Positions 1 through 64,000 of a stretch of DNA of 64,000 bases are shown here, piece by piece (within the stretch, counting starts at the first letter, position 1; each line of letters opens with the position of its first letter). The position numbers and the translations under genes were made by a program. The stretch comes from Nitrosopumilus sp. (lineage in GTDB: Archaea; Thermoproteota; Nitrososphaeria; Nitrososphaerales; Nitrosopumilaceae). The stretch covers positions 32,001 to 96,000 of the forward strand of contig OZ244650.1 of the NCBI GenBank assembly GCA_965218785.1. The letters are read 5' to 3'. The notes beneath the pieces were generated by a model. That model was not told the origin of the DNA, did not search any database, and saw nothing but the letters and a program-made list of their open reading frames with translations.

Positions 1-53
1 TTGCAATTTCCAGCTCTGGCATCTTTCCTGATATCGGTATGTCCTTCAAGATG

Positions 54-260
54 CTACGTAGTAAGTTCCGGCTTTAACGTCCAGACAACTCCCAGAATAA
101 CAAATGGAATTGACATGACACTTATGATGCCAAGTATGGTGTAAAACTGTGACTCTGAGACCAGTGGATTATTTACTATCCACGGTAGTGGCAGCGTGAT
201 AATTACCCAGATAATTCCCAAAAGTATTATCAGTTTTGCCTTTGCCTTTCTGTCCTTCAT
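54..260 (-). CDS. small two-TM membrane protein
   Basis: Likely start ATG 260 (MKDRKAKAKLIILLGIIW...); two hydrophobic helices. Confidence 0.7.
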   Translation of the reverse strand: MKDRKAKAKLIILLGIIWVIITLPLPWIVNNPLVSESQFYTILGIISVMSIPFVILGVVWTLKPELTT

Positions 261-780
261 ATATCCCCCGTTCCCGGCGTTGTATTTAATCCATGCAAAT
301 TCATCTTGTTGATTCTCCCTCGTCTGCTGCAGTATCGCCCTAGTCCATCTCTGTAACTCTGATCTTGAAATACACGGCATTACTTACAAGATATCAGCTG
401 TCAAATCTGGATTTTACTGCTTACGATTGCTGAGATCATCCATTTTTTAATATCAGTTGTAATGCTGACTGTTGGGAATCTTATGCTGATTTCCCGGAGT
501 CTTTTCTGGTCTTTTGCCGTGATGACTAGTTGCCCCGTTTTTTGATAATGTCTTGCAATGGCAACTATCCCACGGCTTCCACTGTTACTAGGCAATCCTC
601 CCAGATAATCCCAATATCTTTTATCTGGAAATTCGTAATTACAACTCAAATATACGGATACAGGCATAAAATATTTCATAAAATTCAATGAAAAATTATA
701 ATTTATGATGTAAAACGTTAAATAGTTAAAGTTCGTATAGTAATTAATGCCGAAGGATATAATTCCTATCGACTGAAACC

Positions 781-876
781 GCGTAACCCCGCAGAACAAA
801 AAAGGTAATCAAGCGCCATGGCGCTCTGACCGCGAGAGGAAATCTCTCAACGTTCTGCAGCGAAAGGGGTTAACGC
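781..876 (-). ncRNA. candidate structured small RNA (three-way junction), family unknown
   Basis: GC-rich intergenic island with nested stems: 781-790/866-876, 791-797/852-858, palindrome 812-825, 834-838/844-848. G-U extensions favour the minus strand. Confidence 0.35.
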
Positions 877-919
877 CATTTAATTTATCAAACTGTTTTG
901 GTTATCATGTCATTGTACA

Positions 920-1324
920 TCAGATATCCTCGGAAGGATATTCACGAACATCAAAATCTACATCTGGGTAGGCTGACTGTATTCTCTCTTGATAAAAAGT
1001 CACTAGGTCCGGCCTGTCAATGGTGATAGTTATTTTATTTGATTTGCTATCAAACCCAACACATACAAAAATATCATCATCATCAAGGTCTTCTAGTATC
1101 GCACCAGGTGATGGAGTTCCACCACCAAACCAATTGTACAGGTCGTAATAGGCCTGTTTTTGTTCGTGCTGTTGATCCGTAAATATTGGTGAACCAAGAG
1201 AACAAGCAAAGATCATATCAGTTTCATCCATCAGGGTAATAGCAATTGAACCAATTACAAGACTACAAAATATGATTAAAAGAACAGTAACTGGATGAGT
1301 CAGGACTGAAAATAATTGCAACAA
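920..1324 (-). CDS. hypothetical membrane-anchored protein
   Basis: 134 aa ORF with N-terminal TM helix and acidic soluble domain. Confidence 0.65.
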   Translation of the reverse strand: MLQLFSVLTHPVTVLLIIFCSLVIGSIAITLMDETDMIFACSLGSPIFTDQQHEQKQAYYDLYNWFGGGTPSPGAILEDLDDDDIFVCVGFDSKSNKITITIDRPDLVTFYQERIQSAYPDVDFDVREYPSEDI

Positions 1325-1470
1325 TCTATTTTTCTAAAACAACTATTAATATCCTGATTCTATTGCAACCGGCAGTTATTCCTAGACCTGCTACAATAAC
1401 TAATCAGTGCCAGAATTAAATCTAAAATTAATTCAAGTAAATAAAAAAAGAATGGGTTTTACTTAGTAAC

Positions 1471-1548
1471 CTAATCGCCCTGATATTCGTCGTTATTGGG
1501 GTTTAATTGGTCGCTGTGATTATCATCGTCTGACTGTTTGTCAACCAT
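1471..1548 (-). CDS. 25-aa acidic microprotein MVDKQSDDDNHSDQLNPNNDEYQGD
   Basis: Hand-translated; TATA-like TTTTATATTA ~25 nt upstream and T-run downstream. Confidence 0.5.
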   Translation of the reverse strand: MVDKQSDDDNHSDQLNPNNDEYQGD

Positions 1549-1794
1549 AATATGCAAGATGTAAATTAATATAAAACAATTACTACTATTTGCTCTGTAA
1601 CATCTTTCTTTTGTTTTCTAACTCATTCTCCCGCACACGCAGTTCTGAAGAAGGATGATTTTTGTCCTGATGGTTTATGCTGTAAATTGAATATGTATGA
1701 TCCCTGTCCATTTTTTATGATAGTAACCCCTGCCTTTAGATCAGTATACAAGTGAATAGTAATTTTATAATAGTATTGGCAATCTAAGAGTATA

Positions 1795-2070
1795 TTGAAA
1801 GCCAGATTTTACTTCCTAGCCCTGTTATCTGGTCTGTTCCTAATTGTTGCCCTCCCCCTTGGCATCGCGTTTCTGTTCTTTGTTGCCCTGTATTATCTGT
1901 CCTCCCACAAGGAAGAAGACATAATTCACTTTGTTGCCTCCAACAAGGAGGAAGAAGATACAGTCCACTTTGTTGTATCCAAAGTCGAAACACCCTCCTC
2001 ATCTGATCCTGATTTTAACGATCTGTTCAATGATGAGGATTTTGTGCGTGAACAAGAAAAATTAAGATGA
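1795..2070 (+). CDS. hypothetical membrane protein with internal duplication
   Basis: N-terminal TM; KEEDIIHFVASN/KEEEDTVHFVVSK imperfect repeat. Confidence 0.6.
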   Translation: MKARFYFLALLSGLFLIVALPLGIAFLFFVALYYLSSHKEEDIIHFVASNKEEEDTVHFVVSKVETPSSSDPDFNDLFNDEDFVREQEKLR

Positions 2071-2229
2071 TTAAAATTAATTTTACTGTATGACTTTATG
2101 AAACGACAATAGACGCTTGTCACTTTGTGCAGCAACAAAAATCGCTAAAAATAGATTAGAAGATATGAATAACATCATTCTGGATTCTGTTTTATGGTCT
2201 CTGATCTATCAGATGATGCCACCAGCAAA

Positions 2230-2673
2230 TCATTTTTTCAAAATATCGACTGATACGGATCCCATCACATTTTCATTCGGATTGATAGTTATTGAGATCT
2301 CCTGCATCTCTGAAATTACAATGGTTTCTTCCCCGTCATACTCCCATGTATAGTACCCGTACCCCCCTGCAGGATGCCATGTACTCTCAAGTTTGAAATC
2401 CTCGTAAAAATCAAATCCGTCTCCGTCTAGTGTTATTGATAGTATCTCCGGGCTGCTGCCGTTTGGAACAAATCTGAAATAATACTCCCCGCTGTCAATT
2501 GTAAACACGTCAGTGTATGCCCCATCAACATACAGTTCTGGTTCTGCAAGAGTTATGTGAAATACCACGTTATCCTCCTTCTCGGGAGAGGCTGCCAAAA
2601 AAGCCATGAAAACTGCAATTATAAGAACCGGTATAACCAGCACAATTTTTTTGTTCATTTTTCTATACCACAT
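2230..2673 (-). CDS. hypothetical membrane-anchored/secreted beta-rich protein
   Basis: Signal/TM at N-terminus; 147 aa ORF. Confidence 0.75.
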   Translation of the reverse strand: MWYRKMNKKIVLVIPVLIIAVFMAFLAASPEKEDNVVFHITLAEPELYVDGAYTDVFTIDSGEYYFRFVPNGSSPEILSITLDGDGFDFYEDFKLESTWHPAGGYGYYTWEYDGEETIVISEMQEISITINPNENVMGSVSVDILKK

Positions 2674-2716
2674 CTCATCATAAAAATAATTTTCTATTTT
2701 TTTGGGGGAACACGAA

Positions 2717-3268
2717 TTACCTCTCCCTGATCTTTCTAGCTAGCACCTGCAATCTTTCAAGATGCTCCAATATCCACGAATCGTTAATCAGACTCATTAT
2801 CTGGCTCATCTCAAACGTCTTGGGGGTGGTAACCCCCTCCTCAAAATCATAAAGTTTTATAATCCTATTTTTGACATTTTCTGATTCGATCTTTTTGTTG
2901 TGTGCAAAGTTATGTGCAAAGTCATTTCTGATCTCCCTGATCTCATTGAGCTTTTGCTGGATTTTTTTCCTTGTACTATTGTCGATCTCGTTTTTAAAAT
3001 CTATGTGATGCCTCATTATCCTCGATAACCAGACAATTTTTGTGCCAAATGATGCGGTCCTATCCTCGTCAAATACGGTCTGTGTCCACAGGGAAAAATC
3101 GGTTTTATCACGTAAAAACAGGTCTGATATTATCACGGTAAGTATGGAATCAAGGACTGCCACATAGCTTAGGAAATTTCCACGGATTCTGTTGACTAGA
3201 TTGACGTACTCTTTGTCGGTAAGTTCCCTGGATTCCTCTGGCAGTTCAAAACCAAACGGCTCGCTCAT
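2717..3268 (-). CDS. HEPN-like (MtlR-like) protein
   Basis: All-helical, with RxxxxH motif (IRNDFAH). Confidence 0.55.
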   Translation of the reverse strand: MSEPFGFELPEESRELTDKEYVNLVNRIRGNFLSYVAVLDSILTVIISDLFLRDKTDFSLWTQTVFDEDRTASFGTKIVWLSRIMRHHIDFKNEIDNSTRKKIQQKLNEIREIRNDFAHNFAHNKKIESENVKNRIIKLYDFEEGVTTPKTFEMSQIMSLINDSWILEHLERLQVLARKIRER

Positions 3269-3418
3269 GAGTTCATGTATAAAAAAAAGGATAAATAGAT
3301 TTTTTAATCGATTTCTGCCGTTTAGGAAGGTGCATTAACTACCCGATGATTGTCATGAGGTCACGCACCGATATCCTGCAGATCTGCGTAAAAACAAGAG
3401 GAGATCAAAAAACCAAAC

Positions 3419-3604
3419 ATGTACACCGACAGTTTTATCATGCATATGGACAACCCCAGATTAATGAAGACGTGCAGCCTCTGCGGAGAATCCTTTGATG
3501 AGACAGACCAGTTATGGTCAATCCGAAAAAAGAGACATGAGCAACACCACCACAGGACCACGCTATCACGCAATCAGATTCTAGGTGATATGACCTGGAA
3601 GTAG
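3419..3604 (+). CDS. small zinc-finger protein
   Basis: CSLC...HEQHH C2H2-like pattern. Confidence 0.6.
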   Translation: MYTDSFIMHMDNPRLMKTCSLCGESFDETDQLWSIRKKRHEQHHHRTTLSRNQILGDMTWK

Positions 3605-3839
3605 ACCAAGTTATGTGAGGAATTTTACTGCATAAATCAGGCATCCATCAAAAATGTCTCATATTCTCAAACCGTCTTTATCATGTCAGGCTGGGCATAA
3701 AGAGGCACTAATCTATGAGATATGCCAAATACGACATACCTCCCCCGGCCCTCTAGGCGAGGTTTAGCTAGCTAAATTTTATGTACTGTGAACCAATCTT
3801 TACACTCGAAATTAAGTATGTATTCTAAAATTAATCTCA

Positions 3840-4496
3840 ATGTCTAATCTGCACAGCAAGTGGTCAAAACAGCCAGAAGCAGGTATTGGTGAAAAAATTA
3901 ACAATACCCTAAAGCCCAAAGGCCCTCTAAAACCAAGGGTGCAGGAGGGAATCAAGAAATTACAATTACAAATTACTAAACTAGACTCTATGTTGACTAA
4001 TCTACAGGAACGTGACGCAAAGCTATTCCAGCGAATCGTGGATGCCACACAAAAACATGACATTCAAACCAGCAAGGTTCTCGGCAATGAACTAGCCGAG
4101 GTAAGAAAGGTAACCAAAATTCTCAGCAGCGCCAGAATAGCATTAGAGCAGATTGAACTACGATTAACCACCTGCAGTGATCTTGGTGATACCGTAGTCG
4201 CAATTATGCCAACCATGGGACTGATGAAGAACCTAAAATCCTCACTTGGAAAAATAATGCCCGGTGCAGAACAGGAGATCGGCCAGATGGCAGAGATGCT
4301 TGGAGGATTTATGACTGAAAGTTTCTCCGGGGATTCCGCATTTGGTGTCGCTGAAAGCACCAATCCTGAATCAGAGGCAATTCTCAAAGAGGCAGCCGCT
4401 GTTGCAGAGACTTCCGCAGGTCAGATGTTTCCCTCTGTTCCAACAGATACGCAGGGAGAATCAACTGGTACCAGCAGCACTGCAAAATTCATGTAA
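3840..4496 (+). CDS. cdvB: ESCRT-III / Snf7-family cell division protein (CdvB paralogue)
   Basis: Snf7 core (ELAEVRKV...ALEQIELRL.T..DLGD) and C-terminal FPSVP motif. Confidence 0.88.
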   Translation: MSNLHSKWSKQPEAGIGEKINNTLKPKGPLKPRVQEGIKKLQLQITKLDSMLTNLQERDAKLFQRIVDATQKHDIQTSKVLGNELAEVRKVTKILSSARIALEQIELRLTTCSDLGDTVVAIMPTMGLMKNLKSSLGKIMPGAEQEIGQMAEMLGGFMTESFSGDSAFGVAESTNPESEAILKEAAAVAETSAGQMFPSVPTDTQGESTGTSSTAKFM

Positions 4497-4500
4497 TTAG

Positions 4501-4971
4501 CTATATAGATTCTCTGGACTCTCTGATTCTCTTTACCCTGTTGCCCTCATCATCAATAATCCTGTCGACTCCGGAGAGTTTTTCTCTCAGGTTGTTGATG
4601 ATCGTCCCCACCTCGTCTGCCTCGGTTTCCACACGCTTTCTCTTTTCTGCAAGCTCTGTTATTCCCCGATTCTCCTCATCTATGTATTCGCCAACCTTTT
4701 GTAATTTTTCCTTGAGATTCTTAATATCTACTGATTCATCTTCAATGTCCTTTTCAAGCATGGTTCTCTTGTCTTTGAGATTTTTAATCATCGCACCGAC
4801 GTAATCAATTGCCTCTTCTAACTTTGCACGTTTTCCCATCAGTTCCCCGATTCCAATCTGGCTTGCCGTTTCAACTGTTGGGGGGTGCTGCTGTTCTGCA
4901 GTCTCTGGTCTGGGTTCCTGCGTCATCGTCTCGCCTCCCTCATCTTCATCATTTTTGAATTTATCAAACAT
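4501..4971 (-). CDS. coiled-coil hypothetical protein
   Basis: 156 aa, heptad-rich. Confidence 0.75.
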   Translation of the reverse strand: MFDKFKNDEDEGGETMTQEPRPETAEQQHPPTVETASQIGIGELMGKRAKLEEAIDYVGAMIKNLKDKRTMLEKDIEDESVDIKNLKEKLQKVGEYIDEENRGITELAEKRKRVETEADEVGTIINNLREKLSGVDRIIDDEGNRVKRIRESRESI

Positions 4972-5463
4972 CTTCTTTTATCTTTCCAAAATGGGAATAA
5001 AAAGTTATTATGAATCTCAAAACTGACCCGTGAATGACTTTTTAGCCAATCAGGTAAGAATATCCGTATTCCATGGATATTTCAGTAGCAGGCATCAAAC
5101 GAATTCCAACATCTGCGCCTGAGATTCTGGTACATTTTGGTGATCAGATCACTAGAATCCATCAGAACCCTTGATTCTGCACATCAAACCTCAAATCTTG
5201 TAAAAATCAGAAAATTTTGTATAAATTTTCATTTTGTATCAGGTGGAAAATCTAGTACACATCAAGTAAAGCATCTGGCAGTGGAGGAGACAATAATTCT
5301 CCAAAAAGGTAATTATCTCTGATGCCAAGAGGTTTAATTTTTTCAATACACCCAAGTTCAAATAATTCCAGATAATCACTAGGGTTATTTAGAAAGAAAA
5401 CTCAAAGAGAAATAGACATGGAGCAACACAACAAAGATATTGAAAAATTTGTAAATCCCGAAC

Positions 5464-6159
5464 ATGGAATTAAACCTCAAAAAATCAAATTTAACAAAAG
5501 TTCTTTTAATCATTATTCCAATTATCGTGATTACATTAATTGGAATCGAACTGTCTCCTCAAGATACCAAAGAATATGAGGGAATTGTTGAGAAGGAACA
5601 AGGTTCTATATCTGAAAAAACTGATTCGAGTGAAATAATACCTTCAAATGTTAATCTAAAATCTGAATTTGATATCAAAAAAGAGAAAATTCTCAGTAAT
5701 CTGACTCGATTAGGTTCCTCTTCGTTTTCTATTTCATTTGATGCAGACAAATCATCAAATGGAAATCAATTCCATGTCTATAAACTCATTCATGACAAAG
5801 ATGGATGGATTGGTGATGTGTCATTTTATTATGGAAAATCTGATTCTTCATGGCATAAATCTAAATTTGATAATATTTTTAAGGTAAAAATATTTCTCTC
5901 TAATGAAAATGGAGTTGCCCCAACTAGTGCATCAAAACCCATCATCAAAGATATTTTAAAAGAATTTGATAAGGAAACGAGATCTTTGGGAATATCTGAG
6001 CCTTCAGAATGGATTGAATCAACTATAATTTCAGGTAAAGATGTTGGAGATGGAGAAAGAAAAGAGACTCTATCTAATGATGATTTAGAAATTAGTTTTG
6101 CTAGTAATAAGATAAATCTTGGATTTTACGAACTGCTTGTTATTGAAAAAATTAATTAG
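5464..6159 (+). CDS. hypothetical membrane-anchored protein
   Basis: 231 aa, N-terminal TM, AT-rich. Confidence 0.7.
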   Translation: MELNLKKSNLTKVLLIIIPIIVITLIGIELSPQDTKEYEGIVEKEQGSISEKTDSSEIIPSNVNLKSEFDIKKEKILSNLTRLGSSSFSISFDADKSSNGNQFHVYKLIHDKDGWIGDVSFYYGKSDSSWHKSKFDNIFKVKIFLSNENGVAPTSASKPIIKDILKEFDKETRSLGISEPSEWIESTIISGKDVGDGERKETLSNDDLEISFASNKINLGFYELLVIEKIN

Positions 6160-6374
6160 ATTCGAAACTATATTCCTAAAAAATTCCTACAACATTATCA
6201 TAACCATCTAATATTTCATCCTGTAAATCACATTAGATTTTCTTTCACTTTTGTAATCGTAATTAGAGTTTGTGTATTTACAGAAGTTCCGATTGTGTGC
6301 CTTGGATCAGGTTCTGGTGGATTCTAGTGATCTGATCACCAAAATGTACTAGAACCGCGCCTGACACCAGACAG

Positions 6375-6400
6375 GGGCAGAACCTCTAACTGTTCTGCCC
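6375..6400. promoter_or_regulatory. perfect inverted repeat GGGCAGAAC-N8-GTTCTGCCC, possible operator
   Basis: 9-bp arms, ~115 bp upstream of the wHTH regulator gene. Confidence 0.4.
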
Positions 6401-6515
6401 GCGCCAGTTTTACCATAATTCGGGTATTTTTTTGCCTGAAACACCCGTTCCGCTTTGTGTTCCGCTGTAAAGTTTCAAAATGTTCCTCATAAACCAACTA
6501 GTTCTATACTAGGGC

Positions 6516-6803
6516 ATGTCAAAACAACAATACAGGTCCGAAATGGGCATAATGGGTGATATCTTGGATGTTACCTCCGATGGTGGTCGTGATGGAATCA
6601 TTGTATCTGCAATATCCCGCAAAGCCAACCTATCTCACTATGCAGTACTAGACAAATGTGAGAAACTGGTGGATGCAGGCTTGGTCGAATCAGTCAGAAA
6701 CGACAGAAACAGGGTCTTTCTCATAACCGAAAAAGGACTCCAGTTTTTTCAGGAATTCAAGAGATTCCAGGGACTGGTGGAGAGCATGAATCTAAGGTAC
6801 TGA
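6516..6803 (+). CDS. winged-helix transcriptional regulator
   Basis: YRS..I..DIL...ISRKANLS...L...GLV...FLITEKG archaeal wHTH pattern. Confidence 0.85.
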   Translation: MSKQQYRSEMGIMGDILDVTSDGGRDGIIVSAISRKANLSHYAVLDKCEKLVDAGLVESVRNDRNRVFLITEKGLQFFQEFKRFQGLVESMNLRY

Positions 6804-6804
6804 T

Positions 6805-7884
6805 ATGAATCTGCCACCCTCCCAAATCGTACCAATCCACAGAAAAGAGTCTCTTCTAGAGAATGGAATGCTTTTTGTAAGGACTGATAGTATCTTCGAA
6901 ACAATGGTTAATGTACCCCTGATAGCCGCTGCCGGTTTGATTGCCATTGTATTGGCGATGCCAGTACAGTCCTCGTTTAGCTCTACTAGAGTCCTTGATC
7001 TGACCCTTTATTCAGACGGGTCAGCGCACATCACCACCCAGCTGGACGTAGATCCGCTGGAGCCTGATTTTCAAGCCAGACTGCTTGGTCCGTCAGTTGA
7101 CAACTTTGTCGCAGTCGGCGAAAACGGCTTTTTGTTATCCAGTGAAATAACCGGTGATGATGTTACCATACACACATTTGGCTCCCCATCTATTACAATT
7201 GATTATGATGTCCATGATTTGATCTCAAAGGAGGGAAGAATCTGGACCTTTTCGCTTGATTCGGAGAATGATTACTCGTTGTTAATGCCGCTAAACTCCA
7301 TCATAGTTGGCATGAGCGCATTCCCATCTAGCATGGAACTAGTCAATGATCAGACTAGACTGGATCTTGGTGCGGGTTTATCTGAGATTAACTACATCTT
7401 TGCCAACACAAATCCTCCAGTTGTCCCTACCCAGCCGGATACGACCATACCTGTTGTAGATCTGGTACAACCACCGTCATTCACTGATGTTTTTATTTCC
7501 AGCCTGGGGGGCATCTTGGTTGTAACAGTGGTTGGTATCGCAGTCTTTGGAGTGATAGTTATAATTAAAAGAAGACAGGCAAGACCACCTGCCATCCCAC
7601 ACACTGAAACCGGCTCCATATCACTTGCCGGCTATCCTGACACCGAAACCATTTTTAATCTAAGACCCCAAATGCGTGAGGATGACAAAGAGATTATCAA
7701 ATTTATTTTTGGAAACGGCGGGAAGGCCTTGGAGAGTGAATTGAGGAAAAAGTTCCTCCAGCCCAGGACCACGATGTGGAGGGCAGTAAAGCGGCTGGAG
7801 AGACAGGGAATAATTGAGATTACAAAAAAAGACCTGCAGAACCTGGTTAAACTGAGAAAAGATTTGGAGGAGGAAGAAGAATAA
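6805..7884 (+). CDS. membrane protein with extracellular domain and C-terminal wHTH
   Basis: Signal peptide, TM helix, then ESELRKKF..PRTTMWRAVKRLERQGII. True start may be downstream. Confidence 0.8.
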   Translation: MNLPPSQIVPIHRKESLLENGMLFVRTDSIFETMVNVPLIAAAGLIAIVLAMPVQSSFSSTRVLDLTLYSDGSAHITTQLDVDPLEPDFQARLLGPSVDNFVAVGENGFLLSSEITGDDVTIHTFGSPSITIDYDVHDLISKEGRIWTFSLDSENDYSLLMPLNSIIVGMSAFPSSMELVNDQTRLDLGAGLSEINYIFANTNPPVVPTQPDTTIPVVDLVQPPSFTDVFISSLGGILVVTVVGIAVFGVIVIIKRRQARPPAIPHTETGSISLAGYPDTETIFNLRPQMREDDKEIIKFIFGNGGKALESELRKKFLQPRTTMWRAVKRLERQGIIEITKKDLQNLVKLRKDLEEEEE

Positions 7885-8933
7885 TGAATGTTATGATTCT
7901 TGGCGTATTGCTGATTCTTGTTGCAAGCATGACAGTTGCAGGTATGACCGGCAGTGTCTCTGCCCAGGATGATCCTGCAGTCCTCCTAAAGATTGCCAAG
8001 CGTGCACAGGAGCAGATTCAGGAGCAGATATCTGATGACTCTACAGACCGGATAAAACAGATGTTTGAGGAGGGAACAAACAGGGTCAATGCCCTGGAGC
8101 AGGCATCACAGGACGGACAAGTCGAGATAGCAAAGGAAAACTTTCTTTCTGCCATGAACATCTTCAAGGAGATCCTAGAGGATCTTGCAACATCTGACGA
8201 GGCTGCCACTGCTTCGGATCGTGCCATGGCTGACTCTGCTGATTCCTCGAAAAGTAGTAGTAGCAACAACAACAACAACGTCCCAGACCCATCAAATGAT
8301 TTTCAAAGACTGGAAGGTTATGTCTACAACCTCAAGACGATTGCCCAAAAACATGATTCCACAATTGACTTTACCGAATTAAACAAGCTGTTTCTCGGAG
8401 CAAGAGTGTCGATACTTGCCGGTAATTTTGCCCTAGCAACTGAGACGTTACATCAGATCAAGGTAATCACAGAAGGGATAAACCAGGATCTTCAAAAAGA
8501 GGCTGCAATACAGGAATCCCAGCGTGCAATACAGTATGCCCAGAAATATCTAGAACAGCTTGATCGATTAATAGAGCACGCCAAAAAACAGGGTGTTGCA
8601 GCTGAGATTATAGATAAATTAGAGACTGCCCAAGAGACACTCTCCTCGACTGACAATCCACGCGAGATTGTAAAGGAGATCAAAAAAATCATGTCACTAA
8701 AGGATCAGTTTGAGTTAACAAGCAACGACATGCTGGAATCCCGTGTTCTGCGGGCCGAGAAGAGCATCTCAAAACTATCTGAGGGTGGGGCAGACTCTGA
8801 TGATGCGCTGGAAGGTGCCAGAGAGGCACTGCAAGATATCAAGGGTTATCTCGCTGATGGTGATCTGGATTCGGCAGGCCATCTTCTAGATGATCTGGAA
8901 GAACACCTGCAAGAGATTAGAGATTCTCTCTGA
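7884..8933 (+). CDS. secreted helical/coiled-coil protein
   Basis: Signal peptide; start overlaps the upstream stop. Confidence 0.8.
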   Translation: MNVMILGVLLILVASMTVAGMTGSVSAQDDPAVLLKIAKRAQEQIQEQISDDSTDRIKQMFEEGTNRVNALEQASQDGQVEIAKENFLSAMNIFKEILEDLATSDEAATASDRAMADSADSSKSSSSNNNNNVPDPSNDFQRLEGYVYNLKTIAQKHDSTIDFTELNKLFLGARVSILAGNFALATETLHQIKVITEGINQDLQKEAAIQESQRAIQYAQKYLEQLDRLIEHAKKQGVAAEIIDKLETAQETLSSTDNPREIVKEIKKIMSLKDQFELTSNDMLESRVLRAEKSISKLSEGGADSDDALEGAREALQDIKGYLADGDLDSAGHLLDDLEEHLQEIRDSL

Positions 8934-8936
8934 GAG

Positions 8937-9167
8937 ATGTTGAGTAGCATGATAACTTCTAAAACCCTTTTTTATTTTTTATTCATACCGATACTGGTAA
9001 TCCTAGTAATTGTTTTTATCGCAAACTTTGAATTATTTTATAATCTAATCGTATATGGTAAAATTGCAGGACCCTGTGTCTGGCCAAGTGATTATGAAAA
9101 TAGGGGGTACGGATCTAGGGAAAATCTGATTTATGATGAAAATTTACAGTGCTACCTTTTGCCTTAA
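8937..9167 (+). CDS. small membrane protein
   Basis: TM helix and two Cys. Confidence 0.5.
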   Translation: MLSSMITSKTLFYFLFIPILVILVIVFIANFELFYNLIVYGKIAGPCVWPSDYENRGYGSRENLIYDENLQCYLLP

Positions 9168-9428
9168 TTTTAAGCCGGCACACCTCACCTAAAATTTCAA
9201 AAGATGGTATGCAATGCTGACTGGATCTGTTTTAGTAGGTATATTGTAATTTTTTCTGGTTTAGTGCCTCCATAACAGGTTTAGGAATTGAGATAAGCTG
9301 ATAACAACTGCTTGCTATCATCAAATGCTCAAAACACACAGTTGAGACGAAGATTCAGACGATCCCGCCAAATTAGCAATCCCCAAGATCATCATAAACT
9401 TCATATACATTTTCCAAACAGACTGGAC

Positions 9429-9623
9429 ATGGCATCAAAAGTAATCGTAGTAGGCGTTGCAATTCCCATGATTATAGTCGGGGGTTTGATGGCATGGCTG
9501 TGGGCACCCGCAGGAGGCGACCTTCAAAACCAGGTGGAGCTAATTGGCAGCGCAATCGGTCTGCTGGGAGTGGTATTCTTTATCACGGGATTATTCTACA
9601 CAAAAGAGCCCGTAATGCACTAG
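9429..9623 (+). CDS. small two-TM membrane protein
   Basis: Likely start MASKVIVVG at 9429. Confidence 0.7.
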   Translation: MASKVIVVGVAIPMIIVGGLMAWLWAPAGGDLQNQVELIGSAIGLLGVVFFITGLFYTKEPVMH

Positions 9624-9664
9624 AAACTCTTCGAATAAATAATCAGAATTATTAACATTATTGC

Positions 9665-10378
9665 TTGAAGGTAAGACTCTATGAGATATTTACGTCAGTC
9701 GAGGGAGAGGGAATCCTATACGGAACAAAGACCCTTTTTGTAAGGTTGGCAGGGTGCCCCTTTACCTGTTTTTACTGTGATACAAAAGAATCACTTCCAC
9801 CAGACTCTGGCACGGAATACTCGATAAGCGAGGCAAACGATCTGATTGACTCTAGTCTCAAAAACCAGACATACAAAGTAAATTTCACCGGCGGTGATCC
9901 GTTAATCCAGCACGAGGCAGTCGCCCTGCTTGCAAAGCACATCCAGGACAAAAACATTCCCACGTATCTGGAATCATCATGTTTTGATGTTGACAGGTTT
10001 AATCACGTCTTGCCGTATATTGATATTGTAAAGATCGAGTTCAAAACAAAGGATTCTGATTTTGTAGACTCGGAACACTATACAAAACTAATTGATCATG
10101 CCATAAAATGTCTTGAATCCTCGGTAAAGACCGGCAAAACAACCTACATCAAGGTTGTCGTCAGCTCAAAGACCAAACCAGCTGAATTTGAAGAACTGAC
10201 AAATCAGATCTTCAATGTCATCTCAAAGGATCACATAGACGGATTTATCATCCAGCCCACATACGGGGTATCTGAGCCATCGCTGGATCTTCTGCTAAGT
10301 CTGTATGACGTGGTCTACCCGCACTATACAGACGTCCGGGTGGTCCCCCAGCTGCACAAGTTCATCGGGGCACCATGA
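9665..10378 (+). CDS. queE: 7-carboxy-7-deazaguanine synthase (radical SAM)
   Basis: EIFTSVEGEG, FVRLAGCPFTCFYCDT, TGGDP, PQLHK. Confidence 0.93.
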   Translation: MKVRLYEIFTSVEGEGILYGTKTLFVRLAGCPFTCFYCDTKESLPPDSGTEYSISEANDLIDSSLKNQTYKVNFTGGDPLIQHEAVALLAKHIQDKNIPTYLESSCFDVDRFNHVLPYIDIVKIEFKTKDSDFVDSEHYTKLIDHAIKCLESSVKTGKTTYIKVVVSSKTKPAEFEELTNQIFNVISKDHIDGFIIQPTYGVSEPSLDLLLSLYDVVYPHYTDVRVVPQLHKFIGAP

Positions 10379-10422
10379 TATTACCGATTAAGTTCAAATA
10401 CTAGCAGAGCTATCTCAAAAAG

Positions 10423-10980
10423 ATGGACGAGGAACGCGTAAAAAAACTTGTACGGGAGCTGATAATCGAGGTAGGCGAGGATCCGACCCGCGAGGGATTA
10501 AGGGAGACCCCCGAAAGGATTGCAAACATGTACAAGGAGATCTTTGCAGGATACGACTCTGATTCGGAGTTGTCCGTCCAGTTCTCAGAGGACTCTGACG
10601 TGGTCATAGCGCGTGATATCCAGTTTTATTCAATGTGCGAGCACCACATGCTGCCGTTTTTTGGAAAGATTCACATTGCCTACTCGCCAAACAGCAGGGT
10701 TTTTGGAATATCAAAACTTGTCAGGCTGGTCGAAAAATACTCAAAGAGGCTGCAGATTCAGGAACGACTCACCAAGAACATCGCCGATGAGTTGTATGCG
10801 CAGGGGGTCAAAGGAGTGGTAGTCCTCGCCGATGCGGAGCATCTTTGTATGAAGATGCGCGGGGTTCGAAACAACGCAACGCTGTCATCCTCGGCATTTA
10901 GGGGAATATACGAAAATCCTGAGGAGAAACAGGGTATAATCGCGCTAGTCAAAAAGCACTCTGCGGATTCGTATTTTTAA
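10423..10980 (+). CDS. folE: GTP cyclohydrolase I
   Basis: REGLRETPER, SMCEHHMLPF, RLQIQERLT, HLCMKMRG. Confidence 0.96.
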   Translation: MDEERVKKLVRELIIEVGEDPTREGLRETPERIANMYKEIFAGYDSDSELSVQFSEDSDVVIARDIQFYSMCEHHMLPFFGKIHIAYSPNSRVFGISKLVRLVEKYSKRLQIQERLTKNIADELYAQGVKGVVVLADAEHLCMKMRGVRNNATLSSSAFRGIYENPEEKQGIIALVKKHSADSYF

Positions 10981-11019
10981 TACTGAAAAATTAAATAATC
11001 AGTAATTTTGGTAGTGATT

Positions 11020-11271
11020 ATGAGGTCACGCGACTATGTACACATTCCAAAGGAATCGTTTCCCAACTGGATATGGTATGCAATAGAGTGCGCGATCGTA
11101 GGTGCAGTCTCCTTTCTGGTATCCCGGGAGATTACCGACTCTGTTGCCGATCTCACCCCTGAGATACAAAATTATTTGTTTATAGGACTGGTGGGCGTCT
11201 TTTTCCTGGTGTGGTATATTGGAATCCGCGGATATGTCCTAAAAAAGAAGATTCTTCGAAACAGTTACTGA
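11020..11271 (+). CDS. small two-TM membrane protein
   Basis: Two hydrophobic helices. Confidence 0.7.
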   Translation: MRSRDYVHIPKESFPNWIWYAIECAIVGAVSFLVSREITDSVADLTPEIQNYLFIGLVGVFFLVWYIGIRGYVLKKKILRNSY

Positions 11272-11942
11272 TCAGCCAAATATCTGGTTTTATCTGTGAT
11301 TCCCGCTGCTTCAAACGCCGCCTTTCTATTGTTGCATGATTCACAGACACCACAATGGTGTCTCTTGCTGGAGTAGCAGCTCCAGGTATTAAAGATCGAA
11401 TCGCCCAGAATTTTTATTCCGCTCTTTAAAAGATCGCTTTTAGAGTGACCCTCCCGGTACGGCGACCAGATTTTGATGCTGTTTCGCAATCCTGAGCTAA
11501 TCCCGTCTAGCTCTCCTTGGTTGAATGCCGACTCTAACTTTTTTGCAAAGGCTGGTCTGCAGTCCGGGTAGTTCCGGTCCCCCGTGTGCGCCCCGTATAC
11601 AACCAGTGATGCGCCCAGTGTAAAAGCCCATGCCGAGGCAATCGAGAGAAATACGGCGTTTCTGATTGGGACTACGATCGAGTACTCGAAACTCTTTGGG
11701 ATCTTTTTCTTTGTGCTGGTTAGTACGTTTGAATCCCCGTACAACCCTTTCATAAAGCCGATATCGACAATTTTATGCTGTTTTAATCCCAGCTTTTTTG
11801 CAAAGGATTTTGCAGCAGTGATCTCGTTGTTTGCCTTTTGTCCGTATGAGAATGTAATGCCGTACAGCTCGTACTTTTTTAGATACGAGACGGCACACAC
11901 AGAGTCAATTCCGCCGCTAAATACGATTACCGCCTTTTTCAT
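11265..11942 (-). CDS. queC: 7-cyano-7-deazaguanine (preQ0) synthase
   Basis: SGGIDS, VPIRN, YPDCR, TWSCY...CGVCESC. Confidence 0.95.
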   Translation of the reverse strand: MKKAVIVFSGGIDSVCAVSYLKKYELYGITFSYGQKANNEITAAKSFAKKLGLKQHKIVDIGFMKGLYGDSNVLTSTKKKIPKSFEYSIVVPIRNAVFLSIASAWAFTLGASLVVYGAHTGDRNYPDCRPAFAKKLESAFNQGELDGISSGLRNSIKIWSPYREGHSKSDLLKSGIKILGDSIFNTWSCYSSKRHHCGVCESCNNRKAAFEAAGITDKTRYLADQ

Positions 11943-11946
11943 CAGA

Positions 11947-12888
11947 TCACCCTGGGATGTCCTCTTTTTTGATGTAGCACCCGCTGCTGGGTTTGCAGAT
12001 TACTGTCTGGCATTTTATTTTTGCAGATGCAAATCCGTCTGACATTGCCTGGCCGATGCGTTTCATGTCCGCATCATCTGACGAGAATGCAATTATCGAG
12101 GGACCTGCCCCGCTTATTGTCACACCTAGCGCTCCGGCATCCAGCGCGTTTTGTTTTACTTTGTCAAATCCTGGAATGTGTGGTTTTCTTGCAGGCTCTA
12201 CGATTACATCTTTAATTGAGCTGCCAATCAGTTCCGGGTCATCTCCCATGAATCCTGCCACAATTGCCGATGCGTTTGATATGTTCTGGATGCAGTCAGC
12301 CAGTGATACCTCCTTTGGGATTACACCTCTTGCCACCTCTGTCTTTTTTTCTGGGATTTCAATATCTGGAACGGCAACACACATTCTGAGACTGGCAGGA
12401 GGCTCCACCCTGGTCACCTTCAAAGGATTGGTTCTTACAATGACAAATCCGCCCAGGACAGACGCTGCAACGTTATCGTAATGGACGGACCCGGCACTGG
12501 CCTTCTCCCCAAACCCTGCAAGTTTGACTAGTCTGTCTCCATCCAGTTCCAGCTCAAACAGTTTATCAAATGCCACAGCAGCAGCCGCTGCTGATGCGGC
12601 ACTACTACCCATTCCAAATCCTGCGGGAATCCCTTTTTTGATTCTGATTTTGATGCCGTCTTTTATCTTGAATTGCTCCCTCATATTTTCTACAACCAGT
12701 CCTGCGGTGTTGTCTCTGGGATTTGTGGGTATGTTATCATCTGTCACTATCGTGATGGTGTCATCCTTTATTTTAGTCAACGTCACCTCGTCATAATACG
12801 CATCTAATGCCAGCCCGAACACGTCAAATCCGGGACCCAGATTCGCAGTAGACGAGGGCGCCCTTGCCGTAATTTTTAATGCCATCAA
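11947..12888 (-). CDS. thrB: homoserine kinase
   Basis: ANLGPGFDVFG, GMGSSAAS, HYDNV, SGAGPS. Confidence 0.95.
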   Translation of the reverse strand: MMALKITARAPSSTANLGPGFDVFGLALDAYYDEVTLTKIKDDTITIVTDDNIPTNPRDNTAGLVVENMREQFKIKDGIKIRIKKGIPAGFGMGSSAASAAAAAVAFDKLFELELDGDRLVKLAGFGEKASAGSVHYDNVAASVLGGFVIVRTNPLKVTRVEPPASLRMCVAVPDIEIPEKKTEVARGVIPKEVSLADCIQNISNASAIVAGFMGDDPELIGSSIKDVIVEPARKPHIPGFDKVKQNALDAGALGVTISGAGPSIIAFSSDDADMKRIGQAMSDGFASAKIKCQTVICKPSSGCYIKKEDIPG

Positions 12889-13676
12889 CCTTCTATCTCC
12901 TCACCCAAGTTAAGAATTCTGCTAAGGGCTCCCTGCAGGTTCACAAAACCCTCCCCCGTGACGTTTGAGACTGGGATGACTCCCTGTGCAAATCCTCCAA
13001 GATTCAGGCCGCGCAGAATGTTCGTAGTTAATGCGTAGGTATCACCGTCTGCCTCCTTGCCAATTGCGTCTTCTAGCATATTCAGATTTGTAGACCACTG
13101 CAGGATATCCTTTAGCTTTGCACCGACGATATCGGTTTTTGTCAGGACGTTTACTGTCGGCAGATTCAGACGCAGTCTTATCGATGTTGCAAGAAGTGCG
13201 ATGGAGACAAAGTTTACAGGCGAGGTGATTAACGCCCCGTCAAAAAGAAAGATGTTTGTCTTTTCATCAGTCGATATGTTCTCTGCAAGAAAACGGCCGC
13301 TGGTGCGGTATGCGAACAGCTCAATCTGACCGGGCGTATCTACTATCAGATAATCCGGGTTTATGGTGTTTACCTCGTTTTGAATGTCATCTATCTTTGA
13401 TGCGATAAGGTCAGCTGCCATTATCATGGCGCCGTTTGGACCAAGATCATACTGCTGCATTACAGATACAATATCGACAAAATCCCTGACATCCACGTCA
13501 CAGGTGTATGGCAGGCGTTCTACTCCTGGATCCAGGTTTAACACGGCAGTAAAGGCGCCGTTTTTTGTATAATATTCGTATAACTTTGATGTGAGCAGTG
13601 ATTTTCCAGAACCGGCAGTACCGGAGATAAAAATTGTCTTCAATCCTGTGTGATTGTCTGTCTGCTTATATTTCAA
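12885..13676 (-). CDS. GPN-loop GTPase
   Basis: GTAGSGKS, NLDPG, LGPNG, DTPGQIE. Confidence 0.92.
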   Translation of the reverse strand: MKYKQTDNHTGLKTIFISGTAGSGKSLLTSKLYEYYTKNGAFTAVLNLDPGVERLPYTCDVDVRDFVDIVSVMQQYDLGPNGAMIMAADLIASKIDDIQNEVNTINPDYLIVDTPGQIELFAYRTSGRFLAENISTDEKTNIFLFDGALITSPVNFVSIALLATSIRLRLNLPTVNVLTKTDIVGAKLKDILQWSTNLNMLEDAIGKEADGDTYALTTNILRGLNLGGFAQGVIPVSNVTGEGFVNLQGALSRILNLGEEIEG

Positions 13677-13890
13677 ACTAGCTTGGGTGGTGATTTTTAG
13701 ATGTGGATGGCTACGATGAGTACATTGAGATAATCACAGATCTGCCAAAACTGCCGCAGGAAAAATTTCAGGGATTGCAGCCAGAACACTGATATCAGTC
13801 AATATCCCGAATTCATGCCTGATTTCAGGCGTGATATCTGATTATGAGATTTGTCAACTTTATTATTTGATCCATGAAAAAATCCATCAG

Positions 13891-14907
13891 ATGAACTGGA
13901 GACTAGCTGTAATACCTGTCACGTTGCTTCCCATACTCGTTATTGCCATTCAATTTGATATTCAGTTTGAAGACGTTCTGGCAATTGGCATCCTTCCGTT
14001 TGCAGGTGCAGTTGTCGCGATGCTAATTAAGCTGGGATTGCAGGGGGTAAAGTTTGCATACATTGCCAGAAGGTATCTTGGCAGCTTTGACTCTTTCTGG
14101 AAATTGGTGGGTGTCCGAGTTGGAAGCGAGTTTATCAAATTTACGACTCCCATGTTTGTTGGTGCCGAGTTTGTTGTGATATACTATCTGCACAAAAAGG
14201 GTGTAAAGCCCTCAAATTCAACCTGGATTGCAATCATGGATATTGTAACTGAGGTGCTTGCAGCAGGGTTGTTATCTATGATGGCAGGAGTTATCGCCCT
14301 GCTCAACGGGGCATACGTGGTCGGGGTGGTCATTCTGGCTACTAGCGTCAGCATAACGTCACTGTGGATGGTAATGTTCTTTCTCTCATCCAAGCGCACG
14401 TTTCATGTTCCAAAGGTGCTGGAAGGTATTGCCAAGAGGTTTGGCAAGGAAAAGGGCGTCAAGTACATCGAAAAGACAAACTCCTGGATAGAGGAGGTCT
14501 GCATGATGAGCAGGAAGAATCTGCGGACTGCCGAATCCAAAAAAGTCTTTACGGTATCATTTCTGTTCTCGCTGGCGTCCTGGTCATTTTATGGAATATC
14601 ATTTATGATAATTGCAATGGGGACGGGATACGTGATAAACGCATTTGACTCGATAATGGCGGTGATGGGTGCAAACGCGATAGGGAACCTGCCGATTACC
14701 GTGGGCGGTTCTGGTCTTGCCGAGTTTGGGATTGTGGCATTTCTGAACAATCTGAATCCGTTTGACTTTGATGTTCCTGCAGATACTGTTGCGTGGGATG
14801 CAGTTATTGGATGGAGAATTGCCACATACTATGTTCCAATACTGATTACGTGGCTGCTTTTGGTAAAGCTGGCGCTGAGTCGGATATCAAAGGTGGAATC
14901 CACGTAA
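13891..14907 (+). CDS. lysylphosphatidylglycerol-synthase-TM / flippase-like membrane protein (UPF0104)
   Basis: Multi-TM; TP..VGAE, P.TVGGSGLAE, WRIATYY. Confidence 0.8.
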   Translation: MNWRLAVIPVTLLPILVIAIQFDIQFEDVLAIGILPFAGAVVAMLIKLGLQGVKFAYIARRYLGSFDSFWKLVGVRVGSEFIKFTTPMFVGAEFVVIYYLHKKGVKPSNSTWIAIMDIVTEVLAAGLLSMMAGVIALLNGAYVVGVVILATSVSITSLWMVMFFLSSKRTFHVPKVLEGIAKRFGKEKGVKYIEKTNSWIEEVCMMSRKNLRTAESKKVFTVSFLFSLASWSFYGISFMIIAMGTGYVINAFDSIMAVMGANAIGNLPITVGGSGLAEFGIVAFLNNLNPFDFDVPADTVAWDAVIGWRIATYYVPILITWLLLVKLALSRISKVEST

Positions 14908-15016
14908 CCGGGTTTGCTGCAGGATATTCCCGTTAGTGGGAGATCGTATTGAGGCCGGTTTCTGTTTGGAATTATACTACTGCATAGATTTAAAATCCAT
15001 ATGGTGTAATGATGTC

Positions 15017-15211
15017 ATGAAACGAATATTTGATACAGACAAGACACATGATGGAGAAATCATTACTCCAGAAATATTTGTTCAGCCAAGTAATGTATCC
15101 AAAGACGTCAAGCCACTAGTCTCACTGGAGATAGAAGAAAATGAATCCATAAAAGACGCTGAAGAGGATATGGAACAATTTGCCAAGCTAATGTGGAACG
15201 AATGGTACTAA
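15017..15211 (+). CDS. small acidic hypothetical protein
   Basis: Likely start MKRIFD at 15017. Confidence 0.5.
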   Translation: MKRIFDTDKTHDGEIITPEIFVQPSNVSKDVKPLVSLEIEENESIKDAEEDMEQFAKLMWNEWY

Positions 15212-15222
15212 TAATCACACCA

Positions 15223-16545
15223 CTAGGATTGAAAATCATACGTGACTTTAATTTGTTCAAATCCTACATCATAACGATCAGTCAACCTCAGATACTGTTC
15301 ATGGTTTTTTCTAAACCTTTCACCATCAATTTCTAATGTAAATTTATTTTCTGAATCAATTGGAATACGTTTTGAATAATATGCAATCCAGTTACCAACA
15401 TAATCGCTGAATTGCCCCGAAATGAAAATCCGATCGGGAGAAGTGTAATACTGCTTGTCACTGTTCAGGGTTGCAAAAACGCGTTCATCCCTATAATTTT
15501 GCATTGGAATACCATCCGTAGTATTATTTGATACAGTAAAACGTATCCTGTCATTGTCGGCACCTGCGTATACTAAAATTTCACTCCATCCCTCACTTGC
15601 TGCACGAACTGTGGCATTCCAATTCAATAAATCCGGTTCACAGGGAACTGACAACCTTGAATCAGGGAAATCAACAAATCTAAGATTGTCACTTATTGCA
15701 ACAACATTACCTGGTTTACACGGAAAAACCTGTTTGAGATAAGTGTTTGATACTGTGATGGTTGCCGTTTCACCTAAATTTGGAAGGTGTGAGATTGAAA
15801 GATTGTTGTTGCCTTCTTTGACCATCCAGGATAAATTTAGTAAATATGGAAGACAGTAATCACCAGTACTGGATCTCACTGCATTACTTTCACAATGCCA
15901 TCTATCGGAGCGTGCATAAGCGTCTATGTCAAGGGGAGGATTCTCACTTATGCCCTCCCATGATCTAAACGACAAAGTAGGAACAATGAACCCATAACCC
16001 ATTTTGATTAATTCATCTCGGGTATCATGTGAAACACAAACTTTCTTCTTGTCTGAATTTTTTATCAAATAGTGCTTGTCAACATCACATGAATTTTTTA
16101 GCAAATCCTCAAAAAATGCGGCATATTCTACGGCATGTTTTGCAAACGAAACGGGTCCTATTGGTGAACAATAAAAGTCGTCAGTCTGACGCCAATTATT
16201 CCCGTAGTTATTATAGATCATAGCATATCGATCTCCTATTTTCAAAGCGTCTGAATGATACGTGTCTACAATATCTGATTTTAATGGAAAATCTTTATTT
16301 CCATAAGTTACCTCATTAATTGTAACATTAGATCTTATTTGGCTTGAGACCGTCCCATCCCATCCTTTTTTTGGAGGATCATAAAATATCCTTTCAGATG
16401 AGGCGACGGTAACAATTACAGCTGCGACATTTTTTTCAGCACTGTAAAATATACGTTCTGGTGCATGACACACAGTAGCAAATGAATCATCTACTCCAAT
16501 AATTCCAAACAAAACCAATGGAATTATCGTCCAAACCAGCCTCAC
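15223..16545 (-). CDS. secreted Cys-containing surface protein
   Basis: Signal peptide; C...IK.SD.KKVCV...T..LI..GYG module. Confidence 0.75.
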   Translation of the reverse strand: MRLVWTIIPLVLFGIIGVDDSFATVCHAPERIFYSAEKNVAAVIVTVASSERIFYDPPKKGWDGTVSSQIRSNVTINEVTYGNKDFPLKSDIVDTYHSDALKIGDRYAMIYNNYGNNWRQTDDFYCSPIGPVSFAKHAVEYAAFFEDLLKNSCDVDKHYLIKNSDKKKVCVSHDTRDELIKMGYGFIVPTLSFRSWEGISENPPLDIDAYARSDRWHCESNAVRSSTGDYCLPYLLNLSWMVKEGNNNLSISHLPNLGETATITVSNTYLKQVFPCKPGNVVAISDNLRFVDFPDSRLSVPCEPDLLNWNATVRAASEGWSEILVYAGADNDRIRFTVSNNTTDGIPMQNYRDERVFATLNSDKQYYTSPDRIFISGQFSDYVGNWIAYYSKRIPIDSENKFTLEIDGERFRKNHEQYLRLTDRYDVGFEQIKVTYDFQS

Positions 16546-17179
16546 AGCCTAATTTTGTATCTAAAGTTGTTAAATCTTTTACTTTTTGAATTAAGATCAA
16601 CCTGCAAAAGATGAGTTATGCAACAAGCTGGATTTACCTCCTTGGGGATAGAAATGGATACAGATAGACAGAAGATAAAACCGTTCATCTAAGATTACAA
16701 AACACTGGATACTACCTAATACAATTCATCATCTTGAAAGATCCAAGTTAATCCTGCCATATCCAATGCAGAGACACCTGCCGAACCTGGATTTTCCCCC
16801 TTTTGTTCCTTCAGGGAAAATGACTGGTCATGATCTTTGTCATTTTTGCATTGGGTTACTGTCGACATGATATGTAATTACAAAATTTACTTAAAACGTT
16901 AATGGACAAATCATCCATACGAATCATCAGTAGCTCCTAAATACTATTTGAGAAAATAAGATAGTTGCCACTGTAAAAACCCTCATCTGCGGTTCTTCTC
17001 CCATATTTAGTAGTCTTACCGCTTTATCTGCAATATCTCGAGTCTTTTACCCTCTCTTCTTGTTCTGCACAGAGCATTATTCCCTGCAGTACTCTGAAAT
17101 CAGTGTATCTAATTTTCATATAATAGAGAATTTATGCCGAATCAAAAAATTCATACAATAGATTCAATAATTTATTTCC

Positions 17180-17737
17180 ATGAATAACTGGCTGCTGGTA
17201 CTTGGGGTTGTCCTAATATTCTCAAGTATATTTGTAATATATTTTGAGCATCTATACAATCACATAATTTGGAATATCCCGTTTAGTAAGATAGACAAAT
17301 CAGCAATATTTCATCTTGACAATCACATTGTAAATTACACGGGTCGTGGTGGTATAACTGCAACCGTATCCCACATTGAGCGCATTGATGCCGATACCCT
17401 TAGACTCAATTTTACTGATGCTGATTTTTTCATTGGTGGAAATGGCGAAATAACATATCAAATACCAAACAAGTTTGAATTTACTGCAACGGTAGACGAG
17501 CATGATACCTTTATTGGATGGTGTAGTGATTCCCGCAATGATGGCATTTTTTATGCACAAATATTTCGCATATATGAGATGTATGATGACTATGTCTTAG
17601 CCAACCATTATTCTGCCCCAATGCCCCCCGATCTTCCATGTAAATATCCTGACATCATACAACGCAGCATTGATTTTGATTTTATAGTTCCGGCACTTAC
17701 GAGTAATTATGGCGTAAAAATAATACGATCATCCTAA
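17180..17737 (+). CDS. hypothetical membrane-anchored protein
   Basis: N-terminal TM; C-terminal CKYPDIIQRS. Confidence 0.7.
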   Translation: MNNWLLVLGVVLIFSSIFVIYFEHLYNHIIWNIPFSKIDKSAIFHLDNHIVNYTGRGGITATVSHIERIDADTLRLNFTDADFFIGGNGEITYQIPNKFEFTATVDEHDTFIGWCSDSRNDGIFYAQIFRIYEMYDDYVLANHYSAPMPPDLPCKYPDIIQRSIDFDFIVPALTSNYGVKIIRSS

Positions 17738-17933
17738 ACAGATGCTACAAAAAGAAATGACCCTCAAGAAAATCATAGGCAAGCAGACTACGTATTTGAA
17801 GATAAAATTGATCTCAAAAACTTTTAGCGTCATCATCTTCAGACTTGGCTTGATTAAAAAGAGATCGAATCTTAAAATTTTAAATGAATTTGACTAACAA
17901 ATATCAATTAGATCATTTTTTTAATGAGACAAA

Positions 17934-18188
17934 TTATTTGAACCATTTTCTTGCGTCATTTCTGTCATGTAACATTAAACCAACGCCAGATCCAATTAGA
18001 GTAGGAGATTTGGTTATAATACCAGCTGCAGTCATAAGCACACCAGCCTCACCATGATGTGTTTTAATATAATTTTCCCATTTTCTCTTCTGCTGTGGAG
18101 TGGTGAATTTTTTGTAGCCTTCTGCTACCAGCAAACTTCCTACAAAACCAACCAGAATTAGTTGAATCATACAATCTATATCAGGCAT
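17934..18188 (-). CDS. small hypothetical protein
   Basis: Hydrophobic segments; HHGE and HD motifs. Confidence 0.6.
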   Translation of the reverse strand: MPDIDCMIQLILVGFVGSLLVAEGYKKFTTPQQKRKWENYIKTHHGEAGVLMTAAGIITKSPTLIGSGVGLMLHDRNDARKWFK

Positions 18189-18261
18189 GAAGATTTAAAG
18201 GTTGCGTGTTGATTTGTATACATACGGAGTATATATTTAACATGTTTAATCATATAATATC

Positions 18262-18447
18262 ATGAAAGATTCTGATCCAAAATACGTCAGTATGAGAGTC
18301 CCAAAAGCAGAATATGATAAATTAAGAAAGGTAAGAGAAGAAATGCAACGTAATCCCGATTACTCTTGGGTAAGTAGTTTGGCTCTGGGAGCATTTGTTG
18401 GATTGGTTGCAGGATTAGCAATCAAAAAATTATCGGAATCAGATTAG
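18262..18447 (+). CDS. small ribbon-helix-helix-like protein
   Basis: YVSMRVPKAEYDKL beta-strand/helix start. Confidence 0.5.
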   Translation: MKDSDPKYVSMRVPKAEYDKLRKVREEMQRNPDYSWVSSLALGAFVGLVAGLAIKKLSESD

Positions 18448-18762
18448 GATTCATTTTATTAATAGATTTTATGCGCATCTAATCCAACTCTAAAGAAATT
18501 AACACACGAGCAATTTTTCAGATTATAATCCCAGTAGCGTGATCGTCGTTAATTCATACATTCGTGATATGTTATAATCTTGGATCGATTACACAGAAAT
18601 TCTATCATTTTTGGATTATGAGTAAACTAAAATCATTTTGTTCATGGTCATTTGAGATATTCTCTGACTCTTTTTACTCAAAACCAACTTAGTTTTGACT
18701 AAAGTAAAAATAGGATTCTAAAGTCTAGATCTGATTTCAGTCATTATCCTGTATCTCATAAA

Positions 18763-20430
18763 TCATGACCGCTTTTTGATTATTGTTGCGTTATCCGGAT
18801 CCAAATCATTCCAAACCACATCATAACCCAATTCAGATAACAGATCAGCATGACACGAATCCGGAATCCCGTGGGTTGTCATCACCGTACATGCCTGAAC
18901 AAATTTTGGGACACCTTCAATCAAACTGCCTACAACACCAGTCTTTTCTTTTGAAATCAAATATGATCCAATTCTAACATAACCACCGGGATAATCTGCC
19001 ATGAGAATCTTCAGTGCGGCAGCTTCTGGAATGGCGTGTTCCCGGGCAATCTGGGTTACTGAAATCAAATCCAAATTATTTTCATCAAGTTTAATCTTGG
19101 TGTTACCCGCCTTTTCTTCTGTGATCTCCTCATCAATCTTCTTTAGATGCTCCAAAACAGGCTTTATTGAAACATCCTTTTTGAAAGTAAAAATTCTATC
19201 CCTGGAAATCGTCTCAATTTGGGAGCATGATAATTCAGAATTTACTGCCACTAGCAGATCAACGTTTTTGTTGTCTTTGTCATTGCTGTCAAATAACACC
19301 TCTAGTTTGGCGGCTTTTCTCTCAAGGTACTCTTTTGTCCAAAAGCCCACAATCTCAAAATATACCTTGTGTCCAAACCGCTCAAATAGAAAATCAGGAA
19401 TCATGGCCTTGCCGTCTGCAACCAGCGGGTCTGGTTCCCGTGATATCTTCCATCCATACCTGTCACTCTGATCAAAATGTTGGTTGAATCTCTTTGCAAA
19501 TGCGGCTTCTGCAGAACTGTCATAAATATAATCATCATCATTTTGATATGGGGAATCTATTGTCAAACGAAGAAATTCCCTTGTGTTTTTATCTGATAAT
19601 TCAAACGAATAGATCTTTTGCCCGTCACCTGTTTTCTTTAGTATGGAGCCGCTGATCCTCCAGATGGGCGTGCCCACAATTGATGGTAACAACTTTGCCA
19701 TTGACGTGCCATATCTGTCAGTCATTCTAAAAAGGCTAAGCGGTCCTTCTAGGACACATTTGATGGAATCTTCCTCTTTGTTAGAGTCGCCTGCCGCATG
19801 GTATTCCAAGTTATACATCAGCCCATACCTTTTGACGTTACGCAGAACCTGCTTCCAGTGCAATCCACCCTTTACATAAAATTCCAGTTTGGTGCATCTG
19901 AACAAAAGTGTCTGAAACAACGACAGATTATACCATAAAATCAGATCCTTGGTGCTAATGTGATCAAATCTGGCTAGTATCAAATTCTCGTCTTTATCGC
20001 TCCACATTATTGTTTCAACACTATCAGATGACACATGCATCTCATCTGCAACCTGCTTTATGATATCCCGTCTTTGTGGGTCAGACAGGGCCAGACCACG
20101 TCTTGATGACTCCTCAAATAATCTCTGTCTGATGAGGACGGGGGATACAACTGATAATGATGTCGTTGTATCTGGTCGTCCAAAGACTGAACGCCGCTCC
20201 AACAACGCACAAAATCCCCTTACCAGCTTGTAATCGTATTCTGATTCAAGTTCCGTTACCTTTTTTAGCAGATTGCCCTTGCACCGCTTTTCTTTTTGGG
20301 CATCTGCAAAAAATATGACAAGCCTGCCTGCAAGTTCGTAATTAGTGCCACTACCGGAATCCGTACTGCAAAATACCGGTGTTATCCTACCCTGATTAAT
20401 CCTGGTACGTAAAAGCTCAGATGGGAGCAT
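18763..20430 (-). CDS. bax1: DUF790 / Bax1 endonuclease
   Basis: MLPSELL, YNLSLFQTLL, GPLSLFRMT.RYG, YDSS.E..F, IPDF, EIVGFWT.EYL; directly downstream of XPB. Confidence 0.88.
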   Translation of the reverse strand: MLPSELLRTRINQGRITPVFCSTDSGSGTNYELAGRLVIFFADAQKEKRCKGNLLKKVTELESEYDYKLVRGFCALLERRSVFGRPDTTTSLSVVSPVLIRQRLFEESSRRGLALSDPQRRDIIKQVADEMHVSSDSVETIMWSDKDENLILARFDHISTKDLILWYNLSLFQTLLFRCTKLEFYVKGGLHWKQVLRNVKRYGLMYNLEYHAAGDSNKEEDSIKCVLEGPLSLFRMTDRYGTSMAKLLPSIVGTPIWRISGSILKKTGDGQKIYSFELSDKNTREFLRLTIDSPYQNDDDYIYDSSAEAAFAKRFNQHFDQSDRYGWKISREPDPLVADGKAMIPDFLFERFGHKVYFEIVGFWTKEYLERKAAKLEVLFDSNDKDNKNVDLLVAVNSELSCSQIETISRDRIFTFKKDVSIKPVLEHLKKIDEEITEEKAGNTKIKLDENNLDLISVTQIAREHAIPEAAALKILMADYPGGYVRIGSYLISKEKTGVVGSLIEGVPKFVQACTVMTTHGIPDSCHADLLSELGYDVVWNDLDPDNATIIKKRS

Positions 20431-20465
20431 CAGACACCTCCGTTTTCATTGACTCGTTATTCATA

Positions 20466-21914
20466 TCAATTCCTATATGATGATGAATCATCCTGAGTAA
20501 TATCCGAATTTCTTTTCAGTGCAGTTATCCTTTTTGCACTGGTGTTTATCTCCCGCGTATGTCTTGATACTATCTCGACTAGCCTTGCCTTTCTGCCATC
20601 CTGTTTCGGTCTTAGAATCCTACCCAGTCTCTGTATTAGTTCCCGTCCGCTGCCTGTTCCACTCATGATTACACCCATCTCCGCATCCGGGACATCCACC
20701 CCCTCATCTAGCACTTTTGAGGTAACCACAACATGATATCTACCCGATTTGAATCCCTCCAAAACATTTTGTCTCTCCTCTTTTACGGTCCGATATGTGA
20801 TATGCGGGATAAGAAACCTGTTTGAGAGCTCGTAGACCATCTTGTTGTTCTGGGTGAAGATTATCGTCTTTGTGTCCCTGTTTTGCTGCAGAATTTTTTG
20901 CAGCTGATCTATCTTTGATTCGCTGTTTAATGCGATCTCGTTTGCCCTGTTTCTTGCAAGCATCGCCCCCCGTGCAGTCTTGTTGTTGTTTGACATCATG
21001 ATTAGTCTTTTCAGGTTGTACATTGATGGAACGTTGAATCCCAGCCGTTTGAGGCCTGCCAGGAATTTTGCTTGATTGGCCTCGTACTGTTCCTGCTCTT
21101 GCGGAGTCAGGCTTACCTGTATCCTGTCTATGGTGTATTCTGCCAGGTGTTTTTGATCTGAGAGCTGCTGTGATCCAAGACGAAACACGACGCCTCCGGT
21201 CAGATACGGGATTAGTTCGTGCAGCTCGTCTTCCCGCTCTATTGTTGCGGTGAGACCCAGCCGGTACGGTGCGATGAACTGCTCTGCAATGGAGCGGTAC
21301 CCAGATGCCGGGAGGTGGTGCACCTCATCGAAGATTACTAGTTTGAACTGGTTTCCTATAGTGGATGCCCGAAGATATGCAGAGTCATACGTTGTAACTG
21401 TTATTGCCTGGATGTCGTCTTTTCCTCCTCCCAGCCTCCCGATGGGGATGTCTCGGGGATTCTGACTAGTTGAGAGATATCTGGAAATGTTCTCTGCCCA
21501 CTGCTCCATTAGATCAATTGTTGGCACCACCACCAGCGTGGATGCGTTTACTATCTGGATTGCCTTGATACCTATCGCTGTTTTTCCTGCACCCGTGGGT
21601 AGGATTACGCATCCGCGCATCGATGATCTCTCCCAGTTTTGTATGGCCTGCTGCTGGTAGTCCCTTAGTTTTAGATCTTTTATTTGATATACCGGCGATG
21701 GTATGAAATTAGATACGTTATCAACAAAGTCCAGATCACTCTTTTTTAGATACTCTACGATTTCTTGGTAGTTCAAACCGTAGCATCTAAGGCATTTGGT
21801 CCTGGCGTCATACTTTGTGTTTGGGATTCGGATTAATCTGCTATCTTCGATACGGATGGAGCCCTTCTCAAAGAACAGTTTTGGATTCGGTGATGATGAT
21901 ACATTGGATGGCAA
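20466..21914 (-). CDS. xpb: XPB/Rad25-family SF2 helicase
   Basis: LRDYQ, LPTGAGKT, DEVHH, LTAT.ERED, DEGVDVP, QRLGRILR. Confidence 0.92.
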   Translation of the reverse strand: MPSNVSSSPNPKLFFEKGSIRIEDSRLIRIPNTKYDARTKCLRCYGLNYQEIVEYLKKSDLDFVDNVSNFIPSPVYQIKDLKLRDYQQQAIQNWERSSMRGCVILPTGAGKTAIGIKAIQIVNASTLVVVPTIDLMEQWAENISRYLSTSQNPRDIPIGRLGGGKDDIQAITVTTYDSAYLRASTIGNQFKLVIFDEVHHLPASGYRSIAEQFIAPYRLGLTATIEREDELHELIPYLTGGVVFRLGSQQLSDQKHLAEYTIDRIQVSLTPQEQEQYEANQAKFLAGLKRLGFNVPSMYNLKRLIMMSNNNKTARGAMLARNRANEIALNSESKIDQLQKILQQNRDTKTIIFTQNNKMVYELSNRFLIPHITYRTVKEERQNVLEGFKSGRYHVVVTSKVLDEGVDVPDAEMGVIMSGTGSGRELIQRLGRILRPKQDGRKARLVEIVSRHTREINTSAKRITALKRNSDITQDDSSSYRN

Positions 21915-22127
21915 ATATGCCTTTCTTTGCAGGCATCCCTATAATCATTTTTTGATCGCTGATTATATCGTACCGGTCAACAAAAAATTAATTTGGAATG
22001 AGAAAACTCCTGCGACGTGGGATTGTTATCTGCAGGAAATAAAAGCGGAAAACGATGAAAACACGGGCAAGACTAACACATGTTCTGAATAACACATTTG
22101 GACGCATTGAACGTAATTTTCAAAATT

Positions 22128-23210
22128 TTAGGGGTTTGAATACATCTTATCAACAAAATTGAATCCGGCACAATGCCTGGGGAATGTTATCTTAATTGAT
22201 GAATCATGTTCACTAAAAGGAACTTTTAGGATTATATATCCATTTAATTTGTAAGATGGATGATCTACCAATTCGTTATTTTTCCAAACCTGAAAACGTT
22301 CATAGTAATCATTAACAAGTTTTAGATTAAAAATTTTAATATGTGAAGACATTAGAACCGACGGATATGCAACAGTTATTTGTCCATCTCTATCGGGAGT
22401 TATTGCAAAGGACCCGACTGTCCATCCTCTTTCAACGACACCTCCATCAATCCAGTAATGTACAAAGGTATCTTCTGTTACATGGACGCTTCCATAAGTT
22501 CCAATAAAATCAAAGTCAACTGGTTCGACCATTGATTTTTGATATGTCATCGTCGTACCAAAACCGATTATGGCAACACCCATTCCCAAAATAATTATCA
22601 ACATTATTGTTTTTCTGTTGATATTGTAGGATACATGATTTAATCCCCAGAAAAAAGATAATGCAATAGACAACCCCACAATGGATAATATGATGCCAAA
22701 AAACGCTATAATGGGTTCTTCTGCTTGTATTTTCCCAAGCATGACATTACAGGCATAGTTGGGTTGAATTTTTGCAGCTTCTTTTTTTGAGATCCCCCTG
22801 GTTGCTATTGCATCCATTAAAGGATGATCATCTGGAATATCATTAACTAAAGCATAGTTGTTGTTTCGTGCCAGGTCTTCTACTAGAGAATGTCCTCCTG
22901 AATTATGTAGGATGTATGCCAAGGCACACATTGTTCCCTTCTGGTCTTTAATCTGTGGGATTTTTTTTGCATGTGTGGTATTTATTGGAAACTGTTCGTT
23001 TTTCCAATATCTTTTTAGAATTTTAAGAATTTGAGTTCTATTTTGGTTTTGGAGGTGACTGCCATGCCGCGTATTGTGTATCATCCAATACTCTGTTCTC
23101 ATTAGGTGTAGTTTTATGCGTTTTTTCTCCAGGAATGCCAAAACAGATGTAATGAGAAGTTGGATCATCTTGTTGTACAAATTATGATCCTCTCCATCCT
23201 CCACGCTCAA
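22128..23210 (-). CDS. membrane protein: FP.N/D..GT.CA/IQP.Y domain + two TM + beta domain
   Basis: 360 aa ORF; start uncertain. Confidence 0.65.
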   Translation of the reverse strand: MSVEDGEDHNLYNKMIQLLITSVLAFLEKKRIKLHLMRTEYWMIHNTRHGSHLQNQNRTQILKILKRYWKNEQFPINTTHAKKIPQIKDQKGTMCALAYILHNSGGHSLVEDLARNNNYALVNDIPDDHPLMDAIATRGISKKEAAKIQPNYACNVMLGKIQAEEPIIAFFGIILSIVGLSIALSFFWGLNHVSYNINRKTIMLIIILGMGVAIIGFGTTMTYQKSMVEPVDFDFIGTYGSVHVTEDTFVHYWIDGGVVERGWTVGSFAITPDRDGQITVAYPSVLMSSHIKIFNLKLVNDYYERFQVWKNNELVDHPSYKLNGYIILKVPFSEHDSSIKITFPRHCAGFNFVDKMYSNP

Positions 23211-23393
23211 TCAATTTTTGTTCCATCTATACACCTTCCAATTCCCCTCTCTTATTTTTTGTGCCTTCGTGGCTTGAAATCACAGCCTTCATCAGATTGA
23301 AATTAAATATGGTTCTGGTGCAAAATAGTACTTTGATCATCAAAATGCACAAGAACCTAATAAATTTAAATTCACATAAGATTATGATAAATA

Positions 23394-24185
23394 TTGAATC
23401 CAGATGTAAATCCAAAGAAAGTGTTACTGGCACTAAAAAGAGCGGTTGAAGCCACTTTTGGAAGTAGTGATTGGCATGAATTAGGATTAGATACTGGCTG
23501 TGATGATATAATCAAAGAAGATGATCGATTGTTACGTAGTCTGTTGTTTGGAGACGAAGATTATGGAGATAGGGTTTTGGTAGTAATTGAAAGAATATTG
23601 GAGAGAAATCCAGATAATGTTACAATTATTGAGAAATTTGTTTCATTAGAAGAATGGTTGCAAAATAATGACTCTAGACTCTATAAAGAATTATATGAAA
23701 CTGGCTTATCGATTATTGACGATGTTGAGGAGATGGGTAAAATTCTCAACATCGCTGAACTCGATCGTCAAATTTTAAGAATTAGAAGTTCAATTAAGAA
23801 AAATGATACTTCTCAAGCTATTGGTTCTGCCAAAGAATTACTCGAATTCATCCTTAAAACAATTCTAAAGGATTTAAACCATCTTGATTCTAAAGAAGAT
23901 ATTCCTATTCTTTTAAAACAAGTTCAAAAATTACTTGGTATTGATCCTAATAATGAAACTGCAAAAAAATTAGATGATAGAACCAAAAAAACACTCAGTA
24001 ATCTGGGGCAAGTCGTTATTGGAGTTGCTGAAATTAGAAATCTTGTAGGGACTGGTCATGGTAGAACTGAAAGTCATGAAACCGATCAAAATCATGCTTT
24101 GTTAATTGTAAATTCAGTCTTTACTATTTCCGCATATTTGTTAAATTTATGGCAAGAACAAAAGAAACAAATTTCAAAAACTTGA
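23394..24185 (+). CDS. abortive-infection family protein (AbiJ-like N-terminus + Abi_C)
   Basis: AIGSAKELLE..LK.IL and EIRNLVGTGHGR. Confidence 0.8.
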   Translation: MNPDVNPKKVLLALKRAVEATFGSSDWHELGLDTGCDDIIKEDDRLLRSLLFGDEDYGDRVLVVIERILERNPDNVTIIEKFVSLEEWLQNNDSRLYKELYETGLSIIDDVEEMGKILNIAELDRQILRIRSSIKKNDTSQAIGSAKELLEFILKTILKDLNHLDSKEDIPILLKQVQKLLGIDPNNETAKKLDDRTKKTLSNLGQVVIGVAEIRNLVGTGHGRTESHETDQNHALLIVNSVFTISAYLLNLWQEQKKQISKT

Positions 24186-24588
24186 AAACCAATTCTGGTG
24201 CATTTTGATGATCAGATCACGCTTTTGCACTGGCGCGCCTTTAATTTCAATCTGGAGGAGAACTGTATTATCTCCTGAAGATGCTGTAAAATTGGTTATA
24301 ACTAAGCTTTTATACCTGCAAATCAATATGATACTTACCGATAATGCATATAATCGCTGGCTGCATCATTAGCAGTTAAAAAAACAATCCATTAGCCCTG
24401 GAGCGTTTTTTTGTGGGTATCCAATCTCACTATCGAAATCTTATGTACTGTACAGTATATAATCATAACTATTTACCTGGTAAGTATTTAGTTATAACTA
24501 TAACGGCTTCATAGAAATCATCAGTTATCACATTGTAGACAAGATTTAATCATATTGATCAATGAATCATTTCTGATAATTTGATTTC

Positions 24589-24850
24589 ATGAATAAAAAA
24601 TACAGACGCATGATCTGTATCATGCCTGTCCATTCTAAAGAAAATACATGTTCCGCTGTTTTTGTATCCAAAATCAAAGCACACATTTTCAATACACCAG
24701 TACATAGTGCTACTTGTTTAGGCAATACGAGTCAAAAAGCCATGAGTCATTTGTGGAATGGCTTGAAGTGACAACTGAAATTGTCCTGTAACTGCACCTA
24801 CAAACCATTCCACACTACACAGCGTTGCAAAAGACAGCTGTCCGAATCAG
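24589..24850 (+). pseudogene. IS5-family transposase N-terminal remnant
   Basis: Across frameshifts reads HVPLFLYPKSKHTFSIHQYIVLLV/RQYESKSHESFVEWL...IPHYTALQK. Confidence 0.6.
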
Positions 24851-25037
24851 TGACATACTGTTGCAATAGATAGGTTGGTTGGACCCTGGAATTTTTTTTC
24901 TTTTGACCACTTGTGATCTTGTTTATCATAAATTTTGATTAATTCTCTCTTTTCTATATCTTTGATATGTTGGTGTACTGTAGCATAAGCCATATTCCTC
25001 TCAATTTTGATAGAGTATGCAGTAATTGGATCATTTT
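24847..25037 (-). pseudogene. wHTH protein remnant abutting the IS66 left end
   Basis: TAYSIK...MAYATVHQHIKDIEKRELI; 5' part cut at the IS boundary. Confidence 0.45.
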
Positions 25038-26496
25038 GTATGAGGTCAGCTATTCTCACAATTTTATCAACACGATAAAAGTATCATGATCCATTAGTCA
25101 TGACTGCATATTCCAGTCATGAAGGGCAGAAGACCAACAAACAGGGAGATGGAGATTGCCCTGCAAAGATCCAACGATATCGTAATCCGACAAAAGAACC
25201 AGATTGACAGTCTTGTTTTAAAGATGACACAGATGCAAAGTCAGATCGATACACTTGCAGCAAAGCTGAATTATTATGAAAATCCAAACTCACCTCCATC
25301 ATCTGATTCATTTGCATGGAAGCAGGAAAAGTAAGAACGGCGCCAGAAGAGAAAAGACAATGACACACAACCAAAGAGACCTGGAGGCAGAGAAGGTCAC
25401 ACCGGCACATCAAGGCGACACAATCCGAAAAGACCCGTACATCACGGTTTTCAAAACACTCCCAGATGCGAGTGTGGCAGTGTCATGGTTACCGCAGGCA
25501 GTCAAACCCGTGATATTCTAGACATGCAGATTACAACCACTGAAACGCGACACATAACACAGAAGGCCCAATGTCCCTCCTGCAACATAACACGACATGC
25601 ACCAAATGATCTTCCTGCAAGGGGATCATATGGAAAAAATATTGCAGGGCTGATCATACATCTGCGCGCATCAAAGATGCCTTTTGGTTCCATACCTGAA
25701 ATCATATTAAACACGCTTGGCATACACATTAGCAAATCCACAGCAATTAACGCAGTATACTGCATAGCAGATGTACTGGAATTATCTACACAAGAGATCA
25801 TATCCCAGATTCAAAATAGTGATCAAGCACACGTTGATGAAACCACATACACTTACAACGGCAGATTGACGTGGGTGTGGGGGTTGGTCTCGGGAAAACA
25901 TATAGCGATGATAATGAATCCAAGCAGAGGTGCATTTGTACTTGACAGATATCTTGACGGGTATGACGGCACGGTAATATCAGACAGGTATCCCGTATAC
26001 AAGCGGTTTGATCCGGGAGGCAGACACCAGATATGCTGGGCACATGAGCTGAGAAACGCAAAGGATGTCGCAAAAAAGTACGGCGGCGTGGCAGAAAAAC
26101 TGTATGCAGATCTTCATCCCTCTTTGAGGGATCAAAGAAAATGACACAAAACAGGTCTTTACGATCCAGGCTTTGCATGGAGAATGTCATGGATGACATG
26201 CTGGAGAAATACCGGAATGTATCTGACGAGCACGTCGTAAAGTTGGTAAAAAGACTAGACAGGGTTATACTCAACATGTTTGTGTTTTTGCAGTATCCTG
26301 TGGATCCAACAAACAATGCAGCAGAGTGTGCACTGCGTTATGCTGTTGTATTCAGGAAGATAAGCGGACAGATTCGCGGGGAACAGTCAATGAGGAGGAT
26401 GTCCAACATTATGACGTGTGTCCTGACATGGAGGGCACATGAAAAAAACATCGTAGAGGAGGTCATGGCTAGGATTTAGGACAGGTGACCTCATAC
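25038..26496 (+). mobile_element. IS66-family (single-ORF, ISBst12-like) insertion sequence, 1459 bp
   Basis: TIRs GTATGAGGTCAgCTaTtCT (25038-25056) and its imperfect reverse complement (26478-26496), 16/19 match; CATTTT direct repeat on both flanks. Confidence 0.85.
25119..26479 (+). pseudogene. IS66 transposase (TnpC-like), inactivated
   Basis: NSPPSSD, GGREGH.G, HVDETT, SDRY..Y, CWAHELR, PTNNAAE.ALR; in-frame TAA at 25332 and frameshift near 26140. Confidence 0.85.
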
Positions 26497-26604
26497 CATT
26501 TTTTAATAATTTCTATTGTGCCTAAAAATCATCTTTTCAGGTTTCAATTATTAAACAACCATTAACCAACTGGTTTTAATACTATGTTGATTATATAGAA
26601 TTAA

Positions 26605-27504
26605 ATGATGAATAAAGAATTATTTGAATCATTACACAGATTAACTTCTATTATGAATCAAGTTAGTAAGGATGCTCATGCCAAAATAGCTCCCTCATTA
26701 ATTGAATCATCAGACAGATTAACTTCTATTATGAATCAAGTTAGTAAGGATGCTCATGCCAAAATAGCTCCCTCATTAATTGAATCATCAGACAGATTAA
26801 CTTCTATTATGAATCAAGTTAGTAAGGATGCTCATGCCAAAATAGCTCCCTCATTAATTGAATCATCAGACAGATTAACTTCTATTATGAATCAAGTTAG
26901 TAAGGATGCTCATGCCAAAATAGCTCCCTCATTAATTGAATCATCAGACAGATTAACTTCTATTATGAATCAAGTTAGTAAGGATGCTCATGCCAAAATA
27001 GCTCCCTCATTAATTGAATCATCAGACAGATTAACTTCTATTATGAATCAAGTTAGTAAGGATGCTCATGCCAAAATAGCTCCCTCATTAATTGAATCAT
27101 CAGACAGATTAACTTCTATTATGAATCAAGTTAGTAAGGATGCTCATGCCAAAATAGCTCCCTCATTAATTGAATCATCAGACAGATTAACTTCTATTAT
27201 GAATCAAGTTAGTAAGGATGCTCATGCCAAAATAGCTCCCTCATTAATTGCATTAAATAGTTACTCGACTCGAATAGAGGTATTAAATCAAAATGTGCTC
27301 CAGTATACAGAATCAATGAAGAGAGCTAATGAAGTCCTGAATCAACAAGTAGAAAAAATCAACGAATATACAAAAAATATTATTGAGGGTATAGAACATC
27401 ATAAAAAATCTATGACAAAATTAAATCCAATTCAACCAGTAAATAATAGATTACATATTACAATTATCCTAACAATTTTAATAATAACCAGAAAATCCGA
27501 ATAA
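26605..27504 (+). CDS. helical protein with perfect 26-aa tandem repeats
   Basis: RLTSIMNQVSKDAHAKIAPSLIESSD x ~7.9, then coiled coil and hydrophobic tail. Confidence 0.6.
   Translation: MMNKELFESLHRLTSIMNQVSKDAHAKIAPSLIESSDRLTSIMNQVSKDAHAKIAPSLIESSDRLTSIMNQVSKDAHAKIAPSLIESSDRLTSIMNQVSKDAHAKIAPSLIESSDRLTSIMNQVSKDAHAKIAPSLIESSDRLTSIMNQVSKDAHAKIAPSLIESSDRLTSIMNQVSKDAHAKIAPSLIESSDRLTSIMNQVSKDAHAKIAPSLIALNSYSTRIEVLNQNVLQYTESMKRANEVLNQQVEKINEYTKNIIEGIEHHKKSMTKLNPIQPVNNRLHITIILTILIITRKSE
26636..27250 (+). repeat. 78-bp tandem repeat, ~7.9 identical copies
   Basis: Unit ACAGATTAACTTCTATTATGAATCAAGTTAGTAAGGATGCTCATGCCAAAATAGCTCCCTCATTAATTGAATCATCAG. Confidence 0.97.
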
Positions 27505-27677
27505 GGGCTTATTCCTTATTTTTTATTTTAGGCGAAAAAAGACTTTTAAATTTATTTCAATAATTACCATGATCATCTAATTCCATTAAATTTGTCTTCT
27601 CAGATACTGACAAGAATAATTATACAAAATAAGTTGTGGATTTGAAAAAAGCAGATGGCTCAACAATAAAGCAAAAT

Positions 27678-29111
27678 TCAAGAAATAATAAAGCAGTTTA
27701 ATTCATTTTTTTCCAGAACCAATTCCTTGGAAATTTTAACACATTTTTGTGCCTCGTCATGTGTAATTATTTTTTTGTCGTGAATACTGAGATTGCGAAG
27801 TCTTTTCAATTTTGAGAAATCAGAAAAATATTCTTGCAATTCATCTTTAAGATCATTTATCATTCTATCAACTGCTACATACTTAGTTTTTTTGTTTTTT
27901 CCATCTTGTTTTTTACGCCATTGTCGTGAGATATATTTTTCAATAATTTTCCAACCCATGATAAACGCCTGGAAAAATTCACTGTCTTTTATATGCGTCA
28001 TCGCATCAAGTAAAATTACCAGGTCATCACACAGATCTTTGTCTAGAAACACTTCAGAAGTCTTTTTAAATATTTTTTTCATCCGTTCTTTATCAACACG
28101 TCTTGTTTTATACTCAAGAATCTGGTCTGGAACTCCATTAACCATTTTATTTCTGAGTTGATCACTGTCATAAATGCAACTTACCCCATCATTTGTTTCT
28201 GGATTGTATTCCATTTCACACAACTCATGTTCCCTTACAACGTGAGCATCCAGTCCATCAAGTATGGAAATCATCATAAGCACATTTAGGATTTGAAGAG
28301 ATGTTGTTTTGTTATCTGTATATGTATTGACAAATCCATCTTTTTTCAGTAGCACCAAGACACCATCAATGGTTATATCAAATATTTTTTCATCAAGGGG
28401 GGAAATGTAAGTGCTCTTTACCCCATCAAGTATTTCATTTACTGTACGTTTTGAATTTTTACCAATTATTATTGGAGGAAAAAAATAGGCCGCAAATCCT
28501 TTCAGATTTTTTATTTTAGAATCAGGTGTTCTTCTGACAGGAGGCATTTTTTTTGAGGCTTCAATTTGTTCATTTGCATTACTAATCATGTTTGAAATCA
28601 GTGTACGGTAATCATAGTCTCCCCTGTTTCCAAAAAAATGAGTAATCGTATGATGGTTTAATGTAAATGACGTGTTCGTACCCCTGGCATGTTCCCATTC
28701 TGAAAACATCGCATTTTTTGCCATTTTCATAAACACATGTAACTCTTTAGCAAGAAGATGACTGTAATATTCTGGTGAATCCGAAGAATACATGTTTTCA
28801 TTTTCAACCAAAACATTCCACCTGGGAAGATTCAAAATGTTTTTCATCTCATCCGGAAAAATTTTACTATCATAAGGTCCATTAATTGTTATTTCATCAT
28901 CGAGCCTATTTTCAAAATGAGTCATCACAATTAATTGCCACTCTGGTTGCTTTAACCAAAAAACTTCAATCTGACACGGAGAATGATAGTCATTAAAACA
29001 CAAAATATGTTTTCTTTGCTCTTCGGACAGTTTTGGTGACACTTCCCTAAACAGTTTCAAAAAATTTTCATACCATTTTTTGAGACGTATAGTTTCATTT
29101 GATTCTGACAC
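27678..29111 (-). CDS. protein with C-terminal HEPN domain
   Basis: AFIMGWKIIE...LRNLSIH (RxxxxH). Confidence 0.7.
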   Translation of the reverse strand: MSESNETIRLKKWYENFLKLFREVSPKLSEEQRKHILCFNDYHSPCQIEVFWLKQPEWQLIVMTHFENRLDDEITINGPYDSKIFPDEMKNILNLPRWNVLVENENMYSSDSPEYYSHLLAKELHVFMKMAKNAMFSEWEHARGTNTSFTLNHHTITHFFGNRGDYDYRTLISNMISNANEQIEASKKMPPVRRTPDSKIKNLKGFAAYFFPPIIIGKNSKRTVNEILDGVKSTYISPLDEKIFDITIDGVLVLLKKDGFVNTYTDNKTTSLQILNVLMMISILDGLDAHVVREHELCEMEYNPETNDGVSCIYDSDQLRNKMVNGVPDQILEYKTRRVDKERMKKIFKKTSEVFLDKDLCDDLVILLDAMTHIKDSEFFQAFIMGWKIIEKYISRQWRKKQDGKNKKTKYVAVDRMINDLKDELQEYFSDFSKLKRLRNLSIHDKKIITHDEAQKCVKISKELVLEKNELNCFIIS

Positions 29112-29172
29112 GAGTTAGTTACAGCCATATGGTTGATTTTAACATTCTGACCAAACCAAACAATCTAAATTT

Positions 29173-30123
29173 TTAAAGAGTTTTTTGAATATCTGCCAAG
29201 AATCTATTTACCATTCCAAAACAGTCTTTTGCATCATCTTCGCTTGGCTCATATGGGTTATCATGTGCTATTTTATTTCTTATATTACACACATGATGTA
29301 AATTTAGAATATGACTTTCTAATTCTTGATTTGATTCTAATGCATCAATCTTTCTTCGCATTGGAAGTTTTAGGTTTTTAGAAAATATGTTTACCGCATT
29401 TTCAATTGCTTTATTTGCAAATATTATTGCACTACTGTAATCTTTGGATTCAATACGTTTCTCTGTATTTTGTAGATATTTTTTTGCTCTAGAATAATCA
29501 TTTGTTAAATGTGGTTCCAATATGGAATTTTTTAGGTTGGAAATGTATCTATTCCTAATATCTTCCCATTCTTTACTAATACTAGGATCTAGTTTATCTT
29601 TGAGATATTCATAAAATGTAACTAATTTTACATTTGGAATTTTTATGGAATATTTTCTTAATAATTCTCGTATGTTATCTTCTTTACAAAAAACAAGTTC
29701 ACTTTTACCACACATGCCTACTTTTTCTACCATATCCATTTTATCCCATTCTTCTTTTCTAACTATTTGTTCTGGAAAATCCCCTAATGAAGAAAGAGAT
29801 TCATCTAATATGATAAGATATTCTACTAATTTACTTGGTCTAAATACAAGCGTATGTCCATTTGCCCAATCAATATTTTCTAAATTTTTGAAATATAATA
29901 AAACATCGGCCATACCATCACTTCTAACATGAAATTCTTTTGATATTTCTGAAAAAGAGTATTTTGATTCATTATCTAGCTTTGTTTCATTTAAAATTTT
30001 TCCACATTCAAAAAATGAAAAAGTATTCATTAAAAGACAAATTGTATCTTCATTATCATTTTTACCAATGTATTGCTTGAAAAAATATTGAGGAAATTTT
30101 TTATATCCTCCACGAAAGATCAT
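29173..30123 (-). CDS. protein with C-terminal HEPN domain
   Basis: DYSSAII.A.KAIE...IRNKIAH...SEDDA. Confidence 0.7.
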   Translation of the reverse strand: MIFRGGYKKFPQYFFKQYIGKNDNEDTICLLMNTFSFFECGKILNETKLDNESKYSFSEISKEFHVRSDGMADVLLYFKNLENIDWANGHTLVFRPSKLVEYLIILDESLSSLGDFPEQIVRKEEWDKMDMVEKVGMCGKSELVFCKEDNIRELLRKYSIKIPNVKLVTFYEYLKDKLDPSISKEWEDIRNRYISNLKNSILEPHLTNDYSRAKKYLQNTEKRIESKDYSSAIIFANKAIENAVNIFSKNLKLPMRRKIDALESNQELESHILNLHHVCNIRNKIAHDNPYEPSEDDAKDCFGMVNRFLADIQKTL

Positions 30124-30410
30124 TCAGTCATATCCAGATGCTCTAGATTATTTACCCACCATGATTGATCTTCAAAATCAGGAATGACATTATCATCTTT
30201 GAAAATTGATCTTCCATCATGGAATTCAAAATTTGGTTTCAACCCCCGTTTAAATTGAACAAAGTGCAAAAATCCAACAAATAACGCTAATGCTCCATCC
30301 ATTACCCATGATTTCATAGCATCGTCTACTACCCATAATGGAATTCGCATTTCTAGAATTTTAGATTCAAAATCCCCCCAAATCAATTCATCAATCTGGT
30401 TTTTGTTCAT
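30120..30410 (-). CDS. hypothetical protein
   Basis: 96 aa; ATGA overlap with the HEPN gene. Confidence 0.55.
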   Translation of the reverse strand: MNKNQIDELIWGDFESKILEMRIPLWVVDDAMKSWVMDGALALFVGFLHFVQFKRGLKPNFEFHDGRSIFKDDNVIPDFEDQSWWVNNLEHLDMTE

Positions 30411-30494
30411 AACTATTCTCTTAGAAAATATGATTTAATCTTTGATCCAGAAATTTATCCTTTAACTAAAATAGAAGAGTATGAAAATCCTTCC

Positions 30495-30999
30495 ATGTCT
30501 CAAACTCCTGCTGTTATCAAAGCTGATGCGAGGATCGTTCGAGAGTTGTTAAGTACGACTAAATATGAAATTGGTGAGTTTCAGCATGAATACGAATGGG
30601 AAAAGCGTCAGATTGAACAACTAATCTCTGATTTAGAATCAAAATTTGATTCTGAATATCAGGACAATGATGAGAGAGAAAACAAGATAATTTTTATTTA
30701 TGGTGCAAAATAATACCTTGAAGGGAAAAAACAGAAATAAACTTCGAGATGAAGATATTCAAAAATTGTAGATCATTTTAATGATTTCAAAGATGATAGA
30801 TATTATCATGTGGCAGATTTAGATGAATTAAGAGAAAACGAGTTTAATCTCAATGTTCCAAGATATGTAGATATATCCGAAGAAGAAAAGGAAATTGATG
30901 TCTGGGAAACCATTAATGAATTGAAAAAATTAGAAAAGAGGAGAGAGAAAATTAAATCCAAAGTAATTACTGATCTTAGAATTAGGTTTCAAAGTTTGA
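30495..30999 (+). pseudogene. chimeric remnant: DUF262 (GmrS-like) N-terminus fused to HsdM C-terminus
   Basis: YEIGEFQHEYEWEKRQIEQLISDL, then ENKIIFI..., NKLRDEDIQK, ENEFNLNVPRYVD, LGFKV* with stops and frameshifts. Confidence 0.7.
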
Positions 31000-31000
31000 T

Positions 31001-32302
31001 TTGACTTCAAAAAAACCAACATCTGGATATAAATTAGTAACATTAAATCCAAAAATTCTAAAATTTATTATTCCAGAAGAATGGGATTTTGTAAAATTCA
31101 ACAAATTAACATTAAAAATTACTGATGGAACACATTTTACTCCCAAATATTTGAGTGAAGGTATTCCTTTTTTACGGGTAACAGATATTCATACAAAAAC
31201 AATTGAATGGAAATCTGTGAACAAAATCAGTAGTGTAGAACACATGGAATTGATTAAGAGGTGTAATCCTGAAAAAGGAGACATATTATTTTCAAAAAAT
31301 GGAACCATTGGAATTACTACAATTGTTGATTGGGATCAAGAATTTAGTATTTTTGTTAGTTTATGTTTAATTAAACCACTTAATGAAAAAATAGAAACAA
31401 AATATCTGTATTGGGTTTTACTTTCAAGAATTATTAAAATTCAAATAGAATTAAGATCAAAACAACTAAGTGTACAAAATTTACATTTAGAAGAGATTCG
31501 TGATTTTGATATACCGTTACCTCCGTTAAATGAACAACAAAAAATTGCATCAATTCTTTCTAATGTTGATGCAAGCATAGAAGCCACACAGCTGATAATC
31601 GAAAAAACAGAGAAATTGAAGAAAGGATTGATGCAGAAGTTGTTAACTCGAGGAATTGGGCATACAAGGTTTAAGAAAGTAAAATGGTATTTTGGAAAAA
31701 TGATTGAGATTCCTGAAGAATGGAATATTCTAAAATTTAAGAACATATCCAAAATAAATTCTGAAAAAATTAATGAAGAATATCCTCATCAAAATATAAT
31801 TTATGTAGATATTGGCTCCATTGATAAATTTCAAATTACAGATTATGATATATTTGCATTAGATGATAGACCTAGTCGAGCACAGCGGATTATTCAAAAA
31901 AATGATGTTATTGTGTCTACCGTTAGACCTTATTTGAAAGCCTTTTCAAAAATAAATGATAATAAACCAAATATGATCTGTTCTACAGGATTTGCGGTGA
32001 TTAGAACAAAAAATCGAGAAGACGGTGAATTAATTTTTCAATTTGTTCAAACAAAATTATTTGAAATATATATGATACGCCAGATGGAGGGCCTGGCATA
32101 TCCTGCTGTAACTAGTAACACCATTGCGAACTCTTCAATTTTATATCCGACAGAAAGGAATGAAAGAGAAAAAATTGCGTCAATCTTGTCTGGAATTGAC
32201 ACATATATTCAAAAAAACCAAGAATACAAGAAAAAACTAGAGAAATTGAAGAAAGGTCTAATGCAGAATCTTTTAACAGGAAAGATACGCGTGAAAACAT
32301 GA
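31001..32302 (+). CDS. hsdS: Type I R-M specificity subunit
   Basis: Two TRDs; IPEEW, PPLNEQQKIASIL, KKGLMQ.LLTGKIRV. Confidence 0.93.
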   Translation: MTSKKPTSGYKLVTLNPKILKFIIPEEWDFVKFNKLTLKITDGTHFTPKYLSEGIPFLRVTDIHTKTIEWKSVNKISSVEHMELIKRCNPEKGDILFSKNGTIGITTIVDWDQEFSIFVSLCLIKPLNEKIETKYLYWVLLSRIIKIQIELRSKQLSVQNLHLEEIRDFDIPLPPLNEQQKIASILSNVDASIEATQLIIEKTEKLKKGLMQKLLTRGIGHTRFKKVKWYFGKMIEIPEEWNILKFKNISKINSEKINEEYPHQNIIYVDIGSIDKFQITDYDIFALDDRPSRAQRIIQKNDVIVSTVRPYLKAFSKINDNKPNMICSTGFAVIRTKNREDGELIFQFVQTKLFEIYMIRQMEGLAYPAVTSNTIANSSILYPTERNEREKIASILSGIDTYIQKNQEYKKKLEKLKKGLMQNLLTGKIRVKT

Positions 32303-32399
32303 TTCTATAAAAAAATCATTCAAACCCATTAAGATATGATCAAACAGGGCAGTTTTTTTGAATTTAGAGAAAATCCATATTTTTGAGCCTTGACCGTAT

Positions 32400-32487
32400 C
32401 AAAATCATTCCTCTGGAATTTTTTCAAAACTATCATGTCACACACCAACTAGTTTGTAGGTCTTTTTTTTGGCTTTGAAATCTGCAT
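32400..32487 (-). pseudogene. hsdS 5' stub directly after hsdM
   Basis: MQISKPKK/TYKLVGV*HDSFEKIPEE* resembles the N-terminus of the 31001 HsdS. Confidence 0.5.
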
Positions 32488-32490
32488 TTT

Positions 32491-33981
32491 TTACACCTCA
32501 AAGCCTAGTTTTTTGAGATCTGCAGTTACTTCCTTTTCTAATTCTTGACGTTTATTTTTGAGTTGGGAAATTTCTTTTATAGTTTTTTGAATATCTACAA
32601 TTTTTTCAGGCTCTGAATTGTCAATGTAACGTCTTACATTAAGATTCCAATCATTATCTTTAATGTCCTGAAGCGTAATTACTTTGGATTTATCTGATTC
32701 GTCTTTTTTAGCATACTTTGATACAACATCTGGTAAATCATTTTCTTCAACAGGTTTACGTTTATCATCAAGTGACATTCCATCTGCTTGAACATCATAT
32801 AGCCAAACTTTGTCAGTACTTCCACCTTTAGTGAAAAATAATACAGCAGTAGATACTCCTGCATATGGTTTGAATACACCTGAGGGTAAATACACAATTG
32901 CATCTAGTTGACATTTCTCTAAGAGTAATTTTTTTGTATTTAAATGTACTTTAGAGGATCCAAACAAAACTCCCATTGGAACAATAATTGCTGCACGTCC
33001 TCCATTTTCTAAAATATTATAAAATAATTCAATGAACAGTAATTCTGTTTTCTTTGTATCTAATATAAATTCATTATTTAGAGAATCTTTATCAATTGAA
33101 CCTTTGAATGGTGGATTTGCCATTACAACTTGATATTTTGATGATTGCTCAAATTGTTTTGATAATGAATCTGTTCTTGTAATGTTTGGGTGTTCAATTC
33201 CATGTAGAATCATGTTAAATGTTCCAATTCTTAGCATAGTTCTATCTATATCATGACCATAGAATGTATCCTCACGTAATAGACTCCATCGGTCTCCAAG
33301 TTTTTCTCCTATTGGTCCTTGCTCTTTGAGAATTTTTACACTAGTATTTTGTTTAACGATATACTCGTATGAATTAATCAAAAACCCACCAGTACCACAC
33401 GCAGGATCACAAATCTTCTCACCAATCTTTGGGTTGATGATTTCAGTCATCATTTCAATAATATGTCTAGGTGTACGAAATTGACCATTCTTGCCTGATT
33501 GTTGCAGTTCACTAAGTAACTCTTCAAAAATATCTCCTTGAACATCTGGTCTGTGGTGAGAGATATCTAATTGGTCAATAATACTCACTGCTTCTTGAAG
33601 TAGTGATGCTTTTTCAATTTGAAATGAGGCATCACTCATAGTTTCACTAAATAATGTTTTTTCTCCATGATGAAGATCTTTGATAAATGGAAATACTCTA
33701 TCTTTTACATGTGCAATTATTTCTTCTCCATACATATTTTTCCATGAAGACCACTTACAATCCGTAAATGGTTTTTTATCCTTATCTAATCTATCAAAAA
33801 TTGATTCAAACTTTTCGTTTCCAGCTTCTGTTCTTTGGCGGTCTGCTGAATCTAAAACTTCAATTCTTCTCATAAATATTAGATAAGAAATCTGTTCTAC
33901 TACTCGTAAAGTATCAGTAATTCCTCCCTCCCAAAACTTTTGCCATAGTTGTCTTGCAAGTTTTTTTGCTTCGGGTTCCAT
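32491..33981 (-). CDS. hsdM: Type I R-M methyltransferase (N6-adenine)
   Basis: GQFRTPRHI, DPACGTGGFL, NPPF, LPSGVFKPYAGV. Confidence 0.94.
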   Translation of the reverse strand: MEPEAKKLARQLWQKFWEGGITDTLRVVEQISYLIFMRRIEVLDSADRQRTEAGNEKFESIFDRLDKDKKPFTDCKWSSWKNMYGEEIIAHVKDRVFPFIKDLHHGEKTLFSETMSDASFQIEKASLLQEAVSIIDQLDISHHRPDVQGDIFEELLSELQQSGKNGQFRTPRHIIEMMTEIINPKIGEKICDPACGTGGFLINSYEYIVKQNTSVKILKEQGPIGEKLGDRWSLLREDTFYGHDIDRTMLRIGTFNMILHGIEHPNITRTDSLSKQFEQSSKYQVVMANPPFKGSIDKDSLNNEFILDTKKTELLFIELFYNILENGGRAAIIVPMGVLFGSSKVHLNTKKLLLEKCQLDAIVYLPSGVFKPYAGVSTAVLFFTKGGSTDKVWLYDVQADGMSLDDKRKPVEENDLPDVVSKYAKKDESDKSKVITLQDIKDNDWNLNVRRYIDNSEPEKIVDIQKTIKEISQLKNKRQELEKEVTADLKKLGFEV

Positions 33982-35042
33982 TACTCATTTACCTTTCTTT
34001 TCAAGATTTTACAAAATTTTACCATCTCTAAAAGTTCTTCTTTTTCAAAAAAGTTTGTAGCTGATTTACCCATATTGCTAAATGGAAGATCAAAGAAATC
34101 AACATATTCAATATTTTTCTTTGAGAGAAATAATGCTTCTAAAATCCTAATAAAGTTGATTTGTTCGGGATTGAATTTTTTTGATAACAAAAATCCTGCA
34201 AATGCCTCTCCAATCATATCTTCTTTGTTTGATAGTTTTACTAGTCCCAAAATATGTCTGATAAACTCTACAATGTCTCTTTTTGGAGTATTGTATGCTT
34301 TACTTAGTGTCTCATCTGTAATTCCAAGTTCTGATGAATTCAAAGTATCTGCAAGTGATTCAATGTCTTCTTGAGTGATTTGTTCATCATTTTTAATTTT
34401 TAAAATAACTGGATTAGATTCTGCTAACTCTCGAATCTTCTTTTCAACTTTTTCAATATATATCTGAGAATCAACTGATTCTCTTTCTGGACCATACCTT
34501 ATAGTATCACGTTGTTGAATCACATCATCCATTCTAATCAAAATGGTCTGCACAGGCTCAGATTGCTGATAAATCATTATAGGGGACAATTCATCTCTAA
34601 TTTGACATATTTTCTCAATAGTAATATCATCCCAAAAAATTTTTTCAGTTAGCATTGTTTTAATTAACTGTCTTTTATCTACAATCTCTTCAATACTATC
34701 CGGAATTTTAGTCAGTGATGCACAAATCTCATCAATTAGTTTTTTTGGATTTTCTTGCTTCCACCACTCTGAAATATGATCAAATTCAAGTTTTGCAAGT
34801 AATAACTGCTCACACTTGTAAACAAATGATGCGGGCTTTAGTGAAACATCTGGTTTGTATTTCATTAATGGCATAATTCTTTTTTTTAAGAAAATCAATG
34901 GATCTAGTCCTCTTGTATTCCAAAAGTTTGGGTTCAAAGCAGTTTCAATATCTGCCATATGTGAGGACACTGATTCTGAATCTTTTGGCAGACTTTTCAC
35001 TTCATCAATAATTGATTGTTTAATTTTATCAAAATCATCCAT
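33981..35042 (-). CDS. hsdR: HsdR C-terminal part (EcoEI_R_C-like)
   Basis: Overlaps the N-terminal part by 8 nt; F..EQINFIRIL...PF C-terminal pattern. Confidence 0.7.
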   Translation of the reverse strand: MDDFDKIKQSIIDEVKSLPKDSESVSSHMADIETALNPNFWNTRGLDPLIFLKKRIMPLMKYKPDVSLKPASFVYKCEQLLLAKLEFDHISEWWKQENPKKLIDEICASLTKIPDSIEEIVDKRQLIKTMLTEKIFWDDITIEKICQIRDELSPIMIYQQSEPVQTILIRMDDVIQQRDTIRYGPERESVDSQIYIEKVEKKIRELAESNPVILKIKNDEQITQEDIESLADTLNSSELGITDETLSKAYNTPKRDIVEFIRHILGLVKLSNKEDMIGEAFAGFLLSKKFNPEQINFIRILEALFLSKKNIEYVDFFDLPFSNMGKSATNFFEKEELLEMVKFCKILKRKVNE

Positions 35043-36819
35043 TTCTTTGAACCATCCTTTTGTATTGATTTAGTTTAGTGAGCAGTATTCTTGTAGCAAT
35101 TGCATCAGTAGGTTTTGGAATATCTCCTTTTGGATGCATTTCAAAGAAATCAAAATTTCCCATATAATCAAATATCAAAAACATATCTTTACCAGTTATT
35201 GGTAACCAATCTTTATTTTCACATATAGAATTATGCCTAGTTCCTCTACCAATCATTTGCCAAAAGCGAATCTTTGATTTTGTTGGTCGTGCAAAAACTA
35301 GATTACAAACTTCAGGAATATCTACTCCGGTATCTAAAATCCCAACAGAGATTACTATGCGTGGTAGACTGTTTTTCTTAAACTGTTTAACTAGATCTTT
35401 TGCTTTACTATCTTCCGAACTGATTAGTTTTATCATCTCACCTTTGTATACTTTATACATTTTTTCAAATTCCTCTAAGATAATTTTACCATGTCTAATT
35501 GACGTTGGAAAAATTATTGTTTTACAAGGCAATCCTGCATCATCTGTTAAACAATTTTCCATAAATTCTTTAATCCATGCTTTATTTGTGCCTGTAACTG
35601 AGATTTTTCTTTCAATATCAGTTCCTTCAAAGTTTAATTCTTCTTCTTCAATTCCTTCTTCTGCCAGTAATCTTATTTTCTCTTCATCAGGTATATCATC
35701 TGGTCTAATACCCTCTATCTGAAAATGTGATTTGACTGGAAATGCTTTGAATGGAACAAGATATCTTGGAACTGCCTGTTCATAACTAAATAATGATGTT
35801 GGAACACCATTTTCACATTCAAATGCATCATATGTGTCTCTTGCAATCATATCTGCCGGAGTTGCAGTAAGACCTACTTGAATTGCATCAAAGTATTGAA
35901 ATAGATTTTTGAATTTATTAAAAATAGAACGATGTGCCTCATCTGAAATGATTAAATCAAAGAATCCAATCGAGAATTCTTTGAAAACATTTTCCATTGT
36001 TTGTAAAGTTGAAACATAAATTCTTGAATTAACATCTACTTTTTTAGAAAATACTTTTTGTTTTGCCTCATTTGGGAAAAATTTTACAATGTTATCATCA
36101 AATGCCTGTGTTCGTAACTCATCTCTATCTACTAAAAATAATATCCTTTTAGCTCTTCTTGCCTTTAACATCATATCAATTAATGCCATAGATACTCTAG
36201 TTTTTCCTGTTCCTGTAGCTTGTACTATGAGAAATTTTCTTTTTACTCCATTTTCAATTCCGTCTAATATGCGCTCTGTTGCTTCAATTTGATATGGTCT
36301 ATTAATAATCTCCTCACGAATTTTTATTTCAGAAAAGCTTTTTTTGTTTTGATTTTGATAAAGATTTTCTTCTAAATCTTCTCTTGAATGAAACCTCAAA
36401 ATTTTTCTTGGATTAGAATGCCCTTTATTCCAAAACCAAATATCTATTCCATTTGTTAAATAAATAAAAATATCTGAATTAATCTGATCTTTGATGTCTT
36501 TGGCATATCCTTCACCCTGTGTTTGTCCTGCTATTCGTGAATCTTTTGATGTGCGTTTTGCTTCAATTACTGCTATTGGATTACCATTGTTATCTAATAA
36601 AACATAATCTGCATAGGCTTTTTCTTCTTTTAAGCCGATAGTATCTTTTCTTGTTTTGTAATCTCTTGTCTTAAAATCTGAATTTTTAGTATCTACTTCT
36701 TGTTTTACAATTGATACATCATCAGTATCCCATCCTGCTTGCTTGAGACGTTTGTCAATTCTATTTTTTCTAGTCTCGGCTTCTGTTTCTTGACTCAACT
36801 CTATATCTGTATAGTCCAT
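35035..36819 (-). CDS. hsdR: HsdR N-terminal nuclease/helicase part (EcoAI/EcoKI-like), split gene
   Basis: ADYVL..IEAK, QATGTGKT, DEAHRS, LTATP, TGVDIP, QMIGRGTR. Confidence 0.88.
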   Translation of the reverse strand: MDYTDIELSQETEAETRKNRIDKRLKQAGWDTDDVSIVKQEVDTKNSDFKTRDYKTRKDTIGLKEEKAYADYVLLDNNGNPIAVIEAKRTSKDSRIAGQTQGEGYAKDIKDQINSDIFIYLTNGIDIWFWNKGHSNPRKILRFHSREDLEENLYQNQNKKSFSEIKIREEIINRPYQIEATERILDGIENGVKRKFLIVQATGTGKTRVSMALIDMMLKARRAKRILFLVDRDELRTQAFDDNIVKFFPNEAKQKVFSKKVDVNSRIYVSTLQTMENVFKEFSIGFFDLIISDEAHRSIFNKFKNLFQYFDAIQVGLTATPADMIARDTYDAFECENGVPTSLFSYEQAVPRYLVPFKAFPVKSHFQIEGIRPDDIPDEEKIRLLAEEGIEEEELNFEGTDIERKISVTGTNKAWIKEFMENCLTDDAGLPCKTIIFPTSIRHGKIILEEFEKMYKVYKGEMIKLISSEDSKAKDLVKQFKKNSLPRIVISVGILDTGVDIPEVCNLVFARPTKSKIRFWQMIGRGTRHNSICENKDWLPITGKDMFLIFDYMGNFDFFEMHPKGDIPKPTDAIATRILLTKLNQYKRMVQRNG

Positions 36820-37409
36820 CCTTTTAGAGATGTCGCTTTATCCCAAGTATGAGGCGGATGAATTCTTTTTTTCTTTCATGAAAAAGATCGTAATAACTTA
36901 TCTAATCAAACTTGATTTTGATAATATCTATAGGAGTGTTTTCAGGTTTTGCCTTGGATTTGGTTGGTAAAATTGATGATTGCTGATGTGTTCAAATCCA
37001 TTCATTCTTTGACTAGGCATAAATTTATGGGATTCTGCTAGTATCATCTGAAATTTTGTCTAATTGACTACTGATATCATTCATAGTTTGATTCAGTAAT
37101 TTTATCTCTTCTAGAACCAACTTTAGTGTATCATTAACGTCGTTTATATGAAGAATTTCATCTGTGCCCATATTTTACTACCCAGCAACATCAATAAAAA
37201 TAGTAACTATGGTCTGTTCTGTCTTGAGAGCACTGAATCTCTTGAATCAAACATCTGGTTGAAAATATCTTCCAGTATTGTATTCTTCTGCACACATATC
37301 GAAAAGACGCATGTATGATTTTTCATTATATTGTGAGTTTACAGGACATCATATTCCTATATGTTTTGATCTTGACTCTATATGTTCTGTAGGATCATCT
37401 GGGGATGTG

Positions 37410-37604
37410 ATGAAATATGGATCTTCTCTGGATTGAAAATCCATCTTTATCCGTACTGATTCCCAGAAGCATTTTGAATCAAAATATTCCCTTTGTTGAA
37501 ACTATTCTCCAAAATACCTACTCTTGCTGACACACGATAACTTCACAGCATCGATCAAAATTGAAGATAAAAAATTGATTATTACGAGTTCAAAATAAAA
37601 ATGA
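37410..37604 (-). repeat. outer inverted repeat, left copy (195 bp identical to 48099-48293)
   Basis: Base-by-base reverse-complement match; imperfect extension into the hsdS 3' ends. Confidence 0.95.
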
Positions 37605-37633
37605 GTCTAAATACAAATGATTTATAATCAAAC

Positions 37634-38899
37634 CTAAACCCTGATTTTGCCCGACATTAATTTTGGGAGAAGTGAATCACGAATTTTTATCAAATTTTGT
37701 ATTGAAATATTATTTGATAATAATTTTTCAAAAATAAGATTCATAGTGCCATTCATTTTTTCTAATATTTTTGAAGATGGAATGGTAATTAGAGCTTCTG
37801 ATAAATGATGTCTTTGGATGTGACCCATAGTGGTTACTTTTCCTTCTGCAATTCTACAAAATCTAGGTAAATGAAATCGTATCCATTCATAGTAAAACCA
37901 CTTCTCATATTTTTCAGAAATTACTTTGAAAATATGTTGATTTAAAGCACCTTTACCATAATGCCACATCATTAATTCTAATGTACCTGACCATGAAAAT
38001 AAAATATCACCATTTTCAACAACATATTTTTTCTCTAAATCAACTCTGGCTTTTTCAATATTTGAAGAAAATCCATTTTTCATTTCTCGTATTTTAATGA
38101 CAGGTAAATAATTATTTGTCGTTGGTCTGAATTTTTGCAACGGTAACCCATTAATGAAAATTACAATTTTATCCAGTGCTTTTAATTCCCACCCTTTTGG
38201 AATCTCCTTTCCCAGTTCTTCATTATACTCCATTTCCCCATCCGACGACTTGTACGGTTTTCCATTCTCATCTGGGAACTCATAGTCAACAAACCATGAT
38301 TTGAAGATTGTTTGGGATATTTGTTCTAAGATCTGATTCATATTTCGATTTAATTCAATTTTAGAGTCTAGGTCTGAAAGAATTTTTGAAATTGTGGCCT
38401 GTTCATTTTTCTCAGGTATCTGAACAATAATTTGATCAAATGTATTTCTTGTAATAGTATTGAATACAGAACCATGTGTATTTGATTGTAAATCTTTTAT
38501 TTTAAACTTCAATAAATAATACAAAAAATCATTCTGTATTGCATTTTTTCCGTCTAGCCCATAACAAGATTGATTAAATGCCATATCTTTAGTGACTTGT
38601 CCAATTTCACCAACTGTGCCTCTAGCAGAAATAACCAACTGTCCTTTATGTAATAATTTTGTTGAACTTTCTTGTAAGCCTTTTTCTGTAATCGTTTTTG
38701 TGGTTTTGTAGATCTTTTTAATATCTCCAACAAAATCATTTATAGAAATCCAAGGTATACTACCATTCCAATAATTTGGATTTGATGTTTTAGGAGTTCC
38801 TCCGCCAATAATGTGTGTAATTTGAGAAAGAGGTTGAACTTTCCAATTTTTAGGAATCATTCCAAATTCTGTTTGTTTGAAATTTGTTTTTTGTTTCAT
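37634..38899 (-). CDS. hsdS: Type I R-M specificity subunit (intact)
   Basis: IPKNW, GGGTP, EQ..I..ILSDLDSKIELN, IFKSWFVD, IPKGW, RDSLLPKLMSGKIRV. Confidence 0.94.
   Translation of the reverse strand: MKQKTNFKQTEFGMIPKNWKVQPLSQITHIIGGGTPKTSNPNYWNGSIPWISINDFVGDIKKIYKTTKTITEKGLQESSTKLLHKGQLVISARGTVGEIGQVTKDMAFNQSCYGLDGKNAIQNDFLYYLLKFKIKDLQSNTHGSVFNTITRNTFDQIIVQIPEKNEQATISKILSDLDSKIELNRNMNQILEQISQTIFKSWFVDYEFPDENGKPYKSSDGEMEYNEELGKEIPKGWELKALDKIVIFINGLPLQKFRPTTNNYLPVIKIREMKNGFSSNIEKARVDLEKKYVVENGDILFSWSGTLELMMWHYGKGALNQHIFKVISEKYEKWFYYEWIRFHLPRFCRIAEGKVTTMGHIQRHHLSEALITIPSSKILEKMNGTMNLIFEKLLSNNISIQNLIKIRDSLLPKLMSGKIRV
38193..38302 (-). repeat. central inverted repeat, left copy (110 bp identical to 47380-47489)
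   Basis: Exact reverse-complement match in the hsdS central conserved region. Confidence 0.95.
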
Positions 38900-39348
38900 T
38901 ATCTTTATTAATTTACTTCTATATCTTAAGGTTGTTGTAGAAAATAAAATTATTGTTTAATTACCTCAAAAGATAGATTTGCATTATAGATTTATAATCA
39001 TTGAATATGTATAGCGAGATGCACAAGTTTGTAAATTATTTTCAGGATATTCCAATTTTATTATTCATATTTACCTTGGATAAATCCATCAATCTCTAAT
39101 TTTTAGATGATTTTTGGTTTATGAATTTTGTCTTTTCGTTATATGTGGTTTTTCTTCAATTAGATACAACAAAAAATAAAATATGTATGTATTAATGAAT
39201 TATGTAACAATCTCACATAATAAAATATTAAATCAATCAATTTTAATTTTTTTTAAATTTATCCAAGTATTTTTTTAAATTTATAAATCAGATAAATAAT
39301 TTGTTTTGACATAGTATTTTTTATTTATAAATATTTTAATGAACACTA

Positions 39349-40674
39349 TTGAAGAAATTATTGAATACCACAAACTTTAAGAAAATATCTTTTAATGATT
39401 TCTGTAATCTGAATTCTATACGATATTGGCGTGAGCAATTGAACGATGCAAATATAAAAAACATAACAAATAAATCACAACTTGGTGGGACAAGAAATGT
39501 CTATACATATGGATTACTGGAGTTTCATAATTGGTTATTAGATAGAGAATTTCAATATGTTGCGGATATACAGATCAAAGAAAATATAATCCAGCAATGC
39601 AAAGTTGATGTACGTCTAGATGGTGTCGAACACTTACTAGATCTAAATAGAAAGAACATATCCAATAAAACAAGTTTTGCATGTCTAATAAAACAATATT
39701 TGGCAGAATTATCATCATACAGAAAACAATCAACAGTAAAAAACTCAATGTACTCAATAAGATCATTCTTCAGAGAAAACGAAGCAGACATTTCGTTTAG
39801 ATTTAAGCATAGGATCAAGAGAAATTATAAAAAATATGTAGAAAAATCATTATCTCTTGCAGATTTGCAAAAAATCCTTACAGTAAGAGATATTCAGTCA
39901 ATAGAAAGAGCCGTATTTCTGTGCAAGTTTCATAGAGGTCTAGATAACGCTACATTTGCTGATAGATTTAACTTTGAAGTGTGGGCATGTCTTCTAAAAC
40001 ACTTTGGTTCAGACATTCCAGAAAAATGGGATCTGAACAACATTCCAGTACCAATACGTCTTGTGAGAGTGAAGACGGGATTTACCCATACAGGATTTTT
40101 AGATCTGGATTCGATTGTAGCAATAATACAATATGTAAAGACTAGATACGACAAACCACAAATCAATAAGGCATTGTTTGTTGATACAAAAAATAGACCA
40201 ATTACAACAAACTGGATATCAAGAAGATTTCATAAATTAGTCATGAGAATTGATTTACAAGATAACATAAAACAACAATCGACTAAAGGGTATACCTCAC
40301 ATGAAATGAGAGATCTACTTAAATCTACTTTGATTGATTCTGGATGTAGAGTAGATGTAGCAGATCATGTTATAGGTCATGTTCCAAAAGATTCGTATGA
40401 GAAACAATCTTTATTATATCCTGAATCATTGATGAGAGAGTTTATGCGTGCATCACATCGTGTTAATATTATTACAAACAATTCTCAAAATAATCATGCT
40501 GTAAATTATTCTTTATTGCATGATGTAAATTGCCGATCAAAATATAACAATATTGTTGATATTGAAATTACACTTAAAAATATTCAAAAGGATATGATTG
40601 TACAGAGAGAGAAACTTTCACATATGGAAAGATTGTTTGATATTTCAACTAAATCAGAAGTACGTAATACATAA
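39349..40674 (+). CDS. tyrosine recombinase/integrase
   Basis: RVKTG, HEMR (HxxR), HVIGH, DSY. Box-I region reads HRGLD rather than G.R. Confidence 0.8.
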   Translation: MKKLLNTTNFKKISFNDFCNLNSIRYWREQLNDANIKNITNKSQLGGTRNVYTYGLLEFHNWLLDREFQYVADIQIKENIIQQCKVDVRLDGVEHLLDLNRKNISNKTSFACLIKQYLAELSSYRKQSTVKNSMYSIRSFFRENEADISFRFKHRIKRNYKKYVEKSLSLADLQKILTVRDIQSIERAVFLCKFHRGLDNATFADRFNFEVWACLLKHFGSDIPEKWDLNNIPVPIRLVRVKTGFTHTGFLDLDSIVAIIQYVKTRYDKPQINKALFVDTKNRPITTNWISRRFHKLVMRIDLQDNIKQQSTKGYTSHEMRDLLKSTLIDSGCRVDVADHVIGHVPKDSYEKQSLLYPESLMREFMRASHRVNIITNNSQNNHAVNYSLLHDVNCRSKYNNIVDIEITLKNIQKDMIVQREKLSHMERLFDISTKSEVRNT

Positions 40675-40831
40675 CATAGAGATTTATATTAATAAAGAAG
40701 AATTAATTTCAAGAAGAATATGATAAAAAAATTACAAAATTCAATATTCAACCAGATCTATTGCAAAGATTATAATGGATTATTTTTACATGGGATGAAT
40801 ATGAGCTAAAATTCTAACTGCAGGTGAATAA

Positions 40832-43800
40832 ATGAAAAAAATAATTTCTGAAGCAGACGTTGAAGAAAATGTTCTAGATATTCTAAAAGATTTAGGTTAT
40901 GAAATAATTCTAGGAAAAAATGAAGATTATCTTCCAGGCGGAAATAACTCATTAAGAGATAGCTATCAAGATATCATATTAGAAAACCGATTACGTAACG
41001 CTTTAAAACAAATTAATCCATCAGTATCTGATTTATCAATTGAACATGCAATAAAACAAGTTTTGCGAAACTCCAGTCAGAAGTTTATTGTAAACAATGA
41101 GAATTTTCACAAAATGCTCGTAGATGGAATAGACGTACCATCACAAAAGGATGTGGAAAGATACGAAAAAATATGGCTTTTTGAGTTTGATCCAAAAAAA
41201 ATCCATAATAATGATTTTGTTGCAACAAACCAGTTCACAGTAATAGAAAACAATATGGAAAGAAGACTCGACATAATACTCTTCATTAATGGTATTCCGT
41301 TACTAGTTTTTGAGCTAAAAAACTTGGCAGATGAAAAGGTAGACATTTGGACTGCATATAATCAATTCCAAACGTATATGGAACAGCTTCCTACTTTGTT
41401 CAAATTCAATGAAATACTTGTAATTAGCGATGGAATACAAGCAAGAGCGGGAACTATAACTTCAAACAAGGAACGATTCATGGAGTGGAAAACAGTTGAT
41501 GGTCATGTATCAAAGAAAAATTTGACTGCAATTGAAATTCTTTTGCGTGGATTATGTGACAGACAAAAACTCTTAGATATAATTAGAAATTTTATTATTT
41601 TTGAAAAGAACAAGAAGATAACAAAAAAACTTGCTGCATATCATCAATATCGAGCTGTAAACAAGGCAGTAGAATCCACAATCTGTGCTAGAAGAAAAAA
41701 TAAAAAAGCAGGTATAATTTGGCACACGCAAGGCTCCGGCAAATCATTAACCATGATATTTTACACAGGAAAGCTTGTCCGAGAGCTCGACAATCCAACT
41801 ATAGTTGTATTAACCGATAGAAATGATCTTGATGATCAACTGTTTGGTACTTTTGGCAGATGTCAGGATATTCTGAGACAAAAACCCAAACAAGCAGACA
41901 AGAGAACAGATCTTGAAAAACTAATCAATGTATCTTCAGGAGGTATTGTATTTACAACAATTCAGAAATTCTTTCCAGATAAAGATAGGAAGAAATATCC
42001 TGTATTGTCTGAACGAGATAATATTTTTGTGATTGTGGATGAAGCACATAGAAGTCAATATGGTTTTTCTGCCAAGATCGTAAATAAAAAAGACAAAGAA
42101 ACATTGATCACATATGGTTACGCAAAATATCTCAGAGATGCACTACCAAACGCATCGTTTATTGGTTTCACGGGAACACCAATCGAAAAATCTGACAAAT
42201 CAACTCCTGCAGTATTTGGTAAATATGTGGATTCATACGATATAGAACAAGCAGTAGAAGATGGTGCAACTGTGAGAATTTATTATGAAAGTAGACTTGC
42301 CAAACTGGATCTAAAACTAGAAGAAAAACCAAAAATTGATAAAGAATTTGAAGATGTGACAGAAGGAGGAGAAGAAGAGGAAAAAGAAAAATTAAAAAGC
42401 AAATGGGCAAGAACTGAAAAGATAGTCGGCTCTCCCAGACGAATAAAAAGAATAGCAAAAGATATTGTGGATCATTTTGAAGAACGAACCTCGATTTTCG
42501 AGGGAAAGGCAATGATAGTGTGCATGTCACGAAGAATCTGTGTTGATTTACATGACGAGATAACAAAACTTAGGCCTTTATGGCACCACAACGATGATGA
42601 TAAAGGAATAATCAAAGTAGTCATGACGGGTTCAGCTTCGGATCCAAAAGAATGGCAAGAACATATACGGAACAAAGCCAGAAGAAAGATAATTGGAGAT
42701 AATTTCAAAGAAGAAGAAGAAAAGCCACAGATCATCATTGTAAGAGACATGTTTCTTACTGGATTTGATGCTCCATCTTTACACACAATGTATCTGGACA
42801 AACCAATCAAGGGTCACTCTCTCATGCAAGCAATTGCAAGAGTTAACAGGATATATCCTGGAAAAGAAGGTGGTCTAGTAGTAGATTATATAGGAATAGG
42901 TGCGGATCTAAAAAAAGCATTAGTGGACTATACCAAAAGTGGTGGAAATGGTAAACCTGCTTTTGATCAAAACCAAGCAATATCACTTATGCTTGAAAAA
43001 TATGAAATTGTAAGGGATATGTTCTACGGTTTTGATTACAGAGAATTCTTTGATCTCAAACCCAATCAGAGAATCTCATTTATACCTGATGCTATGGAGC
43101 ATATTCTAAAGGAAAAAGGAAAGAAAGAGAGATTTGAAAAAGAAACTACAGCACTTTTGAAGGCATTTTCTCTTGCTGTGCCAAGTGACAAAGCAATGAA
43201 TATTAAAGACGAAGTAGGATTGTTTCAAGCAATTAAATCTGCAATCACCAAAACAATTGAATCCAAAAATATACTCAAAGGTGAGTTTGATGCAGGAATT
43301 AAACAAATTCTTTCAAAGGCAGTAGTATCTGACAGAATAGTAGATATATTTGAAGCGGCAGGATTACAAAAACCAGAACTCTCAATATTATCCGAAGAAT
43401 TTCTAAAAGAAGTCAAAGAAATGCCTCAAAAGAATCTTGCATTTGAAGCACTTAAAAAATTACTTAATGATGAAATTAGATTATTTGCAAAGAAAAATAT
43501 TGTTCAGGGAAAATCGTTTATGGATTTGTTAGATAAAGCTATTAAAAAATACACCAACAGAAGTGTAGATACAGCACAAATCATTGATGAACTTGTGTCA
43601 CTTGCAAGAAAAATAAGAGATGAGAAAAAAAGAGGAAAAGATCAAAATCTTTCAGATGATGAGATTGCGTTCTATGATGCACTTGAGGTTAATGACAGTG
43701 CAGTCAAAATTCTTGGTGATAAAGTGCTACAAAAAATTGCACTAGATCTGACTGATATGATACGAAATAGTGTAACAATAGATTGGACACAAAGAGAGAG

Positions 43801-43936
43801 TGTTCAGGCAGGAATTAGACTGAAGGTTAAAAAGATTCTTAGAAAATATGGATATCCCCCTGACAAGGAAAAAAAAGCTACCGAAACCGTACTCAAACAA
43901 GCTGGTGTAATTGCAAAGAGCTGGGCAGAATCTTAG
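40832..43936 (+). CDS. hsdR: Type I R-M restriction subunit
   Basis: [48 protein letters not shown]. Confidence 0.95.
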
Positions 43937-44288
43937 AAAATTCTATATTTTTTGTAATAAACTGAATTGATTAGATTATCCAGAAGAATTAGTTATAAAA
44001 TAGAACAATGTATGTCTTAACCTATAGCGAAAAGACAAAGTTCGTGAACTAAAAATCATCAAAAAACTAGAGAAATTAGCGGATTTTATCCAAGGTAAGT
44101 ATGAATAATAAAATTGGAATCCTGACAATAATTCATAAACTTATGCTTCTTGTTACATATGACTAATTCAATCATAAGATATAACATTTTAGGTACAAAA
44201 TATTACAAAATATTAATTCATACGAATAATGTGATAAAATGAACAATCTTAATTTATTTTTAGTATTATTATGAAACAAGTATATTGA

Positions 44289-45818
44289 ATGATAAATTCA
44301 TCTAATGTTGTGAATCTTGCATTCGAAGAAAAACTTTGGAAGACTGCAGATAAACTTCGAAGTAATATGGATGCTGCAGAATACAAACATGTTGTTTTAG
44401 GATTAATTTTTCTCAAATATATCTCGGATGTTTTCATCGAAATTTATGATGAATTAAGCAAAGATTCTAATTCAGATCCAGAAGATGTTGATGAATATAT
44501 TTCCAGAAGAATCTTTTGGGTTCCTAAAAATGCTAGATGGAATTATTTTGAAAGCAAAGCAAAAAACCCAGAAATTGGTGAAATTATTGATGATGCGATG
44601 GATTCTATAGAAAAAGAGAATATTTCTCTAACAGGCGTGCTTCCAAAAAGCTATGCGAAACCCAATTTGGATAAACAAAGATTAGGGGAATTAATTGATC
44701 TGATTGGTACAATTAGTTTAGGTGATAAAGAAAATCGAAGTAAAGATATTCTTGGACGAGTATATGAGTATTTTTTAGGACAATTTGCGGATGCCGAAGG
44801 AAAGAAAGGAGGTCAATTCTATACACCTCGTAGTATTGTTAAATTGTTGGTTGGGATGTTAGAACCATACAAAGGCAGAATTTTTGATCCATGTTGTGGT
44901 TCAGGAGGAATGTTTGTTCAAAGTGAGAAATTTATAGACGCTCATGGTGGAAAGATTAGAAACATCTCTGTATTTGGTCAAGAAAGTAATCAAACAACTT
45001 GGCGCTTATGTAAAATGAATATGGCGATTAGGGGAATTGATGCAAATATAAAATGGGGGGATTCTTTTAGAGATGATCAATTCAAAGATTTAAGAGCAGA
45101 TTTCATATTAGCTAATCCACCGTTTAATGATAGTGATTGGAGTGGAGAGTTATTACAAGATGATGTACGATGGAGCTTTGGACCACCTCCTAAAGGTAAT
45201 GCAAACTTTGCATGGATTCAAAATTTCATACATCATCTTTCCCCAACTGGAATTGCAGGATTTGTTTTAGCTAATGGCTCTATGACTTCTAACATATCTG
45301 GTGAAGGAGATATTCGTAAGAACATCGTGAAGGCAGATCTGATTGATTGCATGATTGCATTACCCTCTCAATTATTTTATAATACAATGATCCCTGCTTG
45401 TTTATGGTTTGTATCACACAATAAAAAAAAATATAAAATTAGAGATAGGCAAAAACAAACACTTTTCATTGATGCACGTAAAATGGGTGAATTAATTGAC
45501 AGAAGACATAGAGCATTAACAGATGACGACATAGAAAAAATTTCAGATACCTATCATATGTGGCAAGGAAAAATTGATAAAAAATATGAAGATGTATTAG
45601 GATTTTGTAAATCTGTTTCTTTAGAAGAGATAAGAAAACATGAATGGGTTTTATCACCGGGTAGATATGTAGGAGTGAAGACAGAAGAAGAAGATCCAAT
45701 AGAATTTGAAGAAAAAATGAAACAGTTAACAGCAAAGATTGCAAAACAAATGAATGAAGGAAAGATACTTGATGCAGAGATAAGAAAAAATTTAGCGAGT
45801 ATTGGATATGAATTCTGA
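44289..45818 (+). CDS. hsdM: Type I R-M methyltransferase (N6-adenine)
   Basis: [31 protein letters not shown]. Confidence 0.95.
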
Positions 45819-46791
45819 TAAAACATTAATCTTAATGGACACAAATAAAACTAGAAACATATTAGATGGTTCTCCTCGTTATGATGAATTTGATTTTGGA
45901 AGAGATTTCAAAGTATTAAAGTTGTTTATTGATAAAAATAATTTATCGGATAATATAATTTTAGCAATCACTGAAATGACATTAAAAGAATTACTTGTAC
46001 AAAAAAAGAAGACATATGAAGATGATAAAGAAAATCTAAGATCTGCATCAACTAGACTAAGAACTTTAAAAAATGTAGTAGTTATTCCTGATTTTACTCT
46101 ACCTGATAATTCTTTTGATTGTGTTAACTACCTTGATCCAATAATAAATGAATTCTTAAAAGAAAACAATATTACAATTATTAAAGTTGAAGATAGTAAA
46201 AAATCATCAACATTTGATGCATTAATTCAAAGGGCTATCGATAGAAAACCTCCTTTTAAGCCAGGAAAAAATAATAATTTTGGATCTGGGTTTAAAGATG
46301 CAATTATCTGGGAAACATTCAGTCAAAATGATATCAAAAAAAGTTGTGATAATATAATATTATTTACAAATGATAATGATTTTAATGGATGCGAGAAGGA
46401 AATCAACGATGTTAATTTTAAGATAATTAAATCAACAGGAGAATTAATTGATGAACTTGAATCAATATATGACACACAGATACGTATTAAAAAATATGAA
46501 AAAATATTAGAAAATCAATATTTTGAGAATAATCTTAAACATAATATTGAATTAGAGTTAGACCATACAATAGATGATATCAATATAGTTTCATTGCGTG
46601 ATCAAATTATAGACGATCCAATAGACTTGAAAGAAAAATTCCATTCTCTAAATAAAAATGAAGAATATTTTGAAAATATGATATGTTTAGTTAGCAATAT
46701 CCGGATTTTAGATGATGAGTACATAATATACAGTCTAATAGATCTTGGTCCTAATACAATTATAACAATTCAGGTAGAGAATAACCCATGA
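45802..46791 (+). CDS. PIN-domain protein (DUF4935-like) embedded between hsdM and hsdS
   Basis: [29 protein letters not shown]; overlaps both neighbours. Confidence 0.75.
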
Positions 46792-48069
46792 AACAAAGAT
46801 TCAAGCAGACAGAAATTGGATTAATTCTAGGGAATTAGAATTTTGAAGAATTAAATAAACACGCAAACATCATAATGGGTCAATCACCAAAATCTAAGTA
46901 CTATAATTCTGATGGAAAAGGAATTATATTTTTACAAGGTAATAGAACATTTGATAGAATACATCCAAGATATGATACATGGACAACCAGAGTAACAAAA
47001 CTAGCAAGAAAGATTCAGTGTTTGTAAGTGCACGAGCGCCTGTTGGTAAAGTAAATATTGCTTGTGATGATTTATGTATTGAACGAGGTTTAATGTCTAT
47101 TTCTGGAGACAATAATAAATTTATTTTTTATTTATTTAAAGCATACAAGAGTCACATTATCAGTAAAGAAACAGGAACTATATATGGTTTAGTAACCAAA
47201 GCAAGTATTTTAAACTTCAAATTTCTATTTCCAAGTTTGCATGAACAAGATCAAATTGTTAAAATCCTCTCCGATCTTGATTCTAAAATAGAACTCAATC
47301 ACAAAATAAACAAAACTCTAGAACAAATAGCCCAAACAATCTTCAAATCATGATTTCATGACTTGTTTAGCTAGTCCATAAATCATGGTTTGTTGACTAT
47401 GAGTTCCCAGATGAGAATGGAAAACCGTACAAGTCGTCGGATGGGGAAATGGAGTATAATGAAGAACTGGGAAAGGAGATTCCAAAAGGATGGAGAAATT
47501 GCAATCATAATGAACTAGGAGATTTTAAAAATGGTATAAATTTTTCAAAAAATGAAAATGGTGATTCATCTTTTTATATAATTAACGTACGGGATATAAT
47601 TAAAAATAATTTTGTGTTAGAATCTACGTGTGATGTGATAAACATAGATTTCAATAAAGCCAAAAAATATTTGTTAAAAGAAGGTGATATAATACTTGCT
47701 AGAAGTGCAAGTCCGGGGGAAGTTATTTTTATTTATGAATTTAATAATAAATTAATTTATTCTGGATTTAGTATACGATTTAGATCTTTTAATCCTATAC
47801 ATAGAATTTATTTATTTCAAAATTTTCAATTAATACAAAATATTATCAGATATAATCTTTCAGATGGCACAACTCTGAAAAATATTACTCAAGAAACGTT
47901 AAAACAAATCCAAATTCTTATTCCTGATGATGTGTTGCTTATTAGATATAACATACTTATTAAAAATATACATAAAAAGATAGTCTTATTATTGAAAGAA
48001 AACAGATCATTAATTTCTATTCGTGATTTCTTATTACCAAAATTAATATCGGGTAAAATCAGAGTTTAG
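46788..48069 (+). pseudogene. hsdS: second hsdS: TRD1 broken, TRD2 open
   Basis: [16 protein letters not shown]...MGQSP; frameshift near 47000; 35-bp insertion at 47353-47387; 47449-48069 open to LLPKLISGKIRV. Confidence 0.88.
47380..47489 (+). repeat. central inverted repeat, right copy
   Basis: 110 bp identical to the reverse complement of 38193-38302. Confidence 0.95.
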
Positions 48070-48098
48070 GTTTGATTATAAATCATTTACATTTAGAT

Positions 48099-48293
48099 TC
48101 ATTTTTATTTTGAACTCGTAATAATCAATTTTTTATCTTCAATTTTGATCGATGCTGTGAAGTTATCGTGTGTCAGCAAGAGTAGGTATTTTGGAGAATA
48201 GTTTCAACAAAGGGAATATTTTGATTCAAAATGCTTCTGGGAATCAGTACGGATAAAGATGGATTTTCAATCCAGAGAAGATCCATATTTCAT
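48099..48293 (+). repeat. outer inverted repeat, right copy
   Basis: 195 bp identical to the reverse complement of 37410-37604. Confidence 0.95.
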
Positions 48294-48335
48294 GTCTATA
48301 TCCACATAACTTGGGATAACCGAAAAAACAGAGTT

Positions 48336-48875
48336 TTAAATCCGCGAGGCCACATCAAAGAATGCAGAGTTTGTCTCCTCGATTGTTTTTGAACCTACAA
48401 TGATCCCTTTTCCTGATGTAAACAACAACGCAACACAGCTATCCTGAATCCGGTAAATCAATCCTGGAAACTGTTCTGGCTCGTAGATGCATCTGGGCAG
48501 TGTTCTTGCCAGAGTTTCTATTGAAAGTTTTCTACCCATATCAAACCTTGATACGATGTTTCTTACCTGTGGTGTGATCTTGACAGGCTTTACCAAATCA
48601 TAATTCCGCAGTATCCTGCATGCCTTGCGCAGTTCCCGTCTTGCCTGCTCTGGGCTTTTTGTACCCACGGAGATCAGCTTTCCGGTTCTAAAGACTGTCA
48701 CTCTACCTGTCATAACGTCATCTTTTACATATCCACATCGATACAGCTCCAGATTTGCACTGAGATGTTCATATTTGTTAAATGATTTTAGGTTGACTTC
48801 CTGCTTGAGGTCAGCAGTACACACTGTATTTTGAATCTTGATCTCTGATCGAAGCTTGATATCTGATTTTTTCAA
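48336..48875 (-). CDS. tbp: TATA-box binding protein paralogue (divergent)
   Basis: Two TBP repeats: IQNTVCTADL...VFRTGKLISVG.KS and RNIVS...YEPEQFPGLIYR...LFTSGK. Confidence 0.88.
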   Translation of the reverse strand: MKKSDIKLRSEIKIQNTVCTADLKQEVNLKSFNKYEHLSANLELYRCGYVKDDVMTGRVTVFRTGKLISVGTKSPEQARRELRKACRILRNYDLVKPVKITPQVRNIVSRFDMGRKLSIETLARTLPRCIYEPEQFPGLIYRIQDSCVALLFTSGKGIIVGSKTIEETNSAFFDVASRI

Positions 48876-48931
48876 CTCTAATTGTTTTTGTAATCCCCTG
48901 TTTTAAAAACACTCACAGTAAAACACATTTT

Positions 48932-51577
48932 TTATTTTCCAAAAACAGAAAAGAACTCTAATGCGCCTTTTTTTGAAAGTTTTTTATTTTTTGTAAGACA
49001 GTAGTTTGTGGTAAACGTACATCTTGGACATCCCTCCCACTCCCCATCTTCCTGATTGGAGTCTGCCGAACAATCACAGTCATTAACAAGCATATATGAC
49101 GCGGCCAGTATTTTTTCAAATTCATCAAAAATCATCCTGCTGTATCCGTTAAATCCGTTTGATGAGTTGTCATAAAGATAGATTACTCCATCTTCATAGT
49201 ATGCATCTATCTCGTTTGATTCTGACTTTGTAATGATCTTCGATGCGTTAATCAGCATGTGTATAACCGTATGAACTCGATAATCTGATGACATTTGACT
49301 TTTGGATCCAGAATCTATTTTTAAAACAAATTCTGATGGAATATCTATCCTGACTGCAGAATGCCTTGATCTCCAATTAAAGTTGCGCCATGCCGGAATG
49401 TCTGCACCATTAAACGTCTCAAACTTTTCTATTGATTCATTATAATTTCCCTTTAGATATCCAATAACTGTTTTATTTATTTCGACCATACCATAACGCA
49501 ACTGAATTTTTCTAGAGTTCATTATAACTTCCCTATATACTGCATCATCTGAAATTTCAGTAATTGATGTTATAATAATCGGAATCGTATTTTTTTGTAT
49601 TTCATCTGATTCCTTCAGGCGAGCTATTGCCCCGTTTCGAGATTTTGTTAACGATTCCACCTTGTAGGTTTGTTTGTTAAAATGATAAATTGCATCCTGG
49701 TGCAGCTGGTAATATCCCATGGGAATCCCTCTGGTCCCTATCTTTTTTGAATTATGATAAATTTCAATCTCACCTGACACCCCACGCAAATTGACACTAT
49801 TTGCAAAGGCAAAAAATTCAAGCTTGTCTGGCGTCATAACTGATCGTTTTTCAACCTCCACTGACTTTGTATGTTTTTCAGAAATGATAGGATTTTCTTT
49901 GTTAATTGAAATGATGTGCCTCTGTGCAAGATAATCCTTTATGTGCCGGGCAAAATAATGACATGCTGCATCATCTGGATCAAACACGCATACGGCATAT
50001 GATTTTTGTCCCATTCTTCCTGCACGCCCAATTCTTTGAACAAAAGAGTCATACTCGTTTTTAAACGCTGAAATTACCACATCCACACGACCTATGTCGA
50101 TTCCAAGCTCTAGTGTGGGCGTGCAGGATAACGCGTCTAATTCCCCTGCCTTCATCTGCAATTCGTAGAGTTTTCTATCCCTCTGATTAATGCCCCCTCT
50201 GTGAACCTGTATCCTGATTCTCTTGTTTGATTCTTCCAGATTTGATGCAAGAAACTCTGCGTTATTGTGGGAATTACTGAAAATCAACTGTGTAGAACCA
50301 TTTTCATAGCAAATTGACGCTAGCCGCTCCATGGTCGTCCTTTGTCCAAATTTTCTTGGCATGATAAAGATCATGTGCATGTCATGTTTTCTTCTGATCT
50401 TGCTTTTGATGTGTGAAAATGATTCTATAGGCAGATCAAACATATCGGAAAAAAACTCCCTGGAATTATCAAGTGTCGCAGAAGAGCCGACAAACTGGAC
50501 TTTACTCATGTACCTCTTCATTCGTTTTAACACGTGATACACGTTTGATCCATGAAAACTAGTGTAGGAATGGGCCTCATCCATTACAATTATTTTTGCA
50601 TTTTTGAACAGATGGCGCCATTTTTTATCCTGTAAAATCAGATGATAATTGATAAAATCAAAATTTGTTGCAATGATAACTGATTTTTTATATGAATCTG
50701 AAATGACTTTCTCCTTATATTCGGGATTCTGACCGCCGTGAATAGAGTAAACGCCTACAGTGCTGTTTAATCCGCATTTTTCAATTAGCTCTGATATTTT
50801 TGCTACCTGATCATCAATTAACGCATTTAATGGATATACAAACAGTGCAAAGACTCCGCGTTCTTTTACTTTGGAGATTTTCTGTAAAATCGGAATGGTA
50901 AATGCTTCGGTTTTACCAGAACCCGTGGGCGCCGATATTATCGAGTTATCCCCCTTTAGAATACGGCGAATCGTCTCTTCTTGGAATGGCAATAATCCTG
51001 AAAATCCGTATTTCTGTATTCCGCTTCGGATGTTTTCAGATAAAATATCCTTCAAGTTGTTAATGGGAATTTTCTCTGGTTCTGGAGCAGTCATGTTTTC
51101 ATAGTGAATTATGCCTAGTGTCTCTTCTTTGTGGCCCTGGATAATTTCATTAATTATTTTATCTTCATTTAGTAGTGATTCTGGAATTTTACTGATGTCA
51201 AAGAGGATGTCTGATGATATCGGTGTTGGTGATGTTGGTGTCTCTGGTTTTATGACTTTGGGCTTTTGTTTTTTATATTTTTTAATTTCATCTGGATAAT
51301 ATGGTTCGGCTGATTCTATGGGGCCATCACATTGATGCGGTCTGTCTGTCCGGGAATCCATTGGAATGAATTTGCCGCTGTCGGACTTGAATTCCTCATC
51401 CCAGTATATCTCGGTCCCGCATCCTTTATTGCATTGTTTTGTCTTTGAGTAATTAATTCCATATGCCGGTCTTTTTTTAACGACTAATTCAGGATTACAT
51501 CTTGGACAAATCCATGATGCTCCCACATCTTTTGAATTCTGCAAAAGTCTAGTATCACAATCTGAACAGAATTTCAT
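48932..51577 (-). CDS. DEAD/DEAH helicase of the Hrq1/SftH/MrfA (DUF1998) type with N-terminal Zn ribbons
   Basis: Likely start MKFCSDC (51577); PTGSGKT, YPLNAL..DQ, DEAH, SAT, LELGIDIG, QRIGRAGR; C-terminal CDC...GCPRC...C. Confidence 0.85.
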   Translation of the reverse strand: MKFCSDCDTRLLQNSKDVGASWICPRCNPELVVKKRPAYGINYSKTKQCNKGCGTEIYWDEEFKSDSGKFIPMDSRTDRPHQCDGPIESAEPYYPDEIKKYKKQKPKVIKPETPTSPTPISSDILFDISKIPESLLNEDKIINEIIQGHKEETLGIIHYENMTAPEPEKIPINNLKDILSENIRSGIQKYGFSGLLPFQEETIRRILKGDNSIISAPTGSGKTEAFTIPILQKISKVKERGVFALFVYPLNALIDDQVAKISELIEKCGLNSTVGVYSIHGGQNPEYKEKVISDSYKKSVIIATNFDFINYHLILQDKKWRHLFKNAKIIVMDEAHSYTSFHGSNVYHVLKRMKRYMSKVQFVGSSATLDNSREFFSDMFDLPIESFSHIKSKIRRKHDMHMIFIMPRKFGQRTTMERLASICYENGSTQLIFSNSHNNAEFLASNLEESNKRIRIQVHRGGINQRDRKLYELQMKAGELDALSCTPTLELGIDIGRVDVVISAFKNEYDSFVQRIGRAGRMGQKSYAVCVFDPDDAACHYFARHIKDYLAQRHIISINKENPIISEKHTKSVEVEKRSVMTPDKLEFFAFANSVNLRGVSGEIEIYHNSKKIGTRGIPMGYYQLHQDAIYHFNKQTYKVESLTKSRNGAIARLKESDEIQKNTIPIIITSITEISDDAVYREVIMNSRKIQLRYGMVEINKTVIGYLKGNYNESIEKFETFNGADIPAWRNFNWRSRHSAVRIDIPSEFVLKIDSGSKSQMSSDYRVHTVIHMLINASKIITKSESNEIDAYYEDGVIYLYDNSSNGFNGYSRMIFDEFEKILAASYMLVNDCDCSADSNQEDGEWEGCPRCTFTTNYCLTKNKKLSKKGALEFFSVFGK

Positions 51578-51881
51578 TAATAATTTTTGTAAATATACCA
51601 TTAATGAATAGTGCTTTGTTGAACAAGACATCCTGTATTCTCAATAGATCACTATTCCACTAACAAGAACTTCTCCCGTCAGTATGTATTCAAATAAACA
51701 TTGGATTTAGATCTGATTCTTTCATCAGTAATAGTACATGAAATGTAATAGACATCTCAAATTCAATTGAATTGATCATTACAAAAACTGATCACTGATT
51801 TTCTAGTAAGAGTGTCATTTTAATAAATTCACATAAAAAAATTAGCGAATGATTTAAGGAGCCGACTTTATTAAAAAAATT

Positions 51882-54782
51882 ATGGATTATGAAGGATTAA
51901 AGCTGTTTATTCAGTATAGTGCTCATCCTCAAACAAATTACGAATTTGTAATAATAAGAATTCTTTTAAATGTAGAACATGCAACACGTAATTCAATAGT
52001 TAAAGACCTGAATGACGCAAATCCTTCATCTGGTGAAGATTTTCATGAATCAAGCATATTTGATCTTCTTGTTGAAAGAGGAATAATAAAAGAAGATGAT
52101 GGAATTTATACTTTAATTGATTATGATAAATTTTCTGTAGAACAAAAGAAAATGCTTGTAAAATTATGTAATGAAAGAATTCAAGCCATTGACTCTAAAA
52201 TCGATCCTCAGCCAAATTATTTTAAAATTGCACCTGGAGAACAAGCTCGGGACTGGCAAAGACAAAAGAAACAAAGAAGCATTGGAATTGGTTGGAATGA
52301 TCTAGGTGATTTAAGTAGATTAGAATTTGAACAAGTAAATGAATTAATTAAAAAAAGCAAACATGCTAGATCAATTTTTACACAATTCAAAAATTTTCTC
52401 AGTATCAAAAAAGGAGACATCATTATTGCAAACAAAGGAATGAGTAAAATAGTTGGTATAGGTAAAGTGATTGGAGAATATCAATACAAACAAGACGAAG
52501 AACATGCACATACATTTCCTGTAGAATGGATTTACACAAAAGAAAAATACATTCCAACACAAACAAACTGGTTTTTTACAGTTTCCAAAATTACTCCTGA
52601 ATCATTCAATAATATAATTTCAGAAAAATCATCTTTATCAGAAGAATTTGAAGATCTGGTAAAAAAATTCGATAAAAATCCAAAAGACTTTGAAATTAAT
52701 GATTGGACATGGACAAAAAAAGAAGTTAGAGAAAAATATCATGAACATTTTGTCACAAAATTCCCTGCAGAAAAAATTGATAATCTTACAATTGAACAAT
52801 ATGTTTTAGGAATTTTAGATGATGAAAAAAAGCCAAATCAAGAATCATTTTCATATTATTTGGAAAGAGAGGCACCCACAACAGGCAACATTATGGGCAG
52901 TGTATCAAAAAAATTTGGAATTTATTATGATAGAAAAAATCAAAAAGATTTCATCTATTCAAAGTCATATTCCAATGAGATTGATGCGTTTAATGCAGTA
53001 AAGCATGACATTACAGTGATTTTATCTGCTGGAAAAAAATACATAGATGACAAAAATTCTAAAAAATTATCTAACATTGTTGATATACAAGATCGAAATA
53101 TTCATAGACATATTAGATCAAAGTTACTATCTACATATTATCCAGATTCATTTTTATCAATACATAGCAGAAAGAAAATTGATTTACTATTAGATTATTT
53201 TAATATTCCAAAAGTGGAACTCAAAGAAAAACTAACTATGAAACAACTCAAATTACTTGACATTAAAGATAGACATCCAATAATGAAAAATTGGGATGTT
53301 TGGACATATTCTTACTTTTTGTTTGCAGTAATTTTACCAAAAATGGAATCAAAACATCCTATAAGGCGTGATGAGCAAATTTCAAAAAAACAATTACCAA
53401 TACCAAGTTCAGAAAATCTGGCAGAACTCAAAAAACAATTAGCAAAAGTATTACTGATAAGGGATGACAAGTTGGAGGAAATAATTTCTGCATTATTAAC
53501 AGGAAAAGGTGTATTATTAACAGGTGCGGTGGGTACCGGAAAAACTCATCTTGCAAAAATATTGCCTGAAATTGCTTGGAAAGACCATGGTGGTGGATAT
53601 TATTCCAAGATAGTAACGGCAACATCGGATTGGACTACAACAGACGTAATTGGAGGAATTCATCCTAAAGTGGATGCGGGAAAGATAACCTATGAAATTC
53701 AAAAAGGATGTGTTGCAAATACGGTTTCATTAAATTGGAAGGAAGGAACAAACAAATCAAAAGAAAGAGAATCATTTGAAGGATTAAACGCAGAAAAAAA
53801 CAAGCATAAATTTAGAGGCGTTTGGCTAGTCATTGATGAATTTAATCGTGCAAACATAGACAAAGCATTTGGACAATTATTCACGGCTTTGGAATACAAA
53901 ATTATGCAAATCCCAACAGTAGATCCAAATGAATCAGAAGAAGAATTAATCATTCCAGAAGATTATAGGATTATAGGTACACTGAATACCGCAGATAAGC
54001 ATTATTTGCATTCATTATCGGATGCATTAAAACGAAGATTTTCAATTATTGAATTATCAATACCTGATTATTCTCAAAAAGATGAGGAATTATATTTCGT
54101 AATCAAAAAAGCAATGAAAGACAATGTTAGTAAAGTAAATCTGATTTTATCTGATATAGAAGGAAAATTTGCTAGAGGTAAAGGTGATCCGGATGCAGAA
54201 AATATTGTTGATACATTATACACATTAATGACATTTATCAGAGAAATAAAACCATTAGGAACCGCATTATTAATTTCCATGTTGAGATTTATGATTGTAA
54301 ATCACTCATTAGATTTGGTAACAAATAAAAAATGGAATACAAGTTTAGATAGTGCACTAGTATCATTTATTATTCCACAGATCGAAGATTTACCTTATTG
54401 GACATTAAAAGTAATTAGAGCCGCCTTTTGCAATGATTTAGAAAAATTCTTTGAAAATGATCCTGAGATAAAAGTTGAAGGTCCTGAAAAATATAAAAAA
54501 GATTTTCACAAATCCGTCGAATTTATTAAAAAAATAAAAACTAAAAAACGAAATAAAATTTTATTTAGATTTCTAGATAACAAACTTGGAACAAATAAAG
54601 AAAATGATGAAGATGGTAATGAAAAACCTGACAAAGATATAGAATATCTGAAAATATGGAATGCAGAAAATATAGGAAGCAAGCCAGCTCTTCCAAAATT
54701 TAGCAATGCGATTGATCAGATAATTTCTGAAAATGGATTTGATGAACAAACAGAGGAAGAATCTGAAAAAAATGTCGGATAA
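51882..54782 (+). CDS. mcrB: McrB-like AAA+ GTPase with several N-terminal DNA-reader domains
   Basis: GAVGTGKT, IDEFNRA, NTAD (NxxD), ALKRRF; EVE/PUA-like IGIGW...KKGD..IA...IVGIG.V. Confidence 0.85.
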   Translation: MDYEGLKLFIQYSAHPQTNYEFVIIRILLNVEHATRNSIVKDLNDANPSSGEDFHESSIFDLLVERGIIKEDDGIYTLIDYDKFSVEQKKMLVKLCNERIQAIDSKIDPQPNYFKIAPGEQARDWQRQKKQRSIGIGWNDLGDLSRLEFEQVNELIKKSKHARSIFTQFKNFLSIKKGDIIIANKGMSKIVGIGKVIGEYQYKQDEEHAHTFPVEWIYTKEKYIPTQTNWFFTVSKITPESFNNIISEKSSLSEEFEDLVKKFDKNPKDFEINDWTWTKKEVREKYHEHFVTKFPAEKIDNLTIEQYVLGILDDEKKPNQESFSYYLEREAPTTGNIMGSVSKKFGIYYDRKNQKDFIYSKSYSNEIDAFNAVKHDITVILSAGKKYIDDKNSKKLSNIVDIQDRNIHRHIRSKLLSTYYPDSFLSIHSRKKIDLLLDYFNIPKVELKEKLTMKQLKLLDIKDRHPIMKNWDVWTYSYFLFAVILPKMESKHPIRRDEQISKKQLPIPSSENLAELKKQLAKVLLIRDDKLEEIISALLTGKGVLLTGAVGTGKTHLAKILPEIAWKDHGGGYYSKIVTATSDWTTTDVIGGIHPKVDAGKITYEIQKGCVANTVSLNWKEGTNKSKERESFEGLNAEKNKHKFRGVWLVIDEFNRANIDKAFGQLFTALEYKIMQIPTVDPNESEEELIIPEDYRIIGTLNTADKHYLHSLSDALKRRFSIIELSIPDYSQKDEELYFVIKKAMKDNVSKVNLILSDIEGKFARGKGDPDAENIVDTLYTLMTFIREIKPLGTALLISMLRFMIVNHSLDLVTNKKWNTSLDSALVSFIIPQIEDLPYWTLKVIRAAFCNDLEKFFENDPEIKVEGPEKYKKDFHKSVEFIKKIKTKKRNKILFRFLDNKLGTNKENDEDGNEKPDKDIEYLKIWNAENIGSKPALPKFSNAIDQIISENGFDEQTEEESEKNVG

Positions 54783-56247
54783 ACAATTTCGTGCCGAAGT
54801 AGTAAAAATCATTGAAAATGTAAAAGATAACAAAAATGAATTTGGGCAATTAGCAAGTTCGGCTCATTATTTTAAATCACAATATCCTGAAATTTCAAAG
54901 CAATTCAAAGATGAAATATCCAAATTAGATGATCATAAAACATGGAGTGGTTTTTTTCGAGAGATACGTTTCTGGAATGAATTAGGCGTTCCACAGATGT
55001 ACCGCCGTACAATGCTACTTTCAATGAGATTAGCAAGCAAGACAGATGAATTTTTTAAAATTGATAGTGATATCGGATCATATACTCTACCCACAAAATT
55101 AGGTAAATTTCTAAAAATGGCACTTGTTGCAAAAGATTTCGTTTATGATATTTATCCAAGAATTGAAAATAACATAAATTTCAAATCAGAGTCCATTATT
55201 GAAACATCTGATACAATTAGAGGCACGATTAATTGGACTAGAACAATTACAAATTCAGTAAAACGAGGAGATAAACATCCAACACAATTTGCATGTATTA
55301 TTAATCAAAATGATTTTGAAACTCCAGAAAATATTTTAACAATATTATGTTTATTAAAGATTCAAACAGATTTAGAGACATTACTTTTTGAAACAAGTGA
55401 ATTAGATTATGCCAGAAATGAATTGAGGATGATTTTTGAATTAAAAACAAGAATTGATTTTCTCGTATCACATTCTCACATGAAATTTTTGATTTCAAAA
55501 TTTGATAAATATAAATTTCTAAATTTGGATAGTAAAATTGTCAAATTCTATGAAAACGAAACAAAGAATGAAATTCAAAAAGGCACCATCAAACAAAAAT
55601 CATACTTGGATCTTACAGAATGGTTAAAAAAATATCGAGGATACAATATGGAAGGAATAATACAAAAATATTTAGAATTTCCAATAAAACACGAACGTTC
55701 ACTTGACACAATGTATGAATTGTGGATATTTTTTGAAATGTCAAACTATTTCAAAGAACAAAAAAATGTTAAAGTTTTATCATCTTTAAAAAATACAAAG
55801 AACAATTTTGCCGGATTTGAATTAAAGATAGAAAATAAAAAAGTAAATCTAAGATATCAATATGAAGAAGTTGGTTGGACAGGAATAAAATCAAATCCAG
55901 ATATTGTGCTTGAAATAGATGGAAAAATTCCAATTATTATGGATCCTAAAAATTATACACGAGAACAAAGCGTGGCAATAAACAAAATGTTGGCATATTT
56001 GTTGAATTTAGGCAAGTCAGGTGCAACTATAGGAATTTTATTTTTTCCATATGGTATTGAAAGAACCAAAATTAATGAGACAGATTACAAATCTGTAGTT
56101 AATACCACAGATTCAGTATTTGGGAGAACATTGTCATTATCAACCATTGTGCTTAATCCAACAAAGCCACAGGAAGTTAAGAAAAACATGGGTGTTGTTT
56201 TTGGTTATGTTTATGAAACAATTTTAAGTGAAATCAAATCTAAATGA
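54772..56247 (+). CDS. mcrC: McrC-like PD-(D/E)XK nuclease
   Basis: IRGTINW, F.TPEN, YELW, PDIV...MDPKNY, KMLAYL; overlaps the mcrB stop. Confidence 0.75.
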   Translation: MSDKQFRAEVVKIIENVKDNKNEFGQLASSAHYFKSQYPEISKQFKDEISKLDDHKTWSGFFREIRFWNELGVPQMYRRTMLLSMRLASKTDEFFKIDSDIGSYTLPTKLGKFLKMALVAKDFVYDIYPRIENNINFKSESIIETSDTIRGTINWTRTITNSVKRGDKHPTQFACIINQNDFETPENILTILCLLKIQTDLETLLFETSELDYARNELRMIFELKTRIDFLVSHSHMKFLISKFDKYKFLNLDSKIVKFYENETKNEIQKGTIKQKSYLDLTEWLKKYRGYNMEGIIQKYLEFPIKHERSLDTMYELWIFFEMSNYFKEQKNVKVLSSLKNTKNNFAGFELKIENKKVNLRYQYEEVGWTGIKSNPDIVLEIDGKIPIIMDPKNYTREQSVAINKMLAYLLNLGKSGATIGILFFPYGIERTKINETDYKSVVNTTDSVFGRTLSLSTIVLNPTKPQEVKKNMGVVFGYVYETILSEIKSK

Positions 56248-56549
56248 GAAATTTCACATCTAAAAATAGCAATTCATCTGAAAGTCCACAATACATCAAA
56301 AACAATGTAATGTGATTAAATCCAAAATAATTTTATGCTCTTCTTGAATGGTCCGTATCATTTCTTTGTTGGTAAAATTCTGCTAGAATTGTAACGCCTT
56401 GATACATAGACTTTTTGAACAAGTTGGAGGGTAAGATCCAGGGCTAGAATGTCTGAAAATACGTATGAATTTAGCTTTATTTTACATGGGATGACAAGAA
56501 ATCCCTATTAGTTTCATCATCTACTCATAATTATGAGTGGAATAGGAAC

Positions 56550-59500
56550 ATGTCCTTGTTGCAAGGACTGGAAAATGTTAACGGAACATCATGGAGAAAC
56601 GGGAACTTGGTAAGTGAGTTATTTAACAAGAAAACAGTAAGCAAACAATCCCAGAAAGTCGAAATCACATCTGCTCAAGTGGATAATGCCCAGGAATGGC
56701 TTGATATGTTGAATCAGGGGGTATTAGTAGAAACTGAACATTATTATGATTTTCGTGATATTGTATTGCAGGGCATTCTAGGATATGATAAAAAACGAAT
56801 CAAGGAACATAACGATAACATGGAATATCAGGTTACTGATGATGGTGGAAATAAGGTACTTGTAATCGAAGCTAAAGGAAGTGACAAGGATCTATACAAA
56901 AAACAACATTATGGCAGAAACTCGCAAGAAACACCAATCCTACAAACATGGACTTACATGGGTCTTGGTCGAAAATATGGAATATGTACCAACTACAATA
57001 AATTCATTCTTTTGACAATAGTTGGAGGCTATGAAAGACAACATGTATTTGATTTTAAATCTATAAAAAAAGATAACGAAAAAATAAATGAAGAAAAACT
57101 CAAAGAATTCATTCATGTATTCTCCATGAAGACTTTGATTGATGGGCAAAGTTCTGAGAAACTACGTGAGGAATCAAAATCAGAACAGAGAGATTTCACT
57201 GAAAAATTTTACAATTTGTATCATGATACTAGAGTGAGGATGATCAATGCATTTGAAAACAACGATAATGTGGATAGGGGTAAGGCGATATATTATACGC
57301 AGATCATGTTAAACAGACTGATATTCATTTTCTTTGTTGCAGATCGAGGTGTACTGCGTGATCAGAGTCTATTTGAAGACACTTTGAATAAGATCATAAA
57401 TTCTGGGGAGTTTAGTGAACAATCACATAGAATTCATGATAGGCTAAAGGAATTGTTTAGACAATTTGACAAAGGTTCACGCATAGATGGAATAAGCAAA
57501 TTTAATGGTAGTTTGTTTAGCAGTCCGTTTCCAGATATGATAAGTTTTCCAGACATAGTTGAAGAACCCCCAAAACAATCAAGTTCAAAATTGCCAAAGC
57601 AAGGTGAAAAAGTCAAGAATATTATGCAAAAAGAACCCAAACTAAATCCCATAATAACAAATCTACTCACTATGGATCAATATGATTTTAAAACAGAAGT
57701 TGATGTGGATATACTCGGTCACATATTTGAGCAATCATTGTCAGATATAGAAATTTTAAAATTAGAAAATTTAGAGAATACAAGAAAAAATGAGGGAGTG
57801 TATTACACGCCAGATTATATCACAAATTATATTTGTAAAAATACGATTGTTCCATATCTGTCTAAATCCAAATCCAATTCCATACAAAAATTATTGGGGG
57901 AATATGACGGAAATTTGGATGAATTGAAAGAAAAAATAAGAAAATTAAGAATACTAGATCCTGCATGTGGCTCTGGTGCATTTTTGATTCAAGCTGTTGA
58001 TATGCTAATGATCATATCTAGAGCAATACATAACACTATTGGGGATAATTCTAATGAACAACAACAATTAGATCAAAATTGGGAAGATGATGCAATAAGA
58101 CAAATCATTACTGAAAACATCTATGGTGTCGATCTGAATAGAGAGTCAGCAGACATTACAAAATTAAGCCTATTCTTGAAAATGGTTACAAATGAACATC
58201 CATTAATCGATTTATCGACCAATATCAAAACAGGAAATAGTGTAATAACCGATATCAGTAAGCCAAACGCATTTGACTGGAACAAAAACTTCCCATCCAT
58301 AATGGAATCTGGGGGTTTTGACATAATCATCGGAAACCCGCCCTATGTTAGATACCAAAGTTTGGAATCATATATCGATTACATACAATTACCCAAATCC
58401 AATACTTTGGTGTTGGAAAAAGATTTTAAGATTCATTCTTACACGGATTTGGTAGGATATTTTTTCTATCATTCTTTGAACATTCTCAAACAAAATGGTA
58501 AGCTAGGATTCATATCCAGTGATGGTTGGATGCATTCTAATTATGGTAAATCACTTCAAAAAGTTATTCTTGATAATTGTGTTATTGAGAAAATGATGCA
58601 TACGGTGTTTAATGTGTTTGAAGATGCAGATATAAAAACTATAACAATATTGCTTGAAAAGAAAAAATCATCGACCAACACAAATGTACAATTAATTAAT
58701 GTAAATGAAGAAGACGAAATCACAAGTGGTGATTTTAAAAATATCATAAAACCACAATCTGAATTTGAACAAGGAAATTGGAATTTATATTTTGCAGAAG
58801 ATGAATTTATACCAAAAATAGATATGATAAAAATACATCCCGACATAGGCCATGTCAAAATAGGAAAATTGACGGGATGTGATTCATTTTTTGTATTATC
58901 AAAGGAAATTATTGATAAATATCAAATTCCAGACACATATTTGAAACCGATTCTTTCAAAAAATATAGATAGTGCATATGTCGTGCCTAAACAAGCAACT
59001 GAATATTTTTTTAATGTAGATGAATCAAAAGGAAAATTATTACAAAGTGAAGATGGAAAAAAGGCTCTCAAATACATAGAGATGGGAGAAAAAACAACTA
59101 TAACACCAAAAATGGGAAGTGATAGAACACCTAAACTAATACCAGAACTTTATAATCTCAAAAATAAAAAAACATGGTATTCATTAAGCCTTGGAATTGC
59201 CCCACCTATATTCATAGCTAGATTTGGAGATAAACAAATGAAGCTTGTTGAAAATAGTGGTGATTTTCATTCCACAAGAAGAAATATAGGTATAACACCA
59301 AAGAAAACAAAATATACTTACGCATTACTATCATATCTACGTTCATCATTCTTTGCACTGTATTTAGAAAAACATGGGCATATTCATGGAGGGGGAGTTT
59401 TGGAAATTCGTACTACGGATTACAGAAATGCGTTGGTTCCAGATTTAGATAAAATATCAAAAATTAATGTAGAAAAAATGAAAAAAGCATGGGAACGATA

Positions 59501-59636
59501 CAAAGAAGATCTTGATCAGAAAAAATTAGATGATGTTGTATTCAAAGTACTGGGATTTACTTCAAATGAAAAAGAACAGATTGAGGTAAAATTGGAAGAA
59601 ATACGAAATAATCGGTTAAATTCAAAAAAGAATTAG
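56550..59636 (+). CDS. Type IIG (Eco57I-like) fused restriction-modification enzyme
   Basis: IEAK nuclease motif, LNRLIFIFF, FNG.LF, GVYYTP, LDPACGSGAFL, IGNPPY, C-terminal TRD. Confidence 0.9.
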   Translation: MSLLQGLENVNGTSWRNGNLVSELFNKKTVSKQSQKVEITSAQVDNAQEWLDMLNQGVLVETEHYYDFRDIVLQGILGYDKKRIKEHNDNMEYQVTDDGGNKVLVIEAKGSDKDLYKKQHYGRNSQETPILQTWTYMGLGRKYGICTNYNKFILLTIVGGYERQHVFDFKSIKKDNEKINEEKLKEFIHVFSMKTLIDGQSSEKLREESKSEQRDFTEKFYNLYHDTRVRMINAFENNDNVDRGKAIYYTQIMLNRLIFIFFVADRGVLRDQSLFEDTLNKIINSGEFSEQSHRIHDRLKELFRQFDKGSRIDGISKFNGSLFSSPFPDMISFPDIVEEPPKQSSSKLPKQGEKVKNIMQKEPKLNPIITNLLTMDQYDFKTEVDVDILGHIFEQSLSDIEILKLENLENTRKNEGVYYTPDYITNYICKNTIVPYLSKSKSNSIQKLLGEYDGNLDELKEKIRKLRILDPACGSGAFLIQAVDMLMIISRAIHNTIGDNSNEQQQLDQNWEDDAIRQIITENIYGVDLNRESADITKLSLFLKMVTNEHPLIDLSTNIKTGNSVITDISKPNAFDWNKNFPSIMESGGFDIIIGNPPYVRYQSLESYIDYIQLPKSNTLVLEKDFKIHSYTDLVGYFFYHSLNILKQNGKLGFISSDGWMHSNYGKSLQKVILDNCVIEKMMHTVFNVFEDADIKTITILLEKKKSSTNTNVQLINVNEEDEITSGDFKNIIKPQSEFEQGNWNLYFAEDEFIPKIDMIKIHPDIGHVKIGKLTGCDSFFVLSKEIIDKYQIPDTYLKPILSKNIDSAYVVPKQATEYFFNVDESKGKLLQSEDGKKALKYIEMGEKTTITPKMGSDRTPKLIPELYNLKNKKTWYSLSLGIAPPIFIARFGDKQMKLVENSGDFHSTRRNIGITPKKTKYTYALLSYLRSSFFALYLEKHGHIHGGGVLEIRTTDYRNALVPDLDKISKINVEKMKKAWERYKEDLDQKKLDDVVFKVLGFTSNEKEQIEVKLEEIRNNRLNSKKN

Positions 59637-59939
59637 TTCGTATGTATTAGACATAGATCTTAGATCAGTAATTCGGAATAAAGTCCATACTTCATACCAA
59701 CATTTCTATCTAGCAAAGATTATACCGAACACGCATCTAACACATAATAACTCAACAGAACTCAATTTATGATTCCAACAAATAGAAAACAATAATCCAA
59801 AACGTCTCATTAAACAAGGATTCTCAATAGACACAAATTTTCAATCTGGAGAAGATCGTTATTTCAGGTCTCATTATCAGGCATTAATTCCATATTACGA
59901 TAACCCGACAGAATCCTAAAAATTGCTCTGGTGCGTTAG

Positions 59940-59965
59940 CGTGTGTTTTCACTGCATTGTAACTT
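59940..59965 (+). repeat. 26-bp direct repeat, copy 1 (copy 2 at 61503-61528)
   Basis: CGTGTGTTTTCACTGCATTGTAACTT exact in both. Confidence 0.85.
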
Positions 59966-60059
59966 GGGGTGTTTTGTGAAATTTTATCCCAAAAGCACCT
60001 GATCGCAAAATCATAACTTGTAGAATTCATTTGGGGAAATGACGGTGATAGATATTGCA

Positions 60060-60230
60060 ACATGCCCCCTGCCTTGTCATAGTATTTCCTCAACAGTCCA
60101 CCGAGATTGTCATCTCCTAACTAAGTATCAACACCCATGCTTCTGTAGGTGTCTTTCTTTTCAGTCCTATGTGTGGCTTTATGAAATTATGATGGATTTG
60201 CAGCATATCTGCAAATCCTGCGATGATTCA
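60060..60230 (-). pseudogene. DDE transposase/integrase C-terminal remnant
   Basis: GFADMLQIHHNFIKPHIGLKRKTPTEA resembles the rve-type YN..RPH..L...TP.E tail. Confidence 0.5.
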
Positions 60231-60463
60231 TCATCATCCGTACTTCTGATCATGTGGTAGTGAAAATATGCAGTCATAATACCAGATATTGCTTTGTGGA
60301 AACCATTGAACGGCGTACGATTTTTCAAGGTCCGACTTGGAATCTAGGATGAAGCAAAGAGAAGACTGTAATTGTTATTGCATTGTAATTGACAAAGAAA
60401 TACAAATCTGCCCAAATTTGAACATTAAATCTCTGAAAGGGATTTTCTAATTGATTCAAGTCT

Positions 60464-61444
60464 CTAAGATTTTGGAATTTTCTTTTTGATATACTCTGTA
60501 AAAAGTGTGGGACTCATCTTCCCTTTTCTTACATTTTTAATCAATTCATCTAGTTCCTTTTTTGTCAATACACTCACCGTGTTTAAGACACATTCTCTTT
60601 TTGCAAGATTGTCAGAAAAAACATCTTTGTTGGTACATACCACAACAGGGTAAACTTTGACATTCTCCCACAACTTGTACTCTTCTTCGTATTCTGTTTT
60701 TCTTCCTACAATTTGATCAACTTTTGATTTTGATATCTTTCCTGTTGTGTCTTCGAATATGCATACTATCTCTTCTCTTGAATCTATTGCAATAACATCT
60801 ACATTTCCAGAAATTCCTGGATCATATATTTCAGTATCAAATCCTGATAGGCGTAACAACTTGTCAATTGCTTTGTCAAGAACAACGTTGTGTTGACTAA
60901 GTAAATTACTAGATAATTTTTTAAGGTTAGGATCTATCTTGTTATACATCTTTAATCTTGTCTCTCTCTTTTCTTTTTCCAATTCTTTGATTGAAGCATC
61001 TACTTGAGATTCAGAATATTTCTTTTTTGATAAATTAGCTTTGTTTTTTGCTATGCTCACCTTTATGATTCGCTCAAATTCATTTACGGATTGGTTGAAC
61101 ATGCGTAGCGGTTCAAACAATCCTGCACCGTCTGGATGTGAATCTTGATTCAAACCAAGCGCAAAATAATAGAGACCCTCACTATTATGTGTTAATTGTT
61201 GTGTGAATTGCTTCCAACTCTCATGTTCTAGTTCATTGTTTATTTCAGATGCTCTTGTAACTATCGTTTGGGTTTTCTCGATTATCTCGTTTATTTCATT
61301 TTGTGTAAGTTGAACAAACGGCAATGCGATCTGTAGCCTTACACTATTATCATGTTTTGGCAAATGATCTTGTAAAATTGTACTAATATACTCTGTATCT
61401 TTTTTCATTGTAGTAATATGATCTAGAATTATGTCCTGACTCAT
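60464..61444 (-). CDS. protein with C-terminal PD-(D/E)XK (Mrr-like) nuclease fold
   Basis: LL.LSGF..., VDVIA, IFEDTT; helical N-terminus. Confidence 0.6.
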   Translation of the reverse strand: MSQDIILDHITTMKKDTEYISTILQDHLPKHDNSVRLQIALPFVQLTQNEINEIIEKTQTIVTRASEINNELEHESWKQFTQQLTHNSEGLYYFALGLNQDSHPDGAGLFEPLRMFNQSVNEFERIIKVSIAKNKANLSKKKYSESQVDASIKELEKEKRETRLKMYNKIDPNLKKLSSNLLSQHNVVLDKAIDKLLRLSGFDTEIYDPGISGNVDVIAIDSREEIVCIFEDTTGKISKSKVDQIVGRKTEYEEEYKLWENVKVYPVVVCTNKDVFSDNLAKRECVLNTVSVLTKKELDELIKNVRKGKMSPTLFTEYIKKKIPKS

Positions 61445-61502
61445 ACAAATACTATATGCTTCTGATTAATGAATATTCTAAACTTATGCTCTGGTTAGTT
61501 GA

Positions 61503-61528
61503 CGTGTGTTTTCACTGCATTGTAACTT
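61503..61528 (+). repeat. 26-bp direct repeat, copy 2
   Basis: Identical to 59940-59965. Confidence 0.85.
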
Positions 61529-62042
61529 CTGGATCTTGGAGTGAACCCCCGTAAATGAGACTACTTTTTGCATGTTTTACAGTCACCATCATTTATTTCT
61601 CATCTTTCATTACGATAAGAATTTCTCAGGAGTTATCCCCCCACATGTGAGTCATTACAAGATTGATAATTCCAATCAAATCGATACAAAACTTTGTCAA
61701 ATAAGTGCTGAAAAGATATTGTGTAATGATAACATATTTGCTATTGAAAAAAATAGATTTTAATGATGATGGAATATTTACAATTGATTTTAAAATAAAC
61801 AAAGAATACTATAAGGGGATTTTTTGAAGCTGAAATTCTCTTGCAATTCCCACATTAAAATCACAACATTCACAATCAAATAATATTATATATTATTTTT
61901 TTGAATCTTTGAGCAGTTTACATTTATGCCCCTGCCAAATTACAATTAACACGGAGAAATATCGAATGCTAAGATAACAAAATCGCAGAGCAAGAGTTTT
62001 TAAAAAAACAAAATTTTAAAAAAAATATTTTGGAAATAATAT

Positions 62043-62126
62043 TTACTTGTTATTTCCTCTACCTTTGCCTGATATTTTTCCTGTTGTACTAGGACCATTC
62101 TTTAGCGTTGACTTCGCTTTTGCCAT
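62043..62126 (-). CDS. 27-aa basic microprotein MAKAKSTLKNGPSTTGKISGKGRGNNK
   Basis: Hand-translated ATG...TAA; AT-rich box upstream. Confidence 0.45.
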   Translation of the reverse strand: MAKAKSTLKNGPSTTGKISGKGRGNNK

Positions 62127-62492
62127 ATACTTGTTTAATATAGGAATTATTTATGCTTCTCTGTTGTACAAAAAGTAGATCTGCCCAGAATCTGAAGGAT
62201 AATAGCGGATTATTTTAGACCATACCGATCACAAAAGCATGAAAAAAAGATTGCTAGAAAATAGGTATTGCAATTCTTCCAAGAGGATTCTCATATGGGG
62301 ACACTTAACCAGCGTTATTGCAGATAGATGATGAACCAGCATGTCTATTTGTTTCCTAGACATCCTGCATATCTGTCTGGTAAATGACGGGCATCTCTTT
62401 TGCCTTAATTCATGGAAAAGTGTCAATATTGGAAACCAGATACAAAATGCAAAAATTAAGCCGGTATATATCTAGTTAGAACTACACAGAGT

Positions 62493-62606
62493 ATGTTTAA
62501 AAAAATACTAGAGAAATTAAAGTTTGGTTCTTGTAAAACCAACTCGGCAGGCGATATTGATGCGTTTAAAGAATCTGAAAAGAGCTCAGAGGAAAAATCG
62601 AAATAA
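62493..62606 (+). CDS. 37-aa microprotein
   Basis: MFKKILEKLKFGSCKTNSAG...; TATATA ~25 nt upstream. Confidence 0.45.
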   Translation: MFKKILEKLKFGSCKTNSAGDIDAFKESEKSSEEKSK

Positions 62607-62607
62607 A

Positions 62608-62718
62608 ATGAAATACAATTGTAGTAATTGCAGTTTTCATTGGGATGGAAATTCTGATACTTTTGATAAGGTATTGATTCATGAAAAAACTCACAACAAG
62701 AAGGTTGTTGTTGACTAG
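62608..62718 (+). CDS. 36-aa C2H2-like zinc-finger microprotein
   Basis: MKYNCSNCSFHW...HEKTH. Confidence 0.6.
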   Translation: MKYNCSNCSFHWDGNSDTFDKVLIHEKTHNKKVVVD

Positions 62719-62813
62719 TGGTCATTTGTAGCAAGTGTTACAATAAACAGCATGATCAATGTATGGAAAAATCTGGAATGTTTGCGTGCAGTTGCAAAAA
62801 TTGTAAAAAATAA
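62718..62813 (+). CDS. 31-aa Cys-rich microprotein
   Basis: MVICSKCYNKQHDQC...CSCKNCKK; GTG start overlaps the previous TAG. Confidence 0.5.
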   Translation: MVICSKCYNKQHDQCMEKSGMFACSCKNCKK

Positions 62814-62846
62814 GATACTGTTAAAACTTCATTCACGTATTCTTCA

Positions 62847-63788
62847 CTAGTATTTCTTTTCAAGTTGAAAATCTATTTTGTAAGTGTAAAACTCTATGTT
62901 GTGAGCAACTGAAAGGGCATATTGAATTTTTATGTTATCTTCAGATGCGATTATGACTCCTCTTACATCTTGATTTTTTTCTGCAAGTTCTTTCTTTAGA
63001 TACCCCATGTATCTTTGACATTGTGCTACGGCAACGTCACTTGCTCTTCCTTTTTTGAGTTCTACTACAAGAAGTGTTTTGTTGTCTTTACTTACCGCTA
63101 GAATATCAATTGGGCCTGTATCAGTTGGATATTGCTGACCTACCACCTCATCATCATCTTTGTAAATATCATAAGTTTTACCAATTTCAGTGCTTCCCCA
63201 ATTTTGTACAAGAAAATCTTCAAGATGTTTTTCAAGAGCAAAAATACTTGGATCTTCTACAGTTTCATCATTTGAAAAAATTGTCTGAGGGCGATTTCCA
63301 GAAAGTAAATTCTCTATTTCTTTTGCATGTTTACTAATGTTAATTACAGTTCCATGTGCACCAATAGTATTACGAAGCTGTTTGCTCATCTCATTACGTG
63401 GAATTGTCTCTGTATACCATCGTACTGCACGATGATGAGGCAAGCCTTCATTTTTATGGAATTCATAATTATCTGTAACCTCACCCGCATAGTAGTTATT
63501 TTTGCCGTCATTTTTGCCGTCAGGACATATGACAACATCGCCAATCTGCATTTCTTTTGCTATTGTCCAGAGCATGCTAGAAGCAAGTCCGACAGCAATT
63601 CTTGTCTTACCTGGATTTTGTTCAAGAAAAATTGGTACAAGCACTTCAAAAAATCTACGCCGATCGCCTGAAAGATGACTCGTTAAATCTATATTTTGGA
63701 TAAATCCTGCTGCAATAAAATTGCCTTTATGTGCTTCTTCAGCAAAAGTATTCTTTTTACCTAGTATTACACGATAATAATTTCTCAT
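62847..63788 (-). CDS. EVE/PUA-like reader + NucS-type endonuclease domain protein
   Basis: MQIGDVVICP...GEV...Y...R.VRW; LEKHLEDFL, IDILA, VVELKKG, Q.QRYMG. Confidence 0.8.
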   Translation of the reverse strand: MRNYYRVILGKKNTFAEEAHKGNFIAAGFIQNIDLTSHLSGDRRRFFEVLVPIFLEQNPGKTRIAVGLASSMLWTIAKEMQIGDVVICPDGKNDGKNNYYAGEVTDNYEFHKNEGLPHHRAVRWYTETIPRNEMSKQLRNTIGAHGTVINISKHAKEIENLLSGNRPQTIFSNDETVEDPSIFALEKHLEDFLVQNWGSTEIGKTYDIYKDDDEVVGQQYPTDTGPIDILAVSKDNKTLLVVELKKGRASDVAVAQCQRYMGYLKKELAEKNQDVRGVIIASEDNIKIQYALSVAHNIEFYTYKIDFQLEKKY

Positions 63789-64000
63789 ATTGTTTGGTAG
63801 GAATTTACACTTTTAATAATTCTTTGATTTTATACGACAAAAAACATAGAAACTATGTCGTTATTTTAATTTCTTTACAGAACTGTATATTCATACCTGA
63901 CATCATATCACATCCGATCAATTTTTAAAACTTGTAAATACTTGTTATTGATATTAAATGCATGCAGCCTCTTCTTTTTGATGAAATGTATGAGGGAAAG

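Follow-up and report, generated by a model that had tools for sequence, protein, structure and literature searches.

A candidate invertible Type I specificity locus with its own tyrosine recombinase in Nitrosopumilus sp.

[quoted passage not shown] On balance, we favor the reading that this locus is an invertible Type I specificity switch, probably flipped by its own recombinase. Judged by its sequence, it is a probable member of the known kind of invertible hsdS loci, in a new phylum and with a new recombinase clade. Taking the definition of an epigenetic inverton in the excerpts of PMC7672463 used here as criterion, we found (i) more than one hsdS gene or part of such a gene within a single Type I locus; (ii) a repeat pair inside the hsdS coding sequence; (iii) a recombinase encoded by the locus; and (iv) an alternative in-frame hsdS upon flipping, the latter in silico only.

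The anatomy was as originally predicted, with the recombinase, hsdR, hsdM, and PIN genes flanked by an hsdS copy on either side (Table 1). Assignment to Type I follows from the presence of HsdM, HsdR, and an HsdS with two target-recognition domains (TRDs). HsdM matched the N6-adenine methyltransferase domain PF02384 (369 bits) and the HsdM N-terminal domain PF12161 (91 bits). For HsdR, matches to PF04313, PF18766, and PF11867 correspond to the nuclease N-terminus, the SF2 motor, and the C-terminal domain, and TIGR00348 was matched with 633 bits (cut-off 285). The PIN gene is located between hsdM and hsdS, a position also kept in a relative (G098), and its stop is overlapped by the start of the right hsdS; hsdS-L has its own upstream region. 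We also noted a dispersed repeat of about 150 bp with two copies inside the locus; it is not locus-specific.

Table 1. Positions of the genes, repeats, and candidate sites of the hsd locus, numbered from the start of the window.
Feature	Position	Strand	Details
IR1, left arm	37410-37684		275 nt, 96% identity; 37410-37604 perfect; last ~50 nt of hsdS and 225 nt downstream
hsdS-L, intact, 421 aa	37634-38899	-	Pfam PF01420 (Methylase_S), two stretches, 137 bits
TRD2-L (part of hsdS-L)	~37685-38188	-	
IR2, left arm	38189-38302		114 nt, 99% identity; 38193-38302 perfect; encodes central linker KSWFVDYEFPDENGKPYKSSDGEMEYNEELGKEIPKGW
Single 22-nt core, candidate crossover site	38284-38305	-	Within 26-nt imperfect palindrome, 10-nt arms, 6-nt center
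TRD1-L (part of hsdS-L)	~38306-38899	-	
Dispersed repeat, ~150 bp	38996-39153		hsdS-L/recombinase intergenic region
Tyrosine recombinase, 441 aa	39349-40674	+	Pfam PF00589
hsdR, 1034 aa	40832-43936	+	Pfam and TIGR00348
Dispersed repeat, second copy, inverted	44020-44172		Upstream of hsdM
hsdM, 509 aa	44289-45818	+	Pfam PF02384, PF12161
PIN_12-domain gene	45802-46791	+	Pfam; within hsd operon
TRD1-R and central conserved region of right hsdS, pseudogene	46788-47344	+	
Two cores of right copy	47342-47363, 47377-47398	+	35 bp apart
35-bp insertion in right hsdS	47345-47379	+	Degenerate second core and 13-nt spacer
IR2, right arm	47380-47493		47380-47489 perfect
TRD2-R, silent	47494-48069	+	192 codons open in IR2 frame
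IR1, right arm	48019-48293		48099-48293 perfect

Both perfect inverted repeats of the original prediction, the 110-bp block of IR2 and the 195-bp block of IR1, were reproduced by script, and adding even one base to either of them breaks the identity. The shared peptide LSDLDSKIELN (38348-38380 and 47267-47299) is indeed synonymously diverged, with 8 of 33 nucleotides differing and all differences synonymous, and the conserved coding sequence beside the perfect blocks displays about 80% identity over 104 bp. Perfect blocks next to synonymously diverged coding sequence therefore indicate recent sequence exchange between the two copies. IR1 contains no core-like site (the best match has 13 mismatches in 26 positions, compared to 11-12 typical of random windows), and flipping at its 195-bp block in silico produced no new allele. 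The outer repeat (195 bp perfect, 275 bp in total) leaves the coding sequence unchanged; it probably arose as a side product of duplication or serves as a substrate in homologous exchange.

The TRD2 of the right hsdS copy (46788-48069) had been predicted to be silent but open. TRD2-R is open, but the copy as a whole does not form a continuous gene: the reading frame is open solely between IR2 and the stop at 48069, with 192 codons past IR2. TRD1-R has just two lesions, a TGG to TAG change at codon 17 (46836-46838) and one frameshift, and the 35-bp insertion directly 5′ of IR2 sets TRD1-R out of frame with TRD2-R; PF01420 was matched in two pieces. The open TRD2-R beside a TRD1-R with so few lesions may reflect youth rather than selection. 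TRD2-L and TRD2-R, taken to be unrelated, are so at the DNA level; their proteins are nonetheless 30% identical. The segment between the IR2 arms (38303-47379) comprises TRD1-L, the recombinase, hsdR, hsdM, the PIN gene, and the dead TRD1-R. As predicted, flipping this interior of about 9 kb in silico at IR2 joined TRD1-L in frame to TRD2-R. The resulting chimeric HsdS is intact with 428 aa, of which the first 180 residues are those of HsdS-L and the last 190 those of the TRD2-R open reading frame.

Comparison with related genomes revealed the same architecture in three other species (G054, G009, and G150). In G054 as assembled, hsdM and hsdR are intact while the longest hsdS open reading frame has 218 aa or less; flipping at its 62-nt repeat in silico yielded an hsdS of 409 aa. 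G009 and G150 have a truncated or disrupted hsdM, so that the inverted-hsdS architecture persists in apparently dead loci. Common to all four loci, including the present one (G000), is an imperfect palindrome of 22-26 bp in the region encoding FKSWFVD, which is the sole part shared by their repeats. In each locus one hsdS copy contains one core and its partner two, spaced 35 bp apart. Relative to the core, the perfect repeat extends towards TRD1 in G054 and G009 and towards TRD2 in G000. Allowing at most two mismatches, the 22-nt core was found in 9 of 151 genus genomes, including four of the five carrying a recombinase of the clade described below; the reversed control pattern was matched in one genome. 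Among 15 FKSWF[VI]D sites in the genus, the 12 in these loci or their remnants matched the core at 20-21 of 21 bases, and the other three, located in other hsdS genes, showed 2-4 synonymous differences from it.

Exchange of TRD2 was also apparent among database HsdS proteins. P0242 and P0244 are identical in 195 of 195 N-terminal aligned columns with only 16% identity in TRD2, and P0243 shares 98% of the N-terminal part with both of them at 16-19% identity in TRD2. The breakpoints in these three proteins are located at FKSWF or just before it. Among the best 120 of 8000 scored HsdS relatives from a collection of 5.8 billion proteins, the TRD1-L/TRD2-R chimera was absent and the best non-self match was 64% identical. 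Metagenome contigs contained no close relative of TRD2-R, with three loci at 26-28% identity.

The locus recombinase matched PF00589 at 31.2 bits (cut-off 27.1), and 17 of the 18 aligned family members likewise scored above the cut-off. The catalytic residues of tyrosine recombinases are R-K-H-R-H/W-Y. In the 18-sequence alignment K242, H318, R321, H344, and Y350 are invariant and R196 is nearly so; from the motif order, these six residues are candidate catalytic residues. No match was obtained in NCBIfam, nor in the PDB by sequence or profile. The whole genome contains two PF00589 genes, the locus recombinase included. The protein belongs to a thaumarchaeal integrase family that is multi-copy in the genus (found in 41 of 151 genomes, with up to seven matches per genome). 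Some sources call members of this family integrases. The closest relatives (57-61% identity) are the recombinases of G150, G009, and G054; each of their genes immediately precedes hsdR in a Type I locus that adjoins the TBP gene and contains two hsdS copies in inverted orientation. The hsd genes of G054 are of another type, with 35-45% identity to those of the present locus. In the tree, the recombinases of these four genomes and a remnant in G082 were split from 13 sampled paralogues by a branch with support of 100/100. At 26 further family loci (25 paralogues and the G082 remnant), no hsd genes were found within about 1.5 kb. Taken together, linkage of the clade, the shared core, and the TRD2 swaps fit the inversion reading.

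Alternatively, inversion or TRD2 exchange might be carried out by host homologous recombination across the 110-bp and 195-bp blocks, with the neighboring recombinase dispensable. Perfect identity reaching far past any plausible core, together with an IR1 that lacks one, is the pattern yielded by homologous exchange and heteroduplex repair. Recombination of spnIII is, according to the title of PMC6620402, independent of all known pneumococcal site-specific recombinases. Moreover, the archaeal tyrosine integrase IntpTN3 recombines identical segments down to 104 bp (PMC8371274, in excerpts); recombinase and homologous routes may therefore be hard to separate. Against a purely homologous route stand the perfect repeats of G054 and G009, which have just 62 and 77 nt and are centered on the same core, the conservation of this core at synonymous sites across four species, and the recombinase clade tied specifically to these loci. 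We regard host recombination as a distinctly unlikely explanation.

Three public sequencing runs were examined as Logan contigs (k=31), which end at repeat borders; none of these contigs showed the inverted form. In runs from two studies, 96-99% of the sampled words of 37801-47800 were present, and the contigs reproduced all unique segments without a single deviating letter. In run X3, the 195-bp block formed a contig of its own with a depth of 29.2, and the neighboring unique TRD2 contigs had depths of 17.4 and 11.4. As the depth of the block approximates the sum of the two, it is a real two-copy sequence and not a collapse of the identical blocks during assembly, one of the refuting cases of the original prediction. 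For an assembly artefact in the wider sense, i.e. a collapsed or chimeric join, nothing specific speaks (the genome is a two-contig assembly); given also that the architecture recurs in three other species, it is extremely improbable.

In X2 and X3, contigs link 37229 directly to 48322, skipping 37230-48321, and homology to another genome (G100) starts at 48325, which makes the locus a candidate strain-variable island. It could accordingly be an integrated or formerly mobile defense island in which the recombinase is the island integrase, the right hsdS a decaying duplicate, and the identical blocks leftovers of a recent duplication or of occasional gene conversion, with no programmed switching. 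Further points in favor of such an island are the multi-copy nature of the recombinase family and the naming of its members as integrases, the broken TRD1-R, the degraded hsdM of G009 and G150, and the ranking of Type I S, M, and R among the top 20 arCOGs of thaumarchaeal integrated elements (excerpts of PMC6563490). Yet no direct repeat of at least 20 nt brackets 37230-48321, and a search with ARAGORN gave 0 tRNA genes for the whole window. A separate clade is formed by the hsd-linked recombinases, which sit next to hsdR and inverted hsdS pairs throughout, also where the hsd genes belong to a different type. Blocks of 100% identity next to synonymously diverged sequence need repeated exchange, not one duplication, and the complementary arrangement of G054 regains its hsdS only upon inversion. 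A mere mobile island without switching is unlikely.

Invertible hsdS loci create reversible heterogeneity of methylome and restriction in bacteria. In Mycoplasma pulmonis hsd1 and hsd2, hsdR and hsdM are flanked by two inverted hsdS genes, and site-specific inversion generates chimeric specificity subunits. The present locus likewise has two inverted hsdS copies around hsdR and hsdM, but it is archaeal and its inversion is predicted; in addition, only TRD2 is exchangeable, a 5′ repeat is lacking, and one of the two TRD1s is dead. In SpnIII of Streptococcus pneumoniae, the hsdR-hsdM-hsdS operon stays in place while short pieces of hsdS downstream of it are inverted, giving six alleles; in the present locus, the flip would involve the complete 9.1-kb operon together with the recombinase, with two full-length alleles at most. 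SpnIII/cod/ivr with PsrA (CreX) resembles the present locus in its locus-encoded tyrosine recombinase, in an expressed hsdS with silent partial copies, and in having several inverted-repeat pairs; it switches methylation specificity (PMC4948785; PMC7672463; both in excerpts). HvsR of M. pulmonis is encoded away from its target loci according to the excerpts of PMC7672463, in contrast to the recombinase inside the invertible segment here. Six clades of hsdS invertases have been described (1-6: PsrA, TvrR, BfiA, EfiA, MfiA, and HvsR). In the multi-hsdS loci of clade 2 (TvrR-type), inversion mostly leads to truncated HsdS and ON/OFF switching (Huang et al. 2020, PMC7672463, in excerpts). Similarly, G054 has truncated hsdS reading frames only and a full one upon in-silico inversion, and crossover at the first core of G000 would also truncate HsdS; here, however, the truncation would arise from the conserved 35-bp core duplication, a feature for which the excerpts of PMC7672463 yielded no description.

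Among archaea, thaumarchaeal cryptic integrated elements (Krupovic et al. 2019, PMC6563490, in excerpts) belong to the same phylum and have a tyrosine recombinase beside HsdM/S/R in a strain-variable island, which the present locus may be as well; Type I genes are common cargo of such elements. The elements are defined by direct repeats at their borders, frequently within a tRNA gene, whereas the present locus showed neither bracketing direct repeats of at least 20 nt nor a tRNA gene in the window, and the excerpts contained no mention of hsdS inversion. IntpTN3 of Thermococcus nautili is likewise an archaeal tyrosine recombinase and inverts the chromosome between identical segments of about 100 bp, but it is of a different family and phylum and causes large genome rearrangements rather than a dedicated gene switch (PMC8371274, in excerpts). 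The original prediction knew of no described archaeal case, which holds with a qualification. Euryarchaeota loci have been tabulated: 4 of 827 REBASE and 11 of 1140 NCBI loci with multiple hsdS genes and an invertase homologue (Huang et al. 2020, PMC7672463). In the same paper, as far as excerpted, neither an archaeal locus that was discussed or tested nor a Thaumarchaeota row was found; a large scan for programmed inversions deliberately excluded archaea (PMC9881135, in excerpts), and the tested invertible hsdS cases in the literature, to the extent covered by these excerpts, are all bacterial.

In the switch that we favor, the locus-encoded tyrosine recombinase would catalyze the flip at the 26-bp imperfect palindrome, which overlaps the FKSWFVD codons where the repeat borders on TRD1. 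As a result, a cell would express one or the other of two HsdS proteins having one half-site in common, and with each switch both the methylated motif and the target of restriction would change. The duplicated core (35 bp) would hold the partner hsdS copy out of frame, and crossover at the first core instead would give a truncated HsdS, i.e. an OFF or half-subunit state. Possibly, although we propose this tentatively, a Nitrosopumilus-specific clade within a thaumarchaeal family of mobile-element integrases was co-opted to serve solely as an hsdS invertase acting at the FKSWFVD-codon palindrome, with the conserved 35-bp duplication as a frameshift lock and three states that can be inherited (specificity A, specificity B, and truncated/OFF).

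If true, such a recruited invertase with three states would be the first phase-variable methylome and defense switch shown in Archaea, located in one of the ocean's most abundant microbial groups. A working Nitrosopumilus switch would extend phase-variable defense and epigenetics to ammonia-oxidizing archaea, show that an archaeal integrase family was recruited for gene switching, and supply a defined candidate recombination site.

The hsd locus of this Nitrosopumilus, an ammonia-oxidising thaumarchaeon, consists of an intact hsdS gene on the left (hsdS-L), a tyrosine recombinase gene, hsdR, hsdM, a PIN_12 gene, and two hsdS pieces recognized by Pfam on the right (hsdS-R). Both of its inverted repeats, IR2 in the central hsdS region and IR1 at the hsdS ends and beyond, lie exactly where the original prediction had placed them, as found by repeat search and base-by-base comparison. 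In direct sequence comparison, each contained a block of perfect inverted identity which could be extended by 0 bases.

Features of the hsd locus and its neighbourhood
Feature	Position	Strand or orientation	Description
hsdS-L	37634-38899	minus	intact, 421 aa, two TRDs (Pfam)
Tyrosine recombinase	39349-40674		PF00589, 31.2 bits against a cut-off of 27.1
hsdR	40832-43936		Pfam
hsdM	44289-45818		Pfam
PIN_12 gene	45802-46791		Pfam
IR1	37410-37684 / 48019-48293	inverted	275 nt, 96% (repeat search)
IR1, perfect block	37410-37604 / 48099-48293	inverted	195 bp
IR1-border motif	37411-37430 / 48273-48292		20 nt, outer borders of IR1
IR2	38189-38302 / 47380-47493	inverted	114 nt, 99% (repeat search)
IR2, perfect block	38193-38302 / 47380-47489	inverted	110 bp
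Insertion in hsdS-R	47345-47379		35 bp, directly 5′ of IR2
Dispersed repeat	38996-39153 / 44020-44172	same relative orientation	upstream of hsdS-L and of hsdM
Second system, hsdS	31001-32302	plus	left of the locus
Second system, hsdM	32491-33981	minus	left of the locus
Second system, hsdR	33981-36819		EcoEI-type; two ORFs, 594 and 353 aa, 8-nt overlap
TBP gene	48336-48875		right of the locus
Defence-type helicase	48932-51631		right of TBP; resembles SngC, BrxHI and DruE

The right hsdS copy is not the single open gene that had been envisaged, as its first target-recognition domain (TRD1-R) carries a TGG to TAG change at codon 17 and one frameshift. Its second domain (TRD2-R) is open for 192 codons, from IR2 up to its stop codon at 48069. 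That TRD1-R is decayed and TRD2-R intact was considered as an argument and set aside as weak, since TRD1-R has only these two lesions. Given 30% protein identity, TRD2-L and TRD2-R would have a common fold and very likely different specificities.

Inverting positions 38303-47379 in silico and comparing the resulting ORFs with the originals yielded, for a flip at IR2, a 428-aa ORF at 46783-48069 and a broken second product. The first 180 residues of the 428-aa ORF are those of HsdS-L and its last 190 those of the TRD2-R ORF; the expected joining of TRD1-L to the open TRD2-R into an intact chimera was thus borne out in silico. A simulated flip at IR1 left the 421-aa hsdS unaltered. Since the 450-bp region upstream of hsdS-L travels with TRD1-L, hsdS expression would be independent of orientation.

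The neighbourhood showed several further features. The PIN_12 gene overlaps both of its neighbours, hsdM and hsdS, at start and stop, and the order hsdM-PIN-hsdS is kept in another genome of the genus, G098 (PIN at L021 5330-6295, 68% identity). The protein had no match in NCBIfam or PADLOC; the gene seems to be an accessory component of Type I operons of this type. The second Type I system, to the left, belongs to another family, and the division of its hsdR reflects either pseudogenization by frameshift or a naturally split gene. A dispersed repeat of ~130-150 bp occurs in nine copies (75-100% identity) in the genome holding the window (G000; 2.0 Mb, two contigs), namely at the two positions in the table, at C1:198540-198690, and in six further places. 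More copies are found in other genomes of the genus, and contig depth was very high (12,690 in sequencing run X2) with many different flanks. No Rfam match was obtained for this repeat, across the whole window, or at 38880-39360; the repeat may be MITE-like or serve as a common regulatory element. The second contig of G000, C2 (3706 bases), has a GC content of 44% compared with 35% for the window, shows no similarity to the window, and is unrelated to the hsd locus; it may be foreign to this organism.

The two hsdS copies share a 22-nt sequence in the FKSWFVD-coding region, a candidate crossover site hereafter called the core. Directly upstream of it, identity between the copies is ~80% over 104 bp, and the 33 bases encoding the common peptide LSDLDSKIELN differ at 8 positions, each of them synonymous. 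The perfect blocks thus adjoin synonymously diverged coding sequence, indicating recent sequence exchange between the two copies. Homology-driven exchange without the recombinase, the alternative to recombinase-driven inversion, is in our view improbable. No core-like sequence was detected in IR1, where the best match had 13 mismatches out of 26 compared with 11-12 typical of random windows. The 20-nt motif bordering IR1 was found at 16 sites in G000 with up to three mismatches (14 besides the IR1 ends; reversed control, 0), and the exact copies examined were all outside long ORFs.

Paired hsdS copies with perfect repeats were also detected in three other genomes of the genus. These comprise (i) G054, with two outward-facing copies and a 62-nt inverted repeat in the central region; (ii) G009, with two convergent copies 13.7 kb apart and a 77-nt repeat; and (iii) G150, with two convergent copies 5.8 kb apart and repeats of 97 and 69 nt. 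In the latter two genomes, TBP lies between the hsdS copies (L019/L057 in G009, L053 in G150). The repeat is located on the TRD1 side of the core in G054 and G009 and on the TRD2 side in G000, leaving the core as the common part. Together with its flanks, the core forms an imperfect palindrome with 10-nt arms and a 6-nt centre, a geometry that core sites of tyrosine recombinases have; we therefore infer that this 26-bp palindrome is a candidate for such a site.

Allowing up to two mismatches, the core was present in nine genomes out of the 151 of the genus, among them four of the five with a clade recombinase (the recombinase of the locus and its nearest kin), compared with one genome for the reversed control. 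Among 15 genus sites encoding FKSWF[VI]D, the 12 situated in these loci or their remnants matched the core at 20-21 of 21 bases, whereas the three in other hsdS genes showed 2-4 synonymous differences; G098 has FRRWFVDFEF at this position and lacks the core. These observations point to constraint at the DNA level, although the sample is small and the related genomes are not independent.

A search of 5.8 billion proteins returned 430 relatives of the recombinase at E ≤ 1e-5, the few named ones being thaumarchaeal and annotated as hypothetical protein, integrase, or tyrosine-type recombinase. No match was found in NCBIfam, PADLOC, or the PDB (by sequence and by profile). PF00589 was recognized in 17 of 18 aligned sequences. 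Across the alignment, K242, H318, R321, H344, and Y350 do not vary and R196 hardly varies; these residues follow the order expected of tyrosine-recombinase catalytic residues. Scanning the genome contigs with the single recombinase query gave no match; the family alignment gave 35 loci. At E ≤ 1e-20, 41 of 151 genus genomes contained a match, with up to seven per genome; G000 carries only one PF00589 gene besides that of the locus.

A multi-copy family of this kind is typical of mobile-element integrases, which favours reading the locus as a static integrated island, as does a passage in PMC6563490 describing Type I genes as frequent cargo of thaumarchaeal integrated elements. Against this reading, which we consider unlikely, no flanking direct repeats of 20 nt or more were found around the locus, nor any tRNA gene in the window.

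The closest relatives of the recombinase (G150, 61% identity; G009 and G054, 58% each) are all encoded immediately 5′ of hsdR and in the same direction, within Type I loci adjoining TBP. No hsd gene was found within ~1.5 kb of 26 further recombinase loci (25 paralogues and a remnant in G082). In a maximum-likelihood tree, midpoint-rooted for drawing only, the G000, G054, G150, and G009 sequences and the disrupted G082 copy were split from 13 sampled paralogues by a branch with 100/100 support. At E ≤ 1e-100, the clade was detected in 4 of 401 genomes sampled from the family, each a member of this genus, and in none of 302 genomes from 26 other genera. The hsd genes of G000 are 75-81% identical to those of G098 (hsdM-PIN-hsdS-hsdR, without recombinase), whereas hsdR and hsdM of G054 show only 35-45% identity to those of G000. 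Hence, the arrangement of recombinase and hsdS spans two types of Type I enzyme. The G082 recombinase (L027) carries a fused IS110 DEDD transposase domain, and in G150 a 1.4-kb repeat in three copies (including L053 11645-13061 and 17559-18959) flanks the site of the remaining last 53 hsdM residues; insertion sequences appear to be eroding both loci.

In G000, G054, G009, and G150 alike, the core occurs once in one hsdS copy and twice in its partner, 35 bp apart, with a conserved 13-nt spacer between the duplicated cores. In every case, the duplicated copy is shifted out of frame across its centre, 35 not being divisible by three. In the G000 locus, TRD1-R is silenced by the duplication together with its own two lesions. 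In G054, the duplication follows a good TRD1 while the other copy lacks 1 nt ahead of its centre; as assembled, this genome therefore lacks a full hsdS ORF (none exceeds 218 aa), although hsdM (519 aa) and hsdR (1019 aa) are intact. Flipping G054 in silico at its 62-nt repeat generated a 409-aa hsdS right after hsdR. From its sequence, G054 is what a switch caught in a truncated state would look like, although the complementarity of its two lesions could be due to chance, as expected in about half of two-lesion cases. Orphan TRD2 half-cassettes lying head to head were noted in G036 (L022 7446-7541) and G145 (L058 8977-9037). Their junctions show either a tandem array of three 35-bp core units or a perfect palindrome of arm against arm. 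These cassettes, which we read as remnants, have neither hsdM nor hsdR nor a clade recombinase nearby and may have arisen through aberrant recombination at the core.

Reassortment of TRD2 was apparent among database proteins. Searching with TRD1-L of G054 retrieved full-length HsdS proteins with 72-77% identical TRD1, including P0242, P0243, and P0244. P0242 and P0244 are identical in all 195 aligned N-terminal columns, through FKSWF, with TRD2 at 16% identity; P0243 agrees with them at 98% of N-terminal positions (191/195) and at 16-19% in TRD2. The three proteins thus combine one TRD1 with three unrelated TRD2s; the breakpoints fall at the core or immediately ahead of it, and no substitutions intervene. 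After the FKSWF motif, their linkers are of two different types, and no TRD1 above 77% identity to theirs was found in the 151 genus genomes. This comparison supports the inversion mechanism in relatives, not in this genome. The exact chimera of the G000 locus (TRD1-L/TRD2-R) was not among the best 120 of 8000 scored relatives when the 5.8 billion proteins were searched with HsdS-L, and that of the G054 locus was absent from the longer proteins searched with its TRD1-L. In metagenome contigs, no close relative of TRD2-R was found, only relatives at 26-28%.

The locus was present in three public sequencing runs (X1-X3) from two studies, with 96-99% of sampled words recovered, and we judge an assembly artefact to be very improbable. 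The k=31 contigs of these runs end at the repeat borders (37575, 38222/38273, 47409/47460, and 48013), so that orientation cannot be read from them. Among their joins, none connected the left core to the first right core. A depth-2 contig of X1 joining 37574 to 48127 on opposite strands was dismissed as another strain (22 differing letters in 227 bases). Depth over TRD2-R was below that of its neighbours in X2 (2 vs ~7) and X3 (11.4 vs 17-40); population heterogeneity was rejected as the cause, since X1, which shares its sample with X3, shows a uniform 33-39 and contig depths do not allow such comparison. In X2 and X3, contigs of co-occurring strains connect 37229 to 48322. In the nearest sampled species (G100), similarity covers only 48325-49030 (TBP) and resumes over 62846-64000. 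The entire locus therefore appears to be a strain-variable island in a larger variable region. TBP itself would lie amid a large strain-variable defence region (37230-48321 and 49031-62845).

Epigenetic invertons were defined by Huang et al. (2020; PMC7672463), whose tabulated loci include Euryarchaeota (4 of 827 in REBASE, 11 of 1140 in NCBI) without a row for Thaumarchaeota, and whose accessible text describes no archaeal test. Archaea were not scanned according to the available text of Milman et al. (2023; PMC9881135). IntSNJ2 and IntpTN3 are covered as agents of inversion in a review on tyrosine recombinases of archaea (PMC8371274), whose available text lacks the word "restriction". The accessible sections of a review on prokaryotic epigenetics from 2026 (PMC13076061) mention no phase-variable system in archaea. 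We found no tested archaeal hsdS inversion in the literature searched; supplementary tables of PMC7672463 and PMC6563490 may list related loci.

On balance, we think that the locus is probably a recombinase-driven hsdS inversion switch of a known kind, located in a phylum new to such switches and equipped with its own recombinase clade. In G009 and G150, inversion at the core would flip TBP, the gene for a general transcription factor, along with the TRD2 cassettes.

Follow-up and report, generated by a model that had tools for sequence, protein, structure and literature searches.

The window, by which we mean the whole 64,000-nt stretch of DNA analysed here, comes from a Nitrosopumilus genome and covers an island of about 60 kb with low GC content that carries defence genes. 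On the minus strand, a YprA/MrfA-family SF2 helicase of 881 aa counted from M19 (48932..51577; DEAD, Helicase_C and MZB domains, with a match to 6znp) is followed by the gene for a divergent two-repeat TBP paralogue, hereafter TBP* (48336..48875 including the stop codon, minus strand; 179 aa from a TTG start; Pfam TBP). Only 56 nt, as read from the sequence, separate the helicase stop from the TBP* start (48876..48931, minus strand). Reading frames, coordinates, strand and distance had all been given correctly in a first-pass annotation, which had also placed the pair between a Type I locus and McrBC. A Type I restriction-modification (R-M) locus does lie on one side, with hsdR, hsdM and hsdS recognised by Pfam, and the other side does begin with an McrB-like AAA_5 gene (51882-54782, plus strand), but only half of McrBC is shown, because the 504-aa partner of the McrB-like protein (54733-56247, plus strand) matched no family. 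Both of these genes and a Type IIG/PglX-like methyltransferase (56550-59636, plus strand) are divergent from the helicase; Pfam, PADLOC and NCBIfam were used for this region.

Within the Type I locus, hsdR (40832-43936, plus strand; HSDR_N, SWI2_SNF2 and T1RH-like_C by Pfam) and hsdM (44289-45818, plus strand; HsdM_N and N6_Mtase) precede a PIN_12-domain gene (45802..46791, plus strand; 1.6e-16), which lies between hsdM and two partial hsdS ORFs that converge with TBP* (46979-47353 and 47449-48069, plus strand; Methylase_S 3.4e-18 and 1.7e-10). A complete hsdS of 421 aa (37634..38899, minus strand; Methylase_S 1e-39 in two stretches) is inverted with respect to these partial copies. The repeat search joined the two sets through an inverted repeat of 275 nt with 96% identity (left arm 37410-37684, right arm 48019..48293, the latter ending 43 nt before the TBP* stop) and a second inverted pair of 114 nt with 99% identity (38189-38302 and 47380-47493). 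Between the repeat arms lies the entire recombinase-hsdR-hsdM-PIN segment, about 10 kb long, which includes the 441-aa tyrosine recombinase Yrec_c7 (39349..40674, plus strand; Phage_integrase 2.2e-7). With opposed hsdS copies that share repeats, and a site-specific recombinase, the locus has the gene content of a putatively invertible, phase-variable R-M locus. Oppositely oriented hsdS copies with shared inverted repeats also occur at five of the eight other loci. No strand-changing joint that would represent the alternative orientation is listed among the assembled contigs, which break at the repeats.

Although the helicase ORF could extend to 51631, the MKFCSDC start at residue 19 (51577) is where its orthologues begin. 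Pfam places DEAD at residues 215-389 (9e-33), Helicase_C at 436-541 (2e-16) and MZB/DUF1998 at 791-872 (1e-9), the last being a four-Cys domain behind the SF2 core whose CDC...CPRC pattern can be read in the translation. The best solved relative is Bacillus subtilis YprA/MrfA (6znp, 2e-44), collinear over residues 180-594, and the NCBIfam model TIGR03817 matches at 5.8e-54, under that model's cut-off. Two Cys/His modules had been proposed at the N-terminus, and both are real: a zinc ribbon of the form CxxC...CPxC (51497..51568, minus strand; C22, C25, C42 and C45 of the long ORF), kept in 24 orthologues, and a C-x3-C...H-x-C module (51329..51433, minus strand; C67, C71, H99 and C101) with an invariant GKFIP. 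Numbered from M19, C4, C7, C27, C49, C53, H81 and C83 are invariant in the 24 orthologues, and C24 is nearly so. A specific likeness of the ribbon to Rpb9/TFS, as suggested, is not shown: Pfam Zn_ribbon_RPB9 reached only E 0.49, and the best Foldseek row, although an Rpb9 chain, had an E of 0.4 on a low-confidence model. A Pfam search of these modules gave no significant family for the ribbon and no match for the second module, which recurs in 169 protein clusters, all named ones being from Nitrosopumilus.

Since the gap between DEAD and Helicase_C is only about 45 residues, with the MrfA alignment unbroken, and the protein stops 27 residues past MZB, the helicase lacks the inserts and the nuclease that define the ARMADA/TALON/Druantia lineage. 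Judged by its sequence, it is of simple 'YprA-only' architecture, with predicted RecA1, RecA2 and OB/MZB canopy, to which a genus-specific N-terminal double zinc module is added. DEAD, Helicase_C and MZB/DUF1998 follow each other in the same order as in MrfA/YprA; this likeness is drawn from domains and alignment, and the protein falls below NCBIfam cut-offs. It differs from MrfA/YprA in being archaeal and in the roughly 110-residue zinc module, which is found only in Nitrosopumilus proteins. Orthologues with 46-74% identity are present in 25 of 36 congeneric genomes, where DUF371, HD, trpE and PD-(D/E)XK genes flank them, the PD-(D/E)XK gene at only 5 to 6 of the 25 loci; across all 25, neither a conserved neighbour nor an MrfB-type exonuclease partner was found. 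A 'YprA-only' repair branch has likewise been described as being without a conserved operon partner (PMC12458937). The helicase would most likely act as a solo DNA-repair-type translocase, whose zinc modules may help it to find or hold its nucleic-acid substrate. Membership in DISARM or Druantia was rejected: in the 899-aa protein, PADLOC matched DruE and DrmA only along stretches of the helicase core, a DruE would exceed 1,400 aa, DISARM would have DrmB (DUF1998) as a gene of its own, and no partner genes of these systems adjoin the helicase.

TBP* matches Pfam TBP (PF00352) at 1.6e-35 in two stretches that correspond to the two tandem repeats, while its best NCBIfam TBP score (PRK00394 models), 117.7 bits, falls short of the 181 required, and it stays below every NCBIfam TBP cut-off. 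Both repeats align with the best solved relative, the Pyrococcus woesei TBP (9e-31). The AlphaFold2 model (pLDDT 93.9), which Foldseek matches to archaeal and eukaryotic TBPs with TM 0.82-0.87 and E of about 1e-15, predicts that the saddle fold of two alpha/beta lobes is kept, and a dN/dS of 0.08-0.11 indicates purifying selection. TBPs kink DNA with four Phe, have two central Asn, and contact TFB/TFIIB through a C-terminal E-P-E stirrup. Across the TBP* clade, the minor-groove Asn pair (N16, N106) and three intercalating Phe (F62, F136, F152) are invariant. The second repeat had been called canonical, which the alignment across the clade bears out: it keeps YEPEQFPG, and the pattern of its E-P-E stirrup, YEPEQFPGLIYR, is identical to that of canonical TBPs and of 1ais chain A. 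The first repeat had been called degenerate; instead it is remodelled in a way that is itself invariant. Its first intercalating Phe is an invariant Tyr45, LY(GG)RCGY takes the place of the stirrup PEQFPG, and of the resulting motif Y-R-C-G-Y-x-K, residues Y45, C47, G48, Y49 and K51 do not vary. The absence of an acidic tail was rightly noted but is not distinctive, as the canonical TBPs of Nitrosopumilus do without a long one too.

In the tree, TBP* forms a single clade (100/99 support, branch 1.36) separate from the canonical TBPs, two of which the genome of the window encodes in addition to it. Long-branched and patchy in its distribution, this accessory clade is represented in 19 of 401 Nitrosopumilaceae genomes and has members in 7 of 27 genera. 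The suspicion that TBP* was no vertically inherited housekeeping copy proved right; it is an accessory paralogue whose ties are to defence islands and, more precisely, to R-M cassettes. Extra archaeal TBP paralogues are known from Halobacterium (TbpA-F) and Methanosarcina (TBP1-3); like them, TBP* is a full-length two-repeat protein beside housekeeping copies, and unlike them, it forms a long-branched clade with a rewritten first stirrup that is physically tied to R-M cassettes.

The link to R-M genes is seen in both genomes and metagenomes. Within 10 kb, hsd genes are present at 15 of 26 TBP* genome loci and other R-M methyltransferases at 4 more (19/26), and in 121 genomes of the genus, which have only 41 HsdM_N matches in all, 8 of 13 TBP* copies have one of these matches no more than 10 kb away. 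A metagenome replicate, with loci sorted into TBP* and canonical TBP by HMM score alone, gave hsd genes at 15 of 28 TBP* loci versus 0 of 52 canonical-TBP loci (Fisher 5.6e-9), although related TBP* loci are not phylogenetically independent and these statistics therefore overstate the case. Most partners are Type I systems, frequently accompanied by a tyrosine recombinase and by hsdS copies in inverted orientation, with Type IIB-like and Type IIG systems among the rest. In another family, the ORFs hsdR-hsdS-hsdM-TBP* overlap (G776), and TBP* adjoins a Type IIG methyltransferase and a PLD-SNF2 helicase (G605). It lies immediately upstream of hsdR at five loci (L072, L073, L074, L104, L111), and its orientation relative to the hsd genes can be convergent, divergent or co-directional. 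At 7 of the 26 genome loci, several of them at contig ends, the available sequence holds no R-M gene, and two such loci (L102, L106) lie amid core genes. Furthermore, only 8 of the 41 HsdM_N loci in the genus have a TBP*, so Type I systems can do without it. We found no description of this association in the literature searched.

Are the helicase and TBP* then a functional unit? The first-pass annotation had proposed an undescribed two-gene module for defence or repair, and the pair does have a look-alike. TOTE conflict systems were reportedly described by Aravind et al. in 2022. TALON, as described, combines an ARMADA-like YprA helicase with a TBP, a TPR-CSD protein and a NERD nuclease, is bacterial and mostly found in Chloroflexota, and has a TBP in common with TOTE (PMC12458937, Bell et al. 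2025 preprint). A YprA-family helicase gene adjoining a TBP-fold gene in a defence island is thus a published precedent, and it is consistent with a module that both genes here are on one strand only 56 nt apart. Moreover, in G124 an intact TBP*, 94% identical, adjoins a frameshifted 3' helicase stub (the last ~32 codons) across a junction with 90% DNA identity to that of the window; as this junction is common to the islands of two species, the pair must have moved together at least once. Finally, in G000 the usual helicase flank genes lie at 0.91-1.08 Mb without a helicase, which is found in the island instead of at the syntenic site of other genomes. However, the neighbourhood survey largely refutes a module, as it finds the intact adjacency only in this genome among those searched, an outcome that the first-pass annotation had itself named as refuting: a TBP is downstream at none of 21 informative helicase loci (at least 650 nt of downstream sequence), and the helicase is at none of the 25 other TBP* genome loci and none of 80 metagenome loci. 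Six genomes encode the two genes on separate contigs or with 46 kb or more between them. The G124 helicase has decayed to a stub, with TBP* still under purifying selection. TBP* also has a putative promoter of its own, a TATA-like box TTTTTAAAA at 48901-48909 in the spacer, about 30 nt before its TTG; comparable boxes at equal distance precede TBP* in G124 and G106, two genomes in which no helicase precedes the gene. ARMADA/TALON-lineage helicases have a BrxA-like insert after RecA1, zinc-barrel and MarR inserts in RecA2, and a C-terminal nuclease or dead RNase H domain (PMC12458937), none of which is seen in the window helicase. No NERD nuclease or TPR-CSD gene is among the Pfam-annotated neighbours over 22 to 64 kb of the window. 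We consider a functional helicase-TBP* module akin to TALON highly improbable, and conclude that the two are neighbours by accident, through island rearrangement.

So what might TBP* do? Our joint reading, to which we give a probability of about 0.5, is that separate genes were united by island rearrangement, the helicase being a solo repair-type enzyme and TBP* a regulator of the R-M cassette. Our best guess for TBP* is a cassette-dedicated transcription factor, and of the roles in the first-pass annotation, an alternative TBP for island promoters has become the leading one, while TBP* may also be a decoy or sensor. Because the saddle fold, the Asn pair, three Phe and the E-P-E stirrup are kept, TBP* would bind TATA-like DNA in the cassette and recruit the host TFB, and the new stirrup would make a contact, with DNA or a partner, that is specific to the cassette. 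In this manner it could switch or time the expression of R-M genes, hsdR in particular. No distinctive promoter motif was apparent by eye at the TBP* loci. Put more broadly, and tentatively, a bona fide TBP clade could have been recruited into R-M cassettes across the Nitrososphaerota, either as an orthogonal TBP-promoter controller that times hsdR, or as a guard at the protein level.

Overlaps between the TBP* and hsd ORFs are also compatible with TBP* being a stoichiometric partner protein instead of a regulator, which brings us to the alternatives. TBP* might be a DNA-bending architectural cofactor, like IHF/Fis in bacteria, for the tyrosine recombinases that invert hsdS or integrate cassettes. 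Such a recombinase is within 10 kb at 17 of 26 genome loci; in the subclade nearest to the window TBP* it follows on the same strand after 93-268 nt (L071, L087, L088, L089, L098); three loci combine TBP* and a recombinase with no R-M gene in view (L077, L087, L098); and TBP* is at the edge of a repeat-bounded hsdS segment in the window and at L073, L079, L081 and L103. We nevertheless find this unlikely, as many R-M-linked TBP* genes have no recombinase in view (L099, L100, L105, L191 and 15 metagenome loci), inversion is not directly observed, and a purely architectural protein would not need the TFB-binding stirrup that is kept. This stirrup and the DNA-binding hallmarks, even with Tyr45 in place of the first Phe, also speak against a protein-level R-M accessory, be it a guard or decoy that captures viral DNA-mimic anti-restriction proteins, or a TOTE-like nucleic-acid sensor. 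TBP* is neither fused to nor in fixed order with any single R-M subunit, and we know of no anti-restriction protein from viruses of these archaea, which counts against it as well. On the other hand, overlapping or nearly overlapping ORFs suggest co-translation with enzyme subunits (L191, L081, L072), the link reaches Type IIB-like and Type IIG systems whose sole common part is the N6-adenine methyltransferase module, the invariant new stirrup could serve as a protein-binding surface, and TBP-fold proteins are known in bacterial conflict systems; on balance we regard this reading as quite unlikely.

It is very unlikely, in our estimation, that TBP* is just a spare basal factor which mobile AT-rich islands carry as general cargo, near R-M genes only because such islands commonly carry those too. 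Its patchy distribution, the multiple copies and decayed fragments that some genomes contain (G078, G127, G131), and the transposases and integrases close by would suit such cargo, as would the thaumarchaeal integrated elements reported to carry TFB and Type I R-M genes (PMC6563490). However, a TBP goes unmentioned in the main text of that source, hsd genes are at none of the 52 canonical-TBP control loci, and at 12 or more of the 26 genome loci TBP* abuts or overlaps hsd genes, a pattern that spans three Type I families unrelated to each other and three subgroups of TBP*.

Returning to a regulator of the cassette, TBP* would functionally be an archaeal counterpart to the controller (C) proteins of bacteria. 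These proteins have a helix-turn-helix fold, belong mostly to Type II R-M systems of bacteria and bind a C-box upstream of their own gene and the R gene. TBP* resembles them as a small predicted DNA-binding protein beside an R-M operon, directly upstream of the restriction gene in five loci; it differs in having a TBP fold and in accompanying mainly Type I systems, so that the likeness would be functional and is hypothetical. Membership in the C-protein family itself was rejected, the fold not being HTH and only the gene position being alike, in the five loci only. A TBP paralogue that travels with R-M cassettes is a concrete and testable candidate for how archaeal cassettes regulate their own genes once they have been transferred horizontally or have switched specificity. 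If true, TBP* would be the first protein in archaea to match an R-M controller in function, and a basal transcription factor fold would be at work within an archaeal immune system, as controller or guard. This would extend the idea of TBP-fold proteins in conflict systems, so far resting on rare bacterial operons (TOTE, TALON), to genuine archaeal TBPs in ammonia-oxidising archaea, which are abundant in the oceans. It also urges caution that a neat same-strand pair in a defence island proved to be a product of island shuffling.

Phase-variable Type I systems with an invertible hsdS are known from the pneumococcal ivr locus and Mycoplasma pulmonis hsd. The locus in the window resembles them in that opposed full and partial hsdS copies share inverted repeats of 114-275 nt with a tyrosine recombinase in the locus, and differs in its archaeal host, in the ~10 kb bracketed by the repeats and in the flanking TBP paralogue. 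Homologues of Yrec_c7 with 58-60% identity are found in two further TBP* loci (L075, L079), and transposases and integrases occur near TBP* loci as well.

The first-pass annotation had noted a helicase gene and a TATA-binding protein (TBP) gene, and both were reproduced by ORF calling and translation. The latter (48336-48875, minus strand; Pfam E 1.6e-35), which together with its relatives we call TBP*, encodes a two-repeat TBP and lies 56 nt downstream of the helicase ORF (48932-51631, minus strand), whose product carries DEAD, Helicase_C and MZB/DUF1998 domains in Pfam, and whose orthologues, by alignment, start at MKFC, residue 19 of this ORF (position 51577). Extra TBPs are well known in archaea, and the 1.99-Mb genome (G000, the window being C1:32001-96000) has two canonical TBPs with TBP* as a third. 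TBP* scores below all NCBIfam TBP cut-offs, and a search of a protein atlas with it returned generic TBP clusters only. A maximum-likelihood tree was built from 50 rows, without four fragmentary or aberrant TBP rows (L077_469, L061_111, L065_1354 and L094_1817). In it, the 26 TBP* relatives group as a single clade (support 100/99, branch length 1.36), which is separate from the canonical Nitrosopumilus TBPs and divides into two subclades. L082 was treated as canonical, and L083, L084 and L092 were kept out of the 26 genome loci as fragments or pseudogenes. A third subgroup, found in metagenomes, has GRVAY where the others have RCGY. The distribution of the relatives is patchy: they occur in 10 of the 121 genomes of the genus and in 19 of the 401 of the family (7 of 27 genera), in some genomes in several copies or as decayed fragments. 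In public data, upward of 120 protein clusters share at least 63% identity with TBP*. Islands with intact copies also hold truncated or frameshifted ones (L083 and L084 of G131; L072 at 8309-8467; L073 at 3038-3196; L077 at 469-894; L092), evidence of repeated duplication and decay. One 3,086-nt contig filed in a bacterial bin (Hyphomicrobiaceae; L089) carries hsdS, a TBP* of 75% identity and a recombinase of about 300 aa, and is probably mis-binned thaumarchaeal DNA.

The first repeat of the TBP* in the window had been called degenerate, a description that the alignment does not bear out. Where canonical TBPs have PEQFPG, the first-repeat stirrup of TBP* reads LY(GG)RCGYVK, including a two-residue insertion, with Y45, C47, G48, Y49 and K51 invariant. 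As such, the repeat presents not a decayed but a conserved new surface. N16, N106, F62, F136, F152 and the second-repeat YEPEQFPG are all retained, and the predicted structure is a complete TBP saddle (pLDDT 93.9, TM 0.82-0.87).

What recurs around TBP* is restriction-modification (R-M). When ORFs within 10 kb on either side of 15 TBP* loci were clustered, the recurrent neighbours were the Type I genes hsdS, hsdM and hsdR and two tyrosine recombinases of about 305 and 441 aa. Type I genes lie within 10 kb of 15 of the 26 full-length genome loci. The Type I partners of TBP* belong to at least three dissimilar families. Other loci have different R-M genes nearby: a methyltransferase of about 670 aa (N6) with an S subunit in a Type IIB-like layout (L100 and L105), a Type IIG methyltransferase with a PLD-SNF2 helicase (L070) and an N6_N4 methyltransferase (L076). 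Any R-M gene is thus found near 19 of 26, and none was seen at the other seven, which include contig ends (L078, L101 and L098) and core-gene contexts (L102 and L106). Against a background of 41 HsdM_N matches in 29 of the 121 genus genomes, 8 of the 13 TBP* copies in these genomes sit within 10 kb of such a match, a position that a random point would take with a chance of about 0.4% by arithmetic from rounded genome sizes. In a metagenome replicate, 80 loci were split by HMM score alone, and hsd genes were present at 15 of 28 TBP* loci vs none of 52 canonical-TBP loci (Fisher 5.6e-9), although many TBP* contigs are shorter than the controls and, due to kinship among the TBP* loci, these association statistics are generous. 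Outside the family, two further TBP* loci emerged from 401 genomes searched across the phylum: in G776 (L191) the ORFs hsdR-hsdS-hsdM-TBP* overlap, and in G605 TBP* adjoins the gene pair also seen in G124, a Type IIG methyltransferase with a PLD-SNF2 helicase.

The arrangement itself varies. TBP* is co-directional and tightly spaced or overlapping in L072, L073, L074, L081, L100, L104, L128 and L191, lies directly upstream of hsdR in L072, L073, L074, L104 and L111, and is convergent with hsdM or hsdS in the window, L079, L099, L107, L112, L117, L123 and L127. By eye, no special promoter motif was seen upstream of TBP* or the hsd genes beyond ordinary TATA-like boxes. The pair shared by G124 (L070, 9441-17903) and G605 (L190, 9824-17257), genomes of different families, consists of an Eco57I/MmeI-type methyltransferase of about 1,000-1,300 aa and a PLD-SNF2 helicase of about 1,100 aa, parts resembling those of DISARM/ARMADA; it follows or faces TBP*, and in G124 a stub of a YprA helicase precedes TBP*. 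In L077 (G015, 1146-4702) a 349-aa TPR protein lies between recombinase and TBP*, a faint echo of the TPR and TBP pairing described for TOTE systems. In full-text searches of the literature, limited to main texts, we found no report of an archaeal TBP, or a clade of them, tied to R-M genes or cassettes, and the R-M-linked clade merits follow-up. Thaumarchaeal integrated elements have been described as carrying TFB together with Type I genes (PMC6563490).

How might such a TBP work? The residues with which TBP binds and kinks TATA DNA and holds TFB are known from TBP-TFB-DNA structures. TBP* aligns to 1ais, and judging from its sequence, it appears to retain what is needed for all three roles. 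Four TFB genes are present in G000, none of them inside the island. Together with the retained residues, this makes for a simplest model in which the cassette TBP would borrow the host's TFB and RNA polymerase. TBP* would thereby act on the promoters of the cassette that carries it, and its replacement stirrup could give specificity or a regulatory contact. In bacteria, controller proteins hold back restriction until methylation is established; the likeness of TBP* to these lies in its frequent position just before hsdR, and is an analogy rather than evidence. Instead of acting on promoters, TBP* may be a DNA-bending cofactor for the recombinase, in line with the presence of a recombinase at 17 of the 26 loci. 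It may also serve as a guard or sensor at the protein level, or may be mere island cargo.

That helicase and TBP* form a functional two-gene module, as the first-pass annotation had proposed, is a reading to which we assign a low probability. In its favor, TALON/TOTE provide a published precedent for a YprA-family helicase beside a TBP-fold gene (PMC12458937); however, every defining TALON feature that can be tested is missing at the window locus, and the pairing is not conserved. Of 36 same-genus genomes, 25 have a helicase orthologue of 46-74% identity, and in 24 genomes of other families only paralogues were found (at most 36%). Among these 25 loci, 21 are informative in that their sequence includes the 3' end of the helicase and 650 nt or more beyond it; at none of them was a TBP found at E 1e-3. 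Nor was this helicase found at any of the 80 metagenome loci, and among the 26 genome loci it adjoins TBP* in the window only. In six genomes that have both, the two genes lie on separate contigs or 46 kb or more from each other. Elsewhere, the helicase is flanked by a few syntenic groups, comprising DUF371, HD-domain, anthranilate synthase and PD-(D/E)XK genes. G000 has its copies of these at 0.91-1.08 Mb, with the c12-c7-c1 site lacking the helicase; the island copy was therefore relocated or re-acquired. At this site (G000:C1:1078132-1079889), c12, c7 and c1/DUF371, which flank the helicase in 5-6 other genomes, adjoin each other, and the DUF371 match is split in two pieces.

DNA of G124 matches window positions 48325-49030 at 90%, a span that reaches from TBP* across the spacer into the final 96 nt or so of the helicase. 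There, the helicase remnant is a frameshifted stub, with the orthologue proper of G124 located 1.1 Mb away, and comparison of the two TBP* genes gives a dN/dS of 0.078. The junction is therefore ancestral to both islands, with selection having kept only the TBP. The 56-nt spacer contains a TATA-like TTTTTAAAA about 30 nt ahead of the TBP* start codon, and similar boxes precede TBP* in G124 and G106, though no helicase lies upstream in these. It thus appears that TBP* has its own promoter.

The build of the helicase bears on the same question. Its closest solved structure is B. subtilis YprA/MrfA (6znp, 2e-44), with an unbroken alignment over residues 180-594; the NCBIfam YprA-like model TIGR03817 is its best, yet under the cut-off, and PADLOC matches (DruE, DrmA, DpdJ and BrxH) span only portions of the core. 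A preprint by Bell et al. describes a repair branch of the YprA family, made up of 'YprA only' without conserved context and MrfAB, and a defence branch, in which the lineage of ARMADA/BRIGADE/TALON/Druantia has a BrxA-like insertion following RecA1, zinc-barrel and MarR insertions within RecA2, and a nuclease at the C-terminus (PMC12458937). By Pfam, the two RecA domains of our helicase are separated by some 45 residues and the protein stops 27 residues past MZB, so that its build is the simple, repair-type one. Unusual is the N-terminus, where a CxxC...CPxC ribbon and a C-x3-C...H-x-C module show full or near-full conservation across 24 orthologues; this region matches 169 protein clusters, all named ones from Nitrosopumilus. 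Residues 19-146, scanned against Pfam at E up to 10, yielded only insignificant zinc-ribbon rows (Zn_ribbon_RPB9 at E 0.49), the AlphaFold2 model of the first 195 residues is poor (pLDDT 67.5, pTM 0.27), and Foldseek against the PDB with this model returned nothing at E 0.001 or better; we therefore give the N-terminus no named fold.

Within the window, Pfam confirms the Type I locus on the left of the pair, with a complete hsdS (37634-38899), a tyrosine recombinase, hsdR, hsdM, a PIN_12 gene and two partial hsdS ORFs. Inverted repeats of 275 nt (96%) and 114 nt (99%) link the complete hsdS to its partial copies and enclose recombinase, hsdR, hsdM and PIN gene, the right arm stopping 43 nt short of the TBP* stop. 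Inverted hsdS repeats of 57-195 nt are present in five of eight other TBP* loci, and contigs of three DNA runs end at those of the window. By its sequence, this cassette has the anatomy of an invertible hsdS system. The locus (37410-48293) is built like an hsdS shufflon; its repeats bracket about 10 kb including recombinase, hsdR, hsdM and PIN_12 rather than hsdS segments alone. Some bacterial Type I loci have guard toxins at the position that the PIN gene takes here. In run X3, from another study, a contig (depth 5.2, 57 letters on the shorter side) passes from 37229 directly to 48322, omitting the 11-kb cassette, and a loose end at 37229 occurs in run X1; strains may differ in whether they carry the cassette as a whole, with TBP* just outside it. 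An element of about 130 nt upstream of hsdS and hsdM (39049-39146 and 44020-44150) was considered as cassette promoter and rejected because nine copies exist around the genome. These are 75-100% identical, with a run X3 contig at a depth of 6381 vs about 7, pointing to a small dispersed repeat or an element of MITE type.

Around the pair, GC content is low over about 60 kb, at 29-36% vs 40.6% genome-wide. No tRNA that could mark an island border occurs in the window, the sole one of the first 160 kb being at 141.6 kb. To the right of the pair, and divergent from it, are a McrB-like AAA_5 protein, an unassigned 504-aa ORF and a Type IIG/PglX-like methyltransferase. The McrB-like protein (51882-54782) is long, at 966 aa, and its N-terminal half matches the PADLOC candidates PD-T4-1 (2.3e-30) and PDC-S02; for the 504-aa partner, no family matched. 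A second Type I system (31001-36819) has its hsdR split into two overlapping ORFs, one with HSDR_N and ResIII (35035-36819) and one with EcoEI_R_C (33981-35042), and may be frameshifted.
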